Shown: in pieces, positions 1 to 64,000 of the stretch
Layout: each line of letters starts with the position of its first letter
Numbering within the stretch: the first letter of the stretch is position 1
Source: a virus
Reading direction: 5' to 3' (one strand)
Length of the DNA: 64,000 nt
Virus genome (UHGV): UHGV-0134778
Made by a program: the position numbers and the translations under genes
Notes under the pieces: generated by a model
Told to the model about the DNA's origin: nothing
Database searches by the model: none
What the model saw: only the letters and a program-made list of their open reading frames with translations

Positions 1-256
1 CAAGATTTTAAATAACTCTTCAATAGAGTTATCATCAAGTTCTTGAAACAGGTAAGCCAGGGCTGTAGGAAGGACCTCTGCCATATTCTGACCACCTGAG
101 AGAATAGATCCGCCGACAGCTCCTAGCGGGACAGCTACAATCTTACCGATTTTAGGCATGTTTTTCATTGCTTTCATCGGTCCCCAGTGGGTGATCACAA
201 AGTTGTGCCCTGCTAAATCAATCTCTGTTGTAGGTCTAAAGTTTATAGCCATTTTA
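1..256 (-). CDS. hypothetical tail-module protein (partial; C-terminus lies outside the window)
   Basis: ATG at 256 on minus strand, open frame running off the window edge; sits downstream of the putative tail tube gene. Confidence 0.4.
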
Positions 257-414
257 TAGCATCCTTATTAGTCATGTTGTGCACCATATTTGTGTATTTT
301 ACCATGATTATGGTGCATTGTCAATTTAACCTTTCAAGCAATCCAAAAGAGTTTGTCAAAACCATAAAAGCAAAAAGCCCCACCCGAAGGTGAGGCTTAT
401 ACTAAAGTGTGCCC

Positions 415-888
415 TTAGATAATACCTGCAAGACCTGCGAGGCCAGTGAGAGCACCAGTGATGTTGTCACGGTTGAGCCATGCATCCAGAATACCGATAT
501 CCCAGTCCAGCTGACCTACTTCGGTTCCGTAAGTGAGGTCAGGCTGTTTTTGGATCCAACCGATTGTAGCAATACCAGGACCCTGGCTACCTTCCAGTAG
601 AACCGGGAAGAATACCAGACCAGTAATAGATGCCTGTTTCTGCCAGTCAGAAAGGTAGGCGTTCCATACAGAAGTGTTCTGCAAAGACACAGTCATAACA
701 CCAGATTGGTTACGAGACAGGGCTGCAGACATTTCGCCATCCACACCAACGTGAGGGTAGATGTTGTCTTCGTTTCTTGAAACAACGATCTTGGTGTCAG
801 CAGCGAAGCCAGTGACACGCTGCTGCATCAGGTACAGTTTGACCTTTTTAGGGTCATAAGCATAAGGAGTTAAAATTTGAGTTTCCAT
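415..888 (-). CDS. putative tail tube protein
   Basis: 157-aa ORF immediately downstream of the putative sheath gene; size and position typical of contractile-tail tube proteins; no motif verified. Confidence 0.4.
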   Translation of the reverse strand: METQILTPYAYDPKKVKLYLMQQRVTGFAADTKIVVSRNEDNIYPHVGVDGEMSAALSRNQSGVMTVSLQNTSVWNAYLSDWQKQASITGLVFFPVLLEGSQGPGIATIGWIQKQPDLTYGTEVGQLDWDIGILDAWLNRDNITGALTGLAGLAGII

Positions 889-898
889 CTAGTCTTCC

Positions 899-2275
899 TT
901 ATTCAGTCATTGCAACAGCATTGGTGGATTTAGAACCAACTTTGTCCAGAAGGACGTTGATCCGGATACGAACGAAGTGCAGGGCGTTGTTATACACCAG
1001 TTCTACTTTCACACCTTCCAGAACACGAGCAGCCAACTGATTGGTTGGGATCTCTGCACGTTTAGGAACTGTGATGATCGGGTCGTAGAACACATTGTTG
1101 TCTTCGTCAAAACCTGTCAGGATCGCGCCATTCTTAATGCCAGTATTGATCGGGTTGTTCATCAGAACAGATTTGATAACCGGAAGATCATCATCAGACA
1201 TCTTCATGCTTAAACCCATGTTGGAGCGGCGATGCATGTACCCAAACATGGATTCTTCAGATCTGAACTTGATCCAGTGTGCAAAACGAATAGCGTCTGC
1301 ATACTGACCTGAAGCACACTTACCTTCCCAGAAAGCGCCAACACCGTTAATCATTCTGTAGAAGTTAACGTGGTTTTCCCAAATCGCCATACGCTGAGTT
1401 AAAGTCAGAGATGGTGCAATCACACCCGGCATCTGTTTTAAGTGCAAGCTGTCACCGTAGGACGGATCGTTGGATGCCATAGCACCTATGATACCACCCT
1501 CCGGGAAGTCCTTATCTGCACGAGGATCGTACATGCCAACACTGTCATATTGTGCAGCTTTCAGTTTGGTAGCGATGTTACTATCTTTGCCAGTCACATC
1601 TTCTGCAGTAGAGTAGACATGGAGCTTGTAGTTAGCCTGAGCCCACTTAGCACATGCTTCAATGTCGGTGTGGTCTTCATGGCACAGGAAGTACCAATTG
1701 TCACGCTCAGCATTGATCTTATCAACTACTGTAGAAGGTTTTTCAGTATTGGCGATATTTTTGATTGTATAGTTACCAGTATGATAACCAACAGTACAGT
1801 CACCAGTGATGGTGATAACACCTTCAGAAGCCTCCACAGTGATATCTTCCAAGTTATCATCTGCTTCGATTTTAGTCTTCATTGATTCTGCAATCTGAGT
1901 TGCAGCTGTTCCACCAGAGATAGGAACTATCAAAGAGGTATTGTAGCCACCTTTTGCAATAGTCATTACGACATCGGTATCGGCTGCGGCAGCAATACCC
2001 TTAAAGTCTACAGTGGTTTTTTCTTTGGCCTGTCTGCCGATCATAACATATTGTGGAGGGAATACACCACCAAAAGCTTTTGCTGCAAACTCATACGCTG
2101 CAGAGCCTTGTGCGAAACCATCTTCCACCATCTGATCCAGCTCCGCATATACGCGAGCTCGCTCAGTAAAGTTGTTGTGGATAGCGATGAACAGGGGAGT
2201 TTCGAAACCTACAGTGTCAATAGGTTGGGTTCCGAGGTTAACTGTAACATCTACCACTTTATCTAAATATGGCAT
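899..2275 (-). CDS. putative tail sheath protein
   Basis: 458-aa ORF at the distal end of the head-to-tail gene order, followed by a ~150-aa ORF; assignment by synteny and size only; alternative is another major structural protein. Confidence 0.45.
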   Translation of the reverse strand: MPYLDKVVDVTVNLGTQPIDTVGFETPLFIAIHNNFTERARVYAELDQMVEDGFAQGSAAYEFAAKAFGGVFPPQYVMIGRQAKEKTTVDFKGIAAAADTDVVMTIAKGGYNTSLIVPISGGTAATQIAESMKTKIEADDNLEDITVEASEGVITITGDCTVGYHTGNYTIKNIANTEKPSTVVDKINAERDNWYFLCHEDHTDIEACAKWAQANYKLHVYSTAEDVTGKDSNIATKLKAAQYDSVGMYDPRADKDFPEGGIIGAMASNDPSYGDSLHLKQMPGVIAPSLTLTQRMAIWENHVNFYRMINGVGAFWEGKCASGQYADAIRFAHWIKFRSEESMFGYMHRRSNMGLSMKMSDDDLPVIKSVLMNNPINTGIKNGAILTGFDEDNNVFYDPIITVPKRAEIPTNQLAARVLEGVKVELVYNNALHFVRIRINVLLDKVGSKSTNAVAMTE

Positions 2276-2347
2276 TTGTTTCCTCTTAATATCTGTGCAC
2301 GGATATCAAACACGCAGTGTAATCATTACACTACACAATTATAACGA

Positions 2348-2899
2348 TTACTGACCACTGTCTGTAACCGCTTTACCAGAATTGGGTGAAGGGAAATGTG
2401 TGGTTATTTCAGCCTTAATTCCCTGAAGATCCTCAAAAGCCCCAATGTCTGTCTCAACAAACCTTACGTTAAATGTCAGCATTACGGTAGCTCTATTTTC
2501 ATACGTCTGCTTATTCAACGGCACCCTTTGAGGTGAAATTGTTGAATTGTTAGAGTAGGCAAAGCACGATCCCAGAGGGAAATACTTGTCATAAAACATT
2601 GGAAGGTTTATTGCTTGCAATACTCTGCTAAGTGCAGCATATGCCCTGCCGCGATAAGCTGTTAACAGATAAGTAACAGTATAACTGTGGGTGACGTAAG
2701 CATTACCCTCCGCATCTTGAAACTCATTATCTTCCCAAGTGGTGGGATTGATCGCCAGGGTTTGCAAAAGTACAAACTCACCTTCCGGCTTCGGTATGGT
2801 AGAGCTTTCTGCCAGAACTACAGTTCTTCCTGTGGCAACCATGACAAGCTTAGCGATGGTTGTTTCAAGATCAGAAAAAACTTTTTCGAAAGCTTCCAT
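2348..2899 (-). CDS. hypothetical virion protein (neck or tail completion)
   Basis: 183-aa ORF in the co-directional late array between capsid and sheath genes. Confidence 0.45.
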   Translation of the reverse strand: MEAFEKVFSDLETTIAKLVMVATGRTVVLAESSTIPKPEGEFVLLQTLAINPTTWEDNEFQDAEGNAYVTHSYTVTYLLTAYRGRAYAALSRVLQAINLPMFYDKYFPLGSCFAYSNNSTISPQRVPLNKQTYENRATVMLTFNVRFVETDIGAFEDLQGIKAEITTHFPSPNSGKAVTDSGQ

Positions 2900-3324
2900 C
2901 AGTTTTCTCCTTCAGGCTCTTCTACCACAAAAAATCTATATCTTCCACCACCAGATGTGACATATGCATCGCATTTTAAAACGGTAAACCATTTCAAGTC
3001 ACCACGGATGTCAGGTAGTTGAATTTGATCAGCCATTGCATATGTTCCTTCATCTGGACTATACAACTTGGTTGATGAGTAAACTGTAAAAGCCTCGTAC
3101 TGTCTGTCACCCTCAGGATTTATCTGGGAGGAGTAATCTTTAGCTGCTCTTCCTGTCAACGGCTGCACAACACACTCTAAGACATCAAACTCTTCATACT
3201 CAAGTTCTAACCCCTCGTTAGCAAAAGGACTGCCAACTGTTTTGTTATACACTCTGTGGCGACCTTTGAATGTTTTACGAGGTATTAGCCTGTTCTTTCC
3301 TATCAGCTTATAACCTGCTGCCAC
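2899..3324 (-). CDS. hypothetical virion protein (head-tail joining region)
   Basis: 141-aa ORF, start/stop overlap with neighbour, late array. Confidence 0.45.
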   Translation of the reverse strand: MAAGYKLIGKNRLIPRKTFKGRHRVYNKTVGSPFANEGLELEYEEFDVLECVVQPLTGRAAKDYSSQINPEGDRQYEAFTVYSSTKLYSPDEGTYAMADQIQLPDIRGDLKWFTVLKCDAYVTSGGGRYRFFVVEEPEGEN

Positions 3325-3343
3325 TCAACCACCCCCTTATTTT

Positions 3344-3814
3344 TTACTGTCCAATTTTAAAGGTTGCAGATTCAAGCAGCACATCGTAATGCCGCATAGC
3401 CTCGTTGAAGCCCTTCTCTTGTGCCCACTGCTCACTAACAGTAGGGTTACTAAACTGACCAGCCTCAATAACAAACTGGATAGCTTTGGCCCCTGTGTCC
3501 CCCATCTGCCTAAGAACAGCCTCTGCACTTGATCCTCTAGCCATAGCTCTCAACAATTTTTCTGTCAAGGTCTGTAGTTGCGTGCTGTGAAATGCAAAGG
3601 CCGTCTCCATGAAATTGCGAACAGGCAGCCCGTTCCAACCGAAGTTGTGAATAGCTGCCAATGTTGCCATATTTAAGCCTGACGGGTGAGGTTCATCATA
3701 AAAGCCGTAGGTTATTGTTTTGCTTTCAAGTTTCACAAGGTCTTTATAAAAGCGATCTAAACGCTTTAGGTTGAACCTTGTTTGACATTTAACCTTTAGC
3801 ATTATATTCCTCAC
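3344..3814 (-). CDS. hypothetical virion protein (head completion or neck)
   Basis: 156-aa ORF in late array. Confidence 0.45.
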   Translation of the reverse strand: MRNIMLKVKCQTRFNLKRLDRFYKDLVKLESKTITYGFYDEPHPSGLNMATLAAIHNFGWNGLPVRNFMETAFAFHSTQLQTLTEKLLRAMARGSSAEAVLRQMGDTGAKAIQFVIEAGQFSNPTVSEQWAQEKGFNEAMRHYDVLLESATFKIGQ

Positions 3815-3855
3815 TAATGTATTTTACCACAAAGATACATCAAAAGCAACAATTT

Positions 3856-4476
3856 TTAAAAACTGCGTTTGCGTCTTGGGTGGCGAGGAGGTTGATTATT
3901 TAGACCACTAATAGGTGTAATCCCCTGAACATCGAACGGGCCGTTACTGTTTTCATTAAATTTAACCCGAATTCCTTCGTCTACACGAACACCGCCAATG
4001 ATAATCATTCTGCTATAAGCATCTAGCTCAGAGTCTACATAATCTGGGTGTGCCAGCAGCCAATCAAGAAAATCTTTCCACTGAGCGTAGGAAGATCCAC
4101 CACGAATCTCTATGGTCTCATCACCTATTTTTTCCAGACGAGAAGTTATACTTGCATTACCGCTGGAAACTTCCTGCATCATCAGCCACCGCACAAGCTG
4201 CACAAGCACATTGTACTTAAGCAGGGGTAGCTTATCAGGGTCTGCCGGATAATTTAGTTTCAGCTTCTCCATGTCAAGGAATGTTTTAATTACCTCATCA
4301 GGGAGTGTTTCCTCATCAACATTGCCAAGCAATAACCTCATAATATCGATAAGAGGTTGGTCTGGATCAGGTTCCGGAGGCACAGGATCTTCTTTTGGTG
4401 GTTCTTCTGGGGTATCGACTACACCATCATGGTTAGGCGGTGACGGGATAATCTCTTCATCTTCATACCATGCCAT
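3856..4476 (-). CDS. hypothetical virion protein, Pro/Asp/Glu-rich N-terminus
   Basis: ORF-track ORF trimmed to the internal ATG (MAWYEDEE...) that has a GAGGT RBS 8 nt upstream and lies just past a terminator-like hairpin. Confidence 0.45.
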   Translation of the reverse strand: MAWYEDEEIIPSPPNHDGVVDTPEEPPKEDPVPPEPDPDQPLIDIMRLLLGNVDEETLPDEVIKTFLDMEKLKLNYPADPDKLPLLKYNVLVQLVRWLMMQEVSSGNASITSRLEKIGDETIEIRGGSSYAQWKDFLDWLLAHPDYVDSELDAYSRMIIIGGVRVDEGIRVKFNENSNGPFDVQGITPISGLNNQPPRHPRRKRSF

Positions 4477-4490
4477 TTGAAAATACCTCG

Positions 4491-4528
4491 TAAAAATAAA
4501 GCCCCATTCCTGATTTGGAAGGGGCCTT
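4491..4528 (-). terminator. putative rho-independent terminator or attenuator after the 4536-5390 gene
   Basis: On minus strand: GC stem GCCCC...GGGGC followed by TTTATTTTT, directly after the stop codon. Confidence 0.5.
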
Positions 4529-4535
4529 AACAAAA

Positions 4536-5390
4536 TTATGCCAGTGCAGCCTCAAAATCTTTCATCATATTTTGGAAAGTTTTTGCCTTACTTAAGGTAA
4601 CACCGTGCTCTTTAGCGAAGGTTTGGAGTGCATCTTTCGAACCACTCTTGTCATCTTCGTTGTTAAGAGCTGCGGCTTGCTGCAGTATGGCATCAACATC
4701 GCCGTGAGAAGATCTTGATTCTTGTGCCTGTTCAGGATCCTGCTCAGTACCTTCCGTACCCTCCGGTGCGGTCGGACCTGGTGATTCCTCACTGCCACCA
4801 CCAGGTTCAGTAGGGCCTACAGGTGGCTCCGGCTCTGGTTCAGGTTCTGGGGCTACTGTAGAAGTCAGCCCAAGATTTACAACCTGAGAACGTTTCTTAG
4901 GCCACTCAATGGTGAAAGTCTGGGTATCTTCTGCATAAGCAACATCGCATTGCTCATCGTTTATGGTCACTTTTTTAGGCATCCCTTCAGGGTCCCACAG
5001 ATGGCCCTCTGCCACTGAAACTTTGAAAGCGGCATCTACCTCTTTAAACACTGACGGGGTGAGTGTGATATTGACATCACCGCTTTGCAGTGTTAAAGTG
5101 CTTTCATCAAGGTTCTCTGTGAAGAACAGAAGAATAACACCCATACGGATAGTTGAAATACCAGTATCAATTGGCAGACCTGTGTGTTTTGCAATCTTCT
5201 CGAAGAAGTCTACAATCGTTCTGCATGGATAGTGAACACTGCCAATAACGAACTCTGTTGGTGGCAGCAGGGCTGATAAACCAACATTGATTTCTGGATT
5301 GTATTGTGCTAAAAATTGATAAAAACTTAACTGATTGTTGAAAACTCTTAATAGAGGATCATACTCGACTGGATATACGGCTCTCTTCAC
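4536..5390 (-). CDS. hypothetical capsid-associated protein with PEPEPEPEP linker
   Basis: 284-aa ORF directly downstream of the major capsid gene; low-complexity Pro/Glu linker and acidic region. Confidence 0.5.
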   Translation of the reverse strand: MKRAVYPVEYDPLLRVFNNQLSFYQFLAQYNPEINVGLSALLPPTEFVIGSVHYPCRTIVDFFEKIAKHTGLPIDTGISTIRMGVILLFFTENLDESTLTLQSGDVNITLTPSVFKEVDAAFKVSVAEGHLWDPEGMPKKVTINDEQCDVAYAEDTQTFTIEWPKKRSQVVNLGLTSTVAPEPEPEPEPPVGPTEPGGGSEESPGPTAPEGTEGTEQDPEQAQESRSSHGDVDAILQQAAALNNEDDKSGSKDALQTFAKEHGVTLSKAKTFQNMMKDFEAALA

Positions 5391-5471
5391 GGGACACTCC
5401 TGTTAAACCCTAATAAATAAAAAGGGGAGGGGGAGAACCCCCTCCCCATATGGGATGAATCACCTTAGTGA

Positions 5472-6479
5472 TTAGTCACCTTTCAGAGTTGCTTTAACAA
5501 CCAGCTCTGGGCGGGTGTTAACTGCCAGCATTGAAGTTTCAGATTCAATCTTCTCTTCACGCAGGTATGCAGAGTGTTTATACCACATGTACAGTTCCTG
5601 TGCAGGGGTATTTGCTTCGTTAACATCATCTGCCGGAGCAAAGTGCAGCTGGAACATCTGATCAATACCCATCGGCAGGATGCGAGCCTCTTTCTTAGGA
5701 ATATTGCCAGAGATATCTTCGATAAAGGTGATACCTTTATGTTCAAACACACGGTATACGCTGTCTTGACCGCCAGCACCCAGACGGCGACGCAGAGGTT
5801 CCTGAGCAGAGCCGTAATAGGTGTATGCCAGTTCTACCAGTGGGTGATGGGTAATAGCACTGAAGAACTCCGGTGAGCACAGAGCTACAATACGATAGCC
5901 AGCTGCGTTATCACCAGCTTGCAGTGCGATGTGCAGACGAGCTTCTTCCAGAACCTCCATAGGATCCTGATCTGCTTTTGCAGGGTCGATCTCAACAGAC
6001 TTCTGAGACACACCCCACAGAGTGTAGTAGTCATACTGACAGGTTGTGTCACCCGGTGCATAGGATTTACCCAGAATAGCCTGGAACAGCGCTTTCTCAC
6101 GCAGTGCTTCATGAGAAACACGGATACGGCGAACAACGCGGGTTACTACGTCCTGAACAGTTTTCGGAGCGTCAGGGGTGAAGTAACGACGGAAGTTCTG
6201 AACATCTGCGGCAGTGATGCCTTTGTCCAGAGGGAAGAACGGGATGTTCAGGTTTTTAACCTGGGCACGTTCACTACCAACGTAGTTACGCTCACCACCA
6301 CGACGGCGTGCCGGAATGTCGGTTACAACTTCATCAACACGCTCGATCTGAGCAATTGTTGAGGTGCCGAGACGGGTTTCGAACAGATCCATACCAGTGA
6401 TCAGTCGGAATTGGCGCGGAACAAGGTCCAGAGTAGCACCTAAATCAACAATGCCAAATTCATCTTTACGAGTAATCAT
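5472..6479 (-). CDS. major capsid protein (lambda gpE-like family, tentative)
   Basis: 335-aa ORF downstream of portal, protease, scaffold and decoration genes; R-RGG and A-L-GK-Y segments resemble lambda E as recalled from memory. Confidence 0.6.
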   Translation of the reverse strand: MITRKDEFGIVDLGATLDLVPRQFRLITGMDLFETRLGTSTIAQIERVDEVVTDIPARRRGGERNYVGSERAQVKNLNIPFFPLDKGITAADVQNFRRYFTPDAPKTVQDVVTRVVRRIRVSHEALREKALFQAILGKSYAPGDTTCQYDYYTLWGVSQKSVEIDPAKADQDPMEVLEEARLHIALQAGDNAAGYRIVALCSPEFFSAITHHPLVELAYTYYGSAQEPLRRRLGAGGQDSVYRVFEHKGITFIEDISGNIPKKEARILPMGIDQMFQLHFAPADDVNEANTPAQELYMWYKHSAYLREEKIESETSMLAVNTRPELVVKATLKGD

Positions 6480-6529
6480 TTATTTCTCCAAAGTAAAACT
6501 TAAATATTTCCCGAACAATTTAGGGCTTA

Positions 6530-6916
6530 TTATTCACCAATAGTCTGGACGTGAACTTTGTTACCTAAAGCTTCCAACTTATCCAGAATTCTTTGGTCTG
6601 CTTTAGCTCCGTCTGCACCTAACAGCATATCTTTTGCAAAGGTAACACCGTGGACGGCAACAACCAGGTTATAGGACTGTCCCACTTCTAATGGTTTTGC
6701 AAGATGAACCGTACCAGCATCTTTGACAAGAGCACGGTCAACAAGAACGCCGTACACATCAGAACCGTCTGCGTTAGCGATAGTCCCAGTTTTTGTTACA
6801 ACAGTACCAGCGTGGTGATGCTCTGTCAGTGTTACCTTGATCTCTTTAAAATTGTAGCCCGCATCGCTAGAATCAACTTTGCCGAGCACGATATCAGAAT
6901 ATTGAGCGGTAATCAT
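6530..6916 (-). CDS. putative head decoration protein
   Basis: 128-aa ORF between scaffold and major capsid genes, Gly/Val/Thr-rich; assignment by position. Confidence 0.4.
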   Translation of the reverse strand: MITAQYSDIVLGKVDSSDAGYNFKEIKVTLTEHHHAGTVVTKTGTIANADGSDVYGVLVDRALVKDAGTVHLAKPLEVGQSYNLVVAVHGVTFAKDMLLGADGAKADQRILDKLEALGNKVHVQTIGE

Positions 6917-6936
6917 TTATTTCCCCCGTTAATGTC

Positions 6937-7914
6937 TTATTTGTTAGATTCTGCACGTGCACGAGCAAGTGCTTTTGCAACGTTTTCAGCAAGAATTTCT
7001 TCTGCGGATTTTGCAATATCATCCACAACAGGTTCGCCATCATTACCATGTTCAGTGGTGGCAAACTCTTCTTTGGTTTTATGCACCTCTGCTTCCAGCT
7101 CTTCAATTTTGGCTTGAGCTTTCTCCAGCATAGCTACAATAGGTTCGTTAGCTTTTTCCAGCATGAAGTCAACCAGGGTTGCATGATCTTCTTCACCAAC
7201 AAAGCTTAAAGCTTGAGCTTTAGCCAGCATTTTAGCTTTTTCAACTTCAACCTGGGCCTTGATGATTTCTTCAGCTTTACTCTGGGTTGCTTTCAGCTCT
7301 TCTACTTGCTTCAGCAGATCCAGATACTCTTTAGTTTTGGTTACGTCCACCGGATTCTCCTCGGTATTTGCGGATTTTGCAACATCATCCACCTCGGTAG
7401 TTTTATCCACCTCAGTAGGTTCCTGTACCGCCTTGATCAGGTTCCCTTCTTTATCGAAGAGATCAGCGGTTACTTGTTCAAAAATCTGTTGTGTTTTTAA
7501 CAGACTGTACTGATCTACCACACTAAGCTGCTTGCCTTCTTTTGCAGCTTTATGAATGGTCACGTTATCACAACGCTCTTCCAGCCATGCAATGCAAGAC
7601 TCTGCGTCAGCTTGTGCCCATTCCCAATCAGGATGCTCTTTAGCCCAAGCTTCCTCTTCAATCTCAAAACCAAGCATGTGTGCAAGTGCTTTGGCATCAT
7701 CATACCACATATCGAAGAAACGACGCAGGTATTCTTCAAAACTCAGCTCCACAGTAACTTGGCGAAGTGCCTTAACAATATCGTCTGTTAACTGCTCAGG
7801 CTGAAGATCACTCTTCATCAAAAGAGATACAGGTCTGTTGTTAGCGCTATAGCCTTGCGCCTTATGGCACAGGGCAATCCCCTTCTCTTTAATAGTAATC
7901 GTTTTTTCAGACAT
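6937..7914 (-). CDS. putative scaffolding protein
   Basis: 325 aa, strongly Glu/Lys/Ala-rich with heptad-like coiled-coil character; sits between protease and capsid genes. Confidence 0.5.
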   Translation of the reverse strand: MSEKTITIKEKGIALCHKAQGYSANNRPVSLLMKSDLQPEQLTDDIVKALRQVTVELSFEEYLRRFFDMWYDDAKALAHMLGFEIEEEAWAKEHPDWEWAQADAESCIAWLEERCDNVTIHKAAKEGKQLSVVDQYSLLKTQQIFEQVTADLFDKEGNLIKAVQEPTEVDKTTEVDDVAKSANTEENPVDVTKTKEYLDLLKQVEELKATQSKAEEIIKAQVEVEKAKMLAKAQALSFVGEEDHATLVDFMLEKANEPIVAMLEKAQAKIEELEAEVHKTKEEFATTEHGNDGEPVVDDIAKSAEEILAENVAKALARARAESNK

Positions 7915-8345
7915 TATTCATTGCCCTCTTCTACAACACTGATCCCGAAGTTTACGTTGGTAATTTCACCAGTTTCTTCATCAACATTACCTGTTGCCTG
8001 AATGCTTAGGCCACCAACAATGCCAGCCTTCTTAGCTTCCCATAATTCAGGATTATTGTATTTAACTTTAGCAACCCAAGAGCCAGCCTTGATGACCTGC
8101 TCAGTGCCAATTACTACAACATCAAACTCTTCTTGAATCCACGTCTTTTCAATGGTGAAAGCATCTGTGGAGGTCAAGTGGAAAAGGTTTTCAGAAACTA
8201 GGCCTGCGGCGTATGCTGCGTCCCAATTATCTTTAGCCTTTTTGATGGTGTCTTTACTCATCCACTCACCGTGAGCATCTTTAGTGTCAGGTTCGTAGAT
8301 GATTTCGTAGGAAATCATTTCTTCCTGTGGCATCTTATTCCCCAT
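7914..8345 (-). CDS. putative prohead protease (XkdF-like, S78 family)
   Basis: Segment YEIIYEPDTKDAHGEWMSKDTIKKAKDNW resembles the conserved N-terminal region of XkdF-type phage proteases; lies between portal and scaffold; start trimmed to ATG after the portal stop. Confidence 0.5.
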   Translation of the reverse strand: MGNKMPQEEMISYEIIYEPDTKDAHGEWMSKDTIKKAKDNWDAAYAAGLVSENLFHLTSTDAFTIEKTWIQEEFDVVVIGTEQVIKAGSWVAKVKYNNPELWEAKKAGIVGGLSIQATGNVDEETGEITNVNFGISVVEEGNE

Positions 8346-8400
8346 GTGGATTATTTTATCACGCCAAAGGAGGTTTTGCAACCCCCTGTGTTGATAATTT

Positions 8401-9957
8401 TTAATTTTCCATGTTAGATATGGAATTATCTCTGGTCGATGACATCTTAGAAGTGCCGTTGCCAGTGGATCCTGCAGCCATACCATCACCAGCCCTGCTG
8501 ATGTCCTGGCCCAAGAGCTTCATCAGCTCTTCCTGATCCATGTCTTCGTCAAATCTTTCATCAAACCCGCCTACTTCAAGAATCTTATTAATTACTGCAG
8601 GAGTTTTTGGCAAGTAACCTACAGCACCGATCCTCTGGACAAACTTGGAGAAGCTCTCCATGTCCACTTCTTCAATCAGACCAGGTTTCAGTTTAGGCAT
8701 ATCATCATCTTCAAGGATGATACCATTCAATGCCAGAAGCTGTGGAATAAGATCTTTATTGAAGGCCTCAGTGATAATATCTATATCACGCTGAACAAAA
8801 TGACCATGAATGGACTGTTTTGACTCAGACAGAGAGAAGGATCCGACGTTATCGTTACCGAGGTTAATAAATCCAGCACCGAAACGGTCAAGAATCGCCT
8901 TCTTACGGGCATCAATCAAATCTTTAGTAGAATACTGCTTACCCATACCATCAACCCCCTTCAGGGTCATGGAGTAAAGCTCTTTACCAGACTTATCTCT
9001 ATCAGACGGAAGTATAAAGAAACTTTGCTCCCCACTATGGGCGTTTGCTGCGTCCAACATAAGATCTGCAACCATTCTCCCTTCCATCGAATTCGGGTCA
9101 ATGCTGGCCTTGTTCAAAATATTGGAAGGAATTTTCAGCTCAAGCACACCACCAAGGTCTTTGGAGCAGCCAACAACCTCAAGGTTTTCAATCAAAACTT
9201 TCTCACGGAAAGATCTGTAGCAACCTATCATCGGTGACACACCTGCAGGATTAGATTCTGTTCCTGACAGAGTCATGAGCATAAGCTTTTTAGCAGGAAT
9301 GAAAATTTCAGGCTCATTAAAGCCTTTTGAAGGCATTGCAGCGAGAGGTCCAGCCCAGCGTGCATTCTGAGTGTTTAGAAATGCATTAGGTGACTGATAA
9401 ATACCTGTCAGTGTTCTGCTATTCTTGTCAAAGACAAACGGCTCTGATCTGGACAAACTGGCCTGTGGTCGGAATGCAATTTTATCAATAAGAAGCATCC
9501 CGGCATATTTACCTTCTTTCTCTCTGCGGTATACTTTCTCAAACAGTGAAAAACCATACTCGTTAAAGGTAGCTGCGCTTCTTGCAATATCTCGAAGAGT
9601 TTGTTGGTTTGCCAAATTACGCAAAGAATACTCTATAAGCTCGGCGGCTTTCTTAGAGTCTTCACTTTTAACATTATAAAGGATCTTAAAATCATTGAAT
9701 GCTTTCGTGATGAAAACATATTTTGTATCTAAGGCAGTAGCAACTGTGGAATCACATTTCATAGTCTCCACTGTGGCAATCAGCTGAGGCCAACGCAATT
9801 CCTCAACCATCATAGATTGTGATTCTGCCATAATTTGGGAAAGTGCGCCAGAACCGATCTCACTCATACGAACATTATGAGTTGGTGCGCCTGCGTTCCC
9901 AGATTTATTCACAGTTTTGGCTGTGGCGTTGTGTTTCCTGCGGTTCTTTTTGGACAC
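8401..9957 (-). CDS. portal protein
   Basis: 518-aa ORF immediately downstream of the large terminase and upstream of protease/scaffold/capsid; size and synteny. Confidence 0.65.
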   Translation of the reverse strand: MSKKNRRKHNATAKTVNKSGNAGAPTHNVRMSEIGSGALSQIMAESQSMMVEELRWPQLIATVETMKCDSTVATALDTKYVFITKAFNDFKILYNVKSEDSKKAAELIEYSLRNLANQQTLRDIARSAATFNEYGFSLFEKVYRREKEGKYAGMLLIDKIAFRPQASLSRSEPFVFDKNSRTLTGIYQSPNAFLNTQNARWAGPLAAMPSKGFNEPEIFIPAKKLMLMTLSGTESNPAGVSPMIGCYRSFREKVLIENLEVVGCSKDLGGVLELKIPSNILNKASIDPNSMEGRMVADLMLDAANAHSGEQSFFILPSDRDKSGKELYSMTLKGVDGMGKQYSTKDLIDARKKAILDRFGAGFINLGNDNVGSFSLSESKQSIHGHFVQRDIDIITEAFNKDLIPQLLALNGIILEDDDMPKLKPGLIEEVDMESFSKFVQRIGAVGYLPKTPAVINKILEVGGFDERFDEDMDQEELMKLLGQDISRAGDGMAAGSTGNGTSKMSSTRDNSISNMEN

Positions 9958-10059
9958 AAGCTTTACCCCTCAAAACAGTATAACAAAATAGCCCTCGTGT
10001 CAGAGGGCTAGTATCTCCGATTACTCTATTCTACCACATCTAATTAAGATTGGCAACAC

Positions 10060-10866
10060 TTAGATAAAACGCTTGAACATAGAAGGTGATGAGATTGATG
10101 GAATCACACAAGGCAGCGCTACCTCCTCTTTCTCCAGGAAATTAATCGCAGAAGCTACACAGTCGGCCCAGTCGTCTTTTCTGTTAAATGTTGATCTTTC
10201 CCCGTTGAACTTTTCAAGTTCAGTCAGAAATGCTTCCAGAGTGTCAGGATGGAAACTGGATTTTACAATCCTCACCATTCCTTGTTGGGCAAGATTGGCA
10301 AAAGGTGAGAACCTTGTCAGTTTAGATTTGTTGGAAGGCATTGGATCTTCTTCAACCCTGAACCCTTCGGCGAGCAAGGATCTGGACGAGGTTAAGAATT
10401 CACTCTTACCTGCCTGACCGGGGTCCACAGAAAATACGATTATGCAATCATCTCCATCAAACTGCGCCTGTTTCCTGATGATCACATCTCGTTCCCCAGC
10501 CTTTTTACAGAACTTGCCTTCCAGACCTGTGGAATACCTACCGTCATCCACGTTCTCAGGACAATAATCCCCGGACAGGTAATAAAAGCCGTCGCTATCT
10601 TTACTTACCTTAACACTGGCGGTAAAGTCAGGAAATTTATTACCGGAAGTTCTCTCGGTTCCTGCCTTATCCCATGCCCTGCAAGATACTGATCCAAGAG
10701 GTACTCTATCGGCATCCCGAAGGAAAGATCTTTGGAAATAGTTTGCACCTTCAGGTTTGGCAAACCAGTTGCCATGAAGAAGCTGGGCTTTTTCAAGCTC
10801 TGGCAGACCTTCAAGGAAAGCAAGGTATTCTGGGTTGTCTCTCAAGCAGACAGGATTATCGAATCC
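10060..10866 (-). CDS. terL: terminase large subunit, C-terminal nuclease part (exon 2 or separately translated fragment)
   Basis: Open frame continues upstream of the ORF-track TTG start to a stop at about 10867; no convincing RBS of its own; acidic residues spaced as in terminase RNase-H-like nuclease domains. Confidence 0.6.
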   Translation of the reverse strand, partial: GFDNPVCLRDNPEYLAFLEGLPELEKAQLLHGNWFAKPEGANYFQRSFLRDADRVPLGSVSCRAWDKAGTERTSGNKFPDFTASVKVSKDSDGFYYLSGDYCPENVDDGRYSTGLEGKFCKKAGERDVIIRKQAQFDGDDCIIVFSVDPGQAGKSEFLTSSRSLLAEGFRVEEDPMPSNKSKLTRFSPFANLAQQGMVRIVKSSFHPDTLEAFLTELEKFNGERSTFNRKDDWADCVASAINFLEKEEVALPCVIPSISSPSMFKRFI

Positions 10867-11837
10867 TTATATTCAAGGGTGGTCGCAACACCACCCTCCG
10901 CACCATTACGTGCTGCTGCATGTTACCATGCAGAGTAGACTATATCACCACCCATCTCAGGGGTGCTTCGCTTTTCGAGCGCCATAAGCTTGCGCCCTAC
11001 TCCCTCTCGGGATAGTCGTTGAACTACATTACCAATCATAATTGTTTGAAATATAGGTGTAAGTCTTACGGTCTTTTATTCCTTTAACAACACTAAAACT
11101 TACTCCCCACTTCTTAGCTATTTTATTTACACACAAAGCCCTACCACTAAGATCCTCGCAGATACCTATTATCTTGTGCTCACTTATCCTATTAGAGGTT
11201 GGCACTTTTCTAAAGTTAAATTCTTTAGAAATATCTGGGTATACTGAGCCATTCTTTATACCACTTACAAGTGGTTGATTGACACCAAACATTTCACAAA
11301 TGTCTTTTACCCTTGCACCTTGCTCTAACAGCCTACATATTTCAAGAGCAGTGGCATCATCTAGGGACCTGTATTTATTGACATAGTCCTTTTTAAGTCC
11401 CATTTCATGAGCGTGATGTGTGTTTTCCTCAGGCGTTGTCCACTCAAGGTTCCATGCGGCGTTATTCAACTTATTGCCATCCAGGTGGTTTACTTGAGTT
11501 TTCACACTGGGGTTATCATTATCTACAAAAGTCATAGCAATAACTCTGTGGACTAGCACTTGGAACTTTTTCCCGCCCTCGCACAAAGTGACCATAGCAT
11601 AGCCAGTCTTTTTCTGCACATTAGGATGGAGGAATTTATTAGAATACAGGCTGTAAATTCTGCCATCGTATGTAGCACAATAATGATTGTAACCTAAAAA
11701 GCCTAAATTTTTCATTTCAAACATCTCCCTACTACAGGTTCGGAAGGGTAATTATAGCTGCTGATTGTCCGTTTAGCAATCGGATTTTCCAGCAATTAAC
11801 GAAGTTATTCGACGTGCATTTCTGCACGAAGCCACTA
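10867..11837 (-). mobile_element. putative group I intron carrying an HNH homing endonuclease gene, inserted in the large terminase gene
   Basis: About 970 nt separate the ATPase and nuclease halves of terL; GC-rich hairpin-forming sequence flanks a free-standing HNH ORF; exact splice sites not determined. Confidence 0.5.
11029..11724 (-). CDS. HNH homing endonuclease
   Basis: 231 aa with HNH_3-like motif (QVNHLDGNKLNNAAWNLEWTTPEEN) and a C-terminal DNA-binding-like region; embedded between the terL halves. Confidence 0.7.
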   Translation of the reverse strand: MFEMKNLGFLGYNHYCATYDGRIYSLYSNKFLHPNVQKKTGYAMVTLCEGGKKFQVLVHRVIAMTFVDNDNPSVKTQVNHLDGNKLNNAAWNLEWTTPEENTHHAHEMGLKKDYVNKYRSLDDATALEICRLLEQGARVKDICEMFGVNQPLVSGIKNGSVYPDISKEFNFRKVPTSNRISEHKIIGICEDLSGRALCVNKIAKKWGVSFSVVKGIKDRKTYTYISNNYDW

Positions 11838-12587
11838 TCATTTAATGGTTGCGCCTATGAACGAGAATGACAACGGTCTTGGCTTGATCTCTACGCCAAG
11901 TCCGTTAACCGTGGTGTATTTCTCTATCAACTCTTCTTTAGAGTCTCCCCAGATAAATTCGCCGTCGCGTCGGATAAAATACCTTTTCTTACCGCATTTC
12001 TCCGGATCTGGATACCCTTCATCGTCCAACCACCATCTAACCAGTTTGGCAAGCATGTGTTCTGAGTCTGGGTTACAGCTGATAACCATTCTTGATGGAT
12101 ACTTTGACTGAGATCGCAGACGAGACATCAAATAGTCTATCTGCTCCCATTCGAATTGCGTGCCTTCATCGAAGCAAACCATGGTGTACTCAAGGCCTTG
12201 ATGGTTAAGCTTATCTTGGACATACTCCATGTGGCAGTATTTTACAACGGCCCCTTTTTTGCTCCTGTCCCACTTGCCAGTGCTCGGATCAAACCGTGGA
12301 AAAATAAACTTATGATCCTTCTCTCTGAACTTTGGTTTAATGTTTTCAGGCAGATCACTGTAAATAGCTACTGCTTTAGGCCATAGACCACCCTCACCTT
12401 CCAACTGTGGAGTTGTTCTTCGGAACATAACCACAGAGCTGTGCGGGTCATCAATAATTTTAAGCGGCATTAGCTGCAAGAGGAACGACTTGCCAGACCC
12501 AGCTGCACCTCCGATCACCAAAATATCTGCATCGTTCTCTAGGATCATCTTCTGCTTTTCAGAACACGGTCCGTAAATCTTAGACAT
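11838..12587 (-). CDS. terL: terminase large subunit, N-terminal ATPase part (exon 1)
   Basis: Walker A GGAAGSGKS and Walker B-like MVCFDEGTQ; frame ends in a stop inside the inserted element. Confidence 0.75.
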   Translation of the reverse strand: MSKIYGPCSEKQKMILENDADILVIGGAAGSGKSFLLQLMPLKIIDDPHSSVVMFRRTTPQLEGEGGLWPKAVAIYSDLPENIKPKFREKDHKFIFPRFDPSTGKWDRSKKGAVVKYCHMEYVQDKLNHQGLEYTMVCFDEGTQFEWEQIDYLMSRLRSQSKYPSRMVISCNPDSEHMLAKLVRWWLDDEGYPDPEKCGKKRYFIRRDGEFIWGDSKEELIEKYTTVNGLGVEIKPRPLSFSFIGATIK

Positions 12588-12874
12588 TAACCTCTCTCCT
12601 TTGGAAACAGTGTTCTTATATAGTCTTGCAAAATGATCAATTTAGCTCTATCATTACTACAAGACAGGTTATTATCCCTCATAATGCCAGAATTCACCGC
12701 ATCTGGCGCACCTTTCTTCAAAGGGATAGCTTTAGCAGGTGGTTTCATAGCACCCTCGGGAGGTTTAACAATCAACCTTCCTACATCCGGAGGGTCAATC
12801 TTGTATTCTCTCTCAACGCTGGTTGCACACCCACACAATAACAAGCACAAAACAACCAGTGCAGTAACTCTCAT
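12587..12874 (-). CDS. outer-membrane spanin (Rz1-like lipoprotein)
   Basis: N-terminus MRVTALVVLCLLLCGCATS is a lipoprotein signal with lipobox Cys; Pro-rich; 4-nt overlap with the upstream i-spanin gene. Confidence 0.6.
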   Translation of the reverse strand: MRVTALVVLCLLLCGCATSVEREYKIDPPDVGRLIVKPPEGAMKPPAKAIPLKKGAPDAVNSGIMRDNNLSCSNDRAKLIILQDYIRTLFPKERG

Positions 12875-13269
12875 CGAACCTCCTGATTGATACTCTCATT
12901 ATAAATATCTATTAGCTGATCAGGAAGTGTTGACTTCTTACCTTCAGGAGATTGGAGGTAGATAATCTGCTTTTCTTTACCTGCCTTCTCAGCCATATTT
13001 AATTTATCCTGTAGATCAGAAAGAGATTTTTCAAGGTTTTTAACCTCCTCTGCGTGGCCCATTTTAATTTTGTCGGCCTGCTTTTGTTGTTGGTCAAGGA
13101 TCCGTTCCCACTTTAACTCTGTTGCTGACACACCTTCTTGATAAGCATCATTGAGCTTAGAGTTAAACCAATACACGGCCCCAAGATAAGCCATGCCTAT
13201 AGCCGCTGCAAAAACTAAACCTTTTATGATCCCTCTGTGTTTACTCATCAATGTTAAAACTGAAATCAT
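12871..13269 (-). CDS. inner-membrane spanin (Rz-like)
   Basis: N-terminal transmembrane segment followed by a coiled-coil-like charged region; paired with the downstream lipoprotein ORF. Confidence 0.55.
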   Translation of the reverse strand: MISVLTLMSKHRGIIKGLVFAAAIGMAYLGAVYWFNSKLNDAYQEGVSATELKWERILDQQQKQADKIKMGHAEEVKNLEKSLSDLQDKLNMAEKAGKEKQIIYLQSPEGKKSTLPDQLIDIYNESINQEVR

Positions 13270-13375
13270 TTTTAAGGCTCCAGAAACGAAAAAACCCCGC
13301 AGCTATACAGCTAACGGGGCGGGTTAAAATTGAGTAACCTAAATAGATCGAAACTAACTAAAAGGAGACTAATAC

Positions 13376-13645
13376 TTATCGAGGCACTCGGTGGATGATT
13401 CTGACAGTAACCGCATTCTCATTCATCAAGTAAGCATCCACATCTCTGTAAATATAAAACTTCTGCTCGCTATCAACAACACAAGCTACTGCCCCTTCAG
13501 AGTTGTCTTCAAAGAAGACCACAACTGCATCGCAGCTTAGTTCATGATACGACTCTCGAAGATTTACAGCAAGAGGGTTGAAATCGTCACGAAGATCTAA
13601 AGTATGGGTTGGATTTACACGTTCTACAATTTTAAGTGTATACAT
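13376..13645 (-). CDS. hypothetical protein
   Basis: 89-aa ORF between the tRNA cluster and the spanin genes. Confidence 0.45.
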   Translation of the reverse strand: MYTLKIVERVNPTHTLDLRDDFNPLAVNLRESYHELSCDAVVVFFEDNSEGAVACVVDSEQKFYIYRDVDAYLMNENAVTVRIIHRVPR

Positions 13646-13691
13646 TTTAAAGGTTCCTTTTGTGTGTATATATTTAAAGTATAACTAAAGG

Positions 13692-13768
13692 TGGTCTCCA
13701 CGGAGTGATTCGAACACTCGACCTCCTGATCCCAAATCAGGCGCTCTACCAAGCTGAGCTACGCGGAG
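13692..13768 (-). tRNA. tRNA-Pro (anticodon TGG)
   Basis: Hand-folded cloverleaf: 7-bp acceptor stem, D arm GCTC/GAGC, anticodon loop TTTGGGA, T loop TTCGAAT, encoded CCA. Confidence 0.85.
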
Positions 13769-13779
13769 TATTTATTATT

Positions 13780-13854
13780 TGGTGGCCCTGGGTGGAATTG
13801 AACCACCGTCTGGCGATTATGAGTCGCTTGCTTGAACCTTCCAGCTACAGGGCC
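13780..13854 (-). tRNA. tRNA-Met (anticodon CAT; elongator type, could be lysidine-modified Ile2)
   Basis: Acceptor GGCCCTG/CAGGGCC, anticodon loop CTCATAA, T loop TTCAATT, encoded CCA; G1-C72 pair argues against initiator. Confidence 0.8.
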
Positions 13855-13855
13855 A

Positions 13856-13931
13856 TGGTGCTGATGGCAGGACTTGAACCTGCAACCTATTGATTACAAA
13901 TCAATTGCACTGCCAATTGTGCTACATCAGC
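13856..13931 (-). tRNA. tRNA-Thr (anticodon TGT)
   Basis: Perfect 7-bp acceptor stem GCTGATG/CATCAGC, anticodon stem-loop ATTGA-TTTGTAA-TCAAT, T loop TTCAAGT, encoded CCA. Confidence 0.85.
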
Positions 13932-13935
13932 AAAA

Positions 13936-14034
13936 GGTGCTAGGTGATGGAATCGAACCACCTATGTATTCAACGACTACCTCGTCTATTTTCAGGATTA
14001 AAAATCCTCGCCCTTGCCAAAGGGCTTACCTAGC
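13936..14034 (-). tRNA. atypical tRNA-like element (99 nt): possible non-canonical tRNA or tRNA pseudogene
   Basis: Perfect 7-bp acceptor stem (GCTAGGT/ACCTAGC), canonical D arm and T arm (GGTGG-TTCGATT-CCATC), but A8-A9 instead of U8, an AGGATT-TTT-AATCCT hairpin in place of a standard anticodon arm, and a ~31-nt insert containing a second hairpin; no CCA encoded. Confidence 0.35.
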
Positions 14035-14132
14035 GCAATATGTTGACCATGTGGCTAGTCGGCGATGACGACTGTAACATTTGATAATCCGGTTCTGCTT
14101 CCGGCTTTCGCTTAATTACAAGGTCAACAATG

Positions 14133-14223
14133 TGGCGGAGAGTAATGGAATCGAACCATCATCGAGTCATCCTCAACGGGACGGTTTTCAAGACCGCTTG
14201 AGCACCATTGCTCCCTACCCTCC
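14133..14223 (-). tRNA. tRNA-Ser (anticodon TGA), class II with long variable arm
   Basis: Acceptor GGAGGGT/ACTCTCC with one G-U pair, anticodon stem-loop GCGGT-CTTGAAA-ACCGT, ~20-nt variable arm, T loop TTCGATT, encoded CCA. Confidence 0.8.
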
Positions 14224-14337
14224 TTTATAAATTACACTGATAATGACACTGATTTTCGAGCAGTTAGTGACTAGTATAAACGACGATAAATATCAATGTC
14301 ATTATCTGTATGATTTATGCATTTAAAAATATAAATT

Positions 14338-14424
14338 TGGTGGGGAGTGGTGGAGTCGAACCACCCGAGTCGCAATGACAATAGATTTACAGTCTACACC
14401 GCTACCTCTACGGGATAACTCCCC
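14338..14424 (-). tRNA. tRNA-Tyr (anticodon GTA), class II
   Basis: Acceptor GGGGAGT/ACTCCCC, anticodon stem-loop GTAGA-CTGTAAA-TCTAT, variable arm, T arm GGTGG-TTCGACT-CCACC, encoded CCA. Confidence 0.8.
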
Positions 14425-14428
14425 AATT

Positions 14429-14503
14429 TGGCACCCCGTACTGGACTCGAACCAGTGTCAACGGCTTAGAAGGCCGCTGCTTTATCCACTAAGCTAACAG
14501 GGC
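14429..14503 (-). tRNA. tRNA-Arg (anticodon TCT)
   Basis: Acceptor GCCCTGT/ACGGGGT with two G-U pairs, D arm GCTT/AAGC, anticodon stem-loop GCGGC-CTTCTAA-GCCGT, T arm ACTGG-TTCGAGT-CCAGT, encoded CCA. Confidence 0.8.
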
Positions 14504-14599
14504 ACTGGGTGGCTTTCTTTTACACCTGAGCCGCCAGAAAAGGTGGGAGACCATGTTTATAATATTACACTGTTAGGCAAAGTTTGTCAAGAAAATATT

Positions 14600-14938
14600 T
14601 TAACTATTGCCAACAGGCTGTATTTCTGTGGTAAATGGCATAAAAGGTGCTGGTTTTTCAGCCTCTTCTACTACCACCTCTTCCTCTTCACCAAACATCT
14701 CATCATATTCTTCCTGCATTCGGTCTGCCTTATCAAGAACATACTCTGCAATGCTTTGACGAATATTTTGTTTGGTTTTCGGGTCCAACATCAGCTCTCT
14801 TAAAACTTTGTGAGCTTCTGGAACCATCGCTATAAAAGATTCCTTCATATCAAGAATGTTCTTCTCTAGCTGAATGGCGTTGGACTCCTCTTTCAGAGGT
14901 CTGCCTCTACGGCGACGCTTTTTAGTTGTATCCGCCAT
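14600..14938 (-). CDS. hypothetical basic/acidic protein, possible DNA-binding (KKRRRRGRP N-terminus)
   Basis: ORF-track ORF trimmed to the ATG (MADTTKK...) preceded by GGAGG; Arg/Lys-rich N-terminus with RGRP AT-hook-like motif and acidic C-terminus. Confidence 0.5.
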   Translation of the reverse strand: MADTTKKRRRRGRPLKEESNAIQLEKNILDMKESFIAMVPEAHKVLRELMLDPKTKQNIRQSIAEYVLDKADRMQEEYDEMFGEEEEVVVEEAEKPAPFMPFTTEIQPVGNS

Positions 14939-14966
14939 GTTTCCTCCATTATCACGTGATAGGTGG

Positions 14967-14995
14967 ATTTTATCACGGCAAATACTGATTGTCAA
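14967..14995 (-). promoter_or_regulatory. sigma70-like promoter for the 14600-14938 gene, with a 10-bp palindrome downstream
   Basis: On minus strand TTGACA-N17-TAAAAT; perfect palindrome ATCACGTGAT (14951-14960) lies between the -10 element and the RBS. Confidence 0.5.
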
Positions 14996-15283
14996 GTTCG
15001 CCGCAGGGTGGTATTCCCTGCGACTTGCCCAGCGTCCTGGACCAGCAAGACCCAACAAGTGGGTTACCAGATACCCATTACCGCGCTCTGGCTCGACCTT
15101 ATTACAGGTTGGCTGGGGTCACATCGTCATGTGCTGGCTGCCCCTACCATTTTAAGTGTGGTGCACTATCAAGCCCTCTAAGGGGAACTCAGACTTCTCC
15201 GAACCCTGTTTCAAAGCATCCGGAGATAAAGCCATCAAACTCATCTTTAAATTGGATATTCATCATGATACACGAAAACAACC

Positions 15284-15526
15284 TCATTGTAAAGCACAAA
15301 TAAATAAAACATACTTAATTTGTTTGTTATCGGGCTCAGGGTAGAAGTAGAAGATCTTGCTATCACCAATCTGAACACCACCATCCCAACAACATAAACC
15401 ATAACCAGTATTCATACAAGCTAAGTCGTTGGCAAAATCTATTGCATCATCTAGTGCACGAAATTCACCTTCATCTTCTAAATAATCCTCATTCATGGAA
15501 CGGAAAACGAGCTTAACCTTAAACAT
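15284..15526 (-). CDS. hypothetical protein
   Basis: 80-aa acidic ORF. Confidence 0.45.
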   Translation of the reverse strand: MFKVKLVFRSMNEDYLEDEGEFRALDDAIDFANDLACMNTGYGLCCWDGGVQIGDSKIFYFYPEPDNKQIKYVLFICALQ

Positions 15527-15602
15527 AGCATTACCTGTAGACCTCGTAAGTTAAAATTGTATCACATCATATTGCAGATCTTATCAGGTAACATTATTTT
15601 TG

Positions 15603-15791
15603 TCAACAGATTCCGGCCTTATCCTTCCTGTCTGCGTATTCTTTAATCGCAACCTCACCTGCATTGGTAACCAGATCTTCAAAGTAATTCTCAAGCTCCT
15701 CGTCAATGTCCGGTGACCAGCTCTTTTTCCTGTCAGTGTGAATTGCAGACTTGTTGAACTTATTACAATTCTTTGCTACCGGATTGTTCAT
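15603..15791 (-). CDS. hypothetical protein
   Basis: 62-aa ORF in co-directional array. Confidence 0.3.
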   Translation of the reverse strand: MNNPVAKNCNKFNKSAIHTDRKKSWSPDIDEELENYFEDLVTNAGEVAIKEYADRKDKAGIC

Positions 15792-15801
15792 TAAGCTCTC
15801 C

Positions 15802-16380
15802 TCAACGTTCGTAGTAAATCTTATTCAACATTACCTCATCGTTTGCAGAAAGGATATCAAGATATGCATCACCAAATCTGCCTGCAACAACCTCTGCATG
15901 ATACATCACTTCGTTAACATCGTCAAGAGTGATAACAGGATGACCATATCTTTCTGAATATTGTCTCAGTGTGCGATGCAACGAGTCGTCATCATATGCA
16001 GACTTTTTAATATCACAAACACGACGAATGGCCTTGATGTCGAAAAAACCTGTGCGATACCACCCAAGAAAAAAGTTCCGTGTAGTGTCAACATCTACAT
16101 CAATACCATTAAGAACCTTATCTACAAGATAGCTGTCATCCTTTGGACTAGCGTCCTTAGTGCGAATGTAGTTGCCATCTTTTCCAGGTGATAGCTCCTT
16201 CTCATCACCAACCTGCATGCCATCATTTGGCGGTGTTAGCCACTTATCAGGATGCTTACGATCACGAGCGTTAGAATGATTACGCTGGAAACCTGGCTTC
16301 CACTTGAAAGTTTTCTCCATCTGTTCTTCATTCTGATAACGTTTTGCAATCTTTTCACTGGCATCTTTGCGTGAACTCAT
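15802..16380 (-). CDS. hypothetical protein
   Basis: 192-aa ORF; no recognised motif. Confidence 0.5.
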   Translation of the reverse strand: MSSRKDASEKIAKRYQNEEQMEKTFKWKPGFQRNHSNARDRKHPDKWLTPPNDGMQVGDEKELSPGKDGNYIRTKDASPKDDSYLVDKVLNGIDVDVDTTRNFFLGWYRTGFFDIKAIRRVCDIKKSAYDDDSLHRTLRQYSERYGHPVITLDDVNEVMYHAEVVAGRFGDAYLDILSANDEVMLNKIYYER

Positions 16381-16884
16381 AGCAGCCTCCTCTTCAAGTT
16401 ATAGAAAAACTCACTGTATCGCTTTGTAACGAGCTTTTCTATCAAACTGGTGCGATTGCCTTACTTGGTATAGTTTATATAGCTGTGGAGCGATTTAGGG
16501 GACTTCTTGTCAGTTTCCACACATAACTTTATCCGAACTCGCGCGGGAGGCTCTCAACCGACTCCTTCCGGCGCTGGCAAGCTTTCGTCGGTGGTCCACA
16601 TTAGTGCTCGGCCTTTGGCCTGCGCTATCGCTTCGCTCCCACACATGTTAACAGTCCTGCATGTATGCACTTCTGTTATTGTGTGCACTATGGAGGCCCG
16701 GCATCTCGCCCCCCCCGTAGGCGAGTGCCAATGAAGGGCCGACACTACCCATAATAAGTAATAAATTTAAAACATGGTACTTAGGATCTAGTATATTCTA
16801 CATAAGTTAAGTATATGTACTTTAGTACCATAAGTACTAGATCTTTTATTTTTATTATTTAGTTATTTTAGTTATATTCTTTAT

Positions 16885-16970
16885 GTGTCCGTATCACGGA
16901 CAGTTAGTGTCCGTATTACGGGCAGATGTGTCCGCGTGACGGACAGTAGTGTCCGTATCACGGACAGTTA
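16885..16970. repeat. iteron-like array: four tandem 21-22 bp repeats, each with the palindromic core TGTCCGTATCACGGACA
   Basis: Copies at about 16885, 16907, 16928 and 16949 (GTGTCCGTATCACGGACAGTTA and close variants); immediately preceded by an AT-rich tract at ~16790-16880. Confidence 0.8.
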
Positions 16971-17041
16971 CTAACCTCTGTTCCAGAGTGAACATAAAAC
17001 ATACAAATCCTTATAGTACAGATGTTTAAGTTTTTACTGGT

Positions 17042-17392
17042 CTAACCAGTTGTTGACATTCGAATAACTTCTTCTGGTGGCAAAACTTTGGAAAATGTGC
17101 ATCTTTTACCTCTCCCTTGTGTGGATATTTCAACCACTCCTGCACATTCTAAAGTTTTAACGCACGCTGCTGCTTTTGTTTTCTTTATCCCAACATCTGC
17201 TGCAATTTTCCTTGTGCTTGGTGTGAAGCGTGAATTTTCTCCAAGCTTATACCAGTTGTGCAGGTAGCAGTATACGATCTTGTCATATAAGTCAAGAACA
17301 ACAACCTCCCCAGTTGTGTCATTCAAAACTTTTGACATAGACAGTATTTCAAGGGGGACTTTAAGATATAGCAGCTTATCCCCATCTTTCAT
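17042..17392 (-). CDS. putative HTH DNA-binding protein
   Basis: 116 aa; segment TRKIAADVGIKKTKAAACVKTLECAGVVEI has a helix-turn-helix-like pattern; AGGAGA RBS; gene ends ~70 bp from the iteron array. Confidence 0.45.
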   Translation of the reverse strand: MKDGDKLLYLKVPLEILSMSKVLNDTTGEVVVLDLYDKIVYCYLHNWYKLGENSRFTPSTRKIAADVGIKKTKAAACVKTLECAGVVEISTQGRGKRCTFSKVLPPEEVIRMSTTG

Positions 17393-17439
17393 ATCTCCTG
17401 ATTCTCCTTGTGTGGCAATTTTCTTTAAAATAGCAGGGA

Positions 17440-17994
17440 TTACTCCCCGCTGTCAATAGCAAGACTCATTGCAATACGGTATGCCTCTTCTAATGGTAAG
17501 AGTCTCCCCCACACATCCCAACCGACATCAAACTGCCTGCCAAACAACTGCTGTGTGGTTCCGTGAGCATGACCGAACAGTTGGACTGATCCGTGAGGCT
17601 TTCTGTTCCACTTTGCAAACTGGTAATGGCTCATACAGATCAAATTCTTGTTGTGGCGAAGCTCGTAATAATCTACAACCTCATGACCGAACTCTTTCAT
17701 AATTCTGACAGTCGTCCTTGTGTCATGGTTACCACGAACAAGAATAATATGTCCGTTCAACATATTTAGAACATCTGGAAGCAATTTGTTGATATTCTTA
17801 TCATTAGTGCACGCAATATCCCCCAAGTGAAACACAGTGTCTGCAGGTGACACAACAGAGTTCCACTTGGTGATGATTCCCGCATTCATACTGTCAAGAT
17901 TGTGATCATACTGAGATCTGTGTTTTTGACATGAGTCGAACTCCATTACCCGCTGGTGGAGAAAGTGTGTGTCGCTTGTTACAAAGTATTTCAT
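17440..17994 (-). CDS. calcineurin-like metallophosphoesterase (candidate RNA end-healing 2',3' phosphatase or Ser/Thr phosphatase)
   Basis: Motifs DxH (SDTHF), GDIA, GNHD and downstream His residues characteristic of binuclear metallophosphoesterases; start trimmed to MKYF with GAGGAA RBS. Confidence 0.6.
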   Translation of the reverse strand: MKYFVTSDTHFLHQRVMEFDSCQKHRSQYDHNLDSMNAGIITKWNSVVSPADTVFHLGDIACTNDKNINKLLPDVLNMLNGHIILVRGNHDTRTTVRIMKEFGHEVVDYYELRHNKNLICMSHYQFAKWNRKPHGSVQLFGHAHGTTQQLFGRQFDVGWDVWGRLLPLEEAYRIAMSLAIDSGE

Positions 17995-18001
17995 ACATTC
18001 C

Positions 18002-18412
18002 TCATTTAAGTTTAATGCAGTTTTTAAGCTGGCGTTCCATACGATCCACAACCCTGTCTGGAACATCATGAATGCTTTTATTACCATGGCGGTTTTCAAC
18101 CACGATCACGGTATAACTATATCCATGACTGATCGCCATGTCAATATATTCTTGCACATATTTTTCTTTTGTAAACGTATTACTTACCACGATACGGTCG
18201 TAGCCCATACGCATCATATCTTCTACGTTATCTTTGCACCATTTTGCTGCAAGTGTTACTTTACTTGCATCCCAATTGTAATTGCCGTCATCGTCGTACC
18301 AGAACATATCGTTCTCAAAATGTGGATACAGACCTTCTAAAGATAGCGCATTTGCCAGTGTTGATTTGCCAGACCCTGGTAGACCACGCACGATATATAG
18401 CATTTTAGACAT
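18002..18412 (-). CDS. polynucleotide 5'-kinase-like P-loop kinase
   Basis: Walker A GLPGSGKST plus IVVSNT segment resembling the T4 Pnk kinase domain (CPGSGKST ... ISDTN); start trimmed to MSKMLYIVRG. Confidence 0.55.
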   Translation of the reverse strand: MSKMLYIVRGLPGSGKSTLANALSLEGLYPHFENDMFWYDDDGNYNWDASKVTLAAKWCKDNVEDMMRMGYDRIVVSNTFTKEKYVQEYIDMAISHGYSYTVIVVENRHGNKSIHDVPDRVVDRMERQLKNCIKLK

Positions 18413-18533
18413 AGTAACTCTCCGTTTTAATTTTAATGATAGTATACCTAACTGTTTTGTTAATTTCAAGTGTTGACACCAAGTTATTTGTGTGGCAGGA
18501 TAAAGGGACAAAATGACAAATGAGGAATGTATA

Positions 18534-19448
18534 ATGAAGTATTTTAATGCAGACGACCTAGTTGACAAAGGTCTTGTAACCAGCAGATATTACCCGGATC
18601 TTGGGTTAAAGATCTATAAATATGCCAGAAAAGTATTCTACAACAATTTATGGCATTTGTCTCCTCGTTTGCTGGAGTGCCGAGGCATTGTTGTCGGTAA
18701 TGAAGGAAATGTTGTGGCATGGCCCTTCACAAAAGTGTTTAACTTGGGAGAAAATTCCACCAACCTGCCTGACAATAAACTTGTGACGGCGGTAGAGAAA
18801 AAGAACGGATTCCTTGGTGTGGTATCATCTCATAAAGGTGAACTATTGTTCTCAACAACCGGGTCTCTTGATTCTCCATATTGTAACCTTGCAAAGGAAA
18901 CAATCCAGGAGCAATGTGGTAATTTAGATCTTATCAAGAGGGTTATGGGCCATGAAAACATGACATTCATGTTTGAAATTTGTCACCCTTCAGATCCGCA
19001 TATTGTTCAGGAAGATCATGGCGCATATTTGATAGGTTGCAGATATAATGATTCTGGAATAATGCTACCAGAAGCAGCTTTAGATGGGATTGCCAAATAC
19101 CTTGGTGCAAAACGTCCTCACACTGTGCGTGAAATTCCGTTCAGCTATGCAAAAGAATTAGCTGCAGAAACAAGAGGTGAAGGGTATATGATTCGTAAGC
19201 CTTACTACCCTTATGATCTGCAGCTGAAGATCAAGTCTCCATACTATTTGGCACGGAAGGCCGTAATGAGGGGTAAAGCTTGGAAGATTTGGGATGATGA
19301 TATCTTTAAACGTGTTGACGAAGAGTTTTATGGCATGGTAAACTTCATTCGTAGCAATTACACAGAAGATGTGTGGAACTGCCTCCTGGAGCAAGAACGT
19401 CGTGAGATACTTGACTGCTATTTCCACAACGAGGACTATATGCAATGA
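18534..19448 (+). CDS. putative RNA ligase (covalent nucleotidyltransferase superfamily)
   Basis: Ligase motif I KxNG (EKKNGFLG), motif IV-like EGYMIRK, motif V-like LKIK; ~300 aa, too small for a DNA ligase and a separate DNA ligase gene exists; start at second ATG with GAGGAA RBS (ORF-track start 18513). Confidence 0.5.
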   Translation: MKYFNADDLVDKGLVTSRYYPDLGLKIYKYARKVFYNNLWHLSPRLLECRGIVVGNEGNVVAWPFTKVFNLGENSTNLPDNKLVTAVEKKNGFLGVVSSHKGELLFSTTGSLDSPYCNLAKETIQEQCGNLDLIKRVMGHENMTFMFEICHPSDPHIVQEDHGAYLIGCRYNDSGIMLPEAALDGIAKYLGAKRPHTVREIPFSYAKELAAETRGEGYMIRKPYYPYDLQLKIKSPYYLARKAVMRGKAWKIWDDDIFKRVDEEFYGMVNFIRSNYTEDVWNCLLEQERREILDCYFHNEDYMQ

Positions 19449-19795
19449 AGAAGTTGATTGTGTGGCTGGATGACTTGAGAGATCCGTCAAATTATGGGCT
19501 CCCAGATGCTCTTTGGCTAAAGAATTCCTCTGAGTTTATGGATTTTATTAACGATAAGGGAAAGCTCTACAGGCGCGTTTCTGAGTGGCACATGGACAAC
19601 GATCTTGGAGAGGTATTTGAAGGGTACGATTGCCTATCTATGTTGGAGGAAAAATTTGTATTTGGTAAGCCTCCTGTAGTTGACAACGTGAAGATTTTCG
19701 TGCATACTTCTAACCCATCAGCGGCTCGTAAATTCATGATTGCTGCTGACTCGTTTAAAAAGTTTGGAATAGAGATTAAACAAAACATCTACTGA
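19445..19795 (+). CDS. hypothetical protein
   Basis: 116-aa ORF overlapping the ligase stop; no motif recognised. Confidence 0.45.
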   Translation: MKKLIVWLDDLRDPSNYGLPDALWLKNSSEFMDFINDKGKLYRRVSEWHMDNDLGEVFEGYDCLSMLEEKFVFGKPPVVDNVKIFVHTSNPSAARKFMIAADSFKKFGIEIKQNIY

Positions 19796-19803
19796 GGACA
19801 CTT

Positions 19804-20565
19804 ATGCGACGACTGATCATTATCTCCGGTGCTGGTTTGAGCGCTGAATCTGGTATCCCCACTTTCCGATCTGGTGGCACTGCAATGTGGGAGAATTTCA
19901 GCATCGATGAGGTGTGTAACATCCACACCTTTGCCAAGAACTACTATAAGGTGCATGACTTTTACAATGCACGGCGTGTAGCTCTGGGCAGTGTTGATCC
20001 TAACCTTGCACATCTCCGGATCGCTGAGTGGTATTCACGCTGGTCTGGTCGTGTGATCAACCTGACAACCAATGTAGATGATTTGCTGGAGCGTGCTGGT
20101 GTAAAACATGAAGATATTTTACATGTCCACGGATATTTGCCAGAAATAGTCTACGAGGATGATGAAGGGAGTAACGTCATTAAAGACATTGGATACTCTG
20201 AGGTAGACGCAAGCAAGTATACTTGGGTTAAGCCTAATGTAGTGTTTTTCGGAGAAGTAGCTCCAAAGTATACAGACATGTATGACCTGTTGACTTCTCT
20301 GACGAGCAATGATATGGTTATCCTTGTAGGGTGCTCCAACACAGTTATCAATTTTAACTGGGAGCTATTCCCTGCCTGTAATAAGGGAACCAAACTGCTG
20401 ATCGTTAACAAATACGACTCACAGCATTTAGGGGAGAATGGCATTTCACGTAGTGACATTTACCAGTATGAGGATCGCGGCATCCCAGTTTGGTTTAACG
20501 GGGCGGTTGACGCTTTCTCTGATAAAACATTTATTGACATCGTAGAAAACTTTATGGAACTGTAA
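19804..20565 (+). CDS. Sir2-family (sirtuin-like) NAD-binding protein
   Basis: Canonical sirtuin motifs GAGLSAESGIPTFR, TTNVDDL, catalytic His in HVHG, VVFFGE; no Cys-rich zinc ribbon visible between the HG and FGE motifs. Confidence 0.8.
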   Translation: MRRLIIISGAGLSAESGIPTFRSGGTAMWENFSIDEVCNIHTFAKNYYKVHDFYNARRVALGSVDPNLAHLRIAEWYSRWSGRVINLTTNVDDLLERAGVKHEDILHVHGYLPEIVYEDDEGSNVIKDIGYSEVDASKYTWVKPNVVFFGEVAPKYTDMYDLLTSLTSNDMVILVGCSNTVINFNWELFPACNKGTKLLIVNKYDSQHLGENGISRSDIYQYEDRGIPVWFNGAVDAFSDKTFIDIVENFMEL

Positions 20566-20579
20566 GCGGAGGCCTTTTA

Positions 20580-21293
20580 ATGCTGAATACTAAACTGATC
20601 GACAACCTGGAAAAACTGTCTCAGCCTGAAAACTACCTTTGGTCTGCCAACTGGGTGGAAAATTGGAACCGTGTAGCAGCTAAAGTGAAAAAATCATACA
20701 CACCATTCGAACTTCAGCTGAGTTTCATTGAGGAAGAGTTCAATGAAGTTTTGGAAGAGTTGGAGAAAGGTGATGGTGGGGATCATCTCCTAAAAGAGGC
20801 CTGCGATCTTCACGTTGTCACAAGTTATGCCGCTTATCTTGTTAACGATAACCATGAAAAGTGGTCAAACCTGTTTGATAATCCGCGAGGTCTTAAGTTT
20901 AAGATCGGTGAATTTTATGATACACTGATCGCTGCGAAAAATACCTCTAAGCAAAGAGCGTCTGCTTACCGCTTAGCAGAGCTGTCAACGGCTTTACTGT
21001 TCCAGCTTCGCGGTGATGTGTGCGGGATGATGCGGAAGGTTCTAAAATCTAATGACAGCAAGTTTGCACGTGTCAACCATCTGCGGCATTCACACGGTGC
21101 CAGTGCAGATATGCCTGCTGAACAACTCATCGAGTTGGAGATTAAAGATCTTGAGCGACGCTTTGATGGTCGCTATGAAGGTTTTGTTGCTAAAGAAGAA
21201 TTCTACAACGGAAATAAAGTTATCATATTCCTCGACAGTAAAGGTAAGATTATGAAGCCTTCAAGCTTCAAGGATGTAACAGAATATATTTAA
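20580..21293 (+). CDS. hypothetical protein, possible MazG-like nucleotide pyrophosphohydrolase fold
   Basis: Acidic EExxE-like helix (FIEEEFNEVLEELEKGD) reminiscent of MazG/HisE all-alpha NTP pyrophosphatases; weak. Confidence 0.3.
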   Translation: MLNTKLIDNLEKLSQPENYLWSANWVENWNRVAAKVKKSYTPFELQLSFIEEEFNEVLEELEKGDGGDHLLKEACDLHVVTSYAAYLVNDNHEKWSNLFDNPRGLKFKIGEFYDTLIAAKNTSKQRASAYRLAELSTALLFQLRGDVCGMMRKVLKSNDSKFARVNHLRHSHGASADMPAEQLIELEIKDLERRFDGRYEGFVAKEEFYNGNKVIIFLDSKGKIMKPSSFKDVTEYI

Positions 21294-21299
21294 TAACAT

Positions 21300-21320
21300 A
21301 GCCGGGGCGATCCCGGCTTT
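21300..21320 (+). terminator. putative terminator hairpin
   Basis: GCCGGG-gcgat-CCCGGC followed by TTT, directly after the stop codon. Confidence 0.45.
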
Positions 21321-21357
21321 ACTTGTTTCGGAAAGTATGCAAGTGAGGTAGAAAGTT

Positions 21358-21666
21358 ATGTACAAGCACTCCAGAGATCTTGAAAACGATGATGTGTTTG
21401 GGGATCAGATGAAAGAATTGGTTAAACTTATAGGTAGGATAGAGGATAAGTTTGACACTAAGATCTACATCGACAGCAAAGTATTCAACCACAAAATATG
21501 GACAAATCTGTGTGTTGGACTGCATGGAGATAAAGATGTGGTAAATTTAGTTGTAATTAAGTTCATAGTGTGGCAGAATAAAACTATAAATTATTACGAT
21601 CCACACCTACTTGTTTACCCGATAAAAGACCTATTAGAGAAGGAGGACTGCAATGCCGTTATTTAA
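21358..21666 (+). CDS. hypothetical protein
   Basis: 102-aa ORF. Confidence 0.45.
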   Translation: MYKHSRDLENDDVFGDQMKELVKLIGRIEDKFDTKIYIDSKVFNHKIWTNLCVGLHGDKDVVNLVVIKFIVWQNKTINYYDPHLLVYPIKDLLEKEDCNAVI

Positions 21667-21922
21667 TCTTGCTAGACCTGTAGAAGCACACCAGTTTGAC
21701 GGAAGCTCTTCATCAGTATCTGATCTGCAACGGTGGATTGATACAGGTGTGTTTACACCGTCACCTGTTCGGACCAGAGATATTCTTCGCATGTGTGAGC
21801 TTGTCGAGCCGTTTGGTAACCTGGTCTTGTACCAAGGGGATTGGTTAGTTGACTTTATGGGAGACTGGTTGGTAATGAGCAAAGAAGAGATGTTTAAAAT
21901 TTTTAAGGAAGAGGCTGAGTAA
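21653..21922 (+). CDS. hypothetical protein
   Basis: 89-aa ORF with short overlaps to both neighbours. Confidence 0.4.
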   Translation: MPLFNLARPVEAHQFDGSSSSVSDLQRWIDTGVFTPSPVRTRDILRMCELVEPFGNLVLYQGDWLVDFMGDWLVMSKEEMFKIFKEEAE

Positions 21923-23205
21923 TGCATCAGATCAAAACAACACTGTACGCACTGAACAAAGATGGCAGCTACCAACAGTGGAAAGTATTCACGGATGGTG
22001 ATAAGGTTATCGTAGAGTTTGGCAAGCTTGATGGTAAACTGCAATACAAAGAGACGATCTGCACACCTAAGAACGTGGGTCGTGCCAATGAAACTACAGC
22101 TGAGCAACAGGCTGAGCTGGAAGCGATCAGTAAGTGGGAAAAACAAGTCCGTCTGGGGTATGTTGAAAATATGGAAGATTGCGAGCAGGGTGTTGACCTT
22201 TTACCCATGTTGGTGCATGACTACCTGAAGCGTGGAAAGGCACTTAAATTACCTTGCTGGATTTTGCGTAAGTTAGATGGCCTTCGTCTACTGGTTGTTT
22301 TCCAAAACGGTGAGCCTAAATTTATTTCCCGTGGTAATAAGTCCTACCCTATTCAAGGAAAGCTTCTGGAGCAACTTCGTTCTTTCCACTTCACCACCGG
22401 GATTAAACAGCTCGACGGAGAGATCTATATTCATGGTCTGCCTCTGCAGAAAATAGTGTCTCTTGCTAAACGTTGGCGCACACAGGAAGAGATTCAGGCC
22501 GAGATCGATAAAGACTACGAGGCAGATAAAAAACGCCGTCATGCCGCAATTAAGGCAGGCTTATCAACATACAAAAACTTCAATAAGGTAGATATTCCTG
22601 TTGATGTTGAGCCTGTTCGTGATGATTTGCGTTACGGAGGGTACTGTAGCTATGACTTAGAGTATCATATTTTCGACATCCCTAGTGACAAGGTATGGTG
22701 GGATCCAGAAACAGAATCTGGACGATGCAAGGATCTTATGGATGCAGAAGATACCATTACCACCCTGATGCTTGACCATATCAAGGTTGTTGACGCAGAG
22801 CTTGCGTACACAGTTGATCATTGCGAAGAATCTGTTGGTGTATTCATGTCCGAAGGATATGAAGGTACTATCATGCGTAACTTCTGCGGTAAATATGAAT
22901 ATGGTCAGCGAACATCTGAAGCATTGAAATGGAAAAAGTTCAACGATGCTGAGGTGAAAGTTATTGACGTTGAGAAAGATAAGAATGATGAAGGTGTTCT
23001 TATCTGCGTTGACAAGGAAGGTATCGTTGTTAAAATGAAGATGAAAGGCACGCACGAGGAGCGTAGCTATGACAGGATGCAGGAAATGATCGGCAAGTTT
23101 GTCACCTTCAAATATCAAGCAAGGACAGAAGACAACAACTACCAATTCCCTGTCGGCATCTGCGTCCGAAATGTTAACCCTGACACTTGGGAGGTTCTGG
23201 AATGA
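21922..23205 (+). CDS. ATP-dependent DNA ligase
   Basis: Motif I KLDG (ILRKLDGLR), motif III-like FDIPS, motif IV EGTIMR, motif V LKWKKF, followed by an OB-fold-sized C-terminal region. Confidence 0.7.
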   Translation: MHQIKTTLYALNKDGSYQQWKVFTDGDKVIVEFGKLDGKLQYKETICTPKNVGRANETTAEQQAELEAISKWEKQVRLGYVENMEDCEQGVDLLPMLVHDYLKRGKALKLPCWILRKLDGLRLLVVFQNGEPKFISRGNKSYPIQGKLLEQLRSFHFTTGIKQLDGEIYIHGLPLQKIVSLAKRWRTQEEIQAEIDKDYEADKKRRHAAIKAGLSTYKNFNKVDIPVDVEPVRDDLRYGGYCSYDLEYHIFDIPSDKVWWDPETESGRCKDLMDAEDTITTLMLDHIKVVDAELAYTVDHCEESVGVFMSEGYEGTIMRNFCGKYEYGQRTSEALKWKKFNDAEVKVIDVEKDKNDEGVLICVDKEGIVVKMKMKGTHEERSYDRMQEMIGKFVTFKYQARTEDNNYQFPVGICVRNVNPDTWEVLE

Positions 23206-23329
23206 TGTAGGAAGGTTTAGTAGGTAACGGTAGCCAATTGAATGATGGTTTTTCAATTGGCACCTACATAACCACATTATGCAGTGTTGTTGATCGGGTT
23301 AGTTATGAGTAAATTGGAGAGTATGAAAA

Positions 23330-23800
23330 ATGAAACTTGATAAAAATGTTCAACGAAAAGCTTTCTTGGATATGATCGCATATTCAGAAGGTACAGATAA
23401 TGGTAGACAACCTACCAAGGATCGGGGCTATGATGTCATAGTCGGTGGCAAGCTGTTTAGCGATTACAGTAAGCATCCAGGTGTGTACGTTAAGCTAAAT
23501 GCTAAACTTACCTCCTCTGCTGCGGGGCGCTACCAAGTTTTGGAGAAGTTTGCTAAACACTATATGAAACAGTTAGGATTACCAGATTTTGGCCCTGCCA
23601 GTCAGGATAAGATCGCACTACAATTGATCCGTGAGTGCAAGGCGCTCGATGATATTGATGAAGGTCGTATTCATCAGGCCATCCATCTTTGCAGATCCCG
23701 ATGGGCAAGCCTTCCTGGTGCAGGGTATGGTCAGCACGAACAGAAGATCGAAAAGTTGATCGAGGTGTTTAAAAAGTCAGGCGGTGTTGTCCTAGATTAA
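23330..23800 (+). CDS. endolysin, lambda R-type lytic transglycosylase
   Basis: Near-collinear similarity to lambda R as recalled (QRKAFLDM...SEGTDNGRQ...GYDVIVGG...WASLPGAGYGQ). Confidence 0.9.
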   Translation: MKLDKNVQRKAFLDMIAYSEGTDNGRQPTKDRGYDVIVGGKLFSDYSKHPGVYVKLNAKLTSSAAGRYQVLEKFAKHYMKQLGLPDFGPASQDKIALQLIRECKALDDIDEGRIHQAIHLCRSRWASLPGAGYGQHEQKIEKLIEVFKKSGGVVLD

Positions 23801-23803
23801 TCA

Positions 23804-23832
23804 TTGACATGACCACACGGATGTGGTATTGT
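23804..23832 (+). promoter_or_regulatory. sigma70-like promoter with palindromic spacer
   Basis: TTGACA-N17-TATTGT; spacer contains the palindrome CCACA-CGGA-TGTGG. Confidence 0.6.
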
Positions 23833-23863
23833 TACCCAGTAAAATGTTAAGGAGAGTTTAACC

Positions 23864-24070
23864 ATGAAAGATTTTCTGTTGGCAATTTTATTCATGGCAG
23901 CATGCTTTGCCTGTGGTGTCGTGTTTGCAGGTGAAACAGCGTATCTTGTAGATGTATATCGGGACAATGGTAAACGTATTTGCCTTTATGAAACAAGCCA
24001 AGGTGAGCTCTACGAGCTTGTGAAACAAGGCGAGGCTGGATCTTGTCCTCGGACTCACTTCTTCGAATAA
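23864..24070 (+). CDS. small membrane or secreted protein (possible lysis-associated)
   Basis: 68 aa with hydrophobic N-terminal segment LLAILFMAACFACGVVFA; directly downstream of endolysin; GGAG RBS. Confidence 0.45.
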   Translation: MKDFLLAILFMAACFACGVVFAGETAYLVDVYRDNGKRICLYETSQGELYELVKQGEAGSCPRTHFFE

Positions 24071-24080
24071 TGGTGGTAAT

Positions 24081-24299
24081 ATGGCTTTAGAAGGCACTGA
24101 TTATATTCACGATTATCGTGGGAGTGCAGTGTATGTGGGAGATACTGTTGCAGTATACTACGGTTATGGTTCCCTAGAAACAGCGAAGGTCATACAGATC
24201 AAGAATGACCGTGCTAAGCTTGAAGTTTATTACTCTAATGGCGAAAGATCGATTTCTAAGTGGAAAGATGGTCATTGTATGGTCAAATTGGAGGGCTGA
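24081..24299 (+). CDS. hypothetical protein
   Basis: 72-aa ORF. Confidence 0.4.
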   Translation: MALEGTDYIHDYRGSAVYVGDTVAVYYGYGSLETAKVIQIKNDRAKLEVYYSNGERSISKWKDGHCMVKLEG

Positions 24300-24763
24300 T
24301 GGAAGACGGACGTTTAATGAAGTCTGAACGCAGGCTTATTGTGCAACTGATCCCGGAAACAGCTTGGTATAATAACCTCAGAAACGCTGTGAAGAAGAGT
24401 GAGTGGGATAAGATCCGTAAGAAGTGCTACAGAGAAGCCAACTACACTTGTGAGGTGTGCGGTGGTAAAGGCAGCAAACATCCGGTGGAGTGTCATGAAC
24501 TTTACACTTTCGAAGAGGGAGTGATCCGGCTTGTCGGACTGATAGCGTTGTGCCCAGATTGTCACACATCGGTGCATCCTGGTTTAGCAAATATCCGTGG
24601 AAAGTATGCTCAGGCAGTTAATCAGTTGGCTAAGGTGAATAAGATCACCAAGGGTATGGCAGAGGCGTATTACCGAGACTGCTTTGCAGAGTGGCGTGAG
24701 CTTAGTAAAGTTCCAGAATGGAAGACTGACTTTTCGTGGATAGAGGGTTACCTTGATGGCTAA
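24299..24763 (+). CDS. putative HNH-family endonuclease (zinc-binding)
   Basis: CEVCG ... HPVECHELY ... LIALCPDCHTSVH matches the Cys/His spacing of HNH nucleases; start set at the ATG overlapping the upstream stop (ORF-track start 24260). Confidence 0.45.
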   Translation: MEDGRLMKSERRLIVQLIPETAWYNNLRNAVKKSEWDKIRKKCYREANYTCEVCGGKGSKHPVECHELYTFEEGVIRLVGLIALCPDCHTSVHPGLANIRGKYAQAVNQLAKVNKITKGMAEAYYRDCFAEWRELSKVPEWKTDFSWIEGYLDG

Positions 24764-25046
24764 GAAACCTGTAAAAGAGAAATTCGATAAGACAGCTTTT
24801 GTATTTGATACGCCTCTGGACGACATTATCAGAGGTATGCAAGCACTGTATCGAAAGGCTGAATCTGAGCAGTTGTCTGAATCAGAACTTTACTGGCTTG
24901 GTTGGTGGGAGTTAAACCTGCCTAAAGCTGAAAGTTCTTGTCTGAGAACTGTTAAAACGTGCGCCCAAGAAAACGCCGCACTTGGAATCTACCACAAAAG
25001 GAAAAGACCAACAAAAAGCTCTCCAAGAAAGACTAAAAAGTCTTGA
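24753..25046 (+). CDS. hypothetical protein with basic C-terminus
   Basis: 97-aa ORF. Confidence 0.45.
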   Translation: MMAKKPVKEKFDKTAFVFDTPLDDIIRGMQALYRKAESEQLSESELYWLGWWELNLPKAESSCLRTVKTCAQENAALGIYHKRKRPTKSSPRKTKKS

Positions 25047-25071
25047 CAAAAGTGCTATTAATCTGATATTA
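25043..25071 (+). promoter_or_regulatory. sigma70-like promoter
   Basis: TTGACA-N17-ATATTA upstream of the 25106 gene. Confidence 0.55.
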
Positions 25072-25105
25072 TCAGTCAGATATTTATAAACTAGGAGAAC
25101 TAGAC

Positions 25106-25414
25106 ATGCTTAAAATTTTTATTGTTGAAGATAAAGATATTGTCCAGTTGTATGCAAACGAGAATCATAAAGGTATGATCCTGAAGAAGGCAAGCAACCT
25201 TCATGAAAACACCATTCAACCTGGCGATGTAATTAAGATCTGTGGCTATCTGATACCAGACTCCTTGATGAAAATAACCCACCACTGGGGGTCTAATCCG
25301 TTCCTTTTTGAAAAATATTGGGATGTTGAGTCACTTATTGCAGAGAGTGATGATGCATTCCATTACAGCATCCAACCATCTTGCAGAATAACTAACAGGA
25401 GGGTCTTTGAGTAG
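25106..25414 (+). CDS. hypothetical protein
   Basis: 102-aa ORF with AGGAGA RBS. Confidence 0.5.
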   Translation: MLKIFIVEDKDIVQLYANENHKGMILKKASNLHENTIQPGDVIKICGYLIPDSLMKITHHWGSNPFLFEKYWDVESLIAESDDAFHYSIQPSCRITNRRVFE

Positions 25415-26546
25415 AGAATATCCGCTTATTGAGTCCATAGATTGTCTAGCTGATCTTCTTGAACCTGACGCTATAGTTTATTATGACTTCGATCAGGTTG
25501 CATATCAAGCTGCAGCAAGTTGTGAAAAAAGGACAATTGAGGTAACACATAAAGCCTCAGGACGTAAGAAGGTGTTTAAAACACGAACAGAGTTTTGGGG
25601 GAGACAGAAGAACGCAGTTGGTGGTTGGTTAAAGGCTGAGAACACCAACCGTGAAGCTGCATGTAAAAAAGCTGGTAAGGAGTTTATTCCGTGGACACGA
25701 GAAGATTTCGATGTCTTGGATATCCAAACCCCTGATCCTGTAGAGAACTGCTTGCACACAATTAAGTGTAAAGCTAATGCAGTCCTTAACTATCTCGGTA
25801 TTCCTGAAGATCGGTGCGTAGGAGTGCTTGGGGGTACTGGTAATTTCAGACTAGATCTTCCCATGCCGGAACGATATAAAGCCAACCGTAACAATACTCT
25901 TCGACCACTGTTGCTTGAAGATGCAAGACAGTATCTCCAAAAGCAATATAACGCTCAAGTGATCAACGGTATTGAAGCTGACGACTGGTTAGCTATCCAG
26001 CAATTTGAAGGTTGGAACCACTACCAGAAAACAGGCAAGTTCAACAAGTTTATTATCTCTATAGATAAGGACCAGCGAACACTTCCTGGGCTTGTATTCG
26101 ATCCGATGAGGAACGATAAAGGTGATTTTGTAAGAGAGACACCTATGCTCATTGATAACGGTATGGGTAACATATTCATGAAACCAAACGGCGATGTTGG
26201 TGGGTATGGAATGTTGTTCTTCGGTTATCAAATGCTATGTGGTGACTCAGCTGACAATATTAAGCCTTACCAAGGTCTTATTGGTAAAGGGAAGTTTGGA
26301 GATGCATCTGCATTCTCCTTGCTGTCCCAGTGCAGCACACCGAAAGAGATGTGGTTAACAATCATTGATCAGTATAAAAAATGGTTTCCGAAAGGTGCTG
26401 TTAAGTATACCGATTTCAATGGTATCGACCGTAGGATTTCCGTAGGTCAGTGGATGAGTATAATTTTTGACTGTTTGTATATGAAGCGAACATTCAATGA
26501 TCAAACAAAACTTGTTAACGTTCTTAGAAATGTTGGAGCAATTTGA
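25407..26546 (+). CDS. 5'-3' exonuclease / flap endonuclease (FEN-like)
   Basis: GIEADDW motif and H3TH-like motif GDSADNIKPYQGLIGKGKFG, with acidic clusters typical of 5' nucleases. Confidence 0.65.
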   Translation: MSREYPLIESIDCLADLLEPDAIVYYDFDQVAYQAAASCEKRTIEVTHKASGRKKVFKTRTEFWGRQKNAVGGWLKAENTNREAACKKAGKEFIPWTREDFDVLDIQTPDPVENCLHTIKCKANAVLNYLGIPEDRCVGVLGGTGNFRLDLPMPERYKANRNNTLRPLLLEDARQYLQKQYNAQVINGIEADDWLAIQQFEGWNHYQKTGKFNKFIISIDKDQRTLPGLVFDPMRNDKGDFVRETPMLIDNGMGNIFMKPNGDVGGYGMLFFGYQMLCGDSADNIKPYQGLIGKGKFGDASAFSLLSQCSTPKEMWLTIIDQYKKWFPKGAVKYTDFNGIDRRISVGQWMSIIFDCLYMKRTFNDQTKLVNVLRNVGAI

Positions 26547-26869
26547 TGACTAAAAATTCTGTAGATAATGCAATTATGGAAGCTGTTTTTGAGGATGATC
26601 ATACAACAGGGACCCTTAAAACAAAAAATACATTTATTGTTGCTACAGGTATGTGGCGGTTGTATGAAGATGACACTATTGCATACATCTTGTATACTGA
26701 TGATTACGCAGATGATCGTGTATGGTCTGCTGTTTTAAAAGAAGATTGTGAGCTGATTGAGGGCGAGCGGTTATGCATGTTTACCAGCGTGGAAACAGAC
26801 GTTAAGCTTTGCTCTCTTGTGCTATTCAAAGACAAAGCTTATTCCCCAGATGAAGAGGAAACAGCATGA
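26543..26869 (+). CDS. hypothetical protein
   Basis: 108-aa ORF. Confidence 0.45.
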   Translation: MMTKNSVDNAIMEAVFEDDHTTGTLKTKNTFIVATGMWRLYEDDTIAYILYTDDYADDRVWSAVLKEDCELIEGERLCMFTSVETDVKLCSLVLFKDKAYSPDEEETA

Positions 26870-27495
26870 GAGAAAGACTGCTGTCTATAGACCAGTCTCT
26901 TACCCACACAGCCTGTGTTGTATGGGACGATGGTAGGCCTGTTCATAAGGTTGTGTTACGCACCCAAAGCTCATCTGCAAAAGAGAAGAAACCAGGGACG
27001 GTTTCTTTTGCAACAGCGGCTGAGCGTATTGACTGGATCTGCAAACAGGTTAGATATTATATCCACACGCACGGCGTTGACACCGTGGTTATGGAAGGGC
27101 TCTCCTTCGGATCGCGAGGAGATGCCACACGTGAACTGGCTGGGTTGTTTTACGGTCTTGAAGTTATGCTTTGGGATGCTTTAGCAGATTGTGAAAATGA
27201 CGGCCTGTTTAAGGTTCACACAGTGACACCAACAACTGCCAAAAAGTTTGCTCGTAGTCATCTTCCTGAAGAACTTGCTTTTGAGGAGAAGAAAAAGCTT
27301 GACAAAAGGACAGGTAAAGAGCATACTGTGAAGAAACCTGTTACGATGGATAAAAAGTTGATGGTTAAGGCCTGCGAAGTATCTGAACCCGGGTTCCTGG
27401 ATGGGATCAACTTGGTACAAGGTAAGGCCGATCTCGCAGATGCTTATTGGATAGGTAGGGCGCATCTGGAGGGATTATCGCAAAGCGTAAAATAA
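26866..27495 (+). CDS. putative RuvC-like Holliday junction resolvase
   Basis: N-terminal LSIDQSLTHT, VVMEG and DLADAYWIG segments fit the RuvC acidic-residue pattern; tentative. Confidence 0.45.
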   Translation: MRERLLSIDQSLTHTACVVWDDGRPVHKVVLRTQSSSAKEKKPGTVSFATAAERIDWICKQVRYYIHTHGVDTVVMEGLSFGSRGDATRELAGLFYGLEVMLWDALADCENDGLFKVHTVTPTTAKKFARSHLPEELAFEEKKKLDKRTGKEHTVKKPVTMDKKLMVKACEVSEPGFLDGINLVQGKADLADAYWIGRAHLEGLSQSVK

Positions 27496-27572
27496 GAAAG
27501 AAAGCTGTCAAAGCCCCCGTCCATAGCGGGTGGCTAAAAGATTCTAAGGACATAGCCGACTTTCGGAAAGAA

Positions 27573-28052
27573 TTGTCAGAAGAGCAGGATGGTCTTGATC
27601 CAATCTTGTGCGAACCACTTCGTAAGCCTTGTTTAGATCATGATCATCTGACTGGTCGTTGCAGGGGTGTTTTGTCCCAATGCACTAATACCTTTGAGGG
27701 GTATGTGCTTAAATACTGGATGAAATACTGTAACGAGTATACAGATTGCAGTTTATCAGAGGCGTTACGCCGGATGGCTGACTATCTGGAGAAAGACTAC
27801 AGCGACTTCCCGCTCCACAAAAACTACAGAGATGATATGACAAAGTTCTTGAGGAGATGCTCTAAAGCTACGATTATTGCACGTGCAGAATCAGATCTCG
27901 GTCTTGTCATTAATTCAGAGTATACCAAGCATGAGGCTATTGAGTCCTACATGCAGGAGTTTATAAAGAAAACTGAGGAGAGAGATTTCTATGGGGACGA
28001 AAAAGGTATTCAATCCTTGCGATTCAGTTCTGATCAGGATGAAATACCGTAA
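27573..28052 (+). CDS. endonuclease VII-like protein
   Basis: CLDHDHLTGRCRGVLSQCTN matches the Endo VII signature (C-x-DHDH-x-TG-x-x-RG-x-L-x-x-CN); apparent TTG start. Confidence 0.6.
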   Translation: MSEEQDGLDPILCEPLRKPCLDHDHLTGRCRGVLSQCTNTFEGYVLKYWMKYCNEYTDCSLSEALRRMADYLEKDYSDFPLHKNYRDDMTKFLRRCSKATIIARAESDLGLVINSEYTKHEAIESYMQEFIKKTEERDFYGDEKGIQSLRFSSDQDEIP

Positions 28053-28212
28053 CTGGAAAGGTGTTGTTGCAGATCGCTGCGTTACTGAGCCTAATTTATG
28101 GTTTGGCTCTACAGAGTATCATAAAGAAGAGCAGTGGTTGATGCATGCATTTGACGTAGATAAGGGCGAATACCGTGACTTCGCTTTAAAAGACATTCTT
28201 CAGTTTTACTAA
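28039..28212 (+). CDS. hypothetical small protein
   Basis: ORF-track ORF trimmed to the internal ATG (MKYRNWKG); overlaps the Endo VII-like gene end. Confidence 0.3.
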   Translation: MKYRNWKGVVADRCVTEPNLWFGSTEYHKEEQWLMHAFDVDKGEYRDFALKDILQFY

Positions 28213-28224
28213 GGAATCTTAACG

Positions 28225-29208
28225 ATGATGACAAAGTTAACTCTTGAGCAAATTTTAACACTAAAGCAACAGGGATACACTAATAGACAAATTGCTCGTG
28301 AATTTTTAGGGCGTGAGTCGCGTGAAAGCTGGATCCGACTACAGCTTAAACGTGCACAAGAGAATATGTCAGAGATTGTAGGAGAGGCAACGGAGCGCTT
28401 CCTTGAAGAACATAAAGGTGCTAAAGTTTGGGTGTATGACACAGAGACATCTCCAACAAACGGCTGGTTCTTTGGGCATTATAAGACCAACATTCAAACC
28501 TGCGGTATTGAAATTATGCCCTATATGCTGACTTTCGCAGGTAAGTGGTTAGATAGCCCTAGCGTGGTTGACTGTGGTCTTCCTGATTACAAAATGTGGG
28601 ACGAGGATATCCACAACGATCTTGAACTGATTCAAGATTTGTGGTATTATCTGGATAAATGTGATGTAGCAGTAGCGCACAACTCCGGTTTTGACTGTGG
28701 GTGGGCCAACCAACGATTTGCATTTCACGGTTTGCCGCCAACAAGTCCATACAAAGAGGTTGACACCCTCAAGATGATTAAAAAGGCATTCCGTTTGAAT
28801 GCAAACACGTTAGAGTATGCATGTAAATACTTCCAACTGGCCCGACAGAAGCTGATTGACCACACATTTGAAATGTGGATCAAGTGTGTTCATGGTGATC
28901 TTGAGGCGTTTAAACAGATGCGGGAGTATAATGTTGGGGACATCTTGTCTCTGGAAGGCCTGTATTTGCTGGCGCGTCCGTTTGCTAAGCAGCACCCCAA
29001 CATGTCATTGTACTACCAAGATGAGGAGTCAAAAGTTCGTTGCCCACGTTGTGGTGGAGAACACCTTCACGAGGAAGAAGCTTTGGCGTATACTCAGCTG
29101 AGTGCATTTAAAACATACCGCTGCGAAGGTTGTGGATCTGTTGTTCGTGATCGTAACAACATCCGTACTAGGGAAGAGATGAAAAACACCCTTATTCAGA
29201 TAATCTAA
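28225..29208 (+). CDS. DnaQ-like 3'-5' exonuclease with N-terminal HTH and C-terminal zinc ribbon
   Basis: HTH-like LTLEQILTLKQQGYTNRQIAREF; Exo I VWVYDTETS, Exo II AHNSGFDCGW, Exo III YNVGDILSLEGLY; C-terminal CPRCGG ... CEGCG. Confidence 0.55.
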   Translation: MMTKLTLEQILTLKQQGYTNRQIAREFLGRESRESWIRLQLKRAQENMSEIVGEATERFLEEHKGAKVWVYDTETSPTNGWFFGHYKTNIQTCGIEIMPYMLTFAGKWLDSPSVVDCGLPDYKMWDEDIHNDLELIQDLWYYLDKCDVAVAHNSGFDCGWANQRFAFHGLPPTSPYKEVDTLKMIKKAFRLNANTLEYACKYFQLARQKLIDHTFEMWIKCVHGDLEAFKQMREYNVGDILSLEGLYLLARPFAKQHPNMSLYYQDEESKVRCPRCGGEHLHEEEALAYTQLSAFKTYRCEGCGSVVRDRNNIRTREEMKNTLIQII

Positions 29209-29216
29209 CAAATAGA

Positions 29217-29244
29217 GGGAGGCTTGCGCCTCCCTTTTCCTTTT
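29217..29244 (+). terminator. rho-independent terminator
   Basis: GGGAGG-cttgcg-CCTCCC followed by TTTTCCTTTT. Confidence 0.65.
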
Positions 29245-29253
29245 GGAGGCACT

Positions 29254-30060
29254 TTGAGCAAGAAAGAGTCCAACGACAAATATTACACAGACCCCGAGTA
29301 TGCAGAATATCTTGTTGGTAAAGTAAAAGGTAAGTATGGGAATTGTGCATACGTTGAGCCTTCTGCTGGAAAGGGTTCTTTTTCAAAACTATTTTCAGAG
29401 ATACTGTCGTATGATTTGGTACCAGATCCTGAATTTGAAGGCCCAACCCCGTGTATTAAGGCAAACTTCTTAGAGGTGTATCCCAAGGCCGATGTATTCA
29501 TAGGTAATCCTCCATTCGGCAAAAATTCGTCTTTAGCTTGCAAGTTCTTTAACCACTGTGCATCATTGCTAGAGCCTGGTGGAGCTATAGCCTTCATCTT
29601 GCCACGGACTTTTGAAAAAATATTTTTTGCAAACAAACTGGACATGTCGATGCACCTTATTTACAGTGAAAGGTGCCCCAAGAACTCGTTTTTACTTAAC
29701 GGCAAACCTTATGACGTGCCATGTGTTTTCCAAATTTGGGAGAAAAAGGTGTGCAGTAGGGATCCTGTAGAGATCGGGGAGAATAAGTTATTTTCTTTTG
29801 GCACACCGAATGATTATGACTTCTGTATAAGACGTGTTGGGTATAATGCTGGGAAAGTATTGGGAGATGATGACCCAAAATCTGAAGAATCAACATATTT
29901 CATAAAATCTTTAGTTGATGGTATTGACAGAGTGTTTGTTGAGTGCTATTCTTCTTTTCAAGAAGAAGCAGGTAAGACTGCTGGAATGAAGAGTATAGGC
30001 AAGAAAGAACTACAATACATTTTGGAGACCAGGTATGATCAAAAGCATAGACTTGACTAA
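29254..30060 (+). CDS. DNA methyltransferase (N6-adenine or N4-cytosine class, NPPF motif)
   Basis: SAM-binding-like VEPSAGKGSF and catalytic motif IV IGNPPFG; start set at the in-frame TTG after the terminator hairpin (ORF-track start 29224 lies inside the hairpin). Confidence 0.6.
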   Translation: MSKKESNDKYYTDPEYAEYLVGKVKGKYGNCAYVEPSAGKGSFSKLFSEILSYDLVPDPEFEGPTPCIKANFLEVYPKADVFIGNPPFGKNSSLACKFFNHCASLLEPGGAIAFILPRTFEKIFFANKLDMSMHLIYSERCPKNSFLLNGKPYDVPCVFQIWEKKVCSRDPVEIGENKLFSFGTPNDYDFCIRRVGYNAGKVLGDDDPKSEESTYFIKSLVDGIDRVFVECYSSFQEEAGKTAGMKSIGKKELQYILETRYDQKHRLD

Positions 30061-30493
30061 AGAGCTTTCCGATGCAAAAGCTTTTGGTGAGACAGCCGTG
30101 CAAAGGGGGCAGGCTATGGGGCTGGCACTACCTTTTGTCTTAAAAGAGCATTTTACAGATTTTCAGCTTATCCGGGGTGAAAAGGGTATGCTTATTCTGG
30201 AACATAAGCTGAGTAAGAAACGTTATAAAGTTGTTTTTAATTCTAAAGCTCCAACAAAACTTGGATTCAGAACTTACAATCTCAACCCTTCTTATACTAA
30301 GGGTGTTGGAAGAGTGGAGCAGCAGCATTTCAGTGCTAGAGCTTCTTTAGCACCTTTGATGGTAAATTTCTCAGGTGTGGCTTTAGGATACCTAGATAAG
30401 AAAAGAGTTCTTCATGTTCGTTTTACAGACTTTATAACGCTTTTAGCTAACAACGAAGTAGATGAAAAGGGACGTGTAAAAACAAACTTCTAA
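30035..30493 (+). CDS. hypothetical protein
   Basis: 152-aa ORF with GGAG RBS; overlaps the end of the methyltransferase gene. Confidence 0.45.
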   Translation: MIKSIDLTKELSDAKAFGETAVQRGQAMGLALPFVLKEHFTDFQLIRGEKGMLILEHKLSKKRYKVVFNSKAPTKLGFRTYNLNPSYTKGVGRVEQQHFSARASLAPLMVNFSGVALGYLDKKRVLHVRFTDFITLLANNEVDEKGRVKTNF

Positions 30494-30508
30494 TAACGTG
30501 CAGTATGA

Positions 30509-30712
30509 TTGGAGACCGCAATGACACCAGAGTTAACAATTCCAGACAGCTTTTCAGAAAGCTTTATCCCAGAAATGATGAAGAAGATGCGATCACTGCT
30601 TGATCAGATTGAGGAGGCTGTTTGGGAAGACGATGCTGTAGTAGCTAACGAGCTGGTAGATAAGTGTAAAAGTATTATTGATGCAGTTGAAGAATACCAC
30701 GGAGGTTTTTAA
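30509..30712 (+). CDS. hypothetical acidic protein
   Basis: 67-aa ORF. Confidence 0.4.
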   Translation: METAMTPELTIPDSFSESFIPEMMKKMRSLLDQIEEAVWEDDAVVANELVDKCKSIIDAVEEYHGGF

Positions 30713-31314
30713 TGGATATTATTGTTCTTAATGCTCCACCAAGTTCTGGAAAAGACCATATCGCAGATCTTTTGTTGGAAGCCATTCCAAACTCGCATCA
30801 CCGAGAGGTAAAGGAAATGCTATTCAGTGTGGCAATTAAGGCAGCTGGTATTTCACCGCAGTTGTGGAATGCACTCTATGATCGCCGCTACAAAGAAGAA
30901 CCGTGCCCGTTCTTAATGATAGACGGCAAGCATGTTTCTCCGCGAGAATGGATGATCCATTGTAGTGAAAATCTGATTAAACCTATCTTTGGTGAAGACG
31001 CTTTCGGTAAGGCCGCAGTCGCATCCTTGAAGAAAGATTTCCCTGAAGGTAAAGGGGTTGTTGTTTACTCCGATGGTGGCTTCAAAGAGGAGCTGGCATG
31101 CCTTGGCGAGTACGCATACAGCACAGGTGGCGATCTTCTACTGTTCCGTATCCACCGTGCAGGATATGATTGGGGAAATGATTCCAGAACTTACCTTAGC
31201 CTAGAGAAGAACGGGATAAAAGGTATCGAGTTTGATGTTGTTAACCCTGAGGGGTCTCCTTGGGAGTGCGCATCTGAGATTGTGTGCAAGTATATTGATG
31301 CTAAAGAGGTCTGA
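30712..31314 (+). CDS. deoxynucleoside monophosphate kinase-like P-loop kinase
   Basis: N-terminal IIVLNAPPSSGKDHIADLL resembles T4 gp1 dNMP kinase (LSGVKRSGKDTTADF). Confidence 0.55.
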   Translation: MDIIVLNAPPSSGKDHIADLLLEAIPNSHHREVKEMLFSVAIKAAGISPQLWNALYDRRYKEEPCPFLMIDGKHVSPREWMIHCSENLIKPIFGEDAFGKAAVASLKKDFPEGKGVVVYSDGGFKEELACLGEYAYSTGGDLLLFRIHRAGYDWGNDSRTYLSLEKNGIKGIEFDVVNPEGSPWECASEIVCKYIDAKEV

Positions 31315-31319
31315 GAACA

Positions 31320-31913
31320 ATGCTGATCGGAATTGATGTAGATTTAACACTGGTAGACTCAGGAACAGCATGGTGGGAGTGGCTAGAGCGTTTATATGGT
31401 CCAGCCAGCAAGACAGTCGCTAAACCTTCTAACGGACTGATGTATTACGATCTGTCAAAGTATTGGCCTGATCGCCCCAAAGAAAACATCATAGGGCCTT
31501 TTGATTTCTGGAGTGACCCGTTCCTCTACGACTTTCTTAAGCCTGAAGAGGGGGCTATTGAGGTTATGAAAGATTTGGTGGCTCGTGGTCACAAGCTTGC
31601 ATTTATCTCTGTATGCAAGAAAGGTCACCTTGCATCTAAATCAAGGTTCTTAAAGCGTTGGACCAGCGATTTTATGGATCTTGACGATCACACCCAGGGC
31701 CACGGCTTCTATGCCACACATTTCAAAGGTAATGTGGCTGTAGATGTTATAATTGACGACAGGCATGAATACCTGAACCAATTCGCTTCACGCCCTGAAG
31801 TTATTAAAATCTTAAAAGACACTCCTTATGAGCAATTCGAGGAGTTGAAGGTCAGTGTTGACTATACCACCAATAGTTGGTATAAAATAGGAAAGTTTTT
31901 AGAAGGTATTTGA
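31320..31913 (+). CDS. HAD-superfamily hydrolase, probable 5'(3')-deoxyribonucleotidase
   Basis: HAD motif I IGIDVDLTL (DxDxT) and C-terminal VIIDD. Confidence 0.55.
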   Translation: MLIGIDVDLTLVDSGTAWWEWLERLYGPASKTVAKPSNGLMYYDLSKYWPDRPKENIIGPFDFWSDPFLYDFLKPEEGAIEVMKDLVARGHKLAFISVCKKGHLASKSRFLKRWTSDFMDLDDHTQGHGFYATHFKGNVAVDVIIDDRHEYLNQFASRPEVIKILKDTPYEQFEELKVSVDYTTNSWYKIGKFLEGI

Positions 31914-31914
31914 A

Positions 31915-32115
31915 ATGGGCAGATGTTCTAAAGGTGGCGATCCTGTAGTCAGATACGGTGACTGGCTAGAGGTATATGATCTTGGAGGTAAGCTAGTGTA
32001 TGCCTCTAGGATCACCCAAGACATGTGCTCTGATATGTTTAACAGATACCTTGCATTTAAGGCCAACATAAACCCAGACGAAATTTCCAAAATTAAAACA
32101 AGGAGAGCTAAATAA
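31915..32115 (+). CDS. hypothetical protein
   Basis: 66-aa ORF. Confidence 0.4.
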   Translation: MGRCSKGGDPVVRYGDWLEVYDLGGKLVYASRITQDMCSDMFNRYLAFKANINPDEISKIKTRRAK

Positions 32116-33098
32116 TGCTAAAACTGTGCACTGCAAAGATTATTGCCGACAGTATTTCCGAGAAAGGTAAGCGTATCACCACTTTTGAGCTAGAGTATCC
32201 TCGAATTATTCACTCAGAGCTTATGACACATCGAGTGTTCAGCCGAAACGCCATGTCTTCTCGCGCAGTTCCTGTCGGTAAGATGCTGCAGCAGATCGTG
32301 GAGAATCCGGCAATGCCAGTTCGCTTCGGTGTAAATAAGCGAGGGATGGAAGATGGTGGGGAACACGATCAAAAGATCCGTGTAGAGTACACTGACATGG
32401 AGCTAACCCCTGAAGAGTTTTGGAAAGAAGCTGCAAAAAACGCCGCTTGGCATGCAGAGAAGTTCGCCCTTGCTGGTTACCATAAACAAGTATGTAACCG
32501 CTTAGTGGAGCCGTTTCAGCGCATGAAAACAGTTGTAACAAGCACAGAGTGGAATAATTTTTTCCATCTCCGTTGCTGGCACGATGCGGATCCTACGATT
32601 CAGATGTTGGCTAATTGTATGTGGGAAGCTCTTGTGAATAGCACTCCTGAAATCCTTAAACCAGGTCAATGGCACACTCCATATGTAGAGCACGTTTATT
32701 TGGACGGAGAGTTTAACTACGCTGTACGTGACACAGAAGGGAAGCTATGCATTCTCGATACTAAAGAAGCCCTATCTATTAGTGCTAGTTGCTGTGCACA
32801 AGTATCTTATCGAAATATTGACAGCACGTTTGAAAAGGCAGACAGTGTGGCTAAAAAATTGATTGGCGGGGATCGTATTCATGCAAGCCCTTACGAGCAC
32901 CAGGCAACACCTATGGATCACGATAACGCAATGGAACGTTTAAACTACTACCTGTCTTCATGTGAAATCACACAGGACAGCTGTGTTTGGCAGGAAGGTG
33001 TAACCCATCAAGACCGTGATGGTAAATTCTGGTCTGCCAACTTTTGTGGGTGGGTTCAGCACAGACAGCTGCTTAATAACCACTTCATGAAAGGTTAA
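32115..33098 (+). CDS. thyX: flavin-dependent thymidylate synthase ThyX
   Basis: ThyX signature (SELMTHRVFSRNAMSSRAV, i.e. the RHR-x7-S-type motif). Confidence 0.85.
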   Translation: MLKLCTAKIIADSISEKGKRITTFELEYPRIIHSELMTHRVFSRNAMSSRAVPVGKMLQQIVENPAMPVRFGVNKRGMEDGGEHDQKIRVEYTDMELTPEEFWKEAAKNAAWHAEKFALAGYHKQVCNRLVEPFQRMKTVVTSTEWNNFFHLRCWHDADPTIQMLANCMWEALVNSTPEILKPGQWHTPYVEHVYLDGEFNYAVRDTEGKLCILDTKEALSISASCCAQVSYRNIDSTFEKADSVAKKLIGGDRIHASPYEHQATPMDHDNAMERLNYYLSSCEITQDSCVWQEGVTHQDRDGKFWSANFCGWVQHRQLLNNHFMKG

Positions 33099-33127
33099 TC
33101 CTATCACAGCGATAGGTAACTTTTGTG

Positions 33128-33156
33128 TTGACTAATAGTATTAGATAATCTATAAT
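33128..33156 (+). promoter_or_regulatory. strong sigma70-like promoter
   Basis: TTGACT-N17-TATAAT; followed at 33160-33180 by a perfect hairpin GGCTCAC-tttgttg-GTGAGCC at the predicted transcript 5' end. Confidence 0.7.
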
Positions 33157-33196
33157 AATGGCTCACTTTGTTGGTGAGCCAGAAATGGAGACAGGT

Positions 33197-33658
33197 ATGA
33201 GTAATGTTATGATTCCTAAAAAGACATTTATTTCAGTTACTTTAGATTTCCTATCTACTGTTCCCGGATTTAACGTTCGCACACGAAACGGTCTCCGAGC
33301 TGCACTCTTTGCTGTAGGGTTTGATTTAAAAAATATTGATGTTCTTCGTGGAAAAAACGTTCGATGCAAAAATAAGCCAACACATTATAGAAAGGCAGAT
33401 GTATTTGCTGGTGTCATGCGTGCAGACTTTAGATACCCGCAAATGTATAACGGTGTAGATATTTTAGATGTAGATAAAGCACCCGATGAGGCAATGCTTG
33501 TTCAAGATCTTCCCTATGATATCCCTGTAGAAGATCGTGTTAATGTAAGAAAGTATACAAAACAATCTGAAAAGGCTGAAGATATTCATATTGTTGATGA
33601 ACCTTTCAATTTTGAAGATCTGCATCGCCTGGAAAAATTATTCGGTATTGAAAGCTAA
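33197..33658 (+). CDS. hypothetical protein
   Basis: ORF-track start 33158 lies 2 nt after the -10 element, so the start is moved to the ATG (MSNVMIPKK) preceded by GGAG. Confidence 0.45.
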   Translation: MSNVMIPKKTFISVTLDFLSTVPGFNVRTRNGLRAALFAVGFDLKNIDVLRGKNVRCKNKPTHYRKADVFAGVMRADFRYPQMYNGVDILDVDKAPDEAMLVQDLPYDIPVEDRVNVRKYTKQSEKAEDIHIVDEPFNFEDLHRLEKLFGIES

Positions 33659-33668
33659 GGTGGTGAAG

Positions 33669-33899
33669 ATGAGTCATAACTCCAAGTGGAAGGATCTTGG
33701 TTTTGCAAGTCGGGCAGAATATGTTGGTTGGCTTTGGTTCAACGGTCTGACAAACGATATTAAAATGTATGATGATGTTTACTATGACGAGTATACAGGT
33801 AAAATTATAAATATCTCTGTAGAAGAGGATACCTTTGTCCAGCAAGATACTGATACCTGCCTTGATAAATACGTTGATGAAGTGGAGGAAGCAAATTGA
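33669..33899 (+). CDS. hypothetical protein
   Basis: Trimmed to ATG (MSHNSKWK) preceded by AGGTGGTGA; ends at the nrdA start. Confidence 0.45.
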   Translation: MSHNSKWKDLGFASRAEYVGWLWFNGLTNDIKMYDDVYYDEYTGKIINISVEEDTFVQQDTDTCLDKYVDEVEEAN

Positions 33900-36211
33900 T
33901 CACCAAGGTAATTAAAAGCAACGGATGTGAAGTGGCATTCGATCCAGAACGTTTAAATAAGGCGGCTATTTTCGGTGACGACGGTAACGGCAATTGGTCA
34001 CATATTGCACTGGATGCATACAAGCGGCTGTATGATGGATGTACAACCAAAGAAGTTAACCAAGCTATTATAGACTCTTGTGTTAGCCGTAAAGACGAAG
34101 CACATTCCCGTATGGCTGGTCGTGTTCTTATTGGTCAGATTTATAAAGAGGCTTTTGGAGGGTTTACAAAGATCCCTTCCTTACCATCATTTTACAATAC
34201 CATGGTTGAGAAAGGGTATTGGGAGGATATGGGTTATAGCTTTACCGAGCTAAACACTTTAGACGCTGTTATTGACCACAGTAAAGATCTCGGTTATGGC
34301 TATGCAGTCCTTAAACAGTTTCGAGACAAATACGGGATCAAGGATACTCTTAAAGACACCCTGTTCGAATCTCCACAGATGATGTTTATGGGGATAGCGA
34401 TGGCTGTCATGAAAAATATGCCGAAAGAACGCCGTATTGACGATGTTGTAAAATTATACACTTATCTGTCAGACTTAAAGATCAATGCCCCGACACCGTA
34501 CTTAAACGGGCTGCGCACAGGCAAGACAGGGTATGCATCTTGTTGTGTAATAAAAGCTGACGATACAGCAAAATCTATTGGTGTGGCACGTGAAGTTGCA
34601 TACACAATGACGGTTAACCAAGCAGGTATTGGCTACTATTTATCATCAAGATCTGCAGGTGATGGTGTTCGTGGTAACACTATTAAACATATGGGCAAGA
34701 TTCCATATTATCGAGGTATTGATGCTGGGGTTAAGGAGAACAGACAACAATCACGTGGCGGTTCTGCAACAGTATCATTCCTTGCACTGGACCCGCAGAT
34801 TGATGAGCTAATCCGTTTGAGAAACCCTATGACTGTTGCTTCAAAAAGAATCAACACCATGGACTACTCTATAGGTATTAATAGGTCGTTTATCAACCGT
34901 GTGGCTAAAAATTTAGATTGGATGCTTGTTTCTTATAAGCACGCGCCTCAACTGCATGAAGGTATCTTCACCATGTCTATGGAGGAGTTTGATGCCGAGG
35001 TTGATCGTATCGCTAAAGATGACAGTATTCCTAAAACATGGATCCGAGCTAGAGATCTTGCTGTTGAGCTGATCACGCAGCGCACCGAGGTTGGAAGGTT
35101 GTACGTATACTGGACAGATGAGATGAATAGACATACACCTTTTAAAGATGTGATCTATTCAAGTAACCTGTGTGCAGAAATAGCCCTCCCGACAAAAGGC
35201 TATTCAGATATGCGTAATATCTTCAAGTACGATGTTGATGATGGCGAAGTTGCATTGTGCTTCCTGTCATCTCTTGTAGCTGGAAGGGTTACCCCAGAGG
35301 AGTATGAGGATGTTGCATACTACACGGTGCTTATGATTGACAATGTTATGGAAATCATGACATATCCGTATGAAAATATGGAGAGCACTGTTAAAAAACG
35401 CAGATCCATCGGGGTTGGCCTTACCAATGTTGCACATTTTATTGCCAGCCACAAGGTTGCTTACGGGTCTCCTGAAAGTAAACAGCTTGTTCACGATCTT
35501 GCAGAGCTCCACAGCTACAGCTTGCATAAGGCAAGTTTACGATTGGCAAAAGAGCGGGGTGTCTGTGAGTGGATGCATAAAACAAAATACCCGGAGGGTT
35601 GGTTACCAATCGACACTTATAACAAAGAGGTCGATAGTGTGGTGAAAGATCCTTCTCTTAAGCAGGATTGGGAAGGGTTACGTAAAGAAATCATTGAAAA
35701 TGGTGGGCTACGTAATAGCGTTCTTGAAGCATATATGCCTAATGAAAGCTCTTCGCTGGCAACAAACACCACTAACGGGGTTTATCCTGTCCGTGAGCAC
35801 ATTATCTTTAAAAAGTCGCCACAAGGGCAGGTGCTGTTTATCGTTCCTGAATATGATGAACTGAAAGAGTATTATACCTCGGCTTGGGACGTTGATACTA
35901 ACGACATGATTGATATGTATGCTGTGATTCAAAAATTCACAGGACAGGCAATTAGTGCTGACCTATATATTGATTACACCAAGTTGAAAGATGGTAAAAT
36001 TTCAATGAAGGAGCAGCTGGGGTATCTTATCCGTGCTACTAAATTCGGGATGAAGACATGGTATTACTTAAACTCTCGGGTTGGTGCTGGTGACTCTTTG
36101 ACAGAGGAGCTCCACGCGAAGAAACAGGCTGAAGATGAAACCAGAAAGAACTATCCTTTGATTGCAGATAGTTCAGTTGAAGATCCATATTGCGAAAGTT
36201 GTGCACTGTAA
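33896..36211 (+). CDS. nrdA: ribonucleoside-diphosphate reductase alpha subunit (class Ia NrdA)
   Basis: 771 aa; ATP-cone N-terminus, catalytic NLCAEI motif, C-terminal CESC redox pair; TTG start with GGAGG RBS. Confidence 0.9.
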   Translation: MITKVIKSNGCEVAFDPERLNKAAIFGDDGNGNWSHIALDAYKRLYDGCTTKEVNQAIIDSCVSRKDEAHSRMAGRVLIGQIYKEAFGGFTKIPSLPSFYNTMVEKGYWEDMGYSFTELNTLDAVIDHSKDLGYGYAVLKQFRDKYGIKDTLKDTLFESPQMMFMGIAMAVMKNMPKERRIDDVVKLYTYLSDLKINAPTPYLNGLRTGKTGYASCCVIKADDTAKSIGVAREVAYTMTVNQAGIGYYLSSRSAGDGVRGNTIKHMGKIPYYRGIDAGVKENRQQSRGGSATVSFLALDPQIDELIRLRNPMTVASKRINTMDYSIGINRSFINRVAKNLDWMLVSYKHAPQLHEGIFTMSMEEFDAEVDRIAKDDSIPKTWIRARDLAVELITQRTEVGRLYVYWTDEMNRHTPFKDVIYSSNLCAEIALPTKGYSDMRNIFKYDVDDGEVALCFLSSLVAGRVTPEEYEDVAYYTVLMIDNVMEIMTYPYENMESTVKKRRSIGVGLTNVAHFIASHKVAYGSPESKQLVHDLAELHSYSLHKASLRLAKERGVCEWMHKTKYPEGWLPIDTYNKEVDSVVKDPSLKQDWEGLRKEIIENGGLRNSVLEAYMPNESSSLATNTTNGVYPVREHIIFKKSPQGQVLFIVPEYDELKEYYTSAWDVDTNDMIDMYAVIQKFTGQAISADLYIDYTKLKDGKISMKEQLGYLIRATKFGMKTWYYLNSRVGAGDSLTEELHAKKQAEDETRKNYPLIADSSVEDPYCESCAL

Positions 36212-36215
36212 TTTA

Positions 36216-36238
36216 AAAAGGGGCTTCGGCCCCATTTT
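36216..36238 (+). terminator. putative terminator or attenuator after nrdA
   Basis: GGGGC-ttcg-GCCCC followed by ATTTTAG. Confidence 0.5.
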
Positions 36239-36250
36239 AGAGGTAGAATA

Positions 36251-37339
36251 ATGGCTGTATTTAATACTGAGAACACTGCTCATAAAACTGGTGATTATCC
36301 GCTGTTTTTAGGACAGCAGATGGGGATGTACGACTCTATTAACAAAAAGTACCCACAGCTGTTTGAACTATACAAAAAACAAAAAGAACAAGATTGGGCA
36401 GAGGACGAAGTAGATTTGTCACAGTCTATTTCGGATTTCGTAACATGCTCAAAGTCAACTTACGATGTGATGGTGCAGACACTTATGTGGCAATGGGAGG
36501 CAGACAGTGTTGCAGCAAGATCTATCATTTGTCTGTTTTCACCATTTATCACCAATAGTGAACTTTTCACCTTGTTGATGAAGCAGTCTGAGATTGAGGT
36601 TCTTCATGCATTAACTTACTCAGAGATTGTTAGACAATGCCTTCCTAATGCTCGTGAGATTATAGAAGAGATTCAGGAAAACCAGAACGTGCTGAGCAGA
36701 TCTGGAGTTATTGTCAAATATATGCAAGAGCTTGAGGTTATTGGTGCAAAATACCGACTGGATCCTTCCAGTGTTGAAGAGGATGTTGTACGGAAATGTA
36801 TCCTTAGAGCACTTTTTGCACTTTTAGCTCTAGAAAGTATTGAGTTTATTGCAAGTTTTGCATGTACGTTCGCAGTAGCTGAGCAAGGTATTTTTGTTCA
36901 AGTTGCACAACTCGTTCAAAAAATTATGCTTGATGAAATGCTGCATTCGAAAGGCGATTTTGCTATCATCGATATCCTGGTTGATGATCCTGCATGGGAG
37001 CAAAGCTTTCTTGAGATTAAGGGTGAGTTAAAAGAAATTCTTGACGAAGTGCGAATCAAGGAGTACGGTTGGAGTGACTATATTTTCAGCGAAGGAAGAG
37101 CAATTATAGGTCTTAACTCACCATTACTTAAAGAATGGGTTGACTATAACTGCTCACCGATTTATGATTACTACAACATCGACAAAGACTTTGTGCCGCC
37201 AACAAAGGACCCGTTACCGTTTATGCAGGTGTGGATGAAACCTTCACTGCAACAGACGGCTAACCAGGAAATGTCTAACACCGACTACCGCGTCAACACA
37301 ACTGTTAATGACGCTGAAGAAGAAATTTGGGAGTTTTAA
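36251..37339 (+). CDS. nrdB: ribonucleoside-diphosphate reductase beta subunit (NrdB)
   Basis: 362 aa; FLGQ, EDEVDLS and iron-ligand helix EIEVLHALTYSEI parallel E. coli NrdB. Confidence 0.85.
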   Translation: MAVFNTENTAHKTGDYPLFLGQQMGMYDSINKKYPQLFELYKKQKEQDWAEDEVDLSQSISDFVTCSKSTYDVMVQTLMWQWEADSVAARSIICLFSPFITNSELFTLLMKQSEIEVLHALTYSEIVRQCLPNAREIIEEIQENQNVLSRSGVIVKYMQELEVIGAKYRLDPSSVEEDVVRKCILRALFALLALESIEFIASFACTFAVAEQGIFVQVAQLVQKIMLDEMLHSKGDFAIIDILVDDPAWEQSFLEIKGELKEILDEVRIKEYGWSDYIFSEGRAIIGLNSPLLKEWVDYNCSPIYDYYNIDKDFVPPTKDPLPFMQVWMKPSLQQTANQEMSNTDYRVNTTVNDAEEEIWEF

Positions 37340-37342
37340 TAT

Positions 37343-37621
37343 ATGAGTTGTGAAAAATCTTTTTTCATTATCATCTACGGTAAGGATAACTGCCCACATT
37401 GTGTAAGAGCAAAAGAATTTGCAGTAAGCAAAGGTATACCTTTCGTATACAAGACGCTCGGTGAAGGATACACAAAAGAAGAGCTTATTGAGAAGTGTAG
37501 TCCATTTGTTCCCAGAACGTTGCCTCAGATCTTCTTGGAAAGCAACCTTGATAGTGTCCACATAGGTGGTGCTGACGATTTCATCTCTTTTGTTAAGAAT
37601 GGTCTTGGAGAGAAAAAGTGA
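37343..37621 (+). CDS. glutaredoxin-like protein (T4 NrdC-like)
   Basis: CPHC active site and C-terminal LPQIF ... HIGG pattern. Confidence 0.8.
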   Translation: MSCEKSFFIIIYGKDNCPHCVRAKEFAVSKGIPFVYKTLGEGYTKEELIEKCSPFVPRTLPQIFLESNLDSVHIGGADDFISFVKNGLGEKK

Positions 37622-38469
37622 AAGTTGTAAAACGGGACGGCAGAGAAGAGGTCTATAACGGAGTTAAGGTAATCAAGGCGGCAGAGTCCGCCTTACTTGA
37701 GTCTGGGCATACTGAAGAAGAAGCTTACCGGATCGCTTGTGCGGTTAATGAAGTTGTTGCCAACAATCTACCAACCGACCAGTGCACGATCTCTGTAAAA
37801 AATATCCATATCCTTGTTGAAGATGCTCTTATGGATATGGGTTTAAAATGTGCAGCCAGAGAATATATCCAGTATAGACAGACAAGAGATAATAACAGAG
37901 AGGCAGGTGGAAAACTGCTTGCAGATATTAGTGGCTTCTTGGATCGAACTTGTGATGAATTTACAAAAGAAAACGCAAATAAGCCCACTAATCATGTACA
38001 TACTCATCGTGACCTGCTTGCAGGTATCCTTAGCAAACACCTTGCATCAACACAGATACTGCCAGATCGTGTCTCCGAAGAGCACAACAAGGGATTCATC
38101 CATGTGCATGATCTTGACTATCTGATCAGTCCGTTAACAAACTGCTGTTTGGTGAATTATCCGGATATGCTGGAAAACGGATTCAACATTGGCAACGCCC
38201 ATGTCAGTAAGCCGAAGTCAATAGGGGTTGCAACAACAATCCTCAGCCAAATCTCTAGTGCAGTAGCTAGTGCTCAATATGGTGGTCAGACCATGAGCCA
38301 TATTGATCATTATCTGGCGCAGTATGCTGAAGCAACCTATGAGAAGAATCTTAAATTTTGTCAGGAACATTGGTTGCCAGATGCTGAGACTGTTGCAATG
38401 CAAATGACAGATAAAGACGTGTTTGATAGTATGCAAACTTTGCTCTACCAAATCAATACGTTAACTTCT
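37618..38469 (+). CDS. nrdD: anaerobic ribonucleoside-triphosphate reductase NrdD, exon 1
   Basis: ATP-cone N-terminus (VVKRDGREEVYNGVKVIKA) and NrdD N-terminal domain; frame hits a stop 9 nt later; 3' boundary inferred, approximate. Confidence 0.75.
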
Positions 38470-39270
38470 GTCAACGGTTAACAAACTGGCCGTTGTAAAA
38501 CTCTCCTAACCTCATAAGAGGGGTCGGTAAATCCGGCTAACGGGGAACGCTAAGGCGAAAGCTATGCCAATCCCGTGACTAGTTCTTACAGGAGTTGGAA
38601 CGGTTGTAACGACTAACGAAAGGCAGAGATGCTTGACAAACATTTCTGAACCGAGTAGTGTAGGGGTTAGTTGAAATACTAACTTCGAAATGGAGAGACT
38701 CTATGAAAAAGATCATTCTTAATGGTGAAGAATCGAACTACGTGATTGATGAGGTTGGAAACGTATACGGAAAACGTGGAATGCTGCACCCCATATTGTG
38801 GGGAGGTTATGGAAAAGGTAACAAGCATGTCAAACGCCGCTATATGTATTCTTTCAACCACAAAGGTAAGAAGATTCGAATCCAAACTTCAAGGGTTGTT
38901 GCCTTGTATTGTTTGCCAGATGTCCCAGAAGACCCTGAAAACTGGGAAGTGAATCATAAAGATGGCAATACATTGAATGATCATCCGTCTAACCTGGAGT
39001 GGGTTTTGCCGGAAGATAATAAGAGACATGCTTTCCGAACAGGGCTTTGTCCAGGCAAGTGCTACAGGAAAGTGCAGGCATACCGAGGGAAAACCTTGGT
39101 GGGTGAATATCCTTCACTCTATGCCTGTGCAAAAGCCTTAAATTTGAACGTAGGGAACGTCCATAGGGCTATCGAAGGAAATGCCGAAGGTAAGCATCTC
39201 ACAATAAAGGGTTATTATCTTATTGAAGTAGAGTAAGAGATAGTCTGGCCCTGTGGAAACACAGGGGTGG
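38470..39270 (+). mobile_element. putative group I intron in nrdD carrying an HNH homing endonuclease ORF
   Basis: ~800 nt separate two collinear NrdD halves; 5' portion is GC-rich with hairpins, then an HNH ORF, then a short structured 3' segment ending in G before the exon-2 frame; boundaries approximate. Confidence 0.6.
38703..39236 (+). CDS. HNH homing endonuclease
   Basis: HNH_3-like motif WEVNHKDGNTLNDHPSNLEWVLPEDN; own GGAG RBS. Confidence 0.7.
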   Translation: MKKIILNGEESNYVIDEVGNVYGKRGMLHPILWGGYGKGNKHVKRRYMYSFNHKGKKIRIQTSRVVALYCLPDVPEDPENWEVNHKDGNTLNDHPSNLEWVLPEDNKRHAFRTGLCPGKCYRKVQAYRGKTLVGEYPSLYACAKALNLNVGNVHRAIEGNAEGKHLTIKGYYLIEVE

Positions 39271-40539
39271 AGACAGCAGACTCCATTCATCACATTAAGT
39301 TTAGGACTGGATACCTCAATCTTTGGTAGAATGATTACCAAAAACTACCTGAAAGTCCACAAAATGGGTCTTGGTGAAGAACGTATCACACCTGTGTTCC
39401 CTAAGGTGTTGTTCTTCCTGGAGGAGGGTATCAACATGAACCCCGAGGATCCTAACTATGATTTGAAACGATTAGCTCTGGAATGCTCTGCAGAGCGGAT
39501 TTATCCTGACTTCGTATCTGTACCACTAAATAGAAAAGTGACAGGTTCAACAGAAGGTAATGTCACAAGCATGGGTTGCCGGAGTTTTCTTAGCAAATAC
39601 AATGACTTGGAAACAGGAGAGGAGAAATACCTTGGCAGATTTAACTTAGGTGTTGTTAGCCTTAACCTACCAATGATTGCAGCCAAAGCTAAAACGGAAG
39701 GTGTTGATTTCTTTGCAGTTCTTGACGAGTACTTGGATCTGGCCTACGAGGCTCACCTTGTAAGGGTTAACCGTCTAAAAGGAACAAAGGCAGGGCAGAA
39801 CCCCATCATGTGGTGTGAAGGAGCCCTTGCTCGCCTGGATCCTGAAGAGAGTATTGATAAACTTTTCTATGACGGGTATGCTTCCATAAGTATTGGATAT
39901 ATTGGTGTGTATGAAACCTGCCAGATTTTAGGCAGAGAGGGAGACAAGTCCTTAGCTCTTGGGATCCTTCAGCACATGAAAGACGCTTGTGATCGGTACA
40001 AAAAAGAAAGTGGTCTGGCATTCAGCTTGTACGGCACTCCTTCAGAGAGCTTGTGCTATAAGGCTGCAACATGTCTAGATCGTGAATATCCTGAAGTGTT
40101 GAAGCACGAGCACGAATACCTTACCAACAGTTTCCACCAGCCCGTGTGGATCAATAGTTCACCTTTTGACAAGTGGAAGTATGAGGAAGGTTTTGCTATG
40201 ATCTCTTCTGGCGGCAACATTGGATACATAGAAACACCTAACCTGAAAAACAACCCGGATGCTTTGGAAGCCCTTGTCGATTTCGGGTATAAACACATTA
40301 TGTATTTTGGTATTAACCAACCTGTGGATAAATGCCTTAAGTGTGGATTCTCTGGTGAGTTCAGTGCAACAGCTAAAGGCTTTGTATGCCCAGAGTGTGG
40401 AAACCATGAAGAAGGAACGATCAGCGTGATTAGACGTGTATCTGGGTATTTGTCTAGTCCAAACTCCCGTCCTTACAACAAAGGTAAGCAAGCGGAAGTT
40501 ATAGAACGGGTTAAGCACTACGGAAGTTGTGGTTGCTGA
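39271..40539 (+). CDS. nrdD: anaerobic ribonucleoside-triphosphate reductase NrdD, exon 2
   Basis: Glycyl-radical motif RVSGYLS near the C-terminus and zinc-site cysteines CLKCG ... CPECG; continues NrdD sequence from exon 1. Confidence 0.75.
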   Translation, partial: RQQTPFITLSLGLDTSIFGRMITKNYLKVHKMGLGEERITPVFPKVLFFLEEGINMNPEDPNYDLKRLALECSAERIYPDFVSVPLNRKVTGSTEGNVTSMGCRSFLSKYNDLETGEEKYLGRFNLGVVSLNLPMIAAKAKTEGVDFFAVLDEYLDLAYEAHLVRVNRLKGTKAGQNPIMWCEGALARLDPEESIDKLFYDGYASISIGYIGVYETCQILGREGDKSLALGILQHMKDACDRYKKESGLAFSLYGTPSESLCYKAATCLDREYPEVLKHEHEYLTNSFHQPVWINSSPFDKWKYEEGFAMISSGGNIGYIETPNLKNNPDALEALVDFGYKHIMYFGINQPVDKCLKCGFSGEFSATAKGFVCPECGNHEEGTISVIRRVSGYLSSPNSRPYNKGKQAEVIERVKHYGSCGC

Positions 40540-40602
40540 TACTTGACAAAAGCCACAAGGATGTGGCATATTGTTATCACACAGTAAACTAGGAGGTGCA
40601 GT

Positions 40603-40719
40603 ATGTCTACAGGTATTTATAAAATTTGCAAGTGCGGTTGTCATTGCAATCTTCGTTGGTGTAAGGCACTGGACGATTTTATTTGGCATTGTCCTAAATG
40701 CGATGCGGAGTACTTATGA
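40603..40719 (+). CDS. small Cys-rich protein (38 aa; putative zinc ribbon), not in the ORF track
   Basis: Strong RBS AGGAGGTG 7 nt upstream; MSTGIYKICKCGCHCNLRWCKALDDFIWHCPKCDAEYL; its stop overlaps the nrdG start (ATGA). Confidence 0.5.
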   Translation: MSTGIYKICKCGCHCNLRWCKALDDFIWHCPKCDAEYL

Positions 40720-41189
40720 ATATTGTCGGATACACAGAAATATCCTACACCGAAGGGCCGGGTCTCAGGACGGCCTTGTGGGTATCTGGGTGCCCACACG
40801 CTTGTCCTGGTTGCTTTAATCAAGCATTTTGGTCAAAAGATAAGGGAAGAGAATTCACCGAAGAAGATTTGCAGAGAATTTTGTCAGATTTAGACAATGA
40901 ATCTATATGCGGTATTTCTTTGCTTGGTGGAGAACCTTTGGCTACGTATAATGAGCCCGGTATTATTAAACTTATGAGGAGAATTAAGGAAAAGTTTGGT
41001 GACAAGAAAACTATTCTTGTGTATACTGGGTTCACATTTGAGCATATCTCTAGTGATGTTCTTGAGCTGGCTGATATCATCATTGATGGCAAGTATGTAA
41101 AAGATTTACCAACAAAGAAACCATTCCGAGGCAGCGATAACCAAAGAATGTTTAAAAAGGTAGCAGGCGGTTGGGTTCAGGTTGACTAG
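40716..41189 (+). CDS. nrdG: anaerobic ribonucleotide reductase activating protein NrdG (radical SAM)
   Basis: Radical-SAM Cys motif CPHACPGC; start set at the ATG (MNIVGYTE) coupled to the upstream micro-ORF. Confidence 0.8.
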   Translation: MNIVGYTEISYTEGPGLRTALWVSGCPHACPGCFNQAFWSKDKGREFTEEDLQRILSDLDNESICGISLLGGEPLATYNEPGIIKLMRRIKEKFGDKKTILVYTGFTFEHISSDVLELADIIIDGKYVKDLPTKKPFRGSDNQRMFKKVAGGWVQVD

Positions 41190-41192
41190 TCG

Positions 41193-41222
41193 TTGACAAA
41201 GCTTTGGTAAGTTGGTTATAAT
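41193..41222 (+). promoter_or_regulatory. sigma70-like promoter
   Basis: TTGACA-N17/18-TATAAT upstream of a strong GGAGGTG RBS. Confidence 0.6.
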
Positions 41223-41251
41223 TATCGTAATGAAAGCAGAGGAGGTGCCAA

Positions 41252-41365
41252 ATGGCTAAAAAAGCCTTGAAGAAGGCGTACAAGAAAGAGATTGCGCTTG
41301 AGCTTAAGAAAAAACACAAGCGTGAAAAGAAATGTCATGAAGATGAAGAGGGGGTGCAACAGTGA
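41252..41365 (+). CDS. small Lys-rich basic protein (37 aa), not in the ORF track
   Basis: MAKKALKKAYKKEIALELKKKHKREKKCHEDEEGVQQ; GGAGGTG RBS; stop overlaps the GTG start of the next gene. Confidence 0.4.
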   Translation: MAKKALKKAYKKEIALELKKKHKREKKCHEDEEGVQQ

Positions 41366-41712
41366 CACAAGAGCGTATTGATTTAGCCAGTAAGTTTGTA
41401 GATCTCATTTTGCCACGGTTGGTTACTCAACATGCAGACGCTATTTCTACCAATCTTGATGGCTTACGCCTAATGCTGAACCGAACAGATGATCCACGTA
41501 TTCGGGCCGATTTAGAGGCCTCTGCCAACAAACTGGAAAAGTTCTTGCAAGTAGATACGCAAGAAGCCTTGCACAAGATTATGGTGGAAGGTTTCTCTAA
41601 AGAATTCACCGTTAAAGAGCTTAAGGAGCTGATCCGCCAAGAAGAGATGAATATCCGAGTTCAGGCTGTTGCAAGCAGCATGGAAGCGGCTATTGAAAAA
41701 CTGTTGCAGTAG
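41362..41712 (+). CDS. hypothetical protein
   Basis: 116-aa ORF, apparent GTG start. Confidence 0.45.
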   Translation: MTQERIDLASKFVDLILPRLVTQHADAISTNLDGLRLMLNRTDDPRIRADLEASANKLEKFLQVDTQEALHKIMVEGFSKEFTVKELKELIRQEEMNIRVQAVASSMEAAIEKLLQ

Positions 41713-41750
41713 AAGTTCTTGACACATCTCAATCTGAAAGGAGTCCCAAC

Positions 41751-42539
41751 ATGGGTCGAGCTAAAGAAACAAAACGCATGCGTGATGAAGCCAAAGAGGC
41801 TCGCAAATCTGATCGTCTGCGTAAGGCTGCTGAGAAATTTGCTGACGAACGAGAGCACACAGCTCCAGCTCTCAGACCAATGAACAAAAAGCAGCAAAAG
41901 TATCTTGATTATCTAGGATCGCGTAAGATTATTATTGTAAACGGTGTGTTTGGATCCGGTAAGACATTCATGGCATCCGCATATGCAGGTGATCTTTTGC
42001 GTAAGAACGAGATTGATAAGATCATTGTTGCACGCCCTTACGTTCAGACAGGAAAGACTTCAGGGTTTAAACCTGGAAACGCAATGCAGAAACTGTGGCC
42101 CTATCTCCGAAGCATGATGGACACGATTTGTCGTCGTGTTGGCAAAGGTGCTTTTGCCGCAATGCTGGGAGATGGTCAGAACAGTCGTATCGAGATCTGT
42201 GAAGTTGAAAGCATTCGTGGTCGTAGTTTCGATGAGCGGTGCTTTGTCCTAATTGACGAGGCACAGCAAACTAACCCTGAAGAAATGTTATCAATTATCA
42301 CAAGGATCTCTGATCAGGCCACACTTGTAATCATGGGTGATAATAGCCAACGTGACATCCCTGGTAAGTCTGGGCTTGCATGGGTAACGGATTTCTTTAC
42401 TCGTCATCCAGATCCTGAGGTTGGGATGATTAGCTTTGATAGTCCAGACGATGTCGTTCGTTCTGGGTTGGGTCGTCAGATCGCACTCAATCTTATTGAG
42501 GATCGTGCAAATCATATTTGGACCCCTGTTTCCGAGTAA
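41751..42539 (+). CDS. phoH: PhoH-like ATPase
   Basis: Walker A GVFGSGKTF within a PhoH-like arrangement (IIIVNGVFGSGKTFMA ... IVARP). Confidence 0.85.
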   Translation: MGRAKETKRMRDEAKEARKSDRLRKAAEKFADEREHTAPALRPMNKKQQKYLDYLGSRKIIIVNGVFGSGKTFMASAYAGDLLRKNEIDKIIVARPYVQTGKTSGFKPGNAMQKLWPYLRSMMDTICRRVGKGAFAAMLGDGQNSRIEICEVESIRGRSFDERCFVLIDEAQQTNPEEMLSIITRISDQATLVIMGDNSQRDIPGKSGLAWVTDFFTRHPDPEVGMISFDSPDDVVRSGLGRQIALNLIEDRANHIWTPVSE

Positions 42540-42583
42540 TACAGAAGGGTGGTTATTCCACCCTTAAATATCTAAAACAGTTG

Positions 42584-42612
42584 TTGACAAATAGGTAAGC
42601 TTTAGATATTAT
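42584..42612 (+). promoter_or_regulatory. sigma70-like promoter
   Basis: TTGACA-N17-TATTAT; preceded by hairpin GGGTGG-ttatt-CCACCC at ~42547-42565. Confidence 0.55.
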
Positions 42613-42640
42613 TATCGGACAAAACAGAGAGAAGGACAGT

Positions 42641-42952
42641 ATGGCTACAATACAAGAGAAACTGAATAAAATATACTGCCTGTTTGTCTATAACGGCGAG
42701 ACAATTTTGGCAAATAAGGGATCCAAGAATGTGTGGACCAAGGACAGCGGTGGTAATATAATTAACTTAGCGTTGCTACGTGAGCGCCGACACAGATTCT
42801 TTATCGAGTCTCGAATTATTGAAAGCAGCACTTGCTACAGAACAGGCGATAAAGTAATTGTTGACAATGATACGTGGTATGTGGTAGACTGGCAATCATT
42901 GAGCTGTGATGCTTCTGACAATCGTAAGTATTCCATAGTGATTGCTAAATAA
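42641..42952 (+). CDS. hypothetical protein
   Basis: 103-aa ORF. Confidence 0.45.
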   Translation: MATIQEKLNKIYCLFVYNGETILANKGSKNVWTKDSGGNIINLALLRERRHRFFIESRIIESSTCYRTGDKVIVDNDTWYVVDWQSLSCDASDNRKYSIVIAK

Positions 42953-43012
42953 AGGTAAATGTGAATCAGGTTTAAATAAATAGCTTTCAACTTCCAATAT
43001 TAAGGATTTCTC

Positions 43013-44062
43013 ATGAATTTAACACCTCGCAGAACCATGGTACACGGCATGAAAGAAAAACAGAACGGTTTCGAACCTATGAGTAATAAAATGTTTGGTA
43101 TGCCGGGCGGTATCATGGAAACATACAGCTACCCAACACCTGTTGTTGACCACGTTCTTTATATCGACGATTTGGAAGACTTACAAGACCATATGTCTCG
43201 TCTGCAGACGATCCGTATGGCTCAGCCGGAAGAAAGCATTCGGGTGATCATCAATAGCCCTGGGGGTTGCGTGCACATTGCAATGGCTTATCTGCAGGCA
43301 TTCCGAGAGTCTCAGGCAAGCGTTGTCGTACACGCTGAAGGGATGTGCTGCTCAGCAGGAACAATCTTATGGCTGGGTTGCAAAGAACGCACTGTGGCTC
43401 CGGACACAGAATTTATGTTCCACTACTATCAAGGTGGCACTTATGGTAACGGTGTGAACATGAATACTCAGGTCAGCTACTGGAAAAAACGTTTTGAACG
43501 CCTGATTGAAAAATACTACGGTGGGGTGCTGACAGAAGATGAGATCGCATCCATCACAGCTGGCGGTGAAGTGTGGTTGGATGGAGAAGAGCTGGCATCT
43601 AGAACTGGTGCTATCATCTTGGACGATGAAAACATTCAGCGCATTCAGAATGGACAGAAACCGAAAAAGCTTTTGGCAAAAAGAGATGAAGAAGGTGTGT
43701 TAGGTGAGGCAGGCCTTCCAGAGATTCACCAATGCACATCTTTGGACGAGCTGGTTCATGCTGTTGAGTCTGCAAAAGAAAATGGTATGAAAGGTGATGT
43801 TCACACTGTGTTCCTGAATCTACAGATGGAGAGTGGTGAGACCGTTAAGATTGCACTAGGTGAGATTACCTCGGAAGATCTGCAGCGATTCTCTGTGGTA
43901 GAGCTTCAGGACATTTTGTCCCAATTGAAAACTACCCTGAACGGAGGTGAAGAAGTTCAGGTGAAAGATAAGACTCGCAAGCGTCTGGTGGACAATATTA
44001 TTAAAACAGCAAAAGAGCTTAATGAAAAAATCCTGGGCGCAGGAATTGTCGAAGAAGCTTAA
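43013..44062 (+). CDS. ClpP-like serine protease with ~140-aa C-terminal extension
   Basis: ClpP/S14-like core: IINSPGG, active-site-like GMCCSAG, conserved His and Asp positions (FMFHYYQGG; EVWLDGEE). Confidence 0.6.
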   Translation: MNLTPRRTMVHGMKEKQNGFEPMSNKMFGMPGGIMETYSYPTPVVDHVLYIDDLEDLQDHMSRLQTIRMAQPEESIRVIINSPGGCVHIAMAYLQAFRESQASVVVHAEGMCCSAGTILWLGCKERTVAPDTEFMFHYYQGGTYGNGVNMNTQVSYWKKRFERLIEKYYGGVLTEDEIASITAGGEVWLDGEELASRTGAIILDDENIQRIQNGQKPKKLLAKRDEEGVLGEAGLPEIHQCTSLDELVHAVESAKENGMKGDVHTVFLNLQMESGETVKIALGEITSEDLQRFSVVELQDILSQLKTTLNGGEEVQVKDKTRKRLVDNIIKTAKELNEKILGAGIVEEA

Positions 44063-44074
44063 ACATTAATTCTA

Positions 44075-44098
44075 AAGCCCTCTTCGGAGGGCTTTTAT
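44075..44098 (+). terminator. rho-independent terminator
   Basis: AAGCCCTC-ttcg-GAGGGCTT followed by TTAT. Confidence 0.6.
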
Positions 44099-44113
44099 GA
44101 TCTGGAGATTTGC

Positions 44114-44647
44114 ATGACTTGTGCTAGAAAACCTGACGAACAACGTAACGCCTATGATGAATATGTGACACCAGAGTGGTGTGCAGAAGGGTTGTATGAC
44201 CTCATTCCGTTCCCAGAAGATTGGACCTATTTGGAGCCTTGCAGGAATAGCGCCTCAGGTGTGTTCTACTCCCGTATGCCGTTAGGATCTGCATGGGGAG
44301 AAATCCAAGAAGGTGTTGACTATCTGAATACAGAATACAACCATGTTGACTGTATTATCACCAACCCGCCGTACAGCCTGGCTCGTGAGTTTGTGGACAA
44401 GGCGTTGAAAGATGCCGACGTAGTTATTATGCTTTTGCGTCTTAATTTTCTGGAAAGCAAGGCCAGATTTGAATGGTGGCTTGATAATGCCCCTACCACT
44501 GTGATCACAATATCTAAGCGTCCATCATTCCAATCGAATGGCAGAACTGACGGGCAAGCATATGCATATTTTGTGTGGGACAAGAAGAACCGTTTAGACC
44601 TACCGCCATTTATGTGGTTGGCACCTCCGGAGGCAGACTTGAAATGA
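44114..44647 (+). CDS. DNA methyltransferase (NPPY motif; N6-adenine or N4-cytosine class)
   Basis: Catalytic motif IV DCIITNPPY; small phage Dam-like size. Confidence 0.55.
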   Translation: MTCARKPDEQRNAYDEYVTPEWCAEGLYDLIPFPEDWTYLEPCRNSASGVFYSRMPLGSAWGEIQEGVDYLNTEYNHVDCIITNPPYSLAREFVDKALKDADVVIMLLRLNFLESKARFEWWLDNAPTTVITISKRPSFQSNGRTDGQAYAYFVWDKKNRLDLPPFMWLAPPEADLK

Positions 44648-44928
44648 AAATGAGTGCTAAGGACAAGTTGCACCAGTTAGCGCTAAAACGTCCTGTAACT
44701 CTCCCTGACGAGCTTAACTCCATTTATGATGCGATTGTAGGGGAGATACAAAATAAGGCGTTAGCAGGCTTTCTGGGATGCGGATTTTCGATAAATCTTC
44801 CATCACACCTCTCAGACTACTTACCACACATCGTTGGGGATTTGAGGGCAGGAGGTCTGCAGGTGGATGTTGTTGGCATCTCCCCGGAGAAAAATAACAC
44901 AGTTGCCTACTTGACAGTGACCTGGTAG
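44644..44928 (+). CDS. hypothetical protein
   Basis: ORF-track ORF trimmed to ATG (MKMSAKDK) with GGAGG RBS. Confidence 0.45.
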   Translation: MKMSAKDKLHQLALKRPVTLPDELNSIYDAIVGEIQNKALAGFLGCGFSINLPSHLSDYLPHIVGDLRAGGLQVDVVGISPEKNNTVAYLTVTW

Positions 44929-44963
44929 TAGTGTATTTTGTTTTCAACAAGAGGGGGTCATCT

Positions 44964-45203
44964 ATGTATAAGTCATTTTCAATCTACTCAAGACAGACAA
45001 AACACTACACAGAGATTCTGATCACTCAGAAAAAATCTGTGGAAGGTGAGTGGGAATATCATCATAAAATGTTGCGTCCAGACTGGGTTTTTGACAGGCT
45101 TATTGCTATGATCCCTCTTGGAGAAGTATACCCTCTGACAGGTCATAGGGATGCTTGGGATTTAATTGACTATATAGATTCATTTAAGGAGCCTAGATTA
45201 TGA
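44964..45203 (+). CDS. hypothetical protein
   Basis: Trimmed to ATG (MYKSF) with AGAGGGGG RBS. Confidence 0.4.
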   Translation: MYKSFSIYSRQTKHYTEILITQKKSVEGEWEYHHKMLRPDWVFDRLIAMIPLGEVYPLTGHRDAWDLIDYIDSFKEPRL

Positions 45204-45598
45204 AGATTGAGATTACTGAAGAAGGTAAGAAAGTCTCTGGTAACTATGCAACAGTTATCCGTGATGTAATGTTCGAAGTCACTAAGATTGGCACATCCAA
45301 GGTTGGTCAAACGGTGAGTGTGCAAGGTAATATCACCTCAGGAGAGAAGATATTCATCGTAATAAAAGGCCAGGACCCTGTAGAAGGGACAGTTGGACGT
45401 GGCGGATACCTGTGTATCTCTGAAGAGCCTCGCATGCTAGTTGCTGATAACTCTACAGGTAAAAAGCGGGTATGTAACACGGACGAGGTGATGATTATCT
45501 ATCCAGTCAACCCGGATGATCCGGCAACATGGATTGTGGGAAATGAAATCTTCTCTTTAGAAGAGTTATCCTTCCCAGCTCCGCGATCTGTTCAGTAA
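45200..45598 (+). CDS. hypothetical protein (MKIEIT-type N-terminus; paralog group)
   Basis: 132 aa; N-terminus resembles the 50469, 52620 and 56064 ORFs. Confidence 0.5.
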   Translation: MKIEITEEGKKVSGNYATVIRDVMFEVTKIGTSKVGQTVSVQGNITSGEKIFIVIKGQDPVEGTVGRGGYLCISEEPRMLVADNSTGKKRVCNTDEVMIIYPVNPDDPATWIVGNEIFSLEELSFPAPRSVQ

Positions 45599-45637
45599 TA
45601 ATTTATCTTACCAGGGACGGTAAAAGTAGGAGGTAGC

Positions 45638-45871
45638 ATGAAAGTTAAATTTCTTACAGATTTAGGGTACCCTTCCTTGGTTGACTGTGTTGGTAAAATT
45701 GTGGAAGCAAAACGGCTATCTGCAAACGATAATGTTGTCATGGTTAAGGGAAAAGATTTACTAGCTGCAGGTGCAGAGTCTGGCAGGATCTCTCCTGACT
45801 ATACGTATTACCTGTCTTTAAGTAATCTACCAGAACGAGGCGGCAAAGGCCTTGAAGTTGTGGAGGAGTGA
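45638..45871 (+). CDS. small protein of the MKVK...EVVEE paralog family
   Basis: 77 aa; shared N-terminus MKVKFL and acidic C-terminus EVVEE with the 49196, 50925 and 52362 ORFs. Confidence 0.55.
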   Translation: MKVKFLTDLGYPSLVDCVGKIVEAKRLSANDNVVMVKGKDLLAAGAESGRISPDYTYYLSLSNLPERGGKGLEVVEE

Positions 45872-46413
45872 CAGGTATGCTTCTGATTAACTGGGAAGAC
45901 CTCTATGGGGACAAAGACCCTGTTGCGTTTGTTGATCGTAGGTGGAGGTACACTGAAGAACAACTGGCTGCAAAAAATTTAACTGCAAAACGCAGAAAGA
46001 TCATCCAGTGCAAGTACAAATACGCACAGTTTGCTGCAAAAGTGTCTCCACAAATCGAGAGTTTTGTACTTAAATTGTATGACGAGTACCTCAAATTCAA
46101 ATTGGATTTTGTACAGGTATACCGTGCACAGGTACGTCCAGATACCAACATCTGTAGATGGAAGGTTGTTTGTGATGGTAAAGATTTGCCGCTCAGTTTG
46201 ACAATTGAGTGGCGTTGGGGGTATCATGAGTGCGGTTTGTATGATATTTGGGATGTCATTGTAGATCCTGCTAAGTACCTGAACACAGAGGAGCTGGAAT
46301 ATATCAATAAGGTTATTCTAGATATGTTTTTCAGCTACACCCATGAAAACTCTGAGAAAGAACGGGATAATTTTCTTGACACCCTCGGCAACCACCTGCA
46401 GTGTACAATTTAA
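45868..46413 (+). CDS. hypothetical protein
   Basis: 181-aa ORF. Confidence 0.5.
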   Translation: MTGMLLINWEDLYGDKDPVAFVDRRWRYTEEQLAAKNLTAKRRKIIQCKYKYAQFAAKVSPQIESFVLKLYDEYLKFKLDFVQVYRAQVRPDTNICRWKVVCDGKDLPLSLTIEWRWGYHECGLYDIWDVIVDPAKYLNTEELEYINKVILDMFFSYTHENSEKERDNFLDTLGNHLQCTI

Positions 46414-46431
46414 CCTACAAAGGAGGAGCCA

Positions 46432-46635
46432 ATGAGTATAGATGCTGTGCTGATAGGTTACCTGGTAGTAGCTGTTATAACAGCAGTAATCTTGGCAGGT
46501 ATATGCATCGTGTCTACCCGAAGGGTGAAGTTTGATGATTTTATCACCATCATCACTGCTGCGCCCTTTTGGCCTGTTGTTATCTTCATCGTAATAATGT
46601 GCCTAGTTGATTACCACAAGAATATCCGTAAGTAG
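46432..46635 (+). CDS. small membrane protein with two TM segments (holin-like topology)
   Basis: 67 aa; two hydrophobic stretches and a charged C-terminus (HKNIRK); AGGAGG RBS. Confidence 0.45.
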   Translation: MSIDAVLIGYLVVAVITAVILAGICIVSTRRVKFDDFITIITAAPFWPVVIFIVIMCLVDYHKNIRK

Positions 46636-46650
46636 AAAAAGGAGAGTAGG

Positions 46651-46804
46651 GATGGATACCGCACCTAAAACTGTTTATACTGTTCTTAAAGAGATTGCAT
46701 TCTACGCAGATCTTAGCCGGGCACCTTTATGGGAAAAGAATATGTATTTAAAATGGTGCGTGAAATTAGGGGGGCCTTCTAATGTTTCAAGCCATGTTTA
46801 TTGA
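46651..46804 (+). CDS. hypothetical small protein
   Basis: Trimmed to ATG (MDTAPK) with AGGAGAG RBS. Confidence 0.35.
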
Positions 46805-46887
46805 AATGCTCTCTGGGGTATTACTGCTGGTAGCCATTTTAGGTGGCGCGGCGCTGATGTATAATTATCTTGAAAAAGGGGACAGTA

Positions 46888-47073
46888 ATGACAAAAAATA
46901 AATCCTTAGAACAGGCTGAAAACCTTCTCCACGAGCTGGTAAAGGAGTGGAAAGTTGAATACTCAGATTTTAATGCAAGAGAGGGGGAAGATTATTGGCC
47001 TACGGAGCGCTCAGAGGGAGAGTGGTATCAAGATTTCATAGAATGGCTATATCAGACGTGCGATGAGGGGTGA
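46888..47073 (+). CDS. hypothetical small acidic protein
   Basis: Trimmed to ATG (MTKNKSLEQ). Confidence 0.4.
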   Translation: MTKNKSLEQAENLLHELVKEWKVEYSDFNAREGEDYWPTERSEGEWYQDFIEWLYQTCDEG

Positions 47074-47075
47074 CG

Positions 47076-47531
47076 ATGTTTGTTAAATATGTAAAAACGT
47101 GCCTCAACAACCTTGGTAGAGAGCATTGGTACACACTGCTTGAAAAAGGAGAAATTTTAACAAAATCTGGAAAGATAACTTTGATACCTTTGGACGATAA
47201 AGACCCGTCACTACTTGTCATAGATGATTACGTTACAGGTGTGTCGTACGAGGTATCTGTGGAGAGGTTAATACGCAGATCTGGAGGTCCTTATGACCGA
47301 AGAGAGTATGTTTTCGATTCCGTTACAGAGAAGGAAGATCCGTCTCTAATGTTTAGGATGGTAATCAGGGATATGAAATCATCTATAAATAGGATCGTAA
47401 AGGACATTAAGGAGCCTTTTAGGGTAAAAGTTAAGAAGTTTTTTGATTCTAAGATCAACATACTTGCAGTTGTGCTAGGCGTAATTCAACTTCTGTTAAT
47501 TTTGCACTATTTTGAACTGTTGTTTAAGTAA
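47076..47531 (+). CDS. hypothetical protein with C-terminal TM segment
   Basis: ATG with GAGGGG RBS; C-terminal hydrophobic tail LAVVLGVIQLLLIL. Confidence 0.45.
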   Translation: MFVKYVKTCLNNLGREHWYTLLEKGEILTKSGKITLIPLDDKDPSLLVIDDYVTGVSYEVSVERLIRRSGGPYDRREYVFDSVTEKEDPSLMFRMVIRDMKSSINRIVKDIKEPFRVKVKKFFDSKINILAVVLGVIQLLLILHYFELLFK

Positions 47532-47591
47532 TGTGCATTATGGCACAAAGGATGTGCCATAACTAAATAAACTAAGAAAGAGGTAGAGAGA

Positions 47592-47939
47592 ATGTCAAAG
47601 ATTAAATCGATATTAATGTGGGTGGCTGTTGTAGCTTTTGTAGGATACTGGACTTGGGAAACTGAATTAAAAGATATTGGGTATACCAGTCTTGAGAGTA
47701 AGGCGTGCATTGGCATAACCGATGCATTCAGGCAGAATGCTATGGATCACGAATGTGTCGATGCAGATATAGATGAGAAACTGTCTAAGGACAAAGATTT
47801 TTACCATGGTCATGCCTTGCTTGATAGTGGTGATACTGTAGAATTCTGGTCGTGGTTCCGTGAAGATGGGACAATAAAGACAGCAGTAAAGATTTCCAAC
47901 AAAGAGTTGATGCTGTTGCAGCAGAAGGAGGTGCAATGA
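47592..47939 (+). CDS. hypothetical protein with N-terminal signal/TM segment
   Basis: AAGAGG RBS; N-terminal hydrophobic segment ILMWVAVVAFVGYW. Confidence 0.5.
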   Translation: MSKIKSILMWVAVVAFVGYWTWETELKDIGYTSLESKACIGITDAFRQNAMDHECVDADIDEKLSKDKDFYHGHALLDSGDTVEFWSWFREDGTIKTAVKISNKELMLLQQKEVQ

Positions 47940-48205
47940 TCTGGATATCCTACGCTGATGGCACCATGCTGTATACTGCAGGTACTAGATATGAAGTTAA
48001 GGAGGACGATAAAAAATTTATCGTAAAAACATTTGACAAGGACGACAACCTTTTGCTAGAATTGACTTACAAGGTTGGGGATGTATCTAGCATCCAATTG
48101 GATTGCGGTCATAAAGATAACCCGCTCAAGAAACCTGGGGTAGGTAAAGCTTCAGAAGAACGCCTGTCTCGTATTGCAGAAAGCGTTTCTGCACAAAAAA
48201 TCTAA
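47936..48205 (+). CDS. hypothetical protein
   Basis: 89-aa ORF, start/stop overlap. Confidence 0.45.
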   Translation: MIWISYADGTMLYTAGTRYEVKEDDKKFIVKTFDKDDNLLLELTYKVGDVSSIQLDCGHKDNPLKKPGVGKASEERLSRIAESVSAQKI

Positions 48206-48220
48206 AAAGGGGACTAGAAA

Positions 48221-48415
48221 ATGAAAAACTTACATTTTAACACTTATTACTACAACACTTTGAATGATTTGTATTATATTGTTCGAAGTAAAAATCCTGA
48301 AACAGTCCTATTCTGCCGCGAACCTTTCAAAGGAGAGGAAGTGGAGTCTGAGATGAATGTTAGCCAGATTACCTCTTTGTTGCTCTCAGGTGCAATGGAA
48401 GAAGCAATATTCTAA
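48221..48415 (+). CDS. hypothetical protein
   Basis: 64-aa ORF. Confidence 0.4.
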   Translation: MKNLHFNTYYYNTLNDLYYIVRSKNPETVLFCREPFKGEEVESEMNVSQITSLLLSGAMEEAIF

Positions 48416-48433
48416 ACCAGGCGGGAGGGTTTT

Positions 48434-48622
48434 ATGAAGCACTATTGTCTGTCTGGTAGGATGGGGGTGGATTGTGATTGGGTTTTCTTAAAACTTGTCA
48501 GCGTTCGAGAGTCCATCCCAGAGGAAGAGCAAGAAAGCGAGCTGATGTCATGGATCAACCATTACGGTAACACTTTTCGGCATGTTAAGGTAGAAGAGTT
48601 GCCAAGCGAGGCTGAATTATGA
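48434..48622 (+). CDS. hypothetical protein
   Basis: 62-aa ORF. Confidence 0.4.
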   Translation: MKHYCLSGRMGVDCDWVFLKLVSVRESIPEEEQESELMSWINHYGNTFRHVKVEELPSEAEL

Positions 48623-48915
48623 AACTTTTTGAGTGGTTTAAAAAGTTTAAATATAAAGCTGTAGCCATCGTGCCGTGGTCCATTCAGTGGGTTGATGAAG
48701 GTGGTCTACCGATACCTGGTGACAAAGATACTGGGTACTGGATTATGATGGAGAACGGGTTTGGAAAGCGAAAGTATACGTGCACAAACTCTACTCGATC
48801 TGCACTTAATAGAGTGCCTGGTTACAAACTTATGGTTGTGTGGAAAATGTCAGGCGTGCCTCCAGCCAATGCTCAATTTCTTACTGACAATCCGACCACG
48901 GTAGAGGGAGATTGA
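48619..48915 (+). CDS. hypothetical protein
   Basis: 98-aa ORF. Confidence 0.45.
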   Translation: MKLFEWFKKFKYKAVAIVPWSIQWVDEGGLPIPGDKDTGYWIMMENGFGKRKYTCTNSTRSALNRVPGYKLMVVWKMSGVPPANAQFLTDNPTTVEGD

Positions 48916-49199
48916 TAATGAAAAAGATTAACAGTAGTGAAGTAGAGTTTAAACTTGTCGGAAAAGGCACTTACTGGGAAGTTCGTCAAAAGGTATATTT
49001 GTTCGGTCTTATTCCCTACTGGTCTAAATTCTACTGGGGAGCTAACGAGTTGGGAAGATACGCCACCAAATCAATGGCACTTATTGGTATAGCAGAGTAC
49101 ATTGCAGCCCGAGACAGGGTTGGAACCACTTATTACTACACTGCTGACGATATTCGTAACAGTGTTTACGTCCCACAACCACCTGATGGAGACCGTTGA
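48912..49199 (+). CDS. hypothetical protein
   Basis: 95-aa ORF. Confidence 0.45.
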   Translation: MIMKKINSSEVEFKLVGKGTYWEVRQKVYLFGLIPYWSKFYWGANELGRYATKSMALIGIAEYIAARDRVGTTYYYTADDIRNSVYVPQPPDGDR

Positions 49200-49423
49200 T
49201 GAAAGTTAAAGTTTTAGATTCAAGCTTCTATATTGGTCAGGAGCCTTTAGTAGGAAAAGTGTTTACTGCTGTCCCTAACGAAGATTACCCTGACCTTTTA
49301 AAAATAAAAGGAGCAGATCTTATTGCCGCTGGTGCATCTCAGGAATGCTTTGACAGTCAGTGGACCTATAACTTTGCCCTAGGTGAGGATGTAGAGGTAG
49401 TGGAGGACGATCATGAAGGTTAA
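49196..49423 (+). CDS. small protein of the MKVK...EVVEE paralog family
   Basis: 75 aa; MMKVKVLDSSFYIGQ ... VEVVED. Confidence 0.5.
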   Translation: MMKVKVLDSSFYIGQEPLVGKVFTAVPNEDYPDLLKIKGADLIAAGASQECFDSQWTYNFALGEDVEVVEDDHEG

Positions 49424-49667
49424 AATTCTTGATTCTAACGTCTACTTGGGACAATCCTTCCTGAATGGAAAGGTCGTTCCTGCGGTATACTTTGAAGGGT
49501 TGCCGTGGGATGATCCTGTGCGGCAACATCACAGTTATGTAGGCCACAACGTGGTGTTTATCTTGGGATCAGACCTGATCACCGCTGGTGCACCTGAATA
49601 TTATTTCGGGGAAGAGTCCTACTATGCCTTTGGGGTAGGGTCAGATGCAGATATTGTAGAGCTGTGA
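49413..49667 (+). CDS. small protein of the MKVK paralog family
   Basis: 84 aa; MKVKILDSNVYLGQ, closest to the preceding ORF. Confidence 0.5.
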   Translation: MKVKILDSNVYLGQSFLNGKVVPAVYFEGLPWDDPVRQHHSYVGHNVVFILGSDLITAGAPEYYFGEESYYAFGVGSDADIVEL

Positions 49668-49679
49668 TGGGTAACCGTT

Positions 49680-50078
49680 GTGAAAAATAAACTGTTTAAA
49701 GTTACAATGAAAATTCGCGGAGCTTGGAGCGTAAAGCAAGGGCGCATCCCAGAGTTTGAGAAAGACTTCTACGTAGTCTCCACCTCTGAAGAGGCTGCAT
49801 GCTGGCAGGCTGGATATGCCTATGCAAGAACCTGGTACGAAGGATACCAGACTGGAGGCTATGACGGAGAAATTGTCAGCAAGGGTGTGGAAGAAATTAA
49901 TGTGTTGACAAGTGAAAAAGTTTTTGTTATAGTGCATCCTGATTCTAGAGTGAAGCATTACTGGAATGCCAGAACAAAAACCTGGACACCGTTTGCAGAT
50001 TCTGCTACACCGCTTTTAAACCAGAAAGCTCTTGACTCTGCCCCAAGCTATGGGGTTGTTGAAGAAAAGATAAGCTGA
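49680..50078 (+). CDS. hypothetical protein (paralog of 51887-52282)
   Basis: 132 aa; shares VIVHPDSRVKHYWNARTKTWTP-type segment with the 51887 ORF. Confidence 0.5.
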   Translation: MKNKLFKVTMKIRGAWSVKQGRIPEFEKDFYVVSTSEEAACWQAGYAYARTWYEGYQTGGYDGEIVSKGVEEINVLTSEKVFVIVHPDSRVKHYWNARTKTWTPFADSATPLLNQKALDSAPSYGVVEEKIS

Positions 50079-50095
50079 AATAGTGGGGTACTTAC

Positions 50096-50386
50096 ATGAT
50101 GGATTTAGTTTTGGACACTGATAACACCGAATCGTTTAAAAAAGATGGTGTAATAAGCATGGACCAACCCTGCCATGCCAAGATTGACTCAAAATGGACC
50201 TACAAGTTTGACGGTGAGATCTTCGCAAATGATGAGAAGGTCGTGGATGCTGTAGCCATTTTAAACGCTTTAGGGTATGACCCTGTGAACTCATTGATCA
50301 AGGATCCTGTTGAGTTTGCAGAGTATGTTCGTAAAATGGCAGATCTTGCAGTAGATATTTTAAAAACTATCGACGACAAGCTGTAA
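50096..50386 (+). CDS. hypothetical protein
   Basis: 96-aa ORF. Confidence 0.45.
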   Translation: MMDLVLDTDNTESFKKDGVISMDQPCHAKIDSKWTYKFDGEIFANDEKVVDAVAILNALGYDPVNSLIKDPVEFAEYVRKMADLAVDILKTIDDKL

Positions 50387-50392
50387 AAACTG

Positions 50393-50421
50393 TTGACACA
50401 ACACTTGATCTTTAGTATCAT
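50393..50421 (+). promoter_or_regulatory. sigma70-like promoter followed by a leader hairpin
   Basis: TTGACA-N17-TATCAT; hairpin AGAGGG-tttggtt-CCCTCT plus T-rich tail at ~50431-50455 between promoter and RBS. Confidence 0.55.
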
Positions 50422-50468
50422 TATTTTCAAAGAGGGTTTGGTTCCCTCTTCTTTAAAAGGAGCACGTT

Positions 50469-50786
50469 ATGCAGATTGAAATCACTGGCAACGTAGAGAT
50501 CACTGAAGGTATGGTGTCTTTCATTTCCCACAAAATGTCCAAACTGGAGCGTTTGCACCCATCTGCCAACTATGCACGTGTGAGTGTAAAAGTTGAAAAT
50601 GATCACCAGGAAGTTATGGCTTTTATTTTTGACAATTCTGGGAAAGAAGTTATCGCCAAAGCTAAAGGTAGCGATGCTTACGAGGCAACTGACCGTATGG
50701 TGGATGTTGCAGCACGCCAGTTGGCTAAATGCGGTGGAAAGAAAGGTAAGGGAAAAGGTAAAGTAAAGATTGACTTTTTAGATTAA
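50469..50786 (+). CDS. hypothetical protein with Gly/Lys-rich C-terminus
   Basis: 105 aa; MQIEIT N-terminus; GKKGKGKGKVK tail. Confidence 0.5.
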   Translation: MQIEITGNVEITEGMVSFISHKMSKLERLHPSANYARVSVKVENDHQEVMAFIFDNSGKEVIAKAKGSDAYEATDRMVDVAARQLAKCGGKKGKGKGKVKIDFLD

Positions 50787-50924
50787 GGTGCTACAATGGG
50801 CATGATTAAGAAATTAGTCCCAAATGTAGAGATTGCATGCTTTGAAATTATGTTTGCAATCGCAGTTGTAGTTAATGTGTTAGGTTACGGCTATTAATTA
50901 TCAAATAATTGAGGAGACCTCTAA

Positions 50925-51194
50925 ATGAAAATTAAATTATTCAAAACTGAGCTGGCAGACAAAAACTGCGGACTGGTTGAAGGCATGATCGTTGAAGCAC
51001 AACCAGTTGACTACATGAAGGTGGTTCGTGATGCCCTGGGTGAAGGTTTTGATCTGATGGAGCCAGCTCTGCGAGAAGATGTCATCGAGATGGCTAAAAA
51101 GCACACACCGGAAGGTTTGGTAGTGTTTGTTGCACCAGGTAACGGGGAAGAGTTGATTGTAACTCCGGATGTGTATGAGGTTGTAGAAGAGTAA
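50925..51194 (+). CDS. small protein of the MKVK...EVVEE paralog family
   Basis: 89 aa; MKIKLFK ... YEVVEE. Confidence 0.5.
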   Translation: MKIKLFKTELADKNCGLVEGMIVEAQPVDYMKVVRDALGEGFDLMEPALREDVIEMAKKHTPEGLVVFVAPGNGEELIVTPDVYEVVEE

Positions 51195-51286
51195 TCCTGC
51201 TTGGGTTGGAATACTTTCCTCGACAAGAAAGGTTTATAATTATTTGTGGGAAAGGAATCCCCATCTCTTACCAGAGGTGATACTAT

Positions 51287-51550
51287 ATGATTGTTTATTT
51301 TAAAACTTCAGGTGGATACCCTGATTCTCAAAGCTTGATTGGAAAAACGTGCACAGCATACTCACCTCTTGATGAGGAGGTAAGTGGTATCCTACGAGAT
51401 ATGTATCGGATTGATCCACAAGAAGCTTTTGATCAAAACCTTGTATTTGTCAAGGGATCAGACATAAAGTCTTTGGGGGCATTCCCTGAAGCAGATGATG
51501 ATGCTGTTTATTCGTTTATGACACCTTTTGAAGCTATGGTTGTGGGGTAA
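51287..51550 (+). CDS. hypothetical small protein (distant member of the paralog family)
   Basis: 87-aa ORF. Confidence 0.45.
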   Translation: MIVYFKTSGGYPDSQSLIGKTCTAYSPLDEEVSGILRDMYRIDPQEAFDQNLVFVKGSDIKSLGAFPEADDDAVYSFMTPFEAMVVG

Positions 51551-51554
51551 GAAT

Positions 51555-51887
51555 ATGAAAGTACGCTTTATTGGTGAAACAATTCCTGTGCATCTCCGGT
51601 CTCCTGAAGACTCTGCAGATCTTGCATCTCAAAAGGCGAGAGGGTATGATAAGAAAGTGATCTCAAGCAATGTAGAGCTTGAGGCCACCAGTCTGCCTGA
51701 CCCAGCTGCATTCTTCAATCATTATGGCTACTATTTTAGCAATCTGATGAATATTGGTGAGCTTGTGTTTATTAGTGGTGGAGAGATAGTTAGCAAGCTT
51801 GGTGGAGATCCGGATATCTTTCATGAAACCTGTCCTTTTGCATTTGTGGTGGGTTCAGATGTGGAAGTTATTGAGGAGGTTCGGTAA
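51555..51887 (+). CDS. small protein of the paralog family
   Basis: Trimmed to ATG (MKVRFIGE); C-terminus VEVIEEVR. Confidence 0.5.
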   Translation: MKVRFIGETIPVHLRSPEDSADLASQKARGYDKKVISSNVELEATSLPDPAAFFNHYGYYFSNLMNIGELVFISGGEIVSKLGGDPDIFHETCPFAFVVGSDVEVIEEVR

Positions 51888-52282
51888 TGGTAAGTCTATA
51901 CCGTGTTGAGTATAGCTCGGATACTGTATACAACGTAAGAAGCAAAGATCGCAGTGATAGAGTGCAAGAAATGTATGTTCTTGCAGATAGTCCGTTATCT
52001 GCAGCGTTCAAGGCAGGAGCTCTTGCATCTCGTTGGAAATTTGAGGGTGGATCTTTCTATGAAGAAACCCTCGAAGATTCTGTTGTTATTTCTTCTGTAG
52101 AGGTTTCAACCGACTACGAAGGGAAAAAGTTCGTAATGCGGCACCCACACAGCAACATTGCGTACTACTGGGATGTTCTGAACAATGAGTGGACACCTGA
52201 TCTTCAGAAGGCCACTGTTCTAACCCCATTCCTGGCAGATAAGTTCCCACCAGAAGGTAATTTATCTGCACTGTTTCAGTAA
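51887..52282 (+). CDS. hypothetical protein (paralog of 49680-50078)
   Basis: 131 aa; FVMRHPHSNIAYYWDVLNNEWTP segment. Confidence 0.5.
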   Translation: MVSLYRVEYSSDTVYNVRSKDRSDRVQEMYVLADSPLSAAFKAGALASRWKFEGGSFYEETLEDSVVISSVEVSTDYEGKKFVMRHPHSNIAYYWDVLNNEWTPDLQKATVLTPFLADKFPPEGNLSALFQ

Positions 52283-52361
52283 TTTTATGCCACACAGGTG
52301 TTGACAACACCAACCCTGTGTGCAATAATACCTTCATCTTAACAAGATAGGAGACCGATTG

Positions 52362-52619
52362 ATGAAGATTAAATTGAAAAACCTTGAAACGGCAGAGATT
52401 CAGGAAGGTGTTGATTTCCGTTCTAAAGATGGAGACATCCTAGAGGCGAATGTCCCGACATATAAGTTGATTAAAGGTTTTGGCAACGTTCCGGAGGAGG
52501 ATATTACAGACATTCTTATGATGTTGATCCTTGACGGGACTGTGTTTGTAGGTGAAGGTGAGAACGCTATTGCAATCCCGAGCCATTTTTATGAAGTAGT
52601 TGACGAAGAGGTGCTGTAA
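52362..52619 (+). CDS. small protein of the MKVK...EVVEE paralog family
   Basis: MKIKLKN ... YEVVDEE; GGAG RBS. Confidence 0.5.
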   Translation: MKIKLKNLETAEIQEGVDFRSKDGDILEANVPTYKLIKGFGNVPEEDITDILMMLILDGTVFVGEGENAIAIPSHFYEVVDEEVL

Positions 52620-52970
52620 ATGAAAGTAGAGATCACAGGTTTTGATATGAATGCGGTTCCGGAAGATATTTTAGCTAAACTCCCGGAAGGTTTTGGTAAC
52701 GGTGTTGTGGTTGATGCTGTTCCTCCTACCAAAGACATCCTGCTGCAGTATGGTGTGGCAGAGGAAGATGTTGATAAAGTTCTTACAATGATGGCAATCG
52801 ACCGTGTTGTCGTTGTTAAAGGTCTTGAAGGTTTTGATAACGATCCTCTGATTATTCGTGGTGATGACTATCGTATCATCGACAACGAAGGTCAGGGGTT
52901 CTACGAACCTTCTGCTGAAGATGTTCTTAACTTACTACTGGAAGCAGGTACCGTAGAGGAGGCAGAATAA
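52620..52970 (+). CDS. hypothetical protein (paralog-family-like)
   Basis: 116 aa; MKVEITGF ... TVEEAE. Confidence 0.5.
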   Translation: MKVEITGFDMNAVPEDILAKLPEGFGNGVVVDAVPPTKDILLQYGVAEEDVDKVLTMMAIDRVVVVKGLEGFDNDPLIIRGDDYRIIDNEGQGFYEPSAEDVLNLLLEAGTVEEAE

Positions 52971-53299
52971 TGAAAATTGATCCGTTACTGAAGGCTCGTG
53001 CAGAAAAAGCATACACTATTAAGCTGACCTCTCTGGTTCCTACTTGTCATCCAGATGTAGGTTGGCCTGAAGGTCTGGTAGAGGGGACTGTAACAGCCGC
53101 ATATCTCCCTAACATCAAATACCTCATGGAGATCTTGGAGATGGATGAGGAAACGGCAGAACAGTTCCAGTTAGACATGAAGCAAAGTGGGACTCTGGTT
53201 ATTCACGGGTGGTATAATACTAAAGATGCAGAAGATCCCCTGGTAACTTCTAATCTGGCATATGAGATCTTAGGGCCTTTGAACTTGGGGGAAGACTAA
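52970..53299 (+). CDS. hypothetical protein
   Basis: 109-aa ORF with start/stop overlap. Confidence 0.45.
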   Translation: MKIDPLLKARAEKAYTIKLTSLVPTCHPDVGWPEGLVEGTVTAAYLPNIKYLMEILEMDEETAEQFQLDMKQSGTLVIHGWYNTKDAEDPLVTSNLAYEILGPLNLGED

Positions 53300-53586
53300 T
53301 GAAAGATTTGGTTAAGATCAAGATTAAAGACACCAATGGAGAACTCAGCCATTTTGGAATTAACGATGGTGACGAGCTGATCGCCCACCTGCCTACCAAG
53401 GAAGTTGTAAGCAAAGCGGTTGCCGGAGAAGAAGATGCAATGCAGGCTGCAGGTGTGGATGAAAACTATGTAGCAATGTGTATGTGCCGAGATCAGGTTG
53501 TTCTGTATAAAGCGTATCGACCAAATGGAGCACCTGAGTGGCTTGTTTTCCGACCCGAAGGATATGAAATTTTAGAGACGCTATGA
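53299..53586 (+). CDS. hypothetical protein
   Basis: 95-aa ORF. Confidence 0.45.
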   Translation: MKDLVKIKIKDTNGELSHFGINDGDELIAHLPTKEVVSKAVAGEEDAMQAAGVDENYVAMCMCRDQVVLYKAYRPNGAPEWLVFRPEGYEILETL

Positions 53587-53675
53587 TAAATCTTGCCAAG
53601 GTTGCAACGGCACTGTTAATTATTTGCTGGATAGTGACCTTGGCACTATGTCTTGTATTTCATTAAGGGGGCTGT

Positions 53676-53939
53676 ATGAACATCTTGGTGTGGGTTGTAG
53701 CAGTAGCGTTTGTTGCGTGCCTCTCTTGTTGGGTTGCTGTGAGGATTTCTATAGCCACTCTTCGGAAATTAGGGTTCTCAGAGTGGGATATTAATATCCT
53801 TTCTTTTCGCAATGAGACAATCTCAGCCGCCCTGCTGTGTAAGAAGTTTAAGTGGGAACCTTGTGAGGTCATGAACTATCTAAGAACAGGAGATATTCCT
53901 GAGAGATTTAAAAAAGTTCTTGACGGCAAAGACAAATGA
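53676..53939 (+). CDS. small membrane protein
   Basis: 87 aa; N-terminal TM segment VWVVAVAFVACLSCWVAV; GGGGG RBS. Confidence 0.45.
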   Translation: MNILVWVVAVAFVACLSCWVAVRISIATLRKLGFSEWDINILSFRNETISAALLCKKFKWEPCEVMNYLRTGDIPERFKKVLDGKDK

Positions 53940-53967
53940 TAGTATAGTGACTAACAAGAGGTGAGGA

Positions 53968-54108
53968 ATGACTGATTTTACTGAAGCTTTAATGATGGCC
54001 TTATCTGTTTTAGCGCTATCGGTGTGTTTTGGGGCGTTATTCACATCTCTGGTTAAAGTTTTACATACCATATTCTCACCCAAGGAGCACAGTAATGACG
54101 AAGATTGA
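53968..54108 (+). CDS. small membrane protein (46 aa), not in the ORF track
   Basis: Strong RBS GAGGTGAGGA; hydrophobic core ALMMALSVLALSVCFGALFTSLV; stop overlaps the next start. Confidence 0.4.
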   Translation: MTDFTEALMMALSVLALSVCFGALFTSLVKVLHTIFSPKEHSNDED

Positions 54109-54346
54109 CTTAAATGCTGGCGACCATGTTGTTGTCAAATGCATCGGGGATTATCTTGGATTCACAATCGGCAATACTTACGAGGCAGTGGTGGCGAAGG
54201 TTTATCATGATAAAGTCCTTAGCCTTGTATTTGACTGTGATGATGACGGAGATGACCGCTACGTCTGTGAGGTGCTGGCACGTGACGATAGTGAAGACCA
54301 GAAATTCCTGGTTATCGAACTGAACGGTATTTTTGTAGAACGTTAA
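54095..54346 (+). CDS. hypothetical protein
   Basis: ORF-track ORF trimmed to ATG (MTKIDLNAGD) with AAGGAG RBS. Confidence 0.45.
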   Translation: MTKIDLNAGDHVVVKCIGDYLGFTIGNTYEAVVAKVYHDKVLSLVFDCDDDGDDRYVCEVLARDDSEDQKFLVIELNGIFVER

Positions 54347-54374
54347 TTTAAAACAATATAAGGAGACTCTTACT

Positions 54375-54680
54375 ATGGCTAAATCTAAAGTTGAACTGTT
54401 CACCTCTCTGCCTTCTGACACTGCAGAGCGTGATCGCCTCCGTAAAACAATTGAAGAGCTGGTGGAACTTCAGCTTCAGATTAAAGATCTGAAAGACGCT
54501 ATCAAGGATATTATTCTTGTAGAGAAACAGGATCACCTGTATTCTCCTAAGTTTATCAAGTCATTGGTGGCTACCGAATTCGATATCCGCTATGAAGCTG
54601 AAAAACGTCGAGCTAAAATCGAAGAAGAGGTTGAGCACATGTCTGAAGCAGACATTCTGTTCAAACGCTCTGCAGAATAA
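54375..54680 (+). CDS. hypothetical protein, coiled-coil-like
   Basis: 101 aa with AAGGAGA RBS; followed by a strong terminator. Confidence 0.5.
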   Translation: MAKSKVELFTSLPSDTAERDRLRKTIEELVELQLQIKDLKDAIKDIILVEKQDHLYSPKFIKSLVATEFDIRYEAEKRRAKIEEEVEHMSEADILFKRSAE

Positions 54681-54685
54681 CAACG

Positions 54686-54711
54686 AAGAGGGGTCTTGGC
54701 CCCTCTTTTTT
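54686..54711 (+). terminator. rho-independent terminator
   Basis: AGAGGGG-tcttggc-CCCTCT followed by TTTTT. Confidence 0.75.
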
Positions 54712-54734
54712 ACTATCTATGAAGGAGATTAGAG

Positions 54735-55061
54735 ATGCTAATGCCGATTACTGTAAAAGAACTAAATGAACGTGATGCAGGAGGCCTGTGGCCTGCACGG
54801 AAAATACGCTGCGTTTATATGAAAGAGAATCTTGAACACCTTGATCAACAGATTGCGGTTGGCGATATTTTCGAAGTTCTCTATTCTAATCGTCGCAACT
54901 GGGAAACCATTCAACCTTCCGGTTTTGTTCTTGCCAGACTTGATACCGGAGAAGTGATTATCCCTGGGCTGGATATTGTCTTCGAAATTATCCAGGAGTG
55001 GGATCCTGATAAGATTAAATATGAAGAGTTATTCGGTGAAGGTATTATCAGGCCTGTATGA
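54735..55061 (+). CDS. hypothetical protein
   Basis: 108-aa ORF with GAAGGAG RBS. Confidence 0.5.
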   Translation: MLMPITVKELNERDAGGLWPARKIRCVYMKENLEHLDQQIAVGDIFEVLYSNRRNWETIQPSGFVLARLDTGEVIIPGLDIVFEIIQEWDPDKIKYEELFGEGIIRPV

Positions 55062-55369
55062 GGTGGATTATGTCTACAACGACAGCTAAATACTCCTATA
55101 TGCCAGCAACCTCGGCAGAAATAGACTTCAGTTTTGATGTGTTTCCATTGTTTGAGGTGGTTCTGGCATACCCAACAATACTATCTACTCCTGAATCCCT
55201 TGTACCTGTTAAGTTGCAGAACGCTATGCATTCCATGCATTACAACAATAAATGTAGGCACAGATGGTGTCAAGACGAGGAAAAAGATCTGGAGAGTTTG
55301 AAAGATTTTGACAGTCACCTTTTGACACCTTTTAGTTACTCAAACCTAGACAAGCCTTCATGGGTATAG
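55058..55369 (+). CDS. hypothetical protein
   Basis: 103-aa ORF. Confidence 0.45.
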   Translation: MRWIMSTTTAKYSYMPATSAEIDFSFDVFPLFEVVLAYPTILSTPESLVPVKLQNAMHSMHYNNKCRHRWCQDEEKDLESLKDFDSHLLTPFSYSNLDKPSWV

Positions 55370-55394
55370 CAAAATATCAAATTTAAGGCACATA

Positions 55395-55420
55395 GGACGC
55401 TATGTGGCGTCCTTTTCTTT
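55395..55420 (+). terminator. rho-independent terminator
   Basis: GGACGC-tatgtg-GCGTCC followed by TTTTCTTT. Confidence 0.7.
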
Positions 55421-55582
55421 ATCTGGTGCACGATTCCATACCTTAAGCAGTTAATCTCATTACAGAGCGTTTAAAGGCGGCTTACAAGCAACTCTCTATT
55501 TCGAGCGTAGCGAGAACGCACGTCCGTTTTGACCCAAATCACCATACGCTCGGATTTTAACCAAACCCTCGCGGCGTTTCTG

Positions 55583-55611
55583 TTGACACATTACCGCTCC
55601 AGTGATAATAT
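55583..55611 (+). promoter_or_regulatory. sigma70-like promoter
   Basis: TTGACA-N17-TAATAT; lies inside the N-terminal part of ORF-track ORF 55529-55942, arguing that part is not coding. Confidence 0.5.
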
Positions 55612-55643
55612 CCACACATCATTTGGAGAATATGGGATACACA

Positions 55644-55733
55644 ATGAAAACATTGTCAGAGGTTTTGGTGGTGATCCTGATGATCATTACGTCCATAGTG
55701 GCTGTTGCCGGAATACTCACGGGTGGAACATGA
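55644..55733 (+). CDS. small hydrophobic peptide (29 aa), not in the ORF track
   Basis: MKTLSEVLVVILMIITSIVAVAGILTGGT; GGAG RBS downstream of the promoter; stop overlaps the next ATG. Confidence 0.35.
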   Translation: MKTLSEVLVVILMIITSIVAVAGILTGGT

Positions 55734-55942
55734 TAAACACACATGCATCTGAAGAGACATCCAAAGGAGTGACTATATGTCCCTTGGCTGAGCCAGTGAA
55801 AGAGGAAAACTTAGATTCTGAAGATTCTCCATCTTCGCTCCAGGTAGATCCTGAGGCTGATGACCTAACGTGGGAAGACATCGTAGACATCTGGTTCTCC
55901 ATTATGCCTGAGCACGAAGAGTTCAGAGGTGGCAGACTATGA
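55730..55942 (+). CDS. hypothetical acidic protein
   Basis: C-terminal 70 aa of ORF-track ORF 55529-55942, starting at an internal ATG coupled to the upstream peptide; alternative is the full 137-aa ORF. Confidence 0.35.
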   Translation: MINTHASEETSKGVTICPLAEPVKEENLDSEDSPSSLQVDPEADDLTWEDIVDIWFSIMPEHEEFRGGRL

Positions 55943-56063
55943 AGCACCGAGCCCACACAGGTTCCTCATGCTAAAGCATGGCCTGAAGAGGCAAACGTGC
56001 ATAATTCCTGTGCATTGGAACGTATAAAACCCTGTTCACACTCTCATTTCTAGAGGAGATTTC

Positions 56064-56279
56064 ATGAAGATAGAAATATTTGGTGGAGCTGACAACACTT
56101 GTGGCCTGATTTACCTCGAATTCGATGAATCGTACCTGCCAGAAGTGTTAAACATGGATTCTGTTGCTGAGGCTTTGGGAGTAAGTCCTAAAGATCTCTA
56201 CTCTGGTGCTGAGATTGATGGTTGGGAGGAGACCATGAACATCGATTTCAGTGAAGTAGGTGATGAACCGCTGGACTGA
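56064..56279 (+). CDS. hypothetical acidic protein (MKIEIF N-terminus)
   Basis: 71-aa ORF with GGAG RBS; last plus-strand gene before the non-coding region. Confidence 0.45.
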   Translation: MKIEIFGGADNTCGLIYLEFDESYLPEVLNMDSVAEALGVSPKDLYSGAEIDGWEETMNIDFSEVGDEPLD

Positions 56280-57804
56280 CACACAATTAGTTGCCCGGCT
56301 AAAGTGCTGGAAGCACCCATAACATCTTCCAACTAAATTTCCTACCAACACAGTTACTTACCCACCACACATGACTGTTTGCTTGTTTAGTGAGCAGTCA
56401 TCCCTTGACATTCTTGCCTATCTTGATAAAATTAAGTTCTTCTCTTTTCTTTTACCGAGTAATTCGGGTTTTCTGTTCTCTTCGGTTTGAAGGGGTATGG
56501 AGATACACCTGAGTGAACAGGGTGAACAACCGAACCTTTAGCTATGGCATTAGCATGGCGAAGCGGACGGGTGACGAAAGAGGGGCCGGAGGACACCAGT
56601 CACTGCCATATAGTATATGGGTGATAACCTGAAGAGTCTGAATAAGTGTTTAAGTACCAGTCAGAGGAAAAGGTGAATGGTAGCCGAAGGGGGAGGGGGG
56701 TTTCTTATATCTTTAATTTGTATACTTTATATACACTTGTAAACCAATTCAATTAGGATCTGTTTACCACACAAAGTGGATGGAGACAAATATCACCTAT
56801 TAAACTTGAATTATTTATAGAAAATACCACAACACTACTTAAGTCTTTGATTTTACACACAAATCCTACAGATACTCACCCTCCATATTTAACATACTTG
56901 TAACATATCCCATACTCTACCTGTCTGATCAATTTACCCAACTACATCCCCATATTTTTCCTGTCTGTACTACCCCTGCCCCGCCGGGAGTCCCGTCATA
57001 TCTGGCTTCCCAGCAAATATCACACCCACAAATATCATTGCCTGAAGAGGGTTTCATCCCATAATACACACCTTGCCTGAAGAGCGATTCATACACCAAC
57101 TAAATTTTTTAATTGACCCCTCCCCGCCGCCGGAGAGGTTGGCTTTTCCCACACAGGCCTGAAGAGTCAGCCAGAAATATCTGAACAGGCCCAGTTATAC
57201 CACGATTTTGACATGACCGACAGGAGTGCTACCCTGTCAGGAGCCGGTAGCGACTGGAGTGCTGCCAGGCGGACGAAATGGGAATACTTCTCATTCTTAT
57301 AACAATTCTCAAATATCGAGGCAGTGAGGCAAATTAATAGGTGAGGCCGTTCACACAGTGGCACAACATTTGCAACCTATCTTGTGGGGTGAATGAGAAT
57401 ACCTATCATTGTGAGAATAGTTATCATTACGGGCAATTTAACATAATACCCATTATGCGCACCACTGGCGATACATACAGGGATTGATAACATGGGTTAC
57501 TGTTTACGCACATAACAATTATATTTCTTACTATTTGTGCGGGATATAGTTAGCAACCAATAGATTAGATATTGACCTGCGGACTTCTGACCGTCCAGAC
57601 GTCTAAACGCCCACACAACAAGGGTTATACATACATTCCTGAATGTAAACAGGGCCGCAAAAATGCTACCATACCAGTTTGTAAATTTTTCATGCAGCAC
57701 TTGACAAAGAGGAGAAAAACTTGTCTGACACTTTTGCCACTTTTGACACTTTTACCTTTGACACAATATGACACAATAACGGCTGTTACTATTCCATATC
57801 TCAC

Positions 57805-57858
57805 TGTTTACGCATAGACTGTTTACGCCTGAATAGTTTACGCCCAAACTGTTTACAC
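57805..57858. repeat. four direct repeats of TGTTTACGC-like 9-mers with 15-bp period
   Basis: Copies at 57805, 57820, 57835 and 57850 (TGTTTACGC, TGTTTACGC, AGTTTACGC, TGTTTACAC). Confidence 0.8.
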
Positions 57859-57869
57859 AGAGATGATGA

Positions 57870-58163
57870 GCCATGCCATTCGTTTGCATGAAAACAATTA
57901 ACAAGATAACAATTAACAAGTTAATAATCTTTCGCTGGCTATGCCAGGTGACTAGGTCACCCCTTCGGGCGTTTATATGACATAATATAAAAGCAGGGCA
58001 ACTATTAGAAGATCTATAGTTGCCTTGCTTGTTATGTCATGATTAACTAAATACAAGGCAACTATGATCTGAGTAATAGATTGCAGAAAAACTATCACGG
58101 GGGTGATGGTTACTGCTTTTATATTATGTCGCGACTCCGTCGCGCCATGCCATTCGTTTGCAT
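57870..58163. repeat. composite repeat locus: 20-bp direct repeats flanking inverted repeats and a 28-bp palindrome
   Basis: GCCATGCCATTCGTTTGCAT at 57870-57889 and 58144-58163; inverted 18-mer TGACATAATATAAAAGCAG at ~57978-57996 vs ~58113-58130; palindrome GGCAACTAT-N10-ATAGTTGCC at ~57997-58024. Confidence 0.75.
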
Positions 58164-58823
58164 AGTTGCCTTATTGTTACAGGTAAAATAATTACATTAT
58201 TAATTATTTCTTATCTTTCTCTTAGTCATCTAATGATTCCAGTCAGTATAGTAATGTACAGTAAACATTAGACGACTAAAGATTTCTCTGTTTATGATAA
58301 CTCATCGTGATAATTTCGGGCTGTTTACGAAAAATGTTGACACCTGAGCTGATTTATGTTATGCAGTCTACACGAATAATTATTTTATGCAGGTATTGAC
58401 TATTCCGTTATTCTGTGGTTGGAATAAATACTTTGCAGGCTATAGAATGGCGTGCGTACGTGAATTCTGAGATCTGGCGGCTATAGTTATACTCGATTTT
58501 TCGCGTAGAACACGCTTTAGATGCTGTGTAAGTGTATGACTTATAAAGATTTTTAGTTGTTGACAAGATATTGGAGATGTGCATCAGGTTAAAATTTGTG
58601 CAATAGCGGCATTACGTGCACTTTTGGGAGAGAAAACGGGTAAAAATGGACTTGCTACCACACAATGAAAAATTATGCAATAGTTATTTTCCATGTATAT
58701 TTGTACAGTATGTGGGATTGATGGCTAGTCAATTATTCCACTTGCCAGGTAGGGCCGTTTATGGTAGGAGAAGAGCAGACAAAAAGAAAGGGGCCTAAGC
58801 CCCTTGATAATTCAGTTAAAAAA

Positions 58824-59243
58824 TTATAATGATTCGTATATTTCAAAAATCCGATTTGCCAGGTCGTTACGGTAGCTGAATTTTTCCTCACGTTTGATCA
58901 TAAGATCTTTATAGCCGTACTCTTTAAGCACTTCATTAACTTTATGGCGGCATACTTTCATATTATCCTGCGCGTCACCAATAAATCTGTTGCTATGGTG
59001 CATGGCTTTAATTTCTTCTTCCAGGACCAGGGCAACTATGCGGACCGGATCAAGCTGATAGGCGGTAACATCCATGCGGCATTGTAAACGGCTTTTTACG
59101 TCTGCCACCGGATATACTGCAACCTCTTCCCCGTCAACATTGACAATAATTAGTTTACCATCGATTTCGAATCCTTTCGCCGCCGGACCGTGACAAAAAG
59201 CGTTATCAAAGCTATATGCCGGATTATTAGATTTAATGTTCAT
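58824..59243 (-). CDS. hypothetical protein
   Basis: 139-aa ORF with AGAGGT RBS and promoter-like element upstream. Confidence 0.5.
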   Translation of the reverse strand: MNIKSNNPAYSFDNAFCHGPAAKGFEIDGKLIIVNVDGEEVAVYPVADVKSRLQCRMDVTAYQLDPVRIVALVLEEEIKAMHHSNRFIGDAQDNMKVCRHKVNEVLKEYGYKDLMIKREEKFSYRNDLANRIFEIYESL

Positions 59244-59292
59244 GGTGTTTTTACCTCTTAGTTAATTTTCTTACAACTTCCCTTCAAAAAAG

Positions 59293-59322
59293 AATATAGC
59301 AAAACTGCCGATCCCTGTCAAC
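59293..59322 (-). promoter_or_regulatory. sigma70-like promoter with palindrome over the -35 element
   Basis: On minus strand TTGACA-N18-TATATT; -35 embedded in inverted repeat ATCCCTG-gttgac-AGGGAT. Confidence 0.5.
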
Positions 59323-59387
59323 CAGGGATAGCGTAATTTTTATGTGATCAAGGGGCTTTATTGCCCCTGACCATGTAACTTGTTGTA

Positions 59388-59651
59388 TTATTTGTTGCTC
59401 ATCCAGTTTTCCCAAGCTGCCTGATAATCTGCCTCACTACGGCGGATCTCTTCTTGCTCTTCAAGGCGGATCTCTTCTTCCAGGTACCCCAAGATGTCAG
59501 CCTTTTTAGTCTGGCGTAGCATCCAGTCATCTTTTTTGCGAGTGAAGATCTTATAAGCTTTCTCGCAAACCTCTTTTTTGCTACCTTTCTGGACTTCAAG
59601 AACACGATAAGCCATATATTGAACTAATTTGAGCTGATCAAGACGTTTCAT
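59388..59651 (-). CDS. hypothetical protein
   Basis: 87-aa ORF with GAGGTAA RBS. Confidence 0.5.
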   Translation of the reverse strand: MKRLDQLKLVQYMAYRVLEVQKGSKKEVCEKAYKIFTRKKDDWMLRQTKKADILGYLEEEIRLEEQEEIRRSEADYQAAWENWMSNK

Positions 59652-59711
59652 GATGTTTACCTCTTTGTGCGGTTCTGATTAGTGGGCCTTTTGGCCCGTG
59701 TCATTATCTTA

Positions 59712-59984
59712 TTACTTATGGCGGCAGAATTCAAGCGTTTTTAATTGATAATCTTCCTCAGCTTGGAGTACGACCGCCTCGATCATTTCGTTGGCATTGT
59801 TAAAGCCATAACCTTTAGCGAACTCATCCGCGCCACCTTCGTGATCATGTTCTGCGTTCATCGCTTCCACAAAATGGAATTCCAAATTGTTGAGGTAGGG
59901 GCTTGATGTTCCGTCCTCTTTTTCGATGAGATCCCAAATAGCATTAAAACGTGATTCGACTTCTTGATTAATCCAGCTTGACAT
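59712..59984 (-). CDS. hypothetical acidic protein
   Basis: 90-aa ORF. Confidence 0.5.
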   Translation of the reverse strand: MSSWINQEVESRFNAIWDLIEKEDGTSSPYLNNLEFHFVEAMNAEHDHEGGADEFAKGYGFNNANEMIEAVVLQAEEDYQLKTLEFCRHK

Positions 59985-60201
59985 AGTGTTTTCCTCTCTC
60001 CTGGTTGTTGTGTGGGCACTTTTGCCCCTTCAAGATAAATGTTACCTCACCCCATGGCAGATGTCAACGGTTTTTATAGTTCTTATATGACAGGCAGGCC
60101 CGGTGATTGTCTCCCCCTGTTCCCAAGTGCCGCCCGTTTAATAAGAATAGCAAAAGGGGCCGAACAAGTCAACCCCAAAATCAGTACCAAAACACTTTTA
60201 T

Positions 60202-60513
60202 TTATACGGTCCGATCATTGGCCTTTGTCCAGGACCTGGCGATCCGTTTCCCGGTCACCTGGAACGGAGGCTGCATTGTGTGTAATGAGTCCAGAGTAAG
60301 GGAGGACCGTTTACGGCGTATCTTCAGGATCGCTAACGTATTGTCCATCTCACGGCCAGGTCCTGGGCGGTATGGTGTGCCTCCAGCGTTAAGGTTGATG
60401 ATCTCATGTATTGAGATCCGGCGTTGTTTTGCTTCCGCATCTTTGAAGATAGCCAGCGGAGGCGCTATGCGTTGCCGATACCAATCTAAAACGGTTGGCG
60501 TAATAGCGATCAT
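60202..60513 (-). CDS. hypothetical protein
   Basis: 103-aa ORF whose ATG overlaps the stop of the upstream gene; GC-richer than neighbours. Confidence 0.35.
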   Translation of the reverse strand: MIAITPTVLDWYRQRIAPPLAIFKDAEAKQRRISIHEIINLNAGGTPYRPGPGREMDNTLAILKIRRKRSSLTLDSLHTMQPPFQVTGKRIARSWTKANDRTV

Positions 60514-60701
60514 ATTTTACCCCCTATGTAGTCCGGTCGGTTTTTCTCTGTCATACGCTTAAGCAATTCTTGCATGTTGCTTATGGCTTGTAGTGTATCC
60601 TCTTCAAGGGATGAATCAAGATAATCAGGATCATTCTTCACCTTGCAATGATTATGATAACGCAGCACCGCCAGTACTTTTTTAACTTCTTCTGCTGTCA
60701 T
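60510..60701 (-). CDS. hypothetical protein
   Basis: 63-aa ORF. Confidence 0.45.
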   Translation of the reverse strand: MTAEEVKKVLAVLRYHNHCKVKNDPDYLDSSLEEDTLQAISNMQELLKRMTEKNRPDYIGGKI

Positions 60702-60709
60702 TATTCCAC

Positions 60710-60844
60710 CTAAAACAATGAGTTAATATATAACATTAGATCGCTGACCACCAGGACAACACTGATCAGCACATGCCTAACCATAAAGGGAAAGATCGCC
60801 AACATTGCCACCACGATCCCCATGGTAATAATTATCTTTCTCAT
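60710..60844 (-). CDS. small hydrophobic protein (44 aa), not in the ORF track
   Basis: MRKIIITMGIVVAMLAIFPFMVRHVLISVVLVVSDLMLYINSLF; tightly packed between flanking genes. Confidence 0.35.
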   Translation of the reverse strand: MRKIIITMGIVVAMLAIFPFMVRHVLISVVLVVSDLMLYINSLF

Positions 60845-60846
60845 GG

Positions 60847-61131
60847 TTAACGGTTCACGTAAGTTTTCCCGTTTACGGTTATCGGCAGATCCTCCAGGTC
60901 TGGATCTTCTTTAAGGTCGCGAGCAAGTTCACCGCACCGGACGCCCTCGAATCCGTAGTACTCTGTCGTTCCGTCCTTAAAAGTTTTTGCGGCAAGGCAT
61001 AAGCGATAAGTAACACCGATTTGATTGACGGCATGGATATCAGTTAGATCTACCTCTTTTGCCAGCTCTTTGGCCATTACAGGCGCATTAAGTCCAATAA
61101 CCAAGGCAACCACTGCGATCATCTTTTTCAT
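60847..61131 (-). CDS. secreted or periplasmic protein with N-terminal signal peptide
   Basis: MKKMIAVVALVIGLNAPVMA signal-like N-terminus, 94 aa. Confidence 0.5.
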   Translation of the reverse strand: MKKMIAVVALVIGLNAPVMAKELAKEVDLTDIHAVNQIGVTYRLCLAAKTFKDGTTEYYGFEGVRCGELARDLKEDPDLEDLPITVNGKTYVNR

Positions 61132-61220
61132 GTTTTCTATTCTCTTTCTGTTGCGTTTAAGGCGGCGACAACCGCCTGTTTATGCTTTGTCGGTTAATAG
61201 GGCGTACGGTATAGATTAAA

Positions 61221-61445
61221 CTATGCTGTACGCTCAACTATGACAACGGCTTGAGGGATCTCACCTTCCACCACTATCAAGGCTTTTTTCTGCGTAATAG
61301 ATATCTTTACCCGCTTCAGCGTGGCGGTAAAGTCTTTCATTTCGTCACGTGGTGTTTTAGTGCAATGCCAGATCTCAGGCTTACCTATTTGCAAGCCGCG
61401 TAAAAATTCCGTTTTTCCTGTTTTGTTCGTGATCATTTGTTTCAC
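61221..61445 (-). CDS. hypothetical protein
   Basis: 74-aa ORF. Confidence 0.45.
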   Translation of the reverse strand: MKQMITNKTGKTEFLRGLQIGKPEIWHCTKTPRDEMKDFTATLKRVKISITQKKALIVVEGEIPQAVVIVERTA

Positions 61446-61446
61446 C

Positions 61447-61551
61447 TTACCCGATACCGTTGGAAGACAAGATCATATTAGCCATGGTTGCAATCAGGCC
61501 AATACCCAGGGCAATAACCAGGATCACCGCATCAATTAATTTCTGTTTCAT
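61447..61551 (-). CDS. small hydrophobic peptide (34 aa), not in the ORF track
   Basis: MKQKLIDAVILVIALGIGLIATMANMILSSNGIG; stop abuts the start of the downstream gene. Confidence 0.35.
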   Translation of the reverse strand: MKQKLIDAVILVIALGIGLIATMANMILSSNGIG

Positions 61552-61640
61552 CTTGTTTTCCTCTTCTTGTTCCAGGTGGCGGACCATTCCGCCGCCTTAT
61601 GTATTATGCTTTGTTAGATGGTTGTTTGTTGTCAAACTGT

Positions 61641-61820
61641 TTTAACGATAATCATCGTACGCTTTATTAACCTGGCGAATATAACATTCAAAAGCCAGAT
61701 CAATAGATTTATATTCACGGATATATTCACCATAGGAAACTACATACATTTCTATAGCCTCCTCATATGCGAGGAGAATAGAATCCAAGCCTACGATCTC
61801 AGTCTTTGCAATAATAGCCA
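61641..61820 (-). CDS. hypothetical protein (59 aa), not in the ORF track
   Basis: ATG preceded by AAGAGGA RBS; MAIIAKTEIVGLDS ... QVNKAYDDYR. Confidence 0.4.
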
Positions 61821-61897
61821 TGATTTTTTATCCTCTTTGTGGTTGGTGGGGCTTGTTGCCCCCTTTGATTTATATACTACAGTCTTATAGGGTCATG

Positions 61898-62131
61898 TCA
61901 ACTATTTTCAAAAAATTTTTCTGCTGTGATATTTTTCCCGGTAGGGTTCGCTACTTTTAAAATTCTATCATGCACCGGACGCCCGAAAGAATAAGATCCG
62001 TATACAGTAAACCAATAATCACCGTCAGGCTGTACTATTACCGCCGCATATGGTACGCCTTTTTCATTATTGCTCACAAAATAGATCACATTGCCATTAA
62101 TAGCCTCAGCGCGTTTAATTTGTTCCATCAT
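61898..62131 (-). CDS. hypothetical protein
   Basis: 77-aa ORF. Confidence 0.45.
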   Translation of the reverse strand: MMEQIKRAEAINGNVIYFVSNNEKGVPYAAVIVQPDGDYWFTVYGSYSFGRPVHDRILKVANPTGKNITAEKFFENS

Positions 62132-62187
62132 GATGATTTGCCTCTCTTTATTTTCATAATTGGGGGGCCTTTTCGGCCCCGCCAGGT

Positions 62188-62472
62188 TTATTTATTGATA
62201 GCGTGCAGCGGGAAAGGTACGCCAGGTTGATAGATAACTTTTACAACCTCATCAGGACAAAAGAAGTTGCAGAACTCACCGCAATAGGCCTCATCCTCTT
62301 TCAACTCTTCATCAACATACTCAAAAAAGTAGTCGATGCTTGGATAATCCTGGCCGGGATTATAGTCGACCATCGTTAATAGTAACTCTTGATCATTCCG
62401 TAGGATATGCATACCCGCTTTTAAGTATTTTGCTTCCATTTCTACTACATCGCCAACGGTAACAATAGCCAT
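62188..62472 (-). CDS. hypothetical acidic protein
   Basis: 94-aa ORF with GGAG RBS. Confidence 0.5.
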   Translation of the reverse strand: MAIVTVGDVVEMEAKYLKAGMHILRNDQELLLTMVDYNPGQDYPSIDYFFEYVDEELKEDEAYCGEFCNFFCPDEVVKVIYQPGVPFPLHAINK

Positions 62473-62696
62473 GGTTTTAACTCCTATCTATCCGGTTAAT
62501 GATTGGGGGCCGCCCCCCTGATACGTCCTATTATCCATATTGTAGGGCTTGATGCAAGTACTTCTTTAAATTTTTTTAAGCGCCTTGGGGGCCGCTGTAA
62601 CGCTAAAATAATAAAGGCCATGCAACCGCATAGCCTTTATGTGATTATATCGCTTCAGGCCCTGCTAGGGGCCTTATTTTGCATCATTTGCCGGAA

Positions 62697-63017
62697 TTAT
62701 TCAGAGAAAACATCGTTCACAATAGCGATCACAATGCCGCCCACCTTGTCACGGTCAACAATGCACAAATCACCATAGATCATGTGGTAGTCTGGATGAT
62801 CTTTCACGGAATAGTCAATGAGCGTTTTCTTGTCGTCCAGCTTTGTAACTTCCATTCTCATAACGATACGAGAATCATCAAAGGCATTATTCCGAAAAGT
62901 CATAGCCTGACCACCAGGGCACCCAGTGATCTCCACTTCCACGCCGTCTACGATCTGACCATCAAAGAAATAAAGATTATTGGCGGGTATAAACATGATC
63001 ATTGCTCCTTTTTGCAC
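62697..63017 (-). CDS. hypothetical protein
   Basis: 106-aa ORF. Confidence 0.45.
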   Translation of the reverse strand: MQKGAMIMFIPANNLYFFDGQIVDGVEVEITGCPGGQAMTFRNNAFDDSRIVMRMEVTKLDDKKTLIDYSVKDHPDYHMIYGDLCIVDRDKVGGIVIAIVNDVFSE

Positions 63018-63087
63018 TGATTATTTTAACAGGGTTTAAATTTACTTTATTGATGGCCCTGGAGTCAAGGCCATCTAAAAATAAATT

Positions 63088-63288
63088 TTACAGATCTACA
63101 ATCTCTTTAATTCGTTTTACTGCTGCCTCAGCGCCTTGAGGGTAGAAATTATGATAACCAATCACGCGGGTAATACTGATCGCCGCTTGGTGGTCCTCGT
63201 AGTCGCCTTTGAATATTTCTTGACCATCAACCAGCACAGCAATTTTTTCTTCTTTTTTGAAGTTAATAACGCGGATATTGTTGCTCAT
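63088..63288 (-). CDS. hypothetical protein
   Basis: 66-aa ORF with GGGGAAA RBS. Confidence 0.45.
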   Translation of the reverse strand: MSNNIRVINFKKEEKIAVLVDGQEIFKGDYEDHQAAISITRVIGYHNFYPQGAEAAVKRIKEIVDL

Positions 63289-63536
63289 TTTGTTTCCCCT
63301 TTTGGAACTTTGTCTGTGTGGTGGGGAGTGTCTCCCCGTTGATTGTTATTATCCATATTCTGGACCGGATTGCAACACTCAGGAAGAAAAATTTTTTGAA
63401 AAAAGTTAGGCCCCCAGGGATCGGGGGCCGTTATCAGTTGCTTACAGCGATAAAATACATCCCTACGCCTAACAATATTTCAAGGGCGATGATCTCCAGC
63501 CATACCATAACACGGCGCGCCTTATCGGTGCGGGGC

Positions 63537-63662
63537 TTATCCTTGGGTGTCATCGTCTCCCTCTTTCCTCCTGTTAGTAGTGACGTGGTTTACAATGGTC
63601 CCCAGGAGTACTATCGCCACGCACATTACGAGAAAAATTATTTCTTCCGTTGTTCGGTCCAT
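63537..63662 (-). CDS. small membrane protein (41 aa)
   Basis: ATG with GAGAGGT RBS; MDRTTEEIIFLVMCVAIVLLGTIVNHVTTNRRKEGDDDTQG; shorter than the ORF-track version 63537-63722. Confidence 0.3.
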   Translation of the reverse strand: MDRTTEEIIFLVMCVAIVLLGTIVNHVTTNRRKEGDDDTQG

Positions 63663-64000
63663 TGTTATAAAACCTCTCAAGATCAGGCCTAAAAGTAAAT
63701 CTTTCGTTATTGAATCCGTCACGCCAGGCGGCTGGCTTCAAATCTTCACTAAATGGATTAATTAACGTGGCATTATTTAAACGGTTGGCCCACATATTTT
63801 CTATTCCTCTCAAATAGGCGATCCGCCTCAGTTAAACATATCTCATGGGCGTGATCTCTGGTTTTAGCTTCATCAAAAACCTGTTGTGCAAGGCTGCAAC
63901 GTAGGGAGACTGGAAGATCACTATAATAGGCGTTGACAAACGTTTGAGCGTCGTACAGGTCTGAAAATACTTTACCCTTTCTATTATTCCCCTTGTCAAC

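Follow-up and report, generated by a model that had tools for sequence, protein, structure and literature searches.

The 64,000 nucleotides of the virus genome UHGV-0134778 analysed in this work (in the following, the window) contain, beside an array of iterons, an island of GC-rich DNA at positions 16480-16745, and the question raised by this locus is what the island is and what it may do at this place. A preliminary description, made from the sequence of the window alone, had presented it as a non-coding, structure-rich segment and had proposed conservation and covariation in relatives as a check. Both were found, and its open reading frames turned out not to be conserved as proteins. The element, whose existence is confirmed, is conserved, structured and non-coding. 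It is probably a hitherto undescribed RNA, part of a likely origin module of rV5-like phages, and common to candidate satellite plasmids.

The phage and the gene neighbourhood

The DNA around the island is 95-99% identical to that of the rV5-group Escherichia phages (genus Vequintavirus), and by this identity the window is an rV5-like phage of that genus. The intergenic region of 671 bp (16380-17050) is found near full length in 119 phage records, and the GC-rich island is present in every one of the 119 Vequintavirus members found. Eighteen records bearing the name 'Campylobacter phage' contain rV5-like genomes with about 96% identity to the window; their host label looks doubtful, and the one record inspected is flagged UNVERIFIED.

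The minus strand carries the genes up to about 18.5 kb, including all those flanking the island. Reading leftward, the order is a phosphoesterase gene, the gene of a 116 amino acid winged-helix protein, the iterons, the AT-rich tract, the GC-rich island, the gene of a 192 amino acid hypothetical protein (15802-16380), small genes and seven tRNAs. The 116 amino acid protein matches the PHROG 12838 'replication initiation protein' (E = 2e-79) and also Pfam DUF6945 and HTH_36; the initiator label is an annotation and not an assay result, and in other records the protein is a 'transcriptional regulator'. This rep-like protein occurs in 119 records, Vequintavirus only, and the 192 amino acid protein in 120 records, confined to the same genus; both flanking proteins being restricted to one genus, a search for synteny in other genera of the Vequintavirinae gave nothing. 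The features of the locus are collected in Table 1.

At 13936-14034 on the minus strand ARAGORN predicts a tRNA-like gene of 99 nt, the anticodon of which has four bases (atcc). With Rfam this gene scores only 35.5 bits; it is annotated as tRNA-OTHER in phage pangalan, and the rV5 annotation of the region has no tRNA there. A 'first' GC-rich island (14985-15225) reaches 61% GC and is located between the promoter annotated in rV5 as P74 and a small gene. Its minus strand fold has a z-score of -2.6, it is without Rfam match, and it has no similarity to the island at 16480-16745.

Table 1. Features of the island and its surroundings; positions refer to the window unless a plasmid or contig is named.
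Feature	Position	Strand	Basis or remark
Candidate extended -10 promoter TGGTATAGT, without -35	16466-16474	+	read from sequence
Variable 5' segment with motif ATTTAGGGG (16493-16501)	16482-16539	+	variable-site density 0.55 per nt
Conserved core domain, about 105 nt, P1-P4	16541-16645	+	variable-site density 0.13 per nt
Core helix P1 (closing)	16543-46 with 16628-31	+	RNAalifold
Core helix P2	16557-62 with 16587-92	+	RNAalifold, covariation
Invariant 24-nt loop of P2	16563-86	+	
Core helix P3	16593-99 with 16604-06 and 16610-13	+	RNAalifold
Core helix P4	16616-19 with 16624-27	+	RNAalifold, covariation
End of the core 3' tail, CCCACACA	16638-45	+	
Variable hairpin H5 (CACACA...TGTGTG)	16640-16685	+	folds; variable-site density 0.38
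GC-rich hairpin E, 46 nt	16695-16740	+	variable-site density 0.10
AT-rich tract, 20% GC, dyad symmetry, two GATC sites; presumed DNA-unwinding element	16746-16884		inverted repeats I2, I6
Four iterons, GTGTCCGTATCACGGACAGTTA-like, 21-22 bp spacing	16885-16970		repeat family D1
Winged-helix protein, 116 aa, putative replication initiator	17042-17392	-	PHROG 12838, Pfam DUF6945, HTH_36
Plasmid intrinsic terminator	L021 4967-4995	+	closes element
Terminator-like site of the divergent IMG/VR phage	L005 1959-1995	+	same edge of element

Coding potential of the island

With 56.8% GC, against 42.7% for the whole window, the island outranks 99.98% of all 266-bp windows and is the top non-overlapping one; it directly abuts the 20%-GC tract, which bears out the unusual neighbourhood of GC-rich and AT-rich blocks that had first drawn attention to it.

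Tests of coding and conservation were done on an alignment of 16 Vequintavirus copies. The island contains four open reading frames of 34-75 amino acids, short and overlapping as originally stated; the accompanying statement that they lack a ribosome binding site needs correction for one of them, as AGGGG is found 5 nt upstream of the TTG ORF at 16507. This plus strand ORF is frameshifted in relatives, and the island ORFs in general vary in frame, length or sequence between phages. The RefSeq entry of rV5 annotates the 56 amino acid ORF78 inside the island, as does ECML-10, and other phage records call one to three small CDS within it; the discussion section of the rV5 proteome paper makes no mention of the ORF78 peptide. 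Indels of 1, 2, 3 and 18 nt, some of them frame-breaking, occur among the 16 copies. Variable sites at codon positions 1/2/3 number 5/11/6 in the ORF78 frame, without excess at the third position, and 11/11/8 in the main plus strand frame.

That the island encodes a small protein, be it ORF78 on the minus strand or another short ORF, can practically be discounted: a frame of 55-56 amino acids is open in 12 of the 16 copies, but the ORF78 start is a GTG without preceding Shine-Dalgarno sequence, the window and P203 have a truncated or altered frame, Aya and the IMG/VR phage a fused one, and the plasmid homologues described below do not preserve it, and stop-poor GC-rich DNA yields such ORFs on both strands. 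The island is non-coding, and the more than 100 phage annotations which call a protein gene here are probably wrong.

Folding and conserved parts

The long complementary stretches reported earlier were readily recovered, hairpins E and H5 being present in every fold. As a single sequence the plus strand folds with z = -2.4 to -2.6 against shuffles and the minus strand with z = -1.7. As these z-scores are only modest, the case for structure rests on the comparison between copies and not on folding energy. The proposed Rfam check matched no known family: Rfam 15 at gathering threshold finds six tRNAs in the window and nothing else, and with E up to 10 the region 14500-17100 gives only rli43, at 22 bits against a threshold of 100 and mostly over the AT-rich tract.

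Between the phage copies the density of variable sites is 0.40-0.57 per nt in the 5' segment and in both flanks, compared to 0.13 in the core (measured over 16540-16645) and 0.10 in hairpin E (over 16691-16740), and by this measure the core and hairpin E are under strong purifying selection. Hairpin E is composed of 5 + 4 + 6 bp with a bulged U, an asymmetric AAUGAA internal loop and a C-run of variable length in its loop. H5 has lost 18 nt in rV5, A135 and Pr121LW, and its changes in pangalan are not compensated. The motif ATTTAGGGG of the variable 5' segment aligns with the plasmid copies and has four matches in the window versus 0.95 expected.

The C-run of hairpin E (16710-16717) is one to two bases longer in the window than in the 15 other phage copies, which could be a homopolymer length polymorphism or a sequencing error. 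The octamer CCCACACA, with which the core ends, occurs 10 times in the whole window versus 2.1 expected by shuffling, and its four non-coding copies (16638, 55952, 57148 and 57610) are all on the plus strand. A DnaA box GTTTCCACA at 16514 matches at eight of nine positions; it was rejected, being destroyed in Aya and the IMG/VR phage.

Homologues in small plasmids of E. coli

Unannotated DNA of small circular E. coli 'plasmids' of 13.2-13.9 kb matches the island over about 63 nt at the core and about 55 nt at hairpin E; the phage and plasmid copies are about 85% identical, in core and E only. A covariance model of this core, termed type I, finds one copy per replicon, and a plasmid record of 39.6 kb holds three copies of the element. 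A metagenome scan added two plasmid-like contigs and one phage contig; of three further loci, two were unrelated matches and one belonged to a second record of the IMG/VR phage, and IMG/VR holds just one rV5-like contig. A gapped three-motif pattern search for distant homologues found nothing. The exact 19-mer gave 11 hits in species-representative genomes, all in unrelated GC-rich bacteria, which we judged to be due to chance.

The plasmid genes include those for the major head protein, a Dit-like tail protein, the tape-measure protein and a neck or tail-completion protein with 48% identity to the window ORF 3344-3814, together with a Rep candidate of O-like or winged-helix type; a terminase, portal or polymerase was not recognised in the plasmids of about 13 kb. 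These plasmids look like undescribed satellites of rV5-like phages. Members of the family (L004 = NZ_CP020521.1, L042-L045, L021 and L024) come from E. coli of human, cattle, pig and chicken.

Four plasmids (L030, L039-L041) carry at the same position, between otherwise similar flanks, a different hairpin with an invariant loop of 18 nt, which we term type II; these cores go undetected by the type I model, and type II has no match in the phage collection. The core type assorts independently of the iteron type, since L008 and L041 share iterons and differ in their cores, and the same holds for L003 and L006 versus L039. The RNA is therefore not matched to a particular initiator. A protein partner tracking the core type was sought; the sole candidate, a slot gene, fails, as L024 combines a type I core with the 'type II' slot gene. 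This slot, beside a small HTH gene, holds unrelated genes (L004 1257-1778; L043 8618-9328; L044 339-926; L045 4394-4981), whose products are a 173 amino acid hydrophobic protein in some plasmids and proteins of 195 or 236 amino acids, likewise hydrophobic at the N-terminus, in others. The slot has the behaviour of a cargo hotspot.

After the core, plasmids L006, L008, L009, L021, L030 and L041 contain zero to four cassettes, each bounded by the 8-nt direct repeat CCCACACA. The cassettes are mostly triple hairpins, often with CCCGAAGGG at the start. The difference between the empty site of L006 and the filled site of L008 is exactly one cassette and one repeat, and in L030 one cassette is inverted and placed after the terminator, which suggests small mobile or recombining palindromic units. 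The tandem, nearly identical repeats of about 34-40 nt beside a toxin gene that would be expected of a type III toxin-antitoxin RNA (ToxI-like) were not seen: the units between CCCACACA motifs differ in sequence and length, and the island has no direct-repeat family.

A triple-hairpin motif of about 55 nt (CUGGC..GCCAG, GUGAC..GUCAC, CCCUUCGGG) is found in the window at 55749-55805 (minus strand) and 57928-57972 (plus strand) and in L004 at 10882-10938, with 82-85% identity between the two phage sites and the Rep gene region of the plasmid; when the opposite strand is read, its architecture is that of the plasmid cassettes. The window also contains more than 2 kb (56280-58400), where rightward and leftward genes converge, without any ORF of at least 90 amino acids (four ORFs of 65-81 amino acids). 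Short repeats are densely packed there, namely GCCTGAAGAG four times (one of them just upstream, at 55985), CTGTTTACGC-like sequences five times, TTTGACAC four times, CCATGCCATTCGTTTGCAT twice and CCCACACA twice, with one more CCCACACA just upstream at 55952. The conserved non-coding region of 1.2 kb of the plasmids (L004 1-1170) has motifs of the same kinds and a 24-nt patch with 96% identity to window 57294-57317.

Covariation of the core and of hairpin E

Ten distinct phage cores and three distinct type I plasmid cores were aligned (13 sequences). RNAalifold, without any structure input, returned P2, P3, P4 and the closing P1 (GCGG/UCGC). P2 is ACCGAC/GUCGGU in phages versus GCUGCC/GGCAGC in plasmids, with three pairs changed on both sides, and its 24-nt loop is identical in all 13 sequences. 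P4 is UGGC/GCUA versus AUGC/GCAU, with two pairs changed on both sides. P3 shows changes from U·G to C-G and from A-U to G·U, and hairpin E has two double changes from G-C to U-A between the phages and plasmid NZ_CP020521.1. This makes seven double compensatory changes between phage and plasmid, which are seven independent pairs from few independent lineages, as the covariation comes essentially from one deep split. Paired cells amount to 94.4%, versus 34-58% when the 3' partners are slid by one to three columns, and none of 500 column shuffles reached the observed covariation score.

A pseudoknot of GCGCGGGAGG with CCUUCCGGCGC in the P2 loop was rejected, two of its pairs being mismatched in 8 of the 13 sequences; L039 and L041 have lost a similar pairing which had been proposed for type II.

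Strand and transcription signals

The direction of the element can be judged from pairs which are stable in one strand only. G·U pairs are present in P3 in 11 and in P4 in 9 of the 13 sequences, most phages among them, and would be A·C mismatches on the minus strand; changes from U·G to C-G and from A-U to G·U are tolerated; in Pr121LW, where 3 nt are naturally deleted, P4 forms anew with a U·G pair; and variants of the plasmid cassettes change A-U to G·U on the plus strand. In the plasmids examined, the series of hairpins closes in a canonical plus strand terminator (GCCUAAAGAG-loop-CUCUUUAGGC followed by UUUCAUUU), and a terminator-like site is found at the same edge in the IMG/VR phage (Table 1). 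G·U pairs in P3 and P4, the re-formed P4, the cassette variants and the terminators together favour the plus strand, antisense to the flanking genes. The terminal P2 pair of two phages points in the opposite direction, being A·C on the plus strand and U·G on the minus strand.

In the window hairpin E is followed by GACACUACCCAUAAUAAG, without the U-tract of an intrinsic terminator, and a terminator scan of 16300-17100 reported none, either after E or on the minus strand; with no terminator after hairpin E, a transcript could read through there. Upstream, TGGTATAGT could serve as an extended -10 element, from which the RNA might start near 16481-16482. This weak candidate is kept in 14 of the 16 Vequintavirus copies and disrupted in Aya and the IMG/VR phage, the two most divergent, and a simple consensus promoter scan did not report it; TGGTA-type extended -10 elements are frequent among rV5 promoters. 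Directly upstream of the plasmid element there is no convincing promoter, the only candidate being a 9/12 match about 300 nt upstream. The strong promoter of the plasmid rep operon lies left of the element and fires away from it, so that the element is not the leader of the rep mRNA in the plasmids.

A location at a probable replication origin

The phage iterons, tandem repeats at helical spacing and close to the 17-22 bp usual for such repeats, next to a tract of 20% GC, have the layout of an iteron-type origin, and this region is the probable replication origin of rV5-like phages; in the annotation of phage pangalan the iterons are a repeat_region. The rV5 genome paper reports that an origin was sought by skew analysis and not found, and our literature search gave no paper describing the element, the rV5 origin or these plasmids.

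In the plasmids, too, an AT-rich stretch comes after the element, and then about six iterons of 19 nt, the first three copies 23 bp apart. These iterons have no sequence kinship to those of the phage; the Rep proteins differ too. The order of island, AT-rich tract and iterons is nevertheless the same in phage and plasmids, and as this layout is kept in two replicons with differing initiators and iterons, the element appears to be tied to the origin region. Iteron origins such as RK2 oriV and RSF1010 oriV with its ssiA/ssiB likewise bring together initiator repeats, an AT-rich tract, a GC-rich structured segment and the initiator gene. The likeness is one of layout, with no sequence similarity seen, to an origin whose function is here predicted; moreover, the GC-rich part of the phage locus is about 265 bp long and has a covarying multi-helix fold, an invariant 24-nt loop and the signs of a transcription unit.

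Possible functions of the element

Our tentative reading, and the one we find best among those considered even if the chances are somewhat against it, is that the island constitutes the gene of a plus strand RNA, structured, non-coding and about 265 nt long, which belongs to the replication-origin module of rV5-like phages. Its transcription, the start of the RNA and the role in replication are what we infer from the arrangement of the sequence. The RNA would be antisense to the leftward genes and would point toward the AT-rich tract and the iterons. In its core P1 would close the three arms P2, P3 and P4, P2 displaying the invariant loop, and the GC-rich hairpin E would be terminal. Acting at the adjacent origin, the transcript or its 3' end could open or prime the AT-rich tract, as primer or activator transcripts do elsewhere; alternatively, an RNA-protein complex could form at the origin through the invariant loop. 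A plus strand RNA ending at the left edge of the unwinding tract would have the right polarity for priming or activating rightward synthesis. The primer transcripts of ColE1, T4 and T7 have this arrangement.

The parallel extends to the direction of the RNA toward an AT-rich unwinding element in ColE1 RNA II, the R-loop of T4 oriF/oriG, T7 phi1.1 and the transcriptional activation of ori-lambda, and in ColE1 RNA II also to a folded RNA whose structure matters. In distinction to these systems, the locus described here has a putative initiator gene and iterons too, and a transcript of the plasmids or the IMG/VR phage would meet a terminator before reaching the AT-rich tract. This disfavours a simple read-through primer model, and these terminators together with the independence of core and iterons suggest that the RNA may act as a discrete molecule via its invariant loop. 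No RNase H or R-loop feature was identified at the island, and no homology to the primer-transcript origins; the resemblance to them, as to ssi signals, does not go beyond layout.

A discrete molecule is also compatible with a structured plus strand RNA acting in trans outside replication, whether as a sponge or decoy, as a recognition signal between helper and satellite, or with a part in host takeover or anti-defence, the proximity to the origin then being a mere clustering of non-coding DNA. We regard this as unlikely. It would suit a plasmid RNA that forms a discrete unit with its terminator ahead of the origin, a core type independent of the type of iterons and Rep and of the variable cargo gene, an invariant loop resembling a binding surface, and the other short patches which plasmids and phage have in common. 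Against it, the order from island to iterons recurs in two unrelated replicons, no known RNA family is matched, and complementary targets of the P2 loop in the phage window and the plasmid do not exceed chance (best -28.9 kcal/mol, versus -28 to -33 for shuffled loops). The CI RNA of P4 and the c4 RNA of P1/P7 are comparable in being small structured RNAs of phage-related replicons, some of them in a plasmid-living satellite; they differ from the element in size and fold, Rfam, which includes the C4 family, gives no match, and no complementary targets were found.

The main rival of a different nature supposes that the plus strand hairpins are a signal for initiation on single-stranded DNA, exposed on unwinding and used by a primase or a helicase loader, on the model of ssiA/ssiB of RSF1010 or the three-hairpin complementary-strand origin of phage G4. 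A strand-asymmetric, hairpin-rich cluster adjoins the AT-rich tract and the iterons in both replicons, and strand-specific hairpin clusters beside origins are what the G4-type origin and the phiX-type primosome assembly sites consist of. Many hairpins of the plasmid cassettes have 3-nt GNA loops closed by C-G (GAA, GUA, GGA). Such C-G-closed GNA triloops are exceptionally stable in DNA. A satellite would, presumably, also profit from copying the replisome loading site of its helper. We nevertheless consider this explanation quite unlikely: the known signals act as DNA and measure about 40-140 nt, whereas here plus strand terminators exactly at the 3' edge speak for a transcription unit, G·T pairs in the P4 helix of 4 bp would be very weak in DNA, a multi-helix junction with an invariant 24-nt loop is more RNA-like, and the phage island itself has loops other than GNA triloops.

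It is improbable that the island functions on the minus strand, as an element for leader function, processing or termination in the leftward early operon which runs from rep through the 15802-16380 gene to the tRNAs. All flanking genes being on that strand, read-through transcripts should include the island, Watson-Crick helices fold on either strand, and the terminal P2 pair of two phages fits this direction better. On the other hand, the minus strand has the A·C mismatches and the weaker z-score, it lacks a terminator, and in the plasmids the leftward promoter is located downstream of the island, which leaves the island outside that mRNA.

Nor do we give much more than a marginal chance, slightly lower still, to selfish palindromic DNA, that is to a mobile or recombining hairpin module which landed near origins without benefit to the phage. 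Such behaviour is seen in the plasmid cassettes, which come and go between the CCCACACA repeats and in one case are inverted, related triple hairpins occur elsewhere in the window, and cores of type I and type II replace each other at a single site. The core and hairpin E themselves, however, are single copy at one fixed place and under strong purifying selection in 119 of 119 phages, and an invariant loop amid covarying stems is unexpected of junk DNA.

Significance for the rV5-like phages

The genus Vequintavirus, members of which are being characterised as candidates for therapy and biocontrol, obtains with this locus a concrete candidate for its unmapped replication origin. The structured element, which annotation pipelines skip or label as 'hypothetical protein', is a candidate RNA family new to Rfam. 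It also links lytic rV5-like phages to small phage-like plasmids of E. coli, and the common element provides a handle for testing this relationship.

A more far-reaching possibility, to which we assign a low probability, is that the RNA is a cofactor of the replication or DNA-handling machinery of the phage which has been copied by the satellite plasmids of about 13 kb. If this were true, a type I core would allow a satellite to couple its initiator and iterons to the machinery of the helper, type II would be the mark of satellites with another helper that is as yet unsampled, and the loop of an RNA hairpin would decide which satellite pairs with which helper.

Follow-up and report, generated by a model that had tools for sequence, protein, structure and literature searches.

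A predicted RNA end-healing and sealing cassette with separate kinase, metallophosphoesterase and Rnl1-family ligase genes in an rV5-like coliphage

It is now clear that defences which cleave tRNA (PrrC, RloC, retron-Eco7 PtuAB, PARIS AriB, P2 Old and others) are common, and to our knowledge phage RNA repair outside T4 is known almost only from sequence. In T4, damage by PrrC is answered by the tRNA repair pair of pseT (Pnkp) and rnlA. A comparable set of enzyme classes is found in Pnkp/Hen1 of Clostridium thermocellum, where kinase, binuclear metallophosphoesterase (MPE) and ligase form one protein, and fungi and plants possess Trl1 (ligase-kinase-CPD) together with Tpt1. The closest description is that of Iyer, Burroughs, Anantharaman and Aravind (2022, Viruses 14:1977, PMC9503650), who defined a sirtuin-centred "NAD+-utilizing RNA repair" neighbourhood, type 2, named Escherichia phage V5 and Proteus phage Mydo for it, and presented its role in RNA repair as a prediction only. 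The locus described here is the same one in the same phage group; their emphasis was on the sirtuin, while ours is on a core of ligase, kinase and MPE. The arrangement is already published for phage V5 and is not new, and GenBank records hold the same annotations for the cassette genes. Because both the neighbourhood and its predicted role are in print, the cassette adds little as a discovery. Literature searches found no experimental work on the rV5-type repair genes. The kinase, MPE and ligase probably constitute a phage-encoded RNA end-healing and sealing cassette, and if so it would be a compact and widespread alternative to the Pnkp/Rnl1 pair of T4.

The window, the whole stretch of 64,000 nucleotides of virus genome UHGV-0134778 that was analysed, comes from an rV5-like coliphage (Vequintavirus; phage NHEP1 is 99.5% identical). 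The features of the locus are listed in Table 1. An earlier note on this DNA had described the kinase, MPE and ligase as separate polypeptides on divergent strands, unlike the T4 arrangement, and the three genes were found where it had placed them, with the kinase and MPE motifs that it named. Its ligase motifs KxNG and LKxK are also present, but motif IV is EGxxxxK and not EGxxxK. The tRNA cluster, said to be next to these genes, exists but lies 2.9 kb off, with several small ORFs between. ARAGORN predicts seven genes in this cluster and Rfam gives six tRNA matches; the content is Pro, Met, Thr(UGU), Ser, Tyr(GUA) and Arg(UCU), together with an odd tRNA-like gene of 99 nt that has an extra arm and whose anticodon loop is ambiguous.

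Table 1. Positions of the cassette genes and associated features in the window.
Feature	Position	Strand	Details
tRNA cluster	13692..14503	-	ARAGORN, Rfam; context only for the cassette
Metallophosphoesterase (MPE) gene	17440..17994	-	184 aa, aq_1665-type binuclear MPE
Polynucleotide-kinase-clade P-loop kinase gene	18002..18412	-	Stand-alone, 136 aa
Divergent intergenic region	18413..18512		100 bp; separates kinase-MPE and ligase operons
Rnl1-family ATP-dependent RNA ligase gene	18513..19448	+	311 aa, 304 aa if start is 18534
cREC (cyclic-phosphate-processing receiver-like) gene	19445..19795	+	116 aa; Pfam cREC_REC PF20274
Class-III-like sirtuin gene	19804..20565	+	253 aa; Pfam SIR2
MazG-like nucleotide pyrophosphohydrolase gene	20580..21293	+	237 aa; last in the + strand unit
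GC-rich hairpin with T-rich tail, likely terminator	21300..21318	+	Consensus match
ATP-dependent DNA ligase gene	21922-23205		Within a few kb of the trio

The MPE starts at ATG 17994 (MKYFVTSDTHF) and the kinase at ATG 18412 (MSKMLY), each with a GGAG-type ribosome-binding site and in agreement with the annotation of phage HMD-6 (97% identical); compared with these starts, the mechanical ORFs 17440..18099 and 18002..18568 are too long. The ligase may begin at ATG 18534, since a GAGGAA ribosome-binding site is located there, homologues open with MKF... and residues 1-6 of the model are disordered. The stop codon of the kinase overlaps the ribosome-binding site of the MPE, and the two genes form a translationally coupled pair, divergent from the ligase. 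A promoter scan identified a sigma-70-like candidate upstream of the kinase (TTGAAA-17-TATACT, - strand, 18469-18441) and no + strand consensus promoter for the ligase in the divergent region. The start of cREC overlaps the ligase stop codon (ATGA), and the ligase appears to be co-transcribed with the cREC, sirtuin and MazG-like genes, a unit that is likely closed by the hairpin found in a scan for terminator-like sites (8 pairs, 6 of them G-C). These three genes alongside the ligase had been overlooked in the earlier note.

The family signals of the kinase, MPE and ligase are far above chance, and all three proteins exceed the gathering scores of the Pfam families concerned. The ligase carries the motifs K96-K-N-G99, FEI (154-156), EGYMIRK (223-229) and LKIK (238-241), and matches Pfam PF09511 RNA_lig_T4_1 over residues 55-245 (E 1.1e-14, 55.3 bits against a cut-off of 28.3) as well as phrog_562 (1.6e-65). 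Residues K96, N98, G99, E155, E223, G224, K239 and K241 are invariant among 20 homologues with 41-50% identity. The catalytic residues align to K99 of T4 Rnl1 and to its FEF, EGY and KIK motifs, with K96 as the predicted adenylylation lysine. A difference from T4 is the invariant Thr116, which aligns to Lys119 of T4 Rnl1, a residue reported to be essential. Single-sequence PDB searches with the ligase and kinase returned nothing useful, and family profiles were used instead; the sole PDB match of the 20-sequence ligase profile was T4 Rnl1 (3.4e-13). The best folds for the AF2 model (pLDDT 88) were fungal Trl1 ligase, T4 Rnl1 and archaeal Rnl3 (E 6e-12 to 1e-9), compared with 1e-3 to 1e-2 for DNA ligases. 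These results place the protein with RNA ligases and not with DNA ligases or capping enzymes. The ligase domain of C. thermocellum Pnkp (CthPnkp), on which the earlier note had suggested a superposition, was absent from the top 50 fold matches of the ligase model.

The ligase scores 39 bits with the T4 RnlA equivalog TIGR02308 (NCBIfam; cut-off 242) and covers only positions 32-250 of the 373 in that model. Its C-terminal region is modelled as about 65 aa of helices, in contrast to the roughly 120-aa tRNA-binding domain of T4 Rnl1; as that domain is lacking, any specificity for tRNA is presumptive. The distance from RnlA also bears on the proposal that this protein chiefly catalyses tail-fibre attachment, as T4 gp63 does, and has unrelated neighbours. 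Such a role would agree with the category "tail" of phrog_562 and with database entries named, for example, "RNA ligase 1 and tail attachment protein", but names of this kind are inherited from T4 by homology, and the gene sits in a nucleotide-metabolism block rather than among tail genes. Moreover, its orthologue in phage Bas54 was hit at 56 of 60 TA sites and is dispensable, whereas the N-terminal domain of T4 rnlA is intolerant of disruption, and we regard a primary tail-fibre function as extremely improbable.

The kinase contains the P-loop GLPGSGKST (residues 10-18, nt 18359-18385) and the motif IVVSNT (residues 74-79). It matches Pfam AAA_33 (2.7e-10, 41.1 bits against a cut-off of 27), phrog_2071 (2.2e-58) and phrog_505, "polynucleotide kinase" (3.1e-10). 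In the homologue alignment the P-loop, D35 and R108 are invariant, with G10-T18, E33 and D35 invariant or nearly so, and D35 aligns with Asp35 of T4 Pnk, the general-base aspartate. The top PDB match of the kinase profile was the Rhizopus kinase 9D8A, and the profile also matched T4 Pnk (5.5e-5, full length), Pnkp1 (5.6e-5), PSTK (7e-5) and CthPnk (3e-3); the sequence matches to polynucleotide kinases are significant but modest (about 1e-5), and they speak against an unrelated NTPase family. Arg38 of T4 Pnk, which we take to be the acceptor-phosphate-binding arginine, lies in an insertion and has no aligned counterpart, while the invariant R108 aligns, inside a loop, near T4 Arg122-126, of which Arg126 is presumably the lid arginine. 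The AF2 model gave query-normalised TM scores of 0.73-0.77 to T4 Pnk and CthPnk, 0.73 to PSTK and 0.71 to Pnkp1, compared with 0.45-0.6 to shikimate, gluconate and adenylate kinases, all Foldseek E-values for structural matches being about 1e-4. The resemblance to CthPnk has a TM of 0.76-0.77 at 22-24% identity.

The MPE shows the motifs SDTH (D8, H10), GDIA (58-61), GNHD (88-91), H123 and GHAHG (141-145), and matches Metallophos_2 (1.7e-6, 28.5 bits against 27), Metallophos (4.1e-6, 27.8 against 21.5) and phrog_547 (5e-51). The seven binuclear-metal ligands are all kept, and none of them (D8, H10, D59, N89, H123, H142, H144) varies among 17 homologues. The closest solved relative is Aquifex aq_1665 (1XM7, 2.4e-14), a hypothetical protein; the clade is uncharacterised, and no experimental work on aq_1665/COG4186 was found in literature searches. 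The family profile gave no significant PDB match to a solved Ser/Thr protein phosphatase and no match to the CthPnkp phosphatase 4J6O or to 1G5B at E up to 1. Motif II reads GDIACTND, without GDxxDRG, and the MPE is outside the Pnkp/lambda-phosphatase clade. It is predicted to remove 2',3'-cyclic or 3'-phosphate ends.

The heal-and-seal reading of the earlier note is supported, since none of the outcomes that the note named as refuting it was observed, and the same three chemical steps as in T4 are proposed. From family membership, conserved catalytic residues, fold similarity, conserved linkage, gene fusions and laboratory dispensability, all observed here, we infer the enzymatic activities, the RNA substrate and a counter-defence role. 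A host or competitor ribonuclease would cut RNA, most plausibly in a tRNA anticodon loop, leaving a 2',3'-cyclic phosphate and a 5'-OH. The 136-aa kinase would phosphorylate the 5'-OH, the binuclear MPE would restore a 3'-OH by taking off the cyclic or 3'-phosphate, and the Rnl1-family ligase, adenylylated on K96, would join the ends. The presence of the MPE suggests such a T4/Pnkp-type route, ending in a 3'-OH,2'-OH terminus. In its nucleotidyltransferase domain the ligase is a homologue of T4 Rnl1, and the kinase shares clade and fold with the T4 Pnk kinase domain. Unlike in T4, however, where the kinase is fused with a phosphatase domain of the HAD (DxDxT) type, the phosphatase is a separate binuclear MPE, and the genes are clustered, whereas the T4 annotation table has them at separate positions. 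The enzyme-class trio, including a binuclear MPE, and the resemblance of the kinase to CthPnk recall the Clostridium system, from which the locus differs in having three polypeptides, an aq_1665-type MPE and an Rnl1-like ligase. The annotations of phages HMD-6 and FV3 show no Hen1 methyltransferase over about 6 kb around the locus, and none was matched by Pfam at 17-23 kb of the window.

The cassette is present in Bas54, a genetically tractable BASEL phage. On E. coli K-12, its ligase, kinase, MPE, sirtuin and MazG-like genes are non-essential and cREC is classed as "Intermediate", with TA sites hit at 33 of 36 in the kinase and 26 of 27 in the MPE. Since these genes tolerate disruption, no essential maturation step depends on them, which weighs against the possibility that the phage's own RNAs are the substrates, for instance an unusual tRNA-like transcript that is matured or spliced, rather than RNAs damaged by the host. 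That possibility would draw on the 99-nt tRNA-like gene in the nearby cluster, on the ligase model being as close to the fungal tRNA-splicing ligase Trl1 as to T4 Rnl1, and on Streptomyces phages in which the ligase has tRNA genes and a tmRNA close by. No splicing endonuclease is found among the annotated neighbours in HMD-6 and FV3, and we consider processing of the phage's own RNAs to be very unlikely.

The genes downstream of the ligase could extend the repair chemistry. cREC matches PF20274 (4.8e-14, 53.2 bits against a cut-off of 27) and has the acidic residues LDD (8-10) and MDND (50-53); its neighbours are the ligase and the sirtuin, and a histidine-kinase partner is absent. The sirtuin matches SIR2 (1.1e-26), has SIRT5 and CobB as its closest solved relatives (5e-21) and retains the catalytic His, with a short zinc module that has no Cys in residues 113-141. 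The MazG-like protein matches phrog_671 (1.1e-21) and no Pfam family, and the annotations of HMD-6 and FV3 call it a nucleotide pyrophosphohydrolase. A phage-borne defence system was also considered and rejected, because a PADLOC search with the six proteins assigned none of them a defence-system identity, the only matches being two weak P-loop ones, both to the kinase. Following Iyer et al., cREC, the sirtuin and the MazG-like protein may handle cyclic or 2'-phosphate ends by a second route that is linked to NAD+. The function of cREC is a prediction only in that work, where cREC is proposed as an analogue of the cyclic phosphodiesterase and Sir2 as one of the NAD+-dependent 2'-phosphotransferase, and where the idea of a fungal-type 2'-phosphate pathway was raised (PMC9503650). 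In such a pathway, opening of the 2',3'-cyclic phosphate by cREC would yield a 2'-phosphate, the Trl1-like ligase would then join the ends and the Zn-less sirtuin would strip the junction 2'-phosphate with NAD+; if true, this last step would make a new activity for a sirtuin, with Tpt1/KptA as its analogue. Trl1 ligase domains are the top structural matches of the ligase model; unlike in the Trl1/Tpt1 pathway, a 2H phosphodiesterase and a Tpt1/KptA homologue are absent here. The data neither favour nor exclude this pathway, and its operation by the six-gene unit in rV5-type phages, with the aq_1665-type MPE as an uncharacterised RNA 3'-end-healing clade, seems unlikely.

Comparative genomics strongly supports a functional linkage of kinase, MPE and ligase, as judged from gene order and co-occurrence. 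The three genes are co-linear in 16 of 17 distant IMG/VR loci in which the ligases are only 40-46% identical, and although the kinase-MPE pair is inverted in rV5 relative to those loci, it is still adjacent to the ligase. Part of this synteny may reflect common descent of these myophages. The same trio was found in phage alia (Justusliebigvirus), Pseudomonas phage PaP1, an Acinetobacter phage and a Flavobacteriaceae MAG contig. Modules are swapped as well: the kinase-MPE pair of freshwater phages has an Rnl2-type ligase in its vicinity, and the ligase of Streptomyces phages is accompanied by a polynucleotide kinase of the T4 type (296 aa). Among 50,697 phage records, the ligase was detected in about 660 genomes and the kinase in about 620, with nearly equal counts by genus (ligase/kinase: Escherichia 199/198, Pseudomonas 175/173, Klebsiella 36/36, Acinetobacter 24/24, Salmonella 14/14, Aeromonas 13/13). 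The MPE, with 1100 records that extend to phages of Enterococcus, Listeria and Bacillus, has a wider spread than the ligase, and three sampled kinase contexts (L022-L024) held neither ligase nor MPE. Sir2 homologues occur mostly in phages without this ligase (in Salmonella, for example, Sir2 was counted 287 times and the ligase 14 times), which argues against an obligate sirtuin-ligase link. The ligase, kinase and MPE are a widely conserved core, and cREC, Sir2 and MazG are lineage-restricted additions. An apparent fusion of the MPE into the ligase ORF of locus L025 was discarded as an in-frame deletion chimera.

The neighbourhoods also inform on whether the kinase and MPE could instead heal DNA ends (5'-OH, 3'-phosphate) for the nearby DNA ligase, with the RNA ligase unrelated. 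In the window, in loci L005 and L025 and in phages alia and PaP1, the trio has a gene for an ATP-dependent DNA ligase no more than a few kb away, and T4 Pnk and mammalian PNKP, both among the kinase matches, also act on DNA. The MPE has a weak match to the DNA-ligase-associated phosphoesterase PdeM, but at 20.6 bits it is far under the cut-off of 150. In freshwater phages the kinase-MPE pair is found near an Rnl2-type PF09414 ligase, with no DNA ligase visible in these loci (L019-L021), and the kinase and RNA ligase have one phyletic pattern in common. Furthermore, the fusion partner of the kinase in Cardiobacteriaceae and cyanobacteria is the RNA ligase family and not a DNA ligase, and healing of DNA ends is improbable.

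The same fusions and the strict co-distribution would be left unexplained if the genes served nucleotide or NAD+ metabolism or the destruction of signalling molecules, with the kinase acting on a nucleoside or ribosyl compound and the MPE, cREC, Sir2 and MazG-like proteins degrading or recycling NAD+-derived or cyclic-nucleotide immune signals. This alternative is prompted by the PRPP synthetase and Nampt/NAPRTase genes that follow the kinase in PaP1, L005 and L025, by the sirtuin and MazG-like pyrophosphatase neighbours in rV5, by the wider spread of Sir2 and of the MPE than of the ligase, and by the literature proposal that cREC also processes ADP-ribose cyclic phosphates (PMC9503650). Nevertheless, every catalytic residue is kept in the ligase, and the kinase folds are nearest to polynucleotide and tRNA kinases (TM 0.71-0.77) rather than to small-molecule kinases (0.45-0.6), so that we assign little probability to it.

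Outside phages, an RNA end-healing and sealing role is supported by the fused forms, which are chromosomal, in contrast to the separate genes of the window. Their ligase domain shares its family with the ligase of the window (profile E about 1e-70, 31-34% identity). In Cardiobacteriaceae, a kinase::ligase fusion is followed by a gene for the same aq_1665-type MPE. In 27 Leptolyngbyaceae loci, an AAA_33 kinase, a Pnkp-type Metallophos domain and this ligase family occur in one protein of ~707 aa, whose kinase and MPE domains are true CthPnkp homologues (4GP6, 3.5e-11; 4J6O, 2.5e-24) and not of the phage types. Among the phage proteins, phrog_8238 is matched by kinase and ligase alike. An RtcB gene is located 1.6 kb from the fusion gene in PCC 7375.

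Three adjacent genes of the window, encoding a metallophosphoesterase (MPE), a P-loop kinase and an RNA ligase of the Rnl1 family, probably form a heal-and-seal RNA repair cassette. This was the interpretation of the earlier note, whose coordinates (17440-19448) do contain the open reading frames, and it is supported by protein families, catalytic residues, structural models and comparative linkage. The mechanical reading frames of the kinase and MPE are too long, judged by ribosome-binding sites and the annotation of the rV5-like phage HMD-6. For the ligase, the ATG at 18534 is the more likely start than 18513, considering its better ribosome-binding site, the homologues that begin with MKF and the predicted disorder of residues 1-6. 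The kinase and MPE genes are a coupled pair, the kinase stop codon sitting within the MPE ribosome-binding site, and between the pair and the ligase gene lies a divergent spacer of 100 bp. The end of the ligase gene overlaps, through ATGA, a cREC gene (PF20274, 4.8e-14) followed by genes for a class-III-like sirtuin (Sir2, 19804-20565) and a MazG-like protein, none of which the earlier note had mentioned; a GC-rich hairpin at 21300-21318 closes this unit. Directly 3' of MPE, on the same strand, lies a gene (17042-17392, minus strand) for a 116-aa HTH protein (DUF6945/HTH_36; phrog "replication initiation protein"), whose orthologue in the rV5-like phage Bas54 has "Intermediate" essentiality (HIDEN-SEQ preprint). 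Elsewhere in the window, positions 47500-64000 hold a single ORF of at least 150 aa in about 16 kb, suggesting a small-gene or non-coding region.

Features of the probable repair cassette and of the tRNA cluster in the window
Feature	Position	Strand	Remarks
Phosphoesterase (MPE) gene	17994→17440	-	184 aa; ribosome-binding site, HMD-6 annotation
Kinase gene	18412→18002	-	136 aa; ribosome-binding site, HMD-6 annotation
RNA ligase gene	18513..19448	+	311 aa
tRNA-Thr(UGU)	13856-13931	-	ARAGORN
tRNA-like gene, 99 nt	13936-14034	-	ARAGORN "tRNA-???", 4-base anticodon
tRNA-Tyr(GUA)	14338-14424	-	ARAGORN

Over positions 17000-20600, identity is 99.5% to Escherichia phage NHEP1 and 96-99% to dozens of myophages of the rV5 type (~136 kb, Vequintavirus), among them FV3, the BASEL phage Bas54 (MaxBurger) and variants of rV5. 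GenBank records of rV5-like phages name the products phosphoesterase, ATPase or polynucleotide kinase, RNA ligase, cyclic-phosphate-processing receiver-domain protein, Sir2 and nucleotide pyrophosphohydrolase.

The profile searches proposed in the earlier note placed the ligase above the Pfam RNA_lig_T4_1 threshold, the kinase above that of AAA_33 and the MPE narrowly above those of both Metallophos models. All the motifs it listed are present, except that ligase motif IV reads EGxxxxK, not EGxxxK. The ligase also matched the PHROG family of T4 gp63, and K96, E155, E223-G224, K239 and K241 are invariant among 20 homologues (41-50% identity). Against all PDB sequences, the sole match of its family profile was T4 Rnl1 (3.4e-13, over the nucleotidyltransferase domain), and its AlphaFold model (pLDDT 88) matched fungal Trl1 ligase domains, T4 Rnl1 and archaeal Rnl3 at about 1e-11. 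Orthology with T4 Rnl1 was rejected (39 bits versus an equivalog cut-off of 242). T4 Rnl1 has a larger C-terminal tRNA-binding domain, whereas the phage ligase is modelled to end in about 65 residues of helix. DNA ligases matched the ligase model weakly (1e-3 to 1e-2). A DNA ligase gene is also often found near the cassette; healing of DNA ends by the kinase and MPE is regarded as very unlikely.

In the kinase, the P-loop and Asp35, aligned to the general base of T4 Pnk, are invariant; a counterpart of T4 Pnk Arg38 was not identifiable. The best solved relatives of its family profile were a Rhizopus kinase, full-length T4 Pnk and Pnkp1 of the Pnkp1-Rnl-Hen1 complex, together with the tRNA kinase PSTK, CthPnk and mammalian PNKP (all between 1e-5 and 1e-2). 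Structure prediction, another check put forward earlier, gave a model (pLDDT 84) that fits T4 Pnk and CthPnk best (TM 0.73-0.77, versus 0.45-0.6 for small-molecule kinases). All seven binuclear-metal ligands of the MPE are invariant among 17 homologues, and the one solved structure clearly related to it is that of Aquifex aq_1665 (2.4e-14), itself an uncharacterised protein. Since it matched neither the CthPnkp nor the lambda phosphatase among solved structures and, unlike both, is missing the GDxxDRG motif, the MPE is described simply as a binuclear phosphoesterase, whose putative action on RNA ends is suggested by context. In the proposed pathway, the kinase would phosphorylate the 5' RNA end, the MPE would take off the 2',3'-cyclic or 3'-phosphate, and the ligase would finally carry out ATP-dependent joining.

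The cassette and its predicted role are already known from a published prediction and routine annotation. Iyer et al. 2022 (PMC9503650) described the neighbourhood in "Escherichia phage V5 and Proteus phage Mydo" and predicted NAD+-using RNA repair, with the sirtuin acting like KptA/Tpt1; cREC, defined by Iyer et al. 2021, was called uncharacterised there. No biochemical or genetic study of the rV5-type repair proteins was found in the literature. The sirtuin is nearest to SIRT5/CobB. It retains the catalytic His, and its small zinc-binding domain has shrunk to some 30 residues, none of them cysteine. Its 977 homologue records come mostly from T5-like phages without RNA ligase, most numerously those of Salmonella, Escherichia and Klebsiella, and the 344 cREC records are confined to enterobacterial phages. 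A role of the locus in NAD+ or signal metabolism is improbable. Transposon data for genes bas54_0206 to bas54_0211 of Bas54 on E. coli K-12 (HIDEN-SEQ preprint) classify the RNA ligase (56/60 TA sites disrupted), kinase (33/36), phosphoesterase (26/27), MazG-like and Sir2 genes as non-essential and cREC as "Intermediate" (16/21). According to the same preprint, the T4 rnlA N-domain is intolerant of insertions whereas the Bas54 ligase tolerates them, so the inherited "tail attachment protein" label is unsupported for the rV5 enzyme and tail-fibre attachment is a most doubtful function.

RNA repair could plausibly act on nuclease-cut tRNA and serve counter-defence. The earlier note had placed the genes next to a tRNA cluster; the cluster exists (seven ARAGORN calls, 13692-14503), but 2.9 kb away. 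Maturation of phage RNAs is given little credence as the cassette's function. [quoted passage not shown] From their sequences, the two phage tRNAs look like nuclease-resistant replacements, and their anticodons show only that the lineage faces tRNA-directed attack. The 99-nt tRNA-like gene, unannotated in FV3 and HMD-6, scores 35.5 bits with the Rfam tRNA model (gathering score 29) and its fold is a cloverleaf bearing an additional hairpin as variable arm (z -3.7). Its loop UUUUUAA would give the anticodon UUU (Lys) if the anticodon stem has 4 bp; tRNA-Lys(UUU) is the target of PARIS AriB, and is also attacked by PrrC.

The view added here is centred on the ligase, with the trio as core and cREC-Sir2-MazG as add-ons. 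The order MPE→ligase→kinase on one strand was found in 16 of 17 IMG/VR loci (ligases 40-46% identical), none of which carried cREC, Sir2 or MazG; the exception is a 302-kb contig with the kinase absent within 8 kb. The trio also occurs in Pakpunavirus PaP1, in Justusliebigvirus alia (where its genes are back-to-back and cREC lies two genes upstream) and in one Acinetobacter Saclayvirus, where a gene named "Nudix" really belongs to the aq_1665-type MPE family. Counted genus by genus, the ligase (664 records) and the kinase (616) occur in almost equal numbers among 50,697 phage genomes; MPE (1100 records) and Sir2 are more broadly distributed than the ligase, and the kinase stands without either partner in three sampled contexts. 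Common descent, not selection, may account for some of this synteny. Also new are module swapping and cellular fusions. In Streptomyces phages (n=55) the ligase is paired instead with a T4-type polynucleotide kinase, and in unrelated freshwater phages the kinase→MPE pair lies 2 kb from an Rnl2-type ligase (PF09414). Leptolyngbyaceae encode, at 27 chromosomal loci (L049 4726-6864 of Leptolyngbya sp. PCC 7375, with an RtcB gene 1.6 kb away, and 26 more), a single protein of ~707 aa joining AAA_33, Metallophos and the window's ligase family, the first two domains being CthPnkp homologues. In four Cardiobacteriaceae loci (L034, L036, L042, L061) kinase and ligase are fused, and an MPE gene of the aq_1665 type comes next. 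No account of these Pnkp-like proteins, with their ligase domain of Rnl1 type, was met in the literature consulted on other points.

In two phage loci (L025 5115-6005 and L026 3742-4632), one ORF adjoining an HNH endonuclease gene joins MPE residues 9-68 directly to ligase residues 54-298. This in-frame deletion destroys both enzymes, so that in some phages the cassette is decaying. The cassette is also carried by 23 records labelled as Campylobacter jejuni phages (e.g., MG065690, MG065650 and MG065676); its identity there to rV5-like or phAPEC8-like phages of E. coli is 90-100%, and these host labels look doubtful.

Follow-up and report, generated by a model that had tools for sequence, protein, structure and literature searches.

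A phage gene for a Sir2-family protein, placed behind RNA-repair-like genes and without a visible zinc module, raises the question of what its product acts on: protein, NAD+ itself, or RNA. The gene lies in a 64,000-nt stretch of the virus genome UHGV-0134778 (hereafter the window), whose DNA is 94–99% identical to rV5/FV3-type genomes. Its neighbourhood comprises the following features.

17440..17994, minus strand: calcineurin-like phosphoesterase (Pfam Metallophos/Metallophos_2, E~4e-6; PDB 1xm7, E=7e-11)
18002..18412, minus strand: P-loop kinase, AAA_33/Zeta-toxin-like (Pfam AAA_33, E=9.7e-10; start codon as in the FV3 annotation)
18513..19448, plus strand: T4 Rnl1-family RNA ligase, gene 1 of the unit (Pfam RNA_lig_T4_1, E=1.1e-14; annotated in FV3 as RNA ligase 1)
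19445..19795, plus strand: cREC (cyclic-phosphate processing receiver), 116 aa (Pfam PF20274, E=4.8e-14)
19804..20565, plus strand: Sir2-family ORF, 253 aa (ORF call; SD sequence GAGGA; derived class III, CobB/SIRT5-like, without zinc ligands)
20580..21293, plus strand: ORF2, MazG-like, 237 aa (ORF call; SD sequence GGAGG; C-terminal beta-hairpin)
21300..21318, plus strand: terminator-like hairpin closing the four-gene unit (8-bp stem with 6 GC pairs, T-rich tail; consensus match only)

RNA ligase, cREC, Sir2, MazG-like ORF and terminator-like hairpin follow each other in this order. The cREC start overlaps the ligase stop codon (ATGA, a 4-nt overlap), and the two subsequent gaps measure 8 and 14 nt. 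The first-pass annotation was thus correct in placing the Sir2/MazG-like pair directly after RNA-repair-like genes; it treated this context as incidental, whereas we regard it as the strongest clue to the function of the sirtuin, and a prediction in the literature already builds on it (PMC9503650). The kinase and phosphoesterase genes are divergent from the four-gene unit, and the kinase is presumed to be a 5'-OH polynucleotide kinase. By sequence, its match in the PDB was marginal (1zp6, E=0.088) and left T4-type and Trl1-type repair undistinguished; a PDB sequence search with the RNA ligase, made with the same distinction in mind, gave no match, and the single PDB sequence match of the phosphoesterase is a hypothetical protein (1xm7). 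A tRNA gene cluster is located 3 kb away, and an Rfam scan of positions 13400–17500, including the ORF-free gap 16381–17041, returned tRNAs and nothing else.

The locus belongs, with no substantive difference, to neighbourhood type 2 ('Escherichia phage V5 / Proteus phage Mydo', with phage V5 as its prototype) as described by Iyer, Burroughs, Anantharaman and Aravind (2022, Viruses 14:1977, PMC9503650). Its six components are all found within 17440–21293: the sirtuin, cREC, a T4-like RNA ligase and a MazG-superfamily pyrophosphatase, together with a nucleotide kinase and a calcineurin-like phosphoesterase. From gene neighbourhoods, these authors predicted a role for the sirtuin in removing 2'-phosphates from RNA, in the manner of KptA/Tpt1 (PMC9503650). 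Linkage of the sirtuin to RNA repair recurs in three independent gene contexts. The same module, in another gene order, is present at 12–14 of 61 viral loci. In the T5-type context (27 of 61 loci), the sirtuin has a HAD_SAK_2 'Swiss-army-knife RNA repair' phosphatase no more than ~1 kb away (T5.105 versus HAD_SAK_2, E=4e-20). The jumbo phage PHA46 has the order 2H, Sir2, Nudix, cREC, with the Nudix pyrophosphatase at the place held here by the MazG-like pyrophosphatase. About 20 of the 61 loci have no recognisable RNA-repair neighbour, which counts against a role in RNA repair; Pfam scans of the neighbours in the ~20 loci without module or HAD_SAK gave mostly no matches, and no fourth conserved context was definable.

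The 253-aa protein matches Pfam SIR2 (PF02146) over profile positions 1–178 of 180 (E=1.1e-26), and a score of 94.3 bits versus a cut-off of 24 rules out a chance match. Its E-value to PHROG 2162 is 9e-109. The relevant sites within the gene are:

19828..19869, plus strand: NAD-binding motif GAGLSAESGIPTFR, residues 9–22 (from sequence; S16, G17, F21 and R22 invariant in 59 homologues)
19960..19977, plus strand: FYNARR, residues 53–58, with the class III anion-binding Y-x-x-R (SIRT5 and CobB alignments; same letters as in CobB)
20065..20085, plus strand: TTNVDDL, residues 88–94, with catalytic-pocket N90 and D92 (sequence, CobB alignment and homologue conservation)
20128..20133, plus strand: catalytic His109-Gly110 (family-invariant; aligned to HG of CobB and SIRT5)
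20134..20247, plus strand: Cys-free beta-hairpin at the place of the zinc ribbon, residues 111–148 (strands 110–118 and 124–128 by DSSP; pLDDT 94–97)

The NAD+-cleavage residues (G-A-G-x-S, F21/R22, N90, D92, H109, E151, S178 and N202) are invariant in 59 homologues, and the FGE motif occupies residues 149–151. The earlier identification of a phage Sir2 protein at this position was therefore confirmed by the Pfam match and the GAGxS, N/D, HG and FGE motifs, which had been called textbook; they are all present, but TTNVDDL is not quite canonical, as the TQNID of sirtuins reads TTNVD in the phage clade, with Q replaced by T. Likewise, where CobB has its V-Y-P substrate staple, the phage clade has an invariant VINFNWELFP. 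FYxxRR is kept in 120 of 120 best homologues. Its Y54/R57 pair, which we take to be the equivalent of Y102/R105 in SIRT5, is not universal among jumbo-phage relatives, the position of R57 being Leu in PHA46. The AlphaFold2 model has a pLDDT of 89.9. With a pI of 4.9 and a net charge of ~-13, the protein is strongly acidic; the median pI of its family is 5.1.

That no zinc module is visible between HG and FGE had been noted in the first-pass annotation, and this held. The protein has three cysteines (C38, C177 and C192), none of them in this stretch, and in alignments to E. coli CobB (C...CHCC segment) and Sir2-Af2 (CxxC pairs) the positions of the zinc ligands are either deleted or taken by other residues. 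The ribbon region is 7 residues shorter than that of CobB and contains a conserved G130-Y131. Across the 120 best homologues, among them the product of phage T5 gene T5.102, the stretch holds 0 to 2 cysteines; the four-Cys zinc ribbon is lost clade-wide and replaced by a beta-hairpin. Skliros et al. (2016, PMC5107563) reported that Sir2/CobB of the KVP40-like vibriophages phiSt2 and phiGrn1 has no zinc ligand site, suggested that the finger, lacking zinc, is stabilised by salt bridges, and listed the T5 homologue as related. Those proteins are likewise phage-encoded and CobB-like, but belong to another phage group and gene context. Sir2La was considered as a possible zinc-less precedent, for which the preprint gives no support. 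The zinc module is reported to be necessary for deacetylation by canonical sirtuins (PMC12700824), and its loss, together with replacement of the V-Y-P staple, suggests that the acceptor of the phage sirtuin has changed relative to canonical sirtuins.

Absence of the zinc module had been read, in the first-pass annotation, as a sign of an NAD-depleting defence effector. Defence NADases of the sirtuin fold (Pfam SIR2_2: ThsA, DSR1/2, Sir2-HerA and SPARSA; also FAM118) also lack the module and cleave NAD+, but its absence does not alone define the SIR2_2 family, and the defence assignment was not supported. PF02146 was the sole match in a Pfam scan of the protein, with no SIR2_2. A PADLOC scan of Sir2, ORF2 and cREC gave no meaningful match (for Sir2, a 13-bit, 34-residue match to PDC-S65), and a reading of the locus as a defence system was dropped on these grounds. 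The best PDB matches by phmmer were SIRT5 (E=5e-21) and CobB (E=7e-21). Foldseek with the predicted structure ranked CobB first (E=1.6e-18, TM 0.75/0.83), and E. coli CobB, Af1 Sir2 and SIRT5 made up the top 50 throughout, with no defence sirtuin among them. By sequence and predicted fold, the phage sirtuin is closest to the class III deacylases E. coli CobB and human SIRT5 (PDB 1s5p, 6rxq and 3riy), with which it shares the Rossmann fold plus small domain (TM 0.75–0.85), the GAGxS, N/D, HG and FGE motifs, and 28–30% sequence identity. It differs from them in lacking the zinc cysteines, in the changes from TQNID to TTNVD and from VYP to VINF, and in a gene context of RNA repair, not metabolism. 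CobB-type best matches together with an intact zinc module had been named as what would refute the first-pass reading, and the outcome is split: the former were found in both sequence and fold, but the ligands of the latter are gone. The NCBIfam cut-offs for CobB/deacylase families were not reached (best 120.9 bits versus 243; CobB equivalog 102.3 versus 320). The protein is probably neither a defence-type NADase nor a housekeeping deacetylase.

These matches bear first on a protein lysine deacylase like CobB/SIRT5, possibly a desuccinylase or demalonylase, that would remodel host or phage protein acylation. The nearest sequence and structure matches (CobB, Af1 Sir2 and SIRT5), an FYNARR identical to that of CobB, and an intact catalytic His and NAD pocket are all consistent with such an enzyme, and its acidity is compatible with protein substrates. 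Skliros et al. argued for this activity in vibriophages, proposing from modelling and transcript profiling only that phiSt2/phiGrn1 Sir2 is an acetyl-lysine deacetylase that activates acetyl-CoA synthetase (Acs) (PMC5107563). We consider it rather unlikely here, with scores far under every NCBIfam CobB cut-off (e.g. 102 versus 320 bits), the whole clade devoid of the zinc module on which deacetylation reportedly depends, and the V-Y-P peptide staple replaced; a deacylase would also leave unexplained the linkage to RNA-end processing in three contexts.

An NAD+ glycohydrolase, or an anti-defence enzyme of NAD/ADP-ribose metabolism, would deplete host NAD+ or divert it, or, together with cREC and a pyrophosphatase, would target immune signals that are cyclic nucleotides or derive from ADP-ribose. 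In addition to the missing zinc, which recalls the SIR2_2 defence NADases, some neighbours point in this direction: in L060 and PHA46, NAMPT adjoins the sirtuin or lies close to it, so that release of nicotinamide may be worth recycling, and the 2H protein beside the sirtuin of PHA46 matches the anti-CBASS Acb1 family (E=1.7e-16), with a Nudt16-like Nudix and cREC next. The DNA ligase of the present phage was ATP-dependent in a Pfam scan of the window, which would make the phage less reliant on NAD+. This activity is nonetheless unlikely, given that Pfam, PADLOC and the top 50 fold matches showed no similarity to defence sirtuins and that the protein stands alone at 253 aa, with no fused or adjacent sensor or partner (SLOG, HerA, pAgo or a long C-terminal domain). 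The genes around it encode an RNA ligase, cREC and a MazG-like protein; unlike the SIR2_2 NADases, it is encoded in the repair operon of a lytic phage, without a sensor/oligomerisation partner, and the shared operon with the RNA ligase and the adjoining kinase point to RNA repair. We also know of no immune signal with the nicotinamide-ribose bond that sirtuins cleave, which we counted against this activity.

Over both a protein deacylase and an NADase or anti-defence enzyme we favour, tentatively and at somewhat less than even likelihood, an NAD+-consuming enzyme of a phage RNA (tRNA) break-repair operon, a predicted analogue of Tpt1. The sirtuin would strip 2'-phosphates from RNA using NAD+, as KptA/Tpt1 do, and cREC would generate the 2'-PO4, as predicted, and thereby create the need for the sirtuin step. 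In sirtuins and Tpt1 alike, an oxygen nucleophile attacks C1'' of NAD+ and the ribose 2''-OH then attacks the acceptor centre; with this two-step chemistry in common, the catalytic His of the sirtuin could serve the second step. The phage protein would be a functional analogue of Tpt1/KptA and not a family member: both are associated with RNA ligase and cyclic-phosphate-processing genes, but Tpt1/KptA have an ADP-ribosyltransferase fold as opposed to the sirtuin Rossmann fold, and the phage protein is acidic.

We counted towards the repair role the operon packing, the recurrent linkage, the invariant NAD residues, the loss of zinc and of the V-Y-P staple, the Y54/R57 pair, the two-step chemistry in common with Tpt1, the tRNA cluster and the published prediction (PMC9503650). 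Y54/R57, kept in 120 of 120 close homologues as an anion-binding pair, was taken in favour of this role; on the other side, Y-x-x-R is unchanged from CobB, so a desuccinylase fits too, and the jumbo-phage branch has Leu in place of R57. Further points against an RNA role are the acidity, unusual for an RNA-binding enzyme, and the fact that T4-type healing (3'-phosphatase plus Rnl1) leaves no 2'-phosphate, so that the need for a sirtuin step hinges on the predicted 2'-PO4 output of cREC. E. coli, moreover, has its own KptA. A literature search for experiments or biochemistry on T5.102, rV5 Sir2 or phage sirtuins in general gave annotation-level or in-silico papers only; the NARP3 paper proved unrelated to this Sir2 gene.

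The last gene of the unit, ORF2, had been described as MazG-like with an EExxE acidic helix, and this description stands at the superfamily level. Its motifs are located as follows.

20727..20810, plus strand: acidic metal-binding motifs IEEEFNEVLEE (residues 50–60) and KEACDL (residues 72–77) of ORF2 (aligned to the EExxE...D helix pair of HisE)

The protein itself had no Pfam match at E<0.01. Among its homologues, tied to it by profile with E-values down to 1e-35, PRA-PH was matched by 50 of 70 and MazG by 16 of 70, and no dUTPase family was among the seven Pfam families matched; the family profile matched HisE 1yvw with E=0.007. In ORF2, conserved acidic metal ligands (EExxE ... ExxD) are set in a helical bundle. 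Judged by its family members and fold, it appears to belong to the all-alpha NTP pyrophosphatase superfamily (MazG/HisE/dimeric dUTPase), MazG/HisE-like in sequence and dimeric-dUTPase-like in predicted fold. Moroz et al. in 2005 reportedly united the dimeric dUTPases with the MazG/HisE all-alpha NTP pyrophosphatases in one superfamily; ORF2 differs from these enzymes in having no Pfam match of its own and in an extra C-terminal beta-hairpin with invariant K223/K226. Its family has few members, with 164 representatives in a set of 1.8 billion proteins.

ORF2 may be independent of the sirtuin, sanitising the nucleotide pool for DNA replication (dUTPase/dCTPase-like), with the Sir2 adjacency limited to the rV5/FV3 lineage; this is a possibility to be taken seriously, if not the likelier one. 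Against it, ORF2 completes the ligase-cREC-Sir2 unit ahead of the terminator-like hairpin and is kept in all 12–14 loci that carry the module, jumbo phages have another pyrophosphatase (Nudix) at the equivalent position, and the Pfam matches within the ORF2 family are to HisE and MazG, without a dUTPase. In the favoured reading, the MazG-like protein would have a part in the repair pathway as well.

Much of this was known: the Sir2-like gene of rV5/FV3-type coliphages is already annotated, the zinc loss was published in 2016 for vibriophage sirtuins and the RNA-repair prediction in 2022, and the finding of the gene in our scan adds little to these. The main text of the 2022 paper (PMC9503650) makes no mention of the loss of zinc ligands, of a class III origin or of the acidic charge. 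The phage enzyme would be the first sirtuin acting on RNA, as published in 2022 as a prediction, which we consider doubtful. Removal of RNA 2'-phosphates, if true, would add a new class to the reactions of sirtuins, would amount to a non-orthologous displacement of Tpt1, and would explain phage resistance to tRNA-cleaving defences; a deacylase or NADase would be a tool for host remodelling. Either role would matter to phage biology. A homologue of the sirtuin was found in 1013 of 50,697 phage genome records (~2%), with the classic phage T5, many therapeutic-candidate coliphages, and Salmonella and Klebsiella phages among the carriers, and a 100% identical sirtuin is annotated in phage ECP32.

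The sirtuin gene (Sir2) lies in a tight four-gene unit with the genes of an Rnl1-like ligase, a cyclic-phosphate processing receiver protein (cREC) and a MazG-like protein (ORF2), which are separated by a 4-nt overlap and then by gaps of 8 and 14 nt. The features of the region are as follows.

13692-14503, minus strand: seven tRNA genes or tRNA-like elements, grouped 3 kb upstream of the module
18513-19448, plus strand: Rnl1-like ligase, first gene of the unit
19445-19795: cREC, within the unit, before Sir2
19804-20565, plus strand: Sir2, 253 aa, good Shine-Dalgarno sequence
20580-21293, plus strand: ORF2, 237 aa, good Shine-Dalgarno sequence
21300-21318: terminator-like hairpin, 3' of the unit

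The genes of a P-loop kinase and of a calcineurin-like phosphoesterase run divergently from the unit. Kinase (18002-18568, minus strand) and ligase (from 18513, plus strand) diverge near 18 kb, where the GC skew also switches sign, and several promoter-like sites are present on both strands between the two genes. The mechanically called kinase ORF of 188 aa runs into the start of the ligase gene, and the 136-aa form annotated from 18412 is more plausible. An ATP-dependent DNA ligase (21922-23205, plus strand) is encoded close to the module. The tRNA cluster comprises Pro, Met, Thr, Ser, Tyr and Arg tRNAs and an odd 99-nt element (13936-14034) with a 4-nt anticodon (atcc) according to ARAGORN, which Rfam scored as tRNA (35.5 bits, gathering score 29); of the seven, the FV3 record annotates five only. 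Between a minus-strand hypothetical gene and a 'replication initiation protein' gene, 660 bp (16381-17041) lack an ORF of gene-like length; this gap has a counterpart in FV3 and gave no Rfam match.

Sir2 matched Pfam SIR2 (E=1.1e-26) and PHROG 2162 (E=9e-109) and has sirtuin motifs at residues 9-22, 88-94, 109-110 and 149-151, which confirms the first-pass annotation of a phage Sir2-family protein. Its further claim, that no CxxC...CxxC zinc module is visible between the HG and FGE motifs, also held. The 38 residues of this stretch contain no Cys (the protein has three, C38, C177 and C192); aligned to Sir2-Af2, the first CxxC falls into a gap and the second is substituted, and in the alignment to E. 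coli CobB another residue replaces the first Cys, while the segment with CHCC is deleted. Of the 120 best homologues, 70 have no Cys in the stretch, 48 have one, 2 have two and none has four; more distant jumbo-phage and vibriophage sirtuins are likewise Cys-free there.

SIRT5 and CobB were the best matches in a PDB sequence search (E ~5e-21), and CobB-type deacylase models ranked first in NCBIfam with scores below half of their cut-offs. An AlphaFold2 model built with 59 homologues (pLDDT 89.9, pTM 0.89) retrieved exclusively canonical sirtuins among its best 50 Foldseek matches, led by E. coli CobB (E=1.6e-18, TM 0.75/0.83); Sir2 had no match to Pfam SIR2_2 or to the defence-sirtuin models of PADLOC. 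These results place Sir2 in class III as a divergent sirtuin with secondary loss of its zinc ligands, unrelated to ThsA, DSR or Sir2-HerA. The proposed kinship to defence NADases, deduced from the missing zinc site, is unsupported and was dropped. The first-pass annotation had named CobB-type best matches and an intact zinc-binding module as evidence to the contrary; the former were found, but the latter was not, as the cysteines are absent. At the zinc-ribbon position, the model has a confident two-stranded hairpin (residues 110-128) and a conserved G130-Y131.

The NAD-cleavage residues are invariant in the set of 59 homologues. Sir2 shares the class III anion-binding motif FYNARR unchanged with CobB, and FYxxRR is kept in all 120 homologues; the sirtuin of jumbo phage PHA46 has Leu for the first Arg. 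Changes specific to the phage clade include that of TQNID to TTNVD and the replacement of the V-Y-P substrate staple of CobB by an invariant VINFNWELFP. Sir2 is acidic (pI 4.9, net charge about -13), as is the family (median pI 5.1).

For ORF2, a MazG-like assignment is supported at the superfamily level. The window protein had no match in a Pfam scan and matched PHROG 671 'nucleotide pyrophosphohydrolase' (E=1e-21); searching 1.8 billion representative proteins with a profile recovered 164 relatives, and of 70 aligned family members, 50 matched Pfam PRA-PH (HisE) and 16 MazG. Invariant residues include E53, D76, N158, K161, K223 and K226. The all-alpha model with a C-terminal beta-hairpin (pLDDT 94.6) has a dimeric-dUTPase-like fold. 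It is possible that ORF2 just sanitises nucleotide pools in the manner of a dUTPase, a question separate from the role of Sir2; its place as the last gene of the unit speaks against this.

We compared 61 related loci (60 IMG/VR viral contigs and the FV3 record) and separately fetched PHA46. The same module occurs in 12-14 loci in another order (phosphoesterase, ligase, cREC, kinase, Sir2, DNA ligase, one ORF, MazG-like gene), so that the Sir2 and MazG-like genes are direct neighbours only in the rV5/FV3 lineage. In Mydo/phi92-like phages (L022-L030, L058, L061) the DNA ligase directly follows the sirtuin, whose stop overlaps the ligase start. T5-type loci (n = 27) encode a HAD_SAK_2 'Swiss-army-knife RNA repair' phosphatase about 1 kb or less past the sirtuin (T5.105, E=4e-20); T5.102 is a zinc-less orthologue with 58% identity to the window Sir2. 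The RefSeq label of T5.105 as a second 'Sir2' is a mis-annotation of this phosphatase (T5.102-T5.107, phage T5 locus L062, 5448-7928), and two tandem DUF7415 proteins after it are kept in at least 27 T5-type loci. About 20 of the 61 loci had no recognisable partner near the sirtuin, one of them with NAMPT directly upstream.

We tentatively favour an RNA-repair role for Sir2, because of the operon structure and the repeated independent linkage to RNA-end-healing genes, and because the NAD-cleavage site is intact and the anion-binding pair kept while the protein-substrate module is lost. Iyer et al. 2022 (PMC9503650), who described the three sirtuin neighbourhood types found in this comparison, with Escherichia phage V5 as prototype of that in the window, predicted that the sirtuin strips RNA 2'-phosphates like KptA/Tpt1, the NAD+-dependent RNA 2'-phosphotransferase; the absent zinc site goes unmentioned in their main text. 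Judging from established mechanisms, the sirtuin and Tpt1 reactions are close chemical parallels: an oxygen nucleophile first attacks NAD+ at C1'', after which the acceptor centre is attacked by the ribose 2''-OH. The resulting ADP-ribose cyclic phosphate could be cleared by cREC and a pyrophosphatase (MazG-like here, Nudix in jumbo phages). Against this role stand the acidity of the protein, the uncertain production of 2'-PO4 at any stage, the Y-x-x-R pair as unchanged CobB inheritance, and the lack of repair context in about one third of loci. The Tpt1 analogy merits an experimental test.

A CobB-like deacylase is unlikely. It would fit the closest structural relatives, and a deacetylase role was proposed for the Sir2/CobB of KVP40-like vibriophages, which lack the zinc ligand site (Skliros et al. 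2016, PMC5107563, who also list the T5 homologue); canonical sirtuins need the zinc module for deacetylation, and SIR2_2 proteins are without it (Baretic et al. 2025, PMC12700824). An NADase or immune-signal processor is improbable given the canonical fold matches, and draws on PHA46, with the gene order NAMPT, Acb1-like 2H protein, Sir2, one ORF, Nudt16-like Nudix and cREC, NAMPT being 2 kb upstream. With these neighbours the sirtuin/cREC/pyrophosphatase set might act on immune signalling nucleotides and not on RNA ends. In this Salmonella jumbo phage (L064, 3513-6001) the gene immediately before the sirtuin bears the label 'RNA ligase', but its match is to the anti-CBASS Acb1 family of 2H phosphodiesterases (PF23474, E=1.7e-16). 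We found no experimental work on phage members of the sirtuin clade in the literature.

Among 50,697 phage records, 1013 contain Sir2 homologues. Window positions 19445-21700 matched 121 records, nearly all rV5/FV3-type Vequintavirus genomes (Escherichia phage NHEP1, 99.1% identity; FV3, 97.9%), in which Sir2 is annotated as 'Sir2 (NAD-dependent deacetylase)' and ORF2 as 'nucleotide pyrophosphohydrolase'; phage vB_EcoM-ECP32 has an annotated protein 100% identical to Sir2. Literature and GenBank annotation already cover the gene with its neighbourhood, the role predicted for it and the zinc-less state of phage sirtuins. This analysis adds modest details: the ancestry in class III with an identical FYNARR, clade-wide cysteine loss, a hairpin modelled with confidence, the acidity of the protein and the dimeric-dUTPase-like fold of ORF2. 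Between 18 and 25 records named 'Campylobacter phage' (e.g. C15, MG065654) have about 92% identity to the coliphage region, a surprising host label for rV5-type genomes. FV3 (locus L001, 10394-11077) has a gene for an HNH endonuclease between those of the endolysin and the small membrane protein; the window (23800-24260) apparently lacks this gene, which would be a presence/absence difference of a homing endonuclease.
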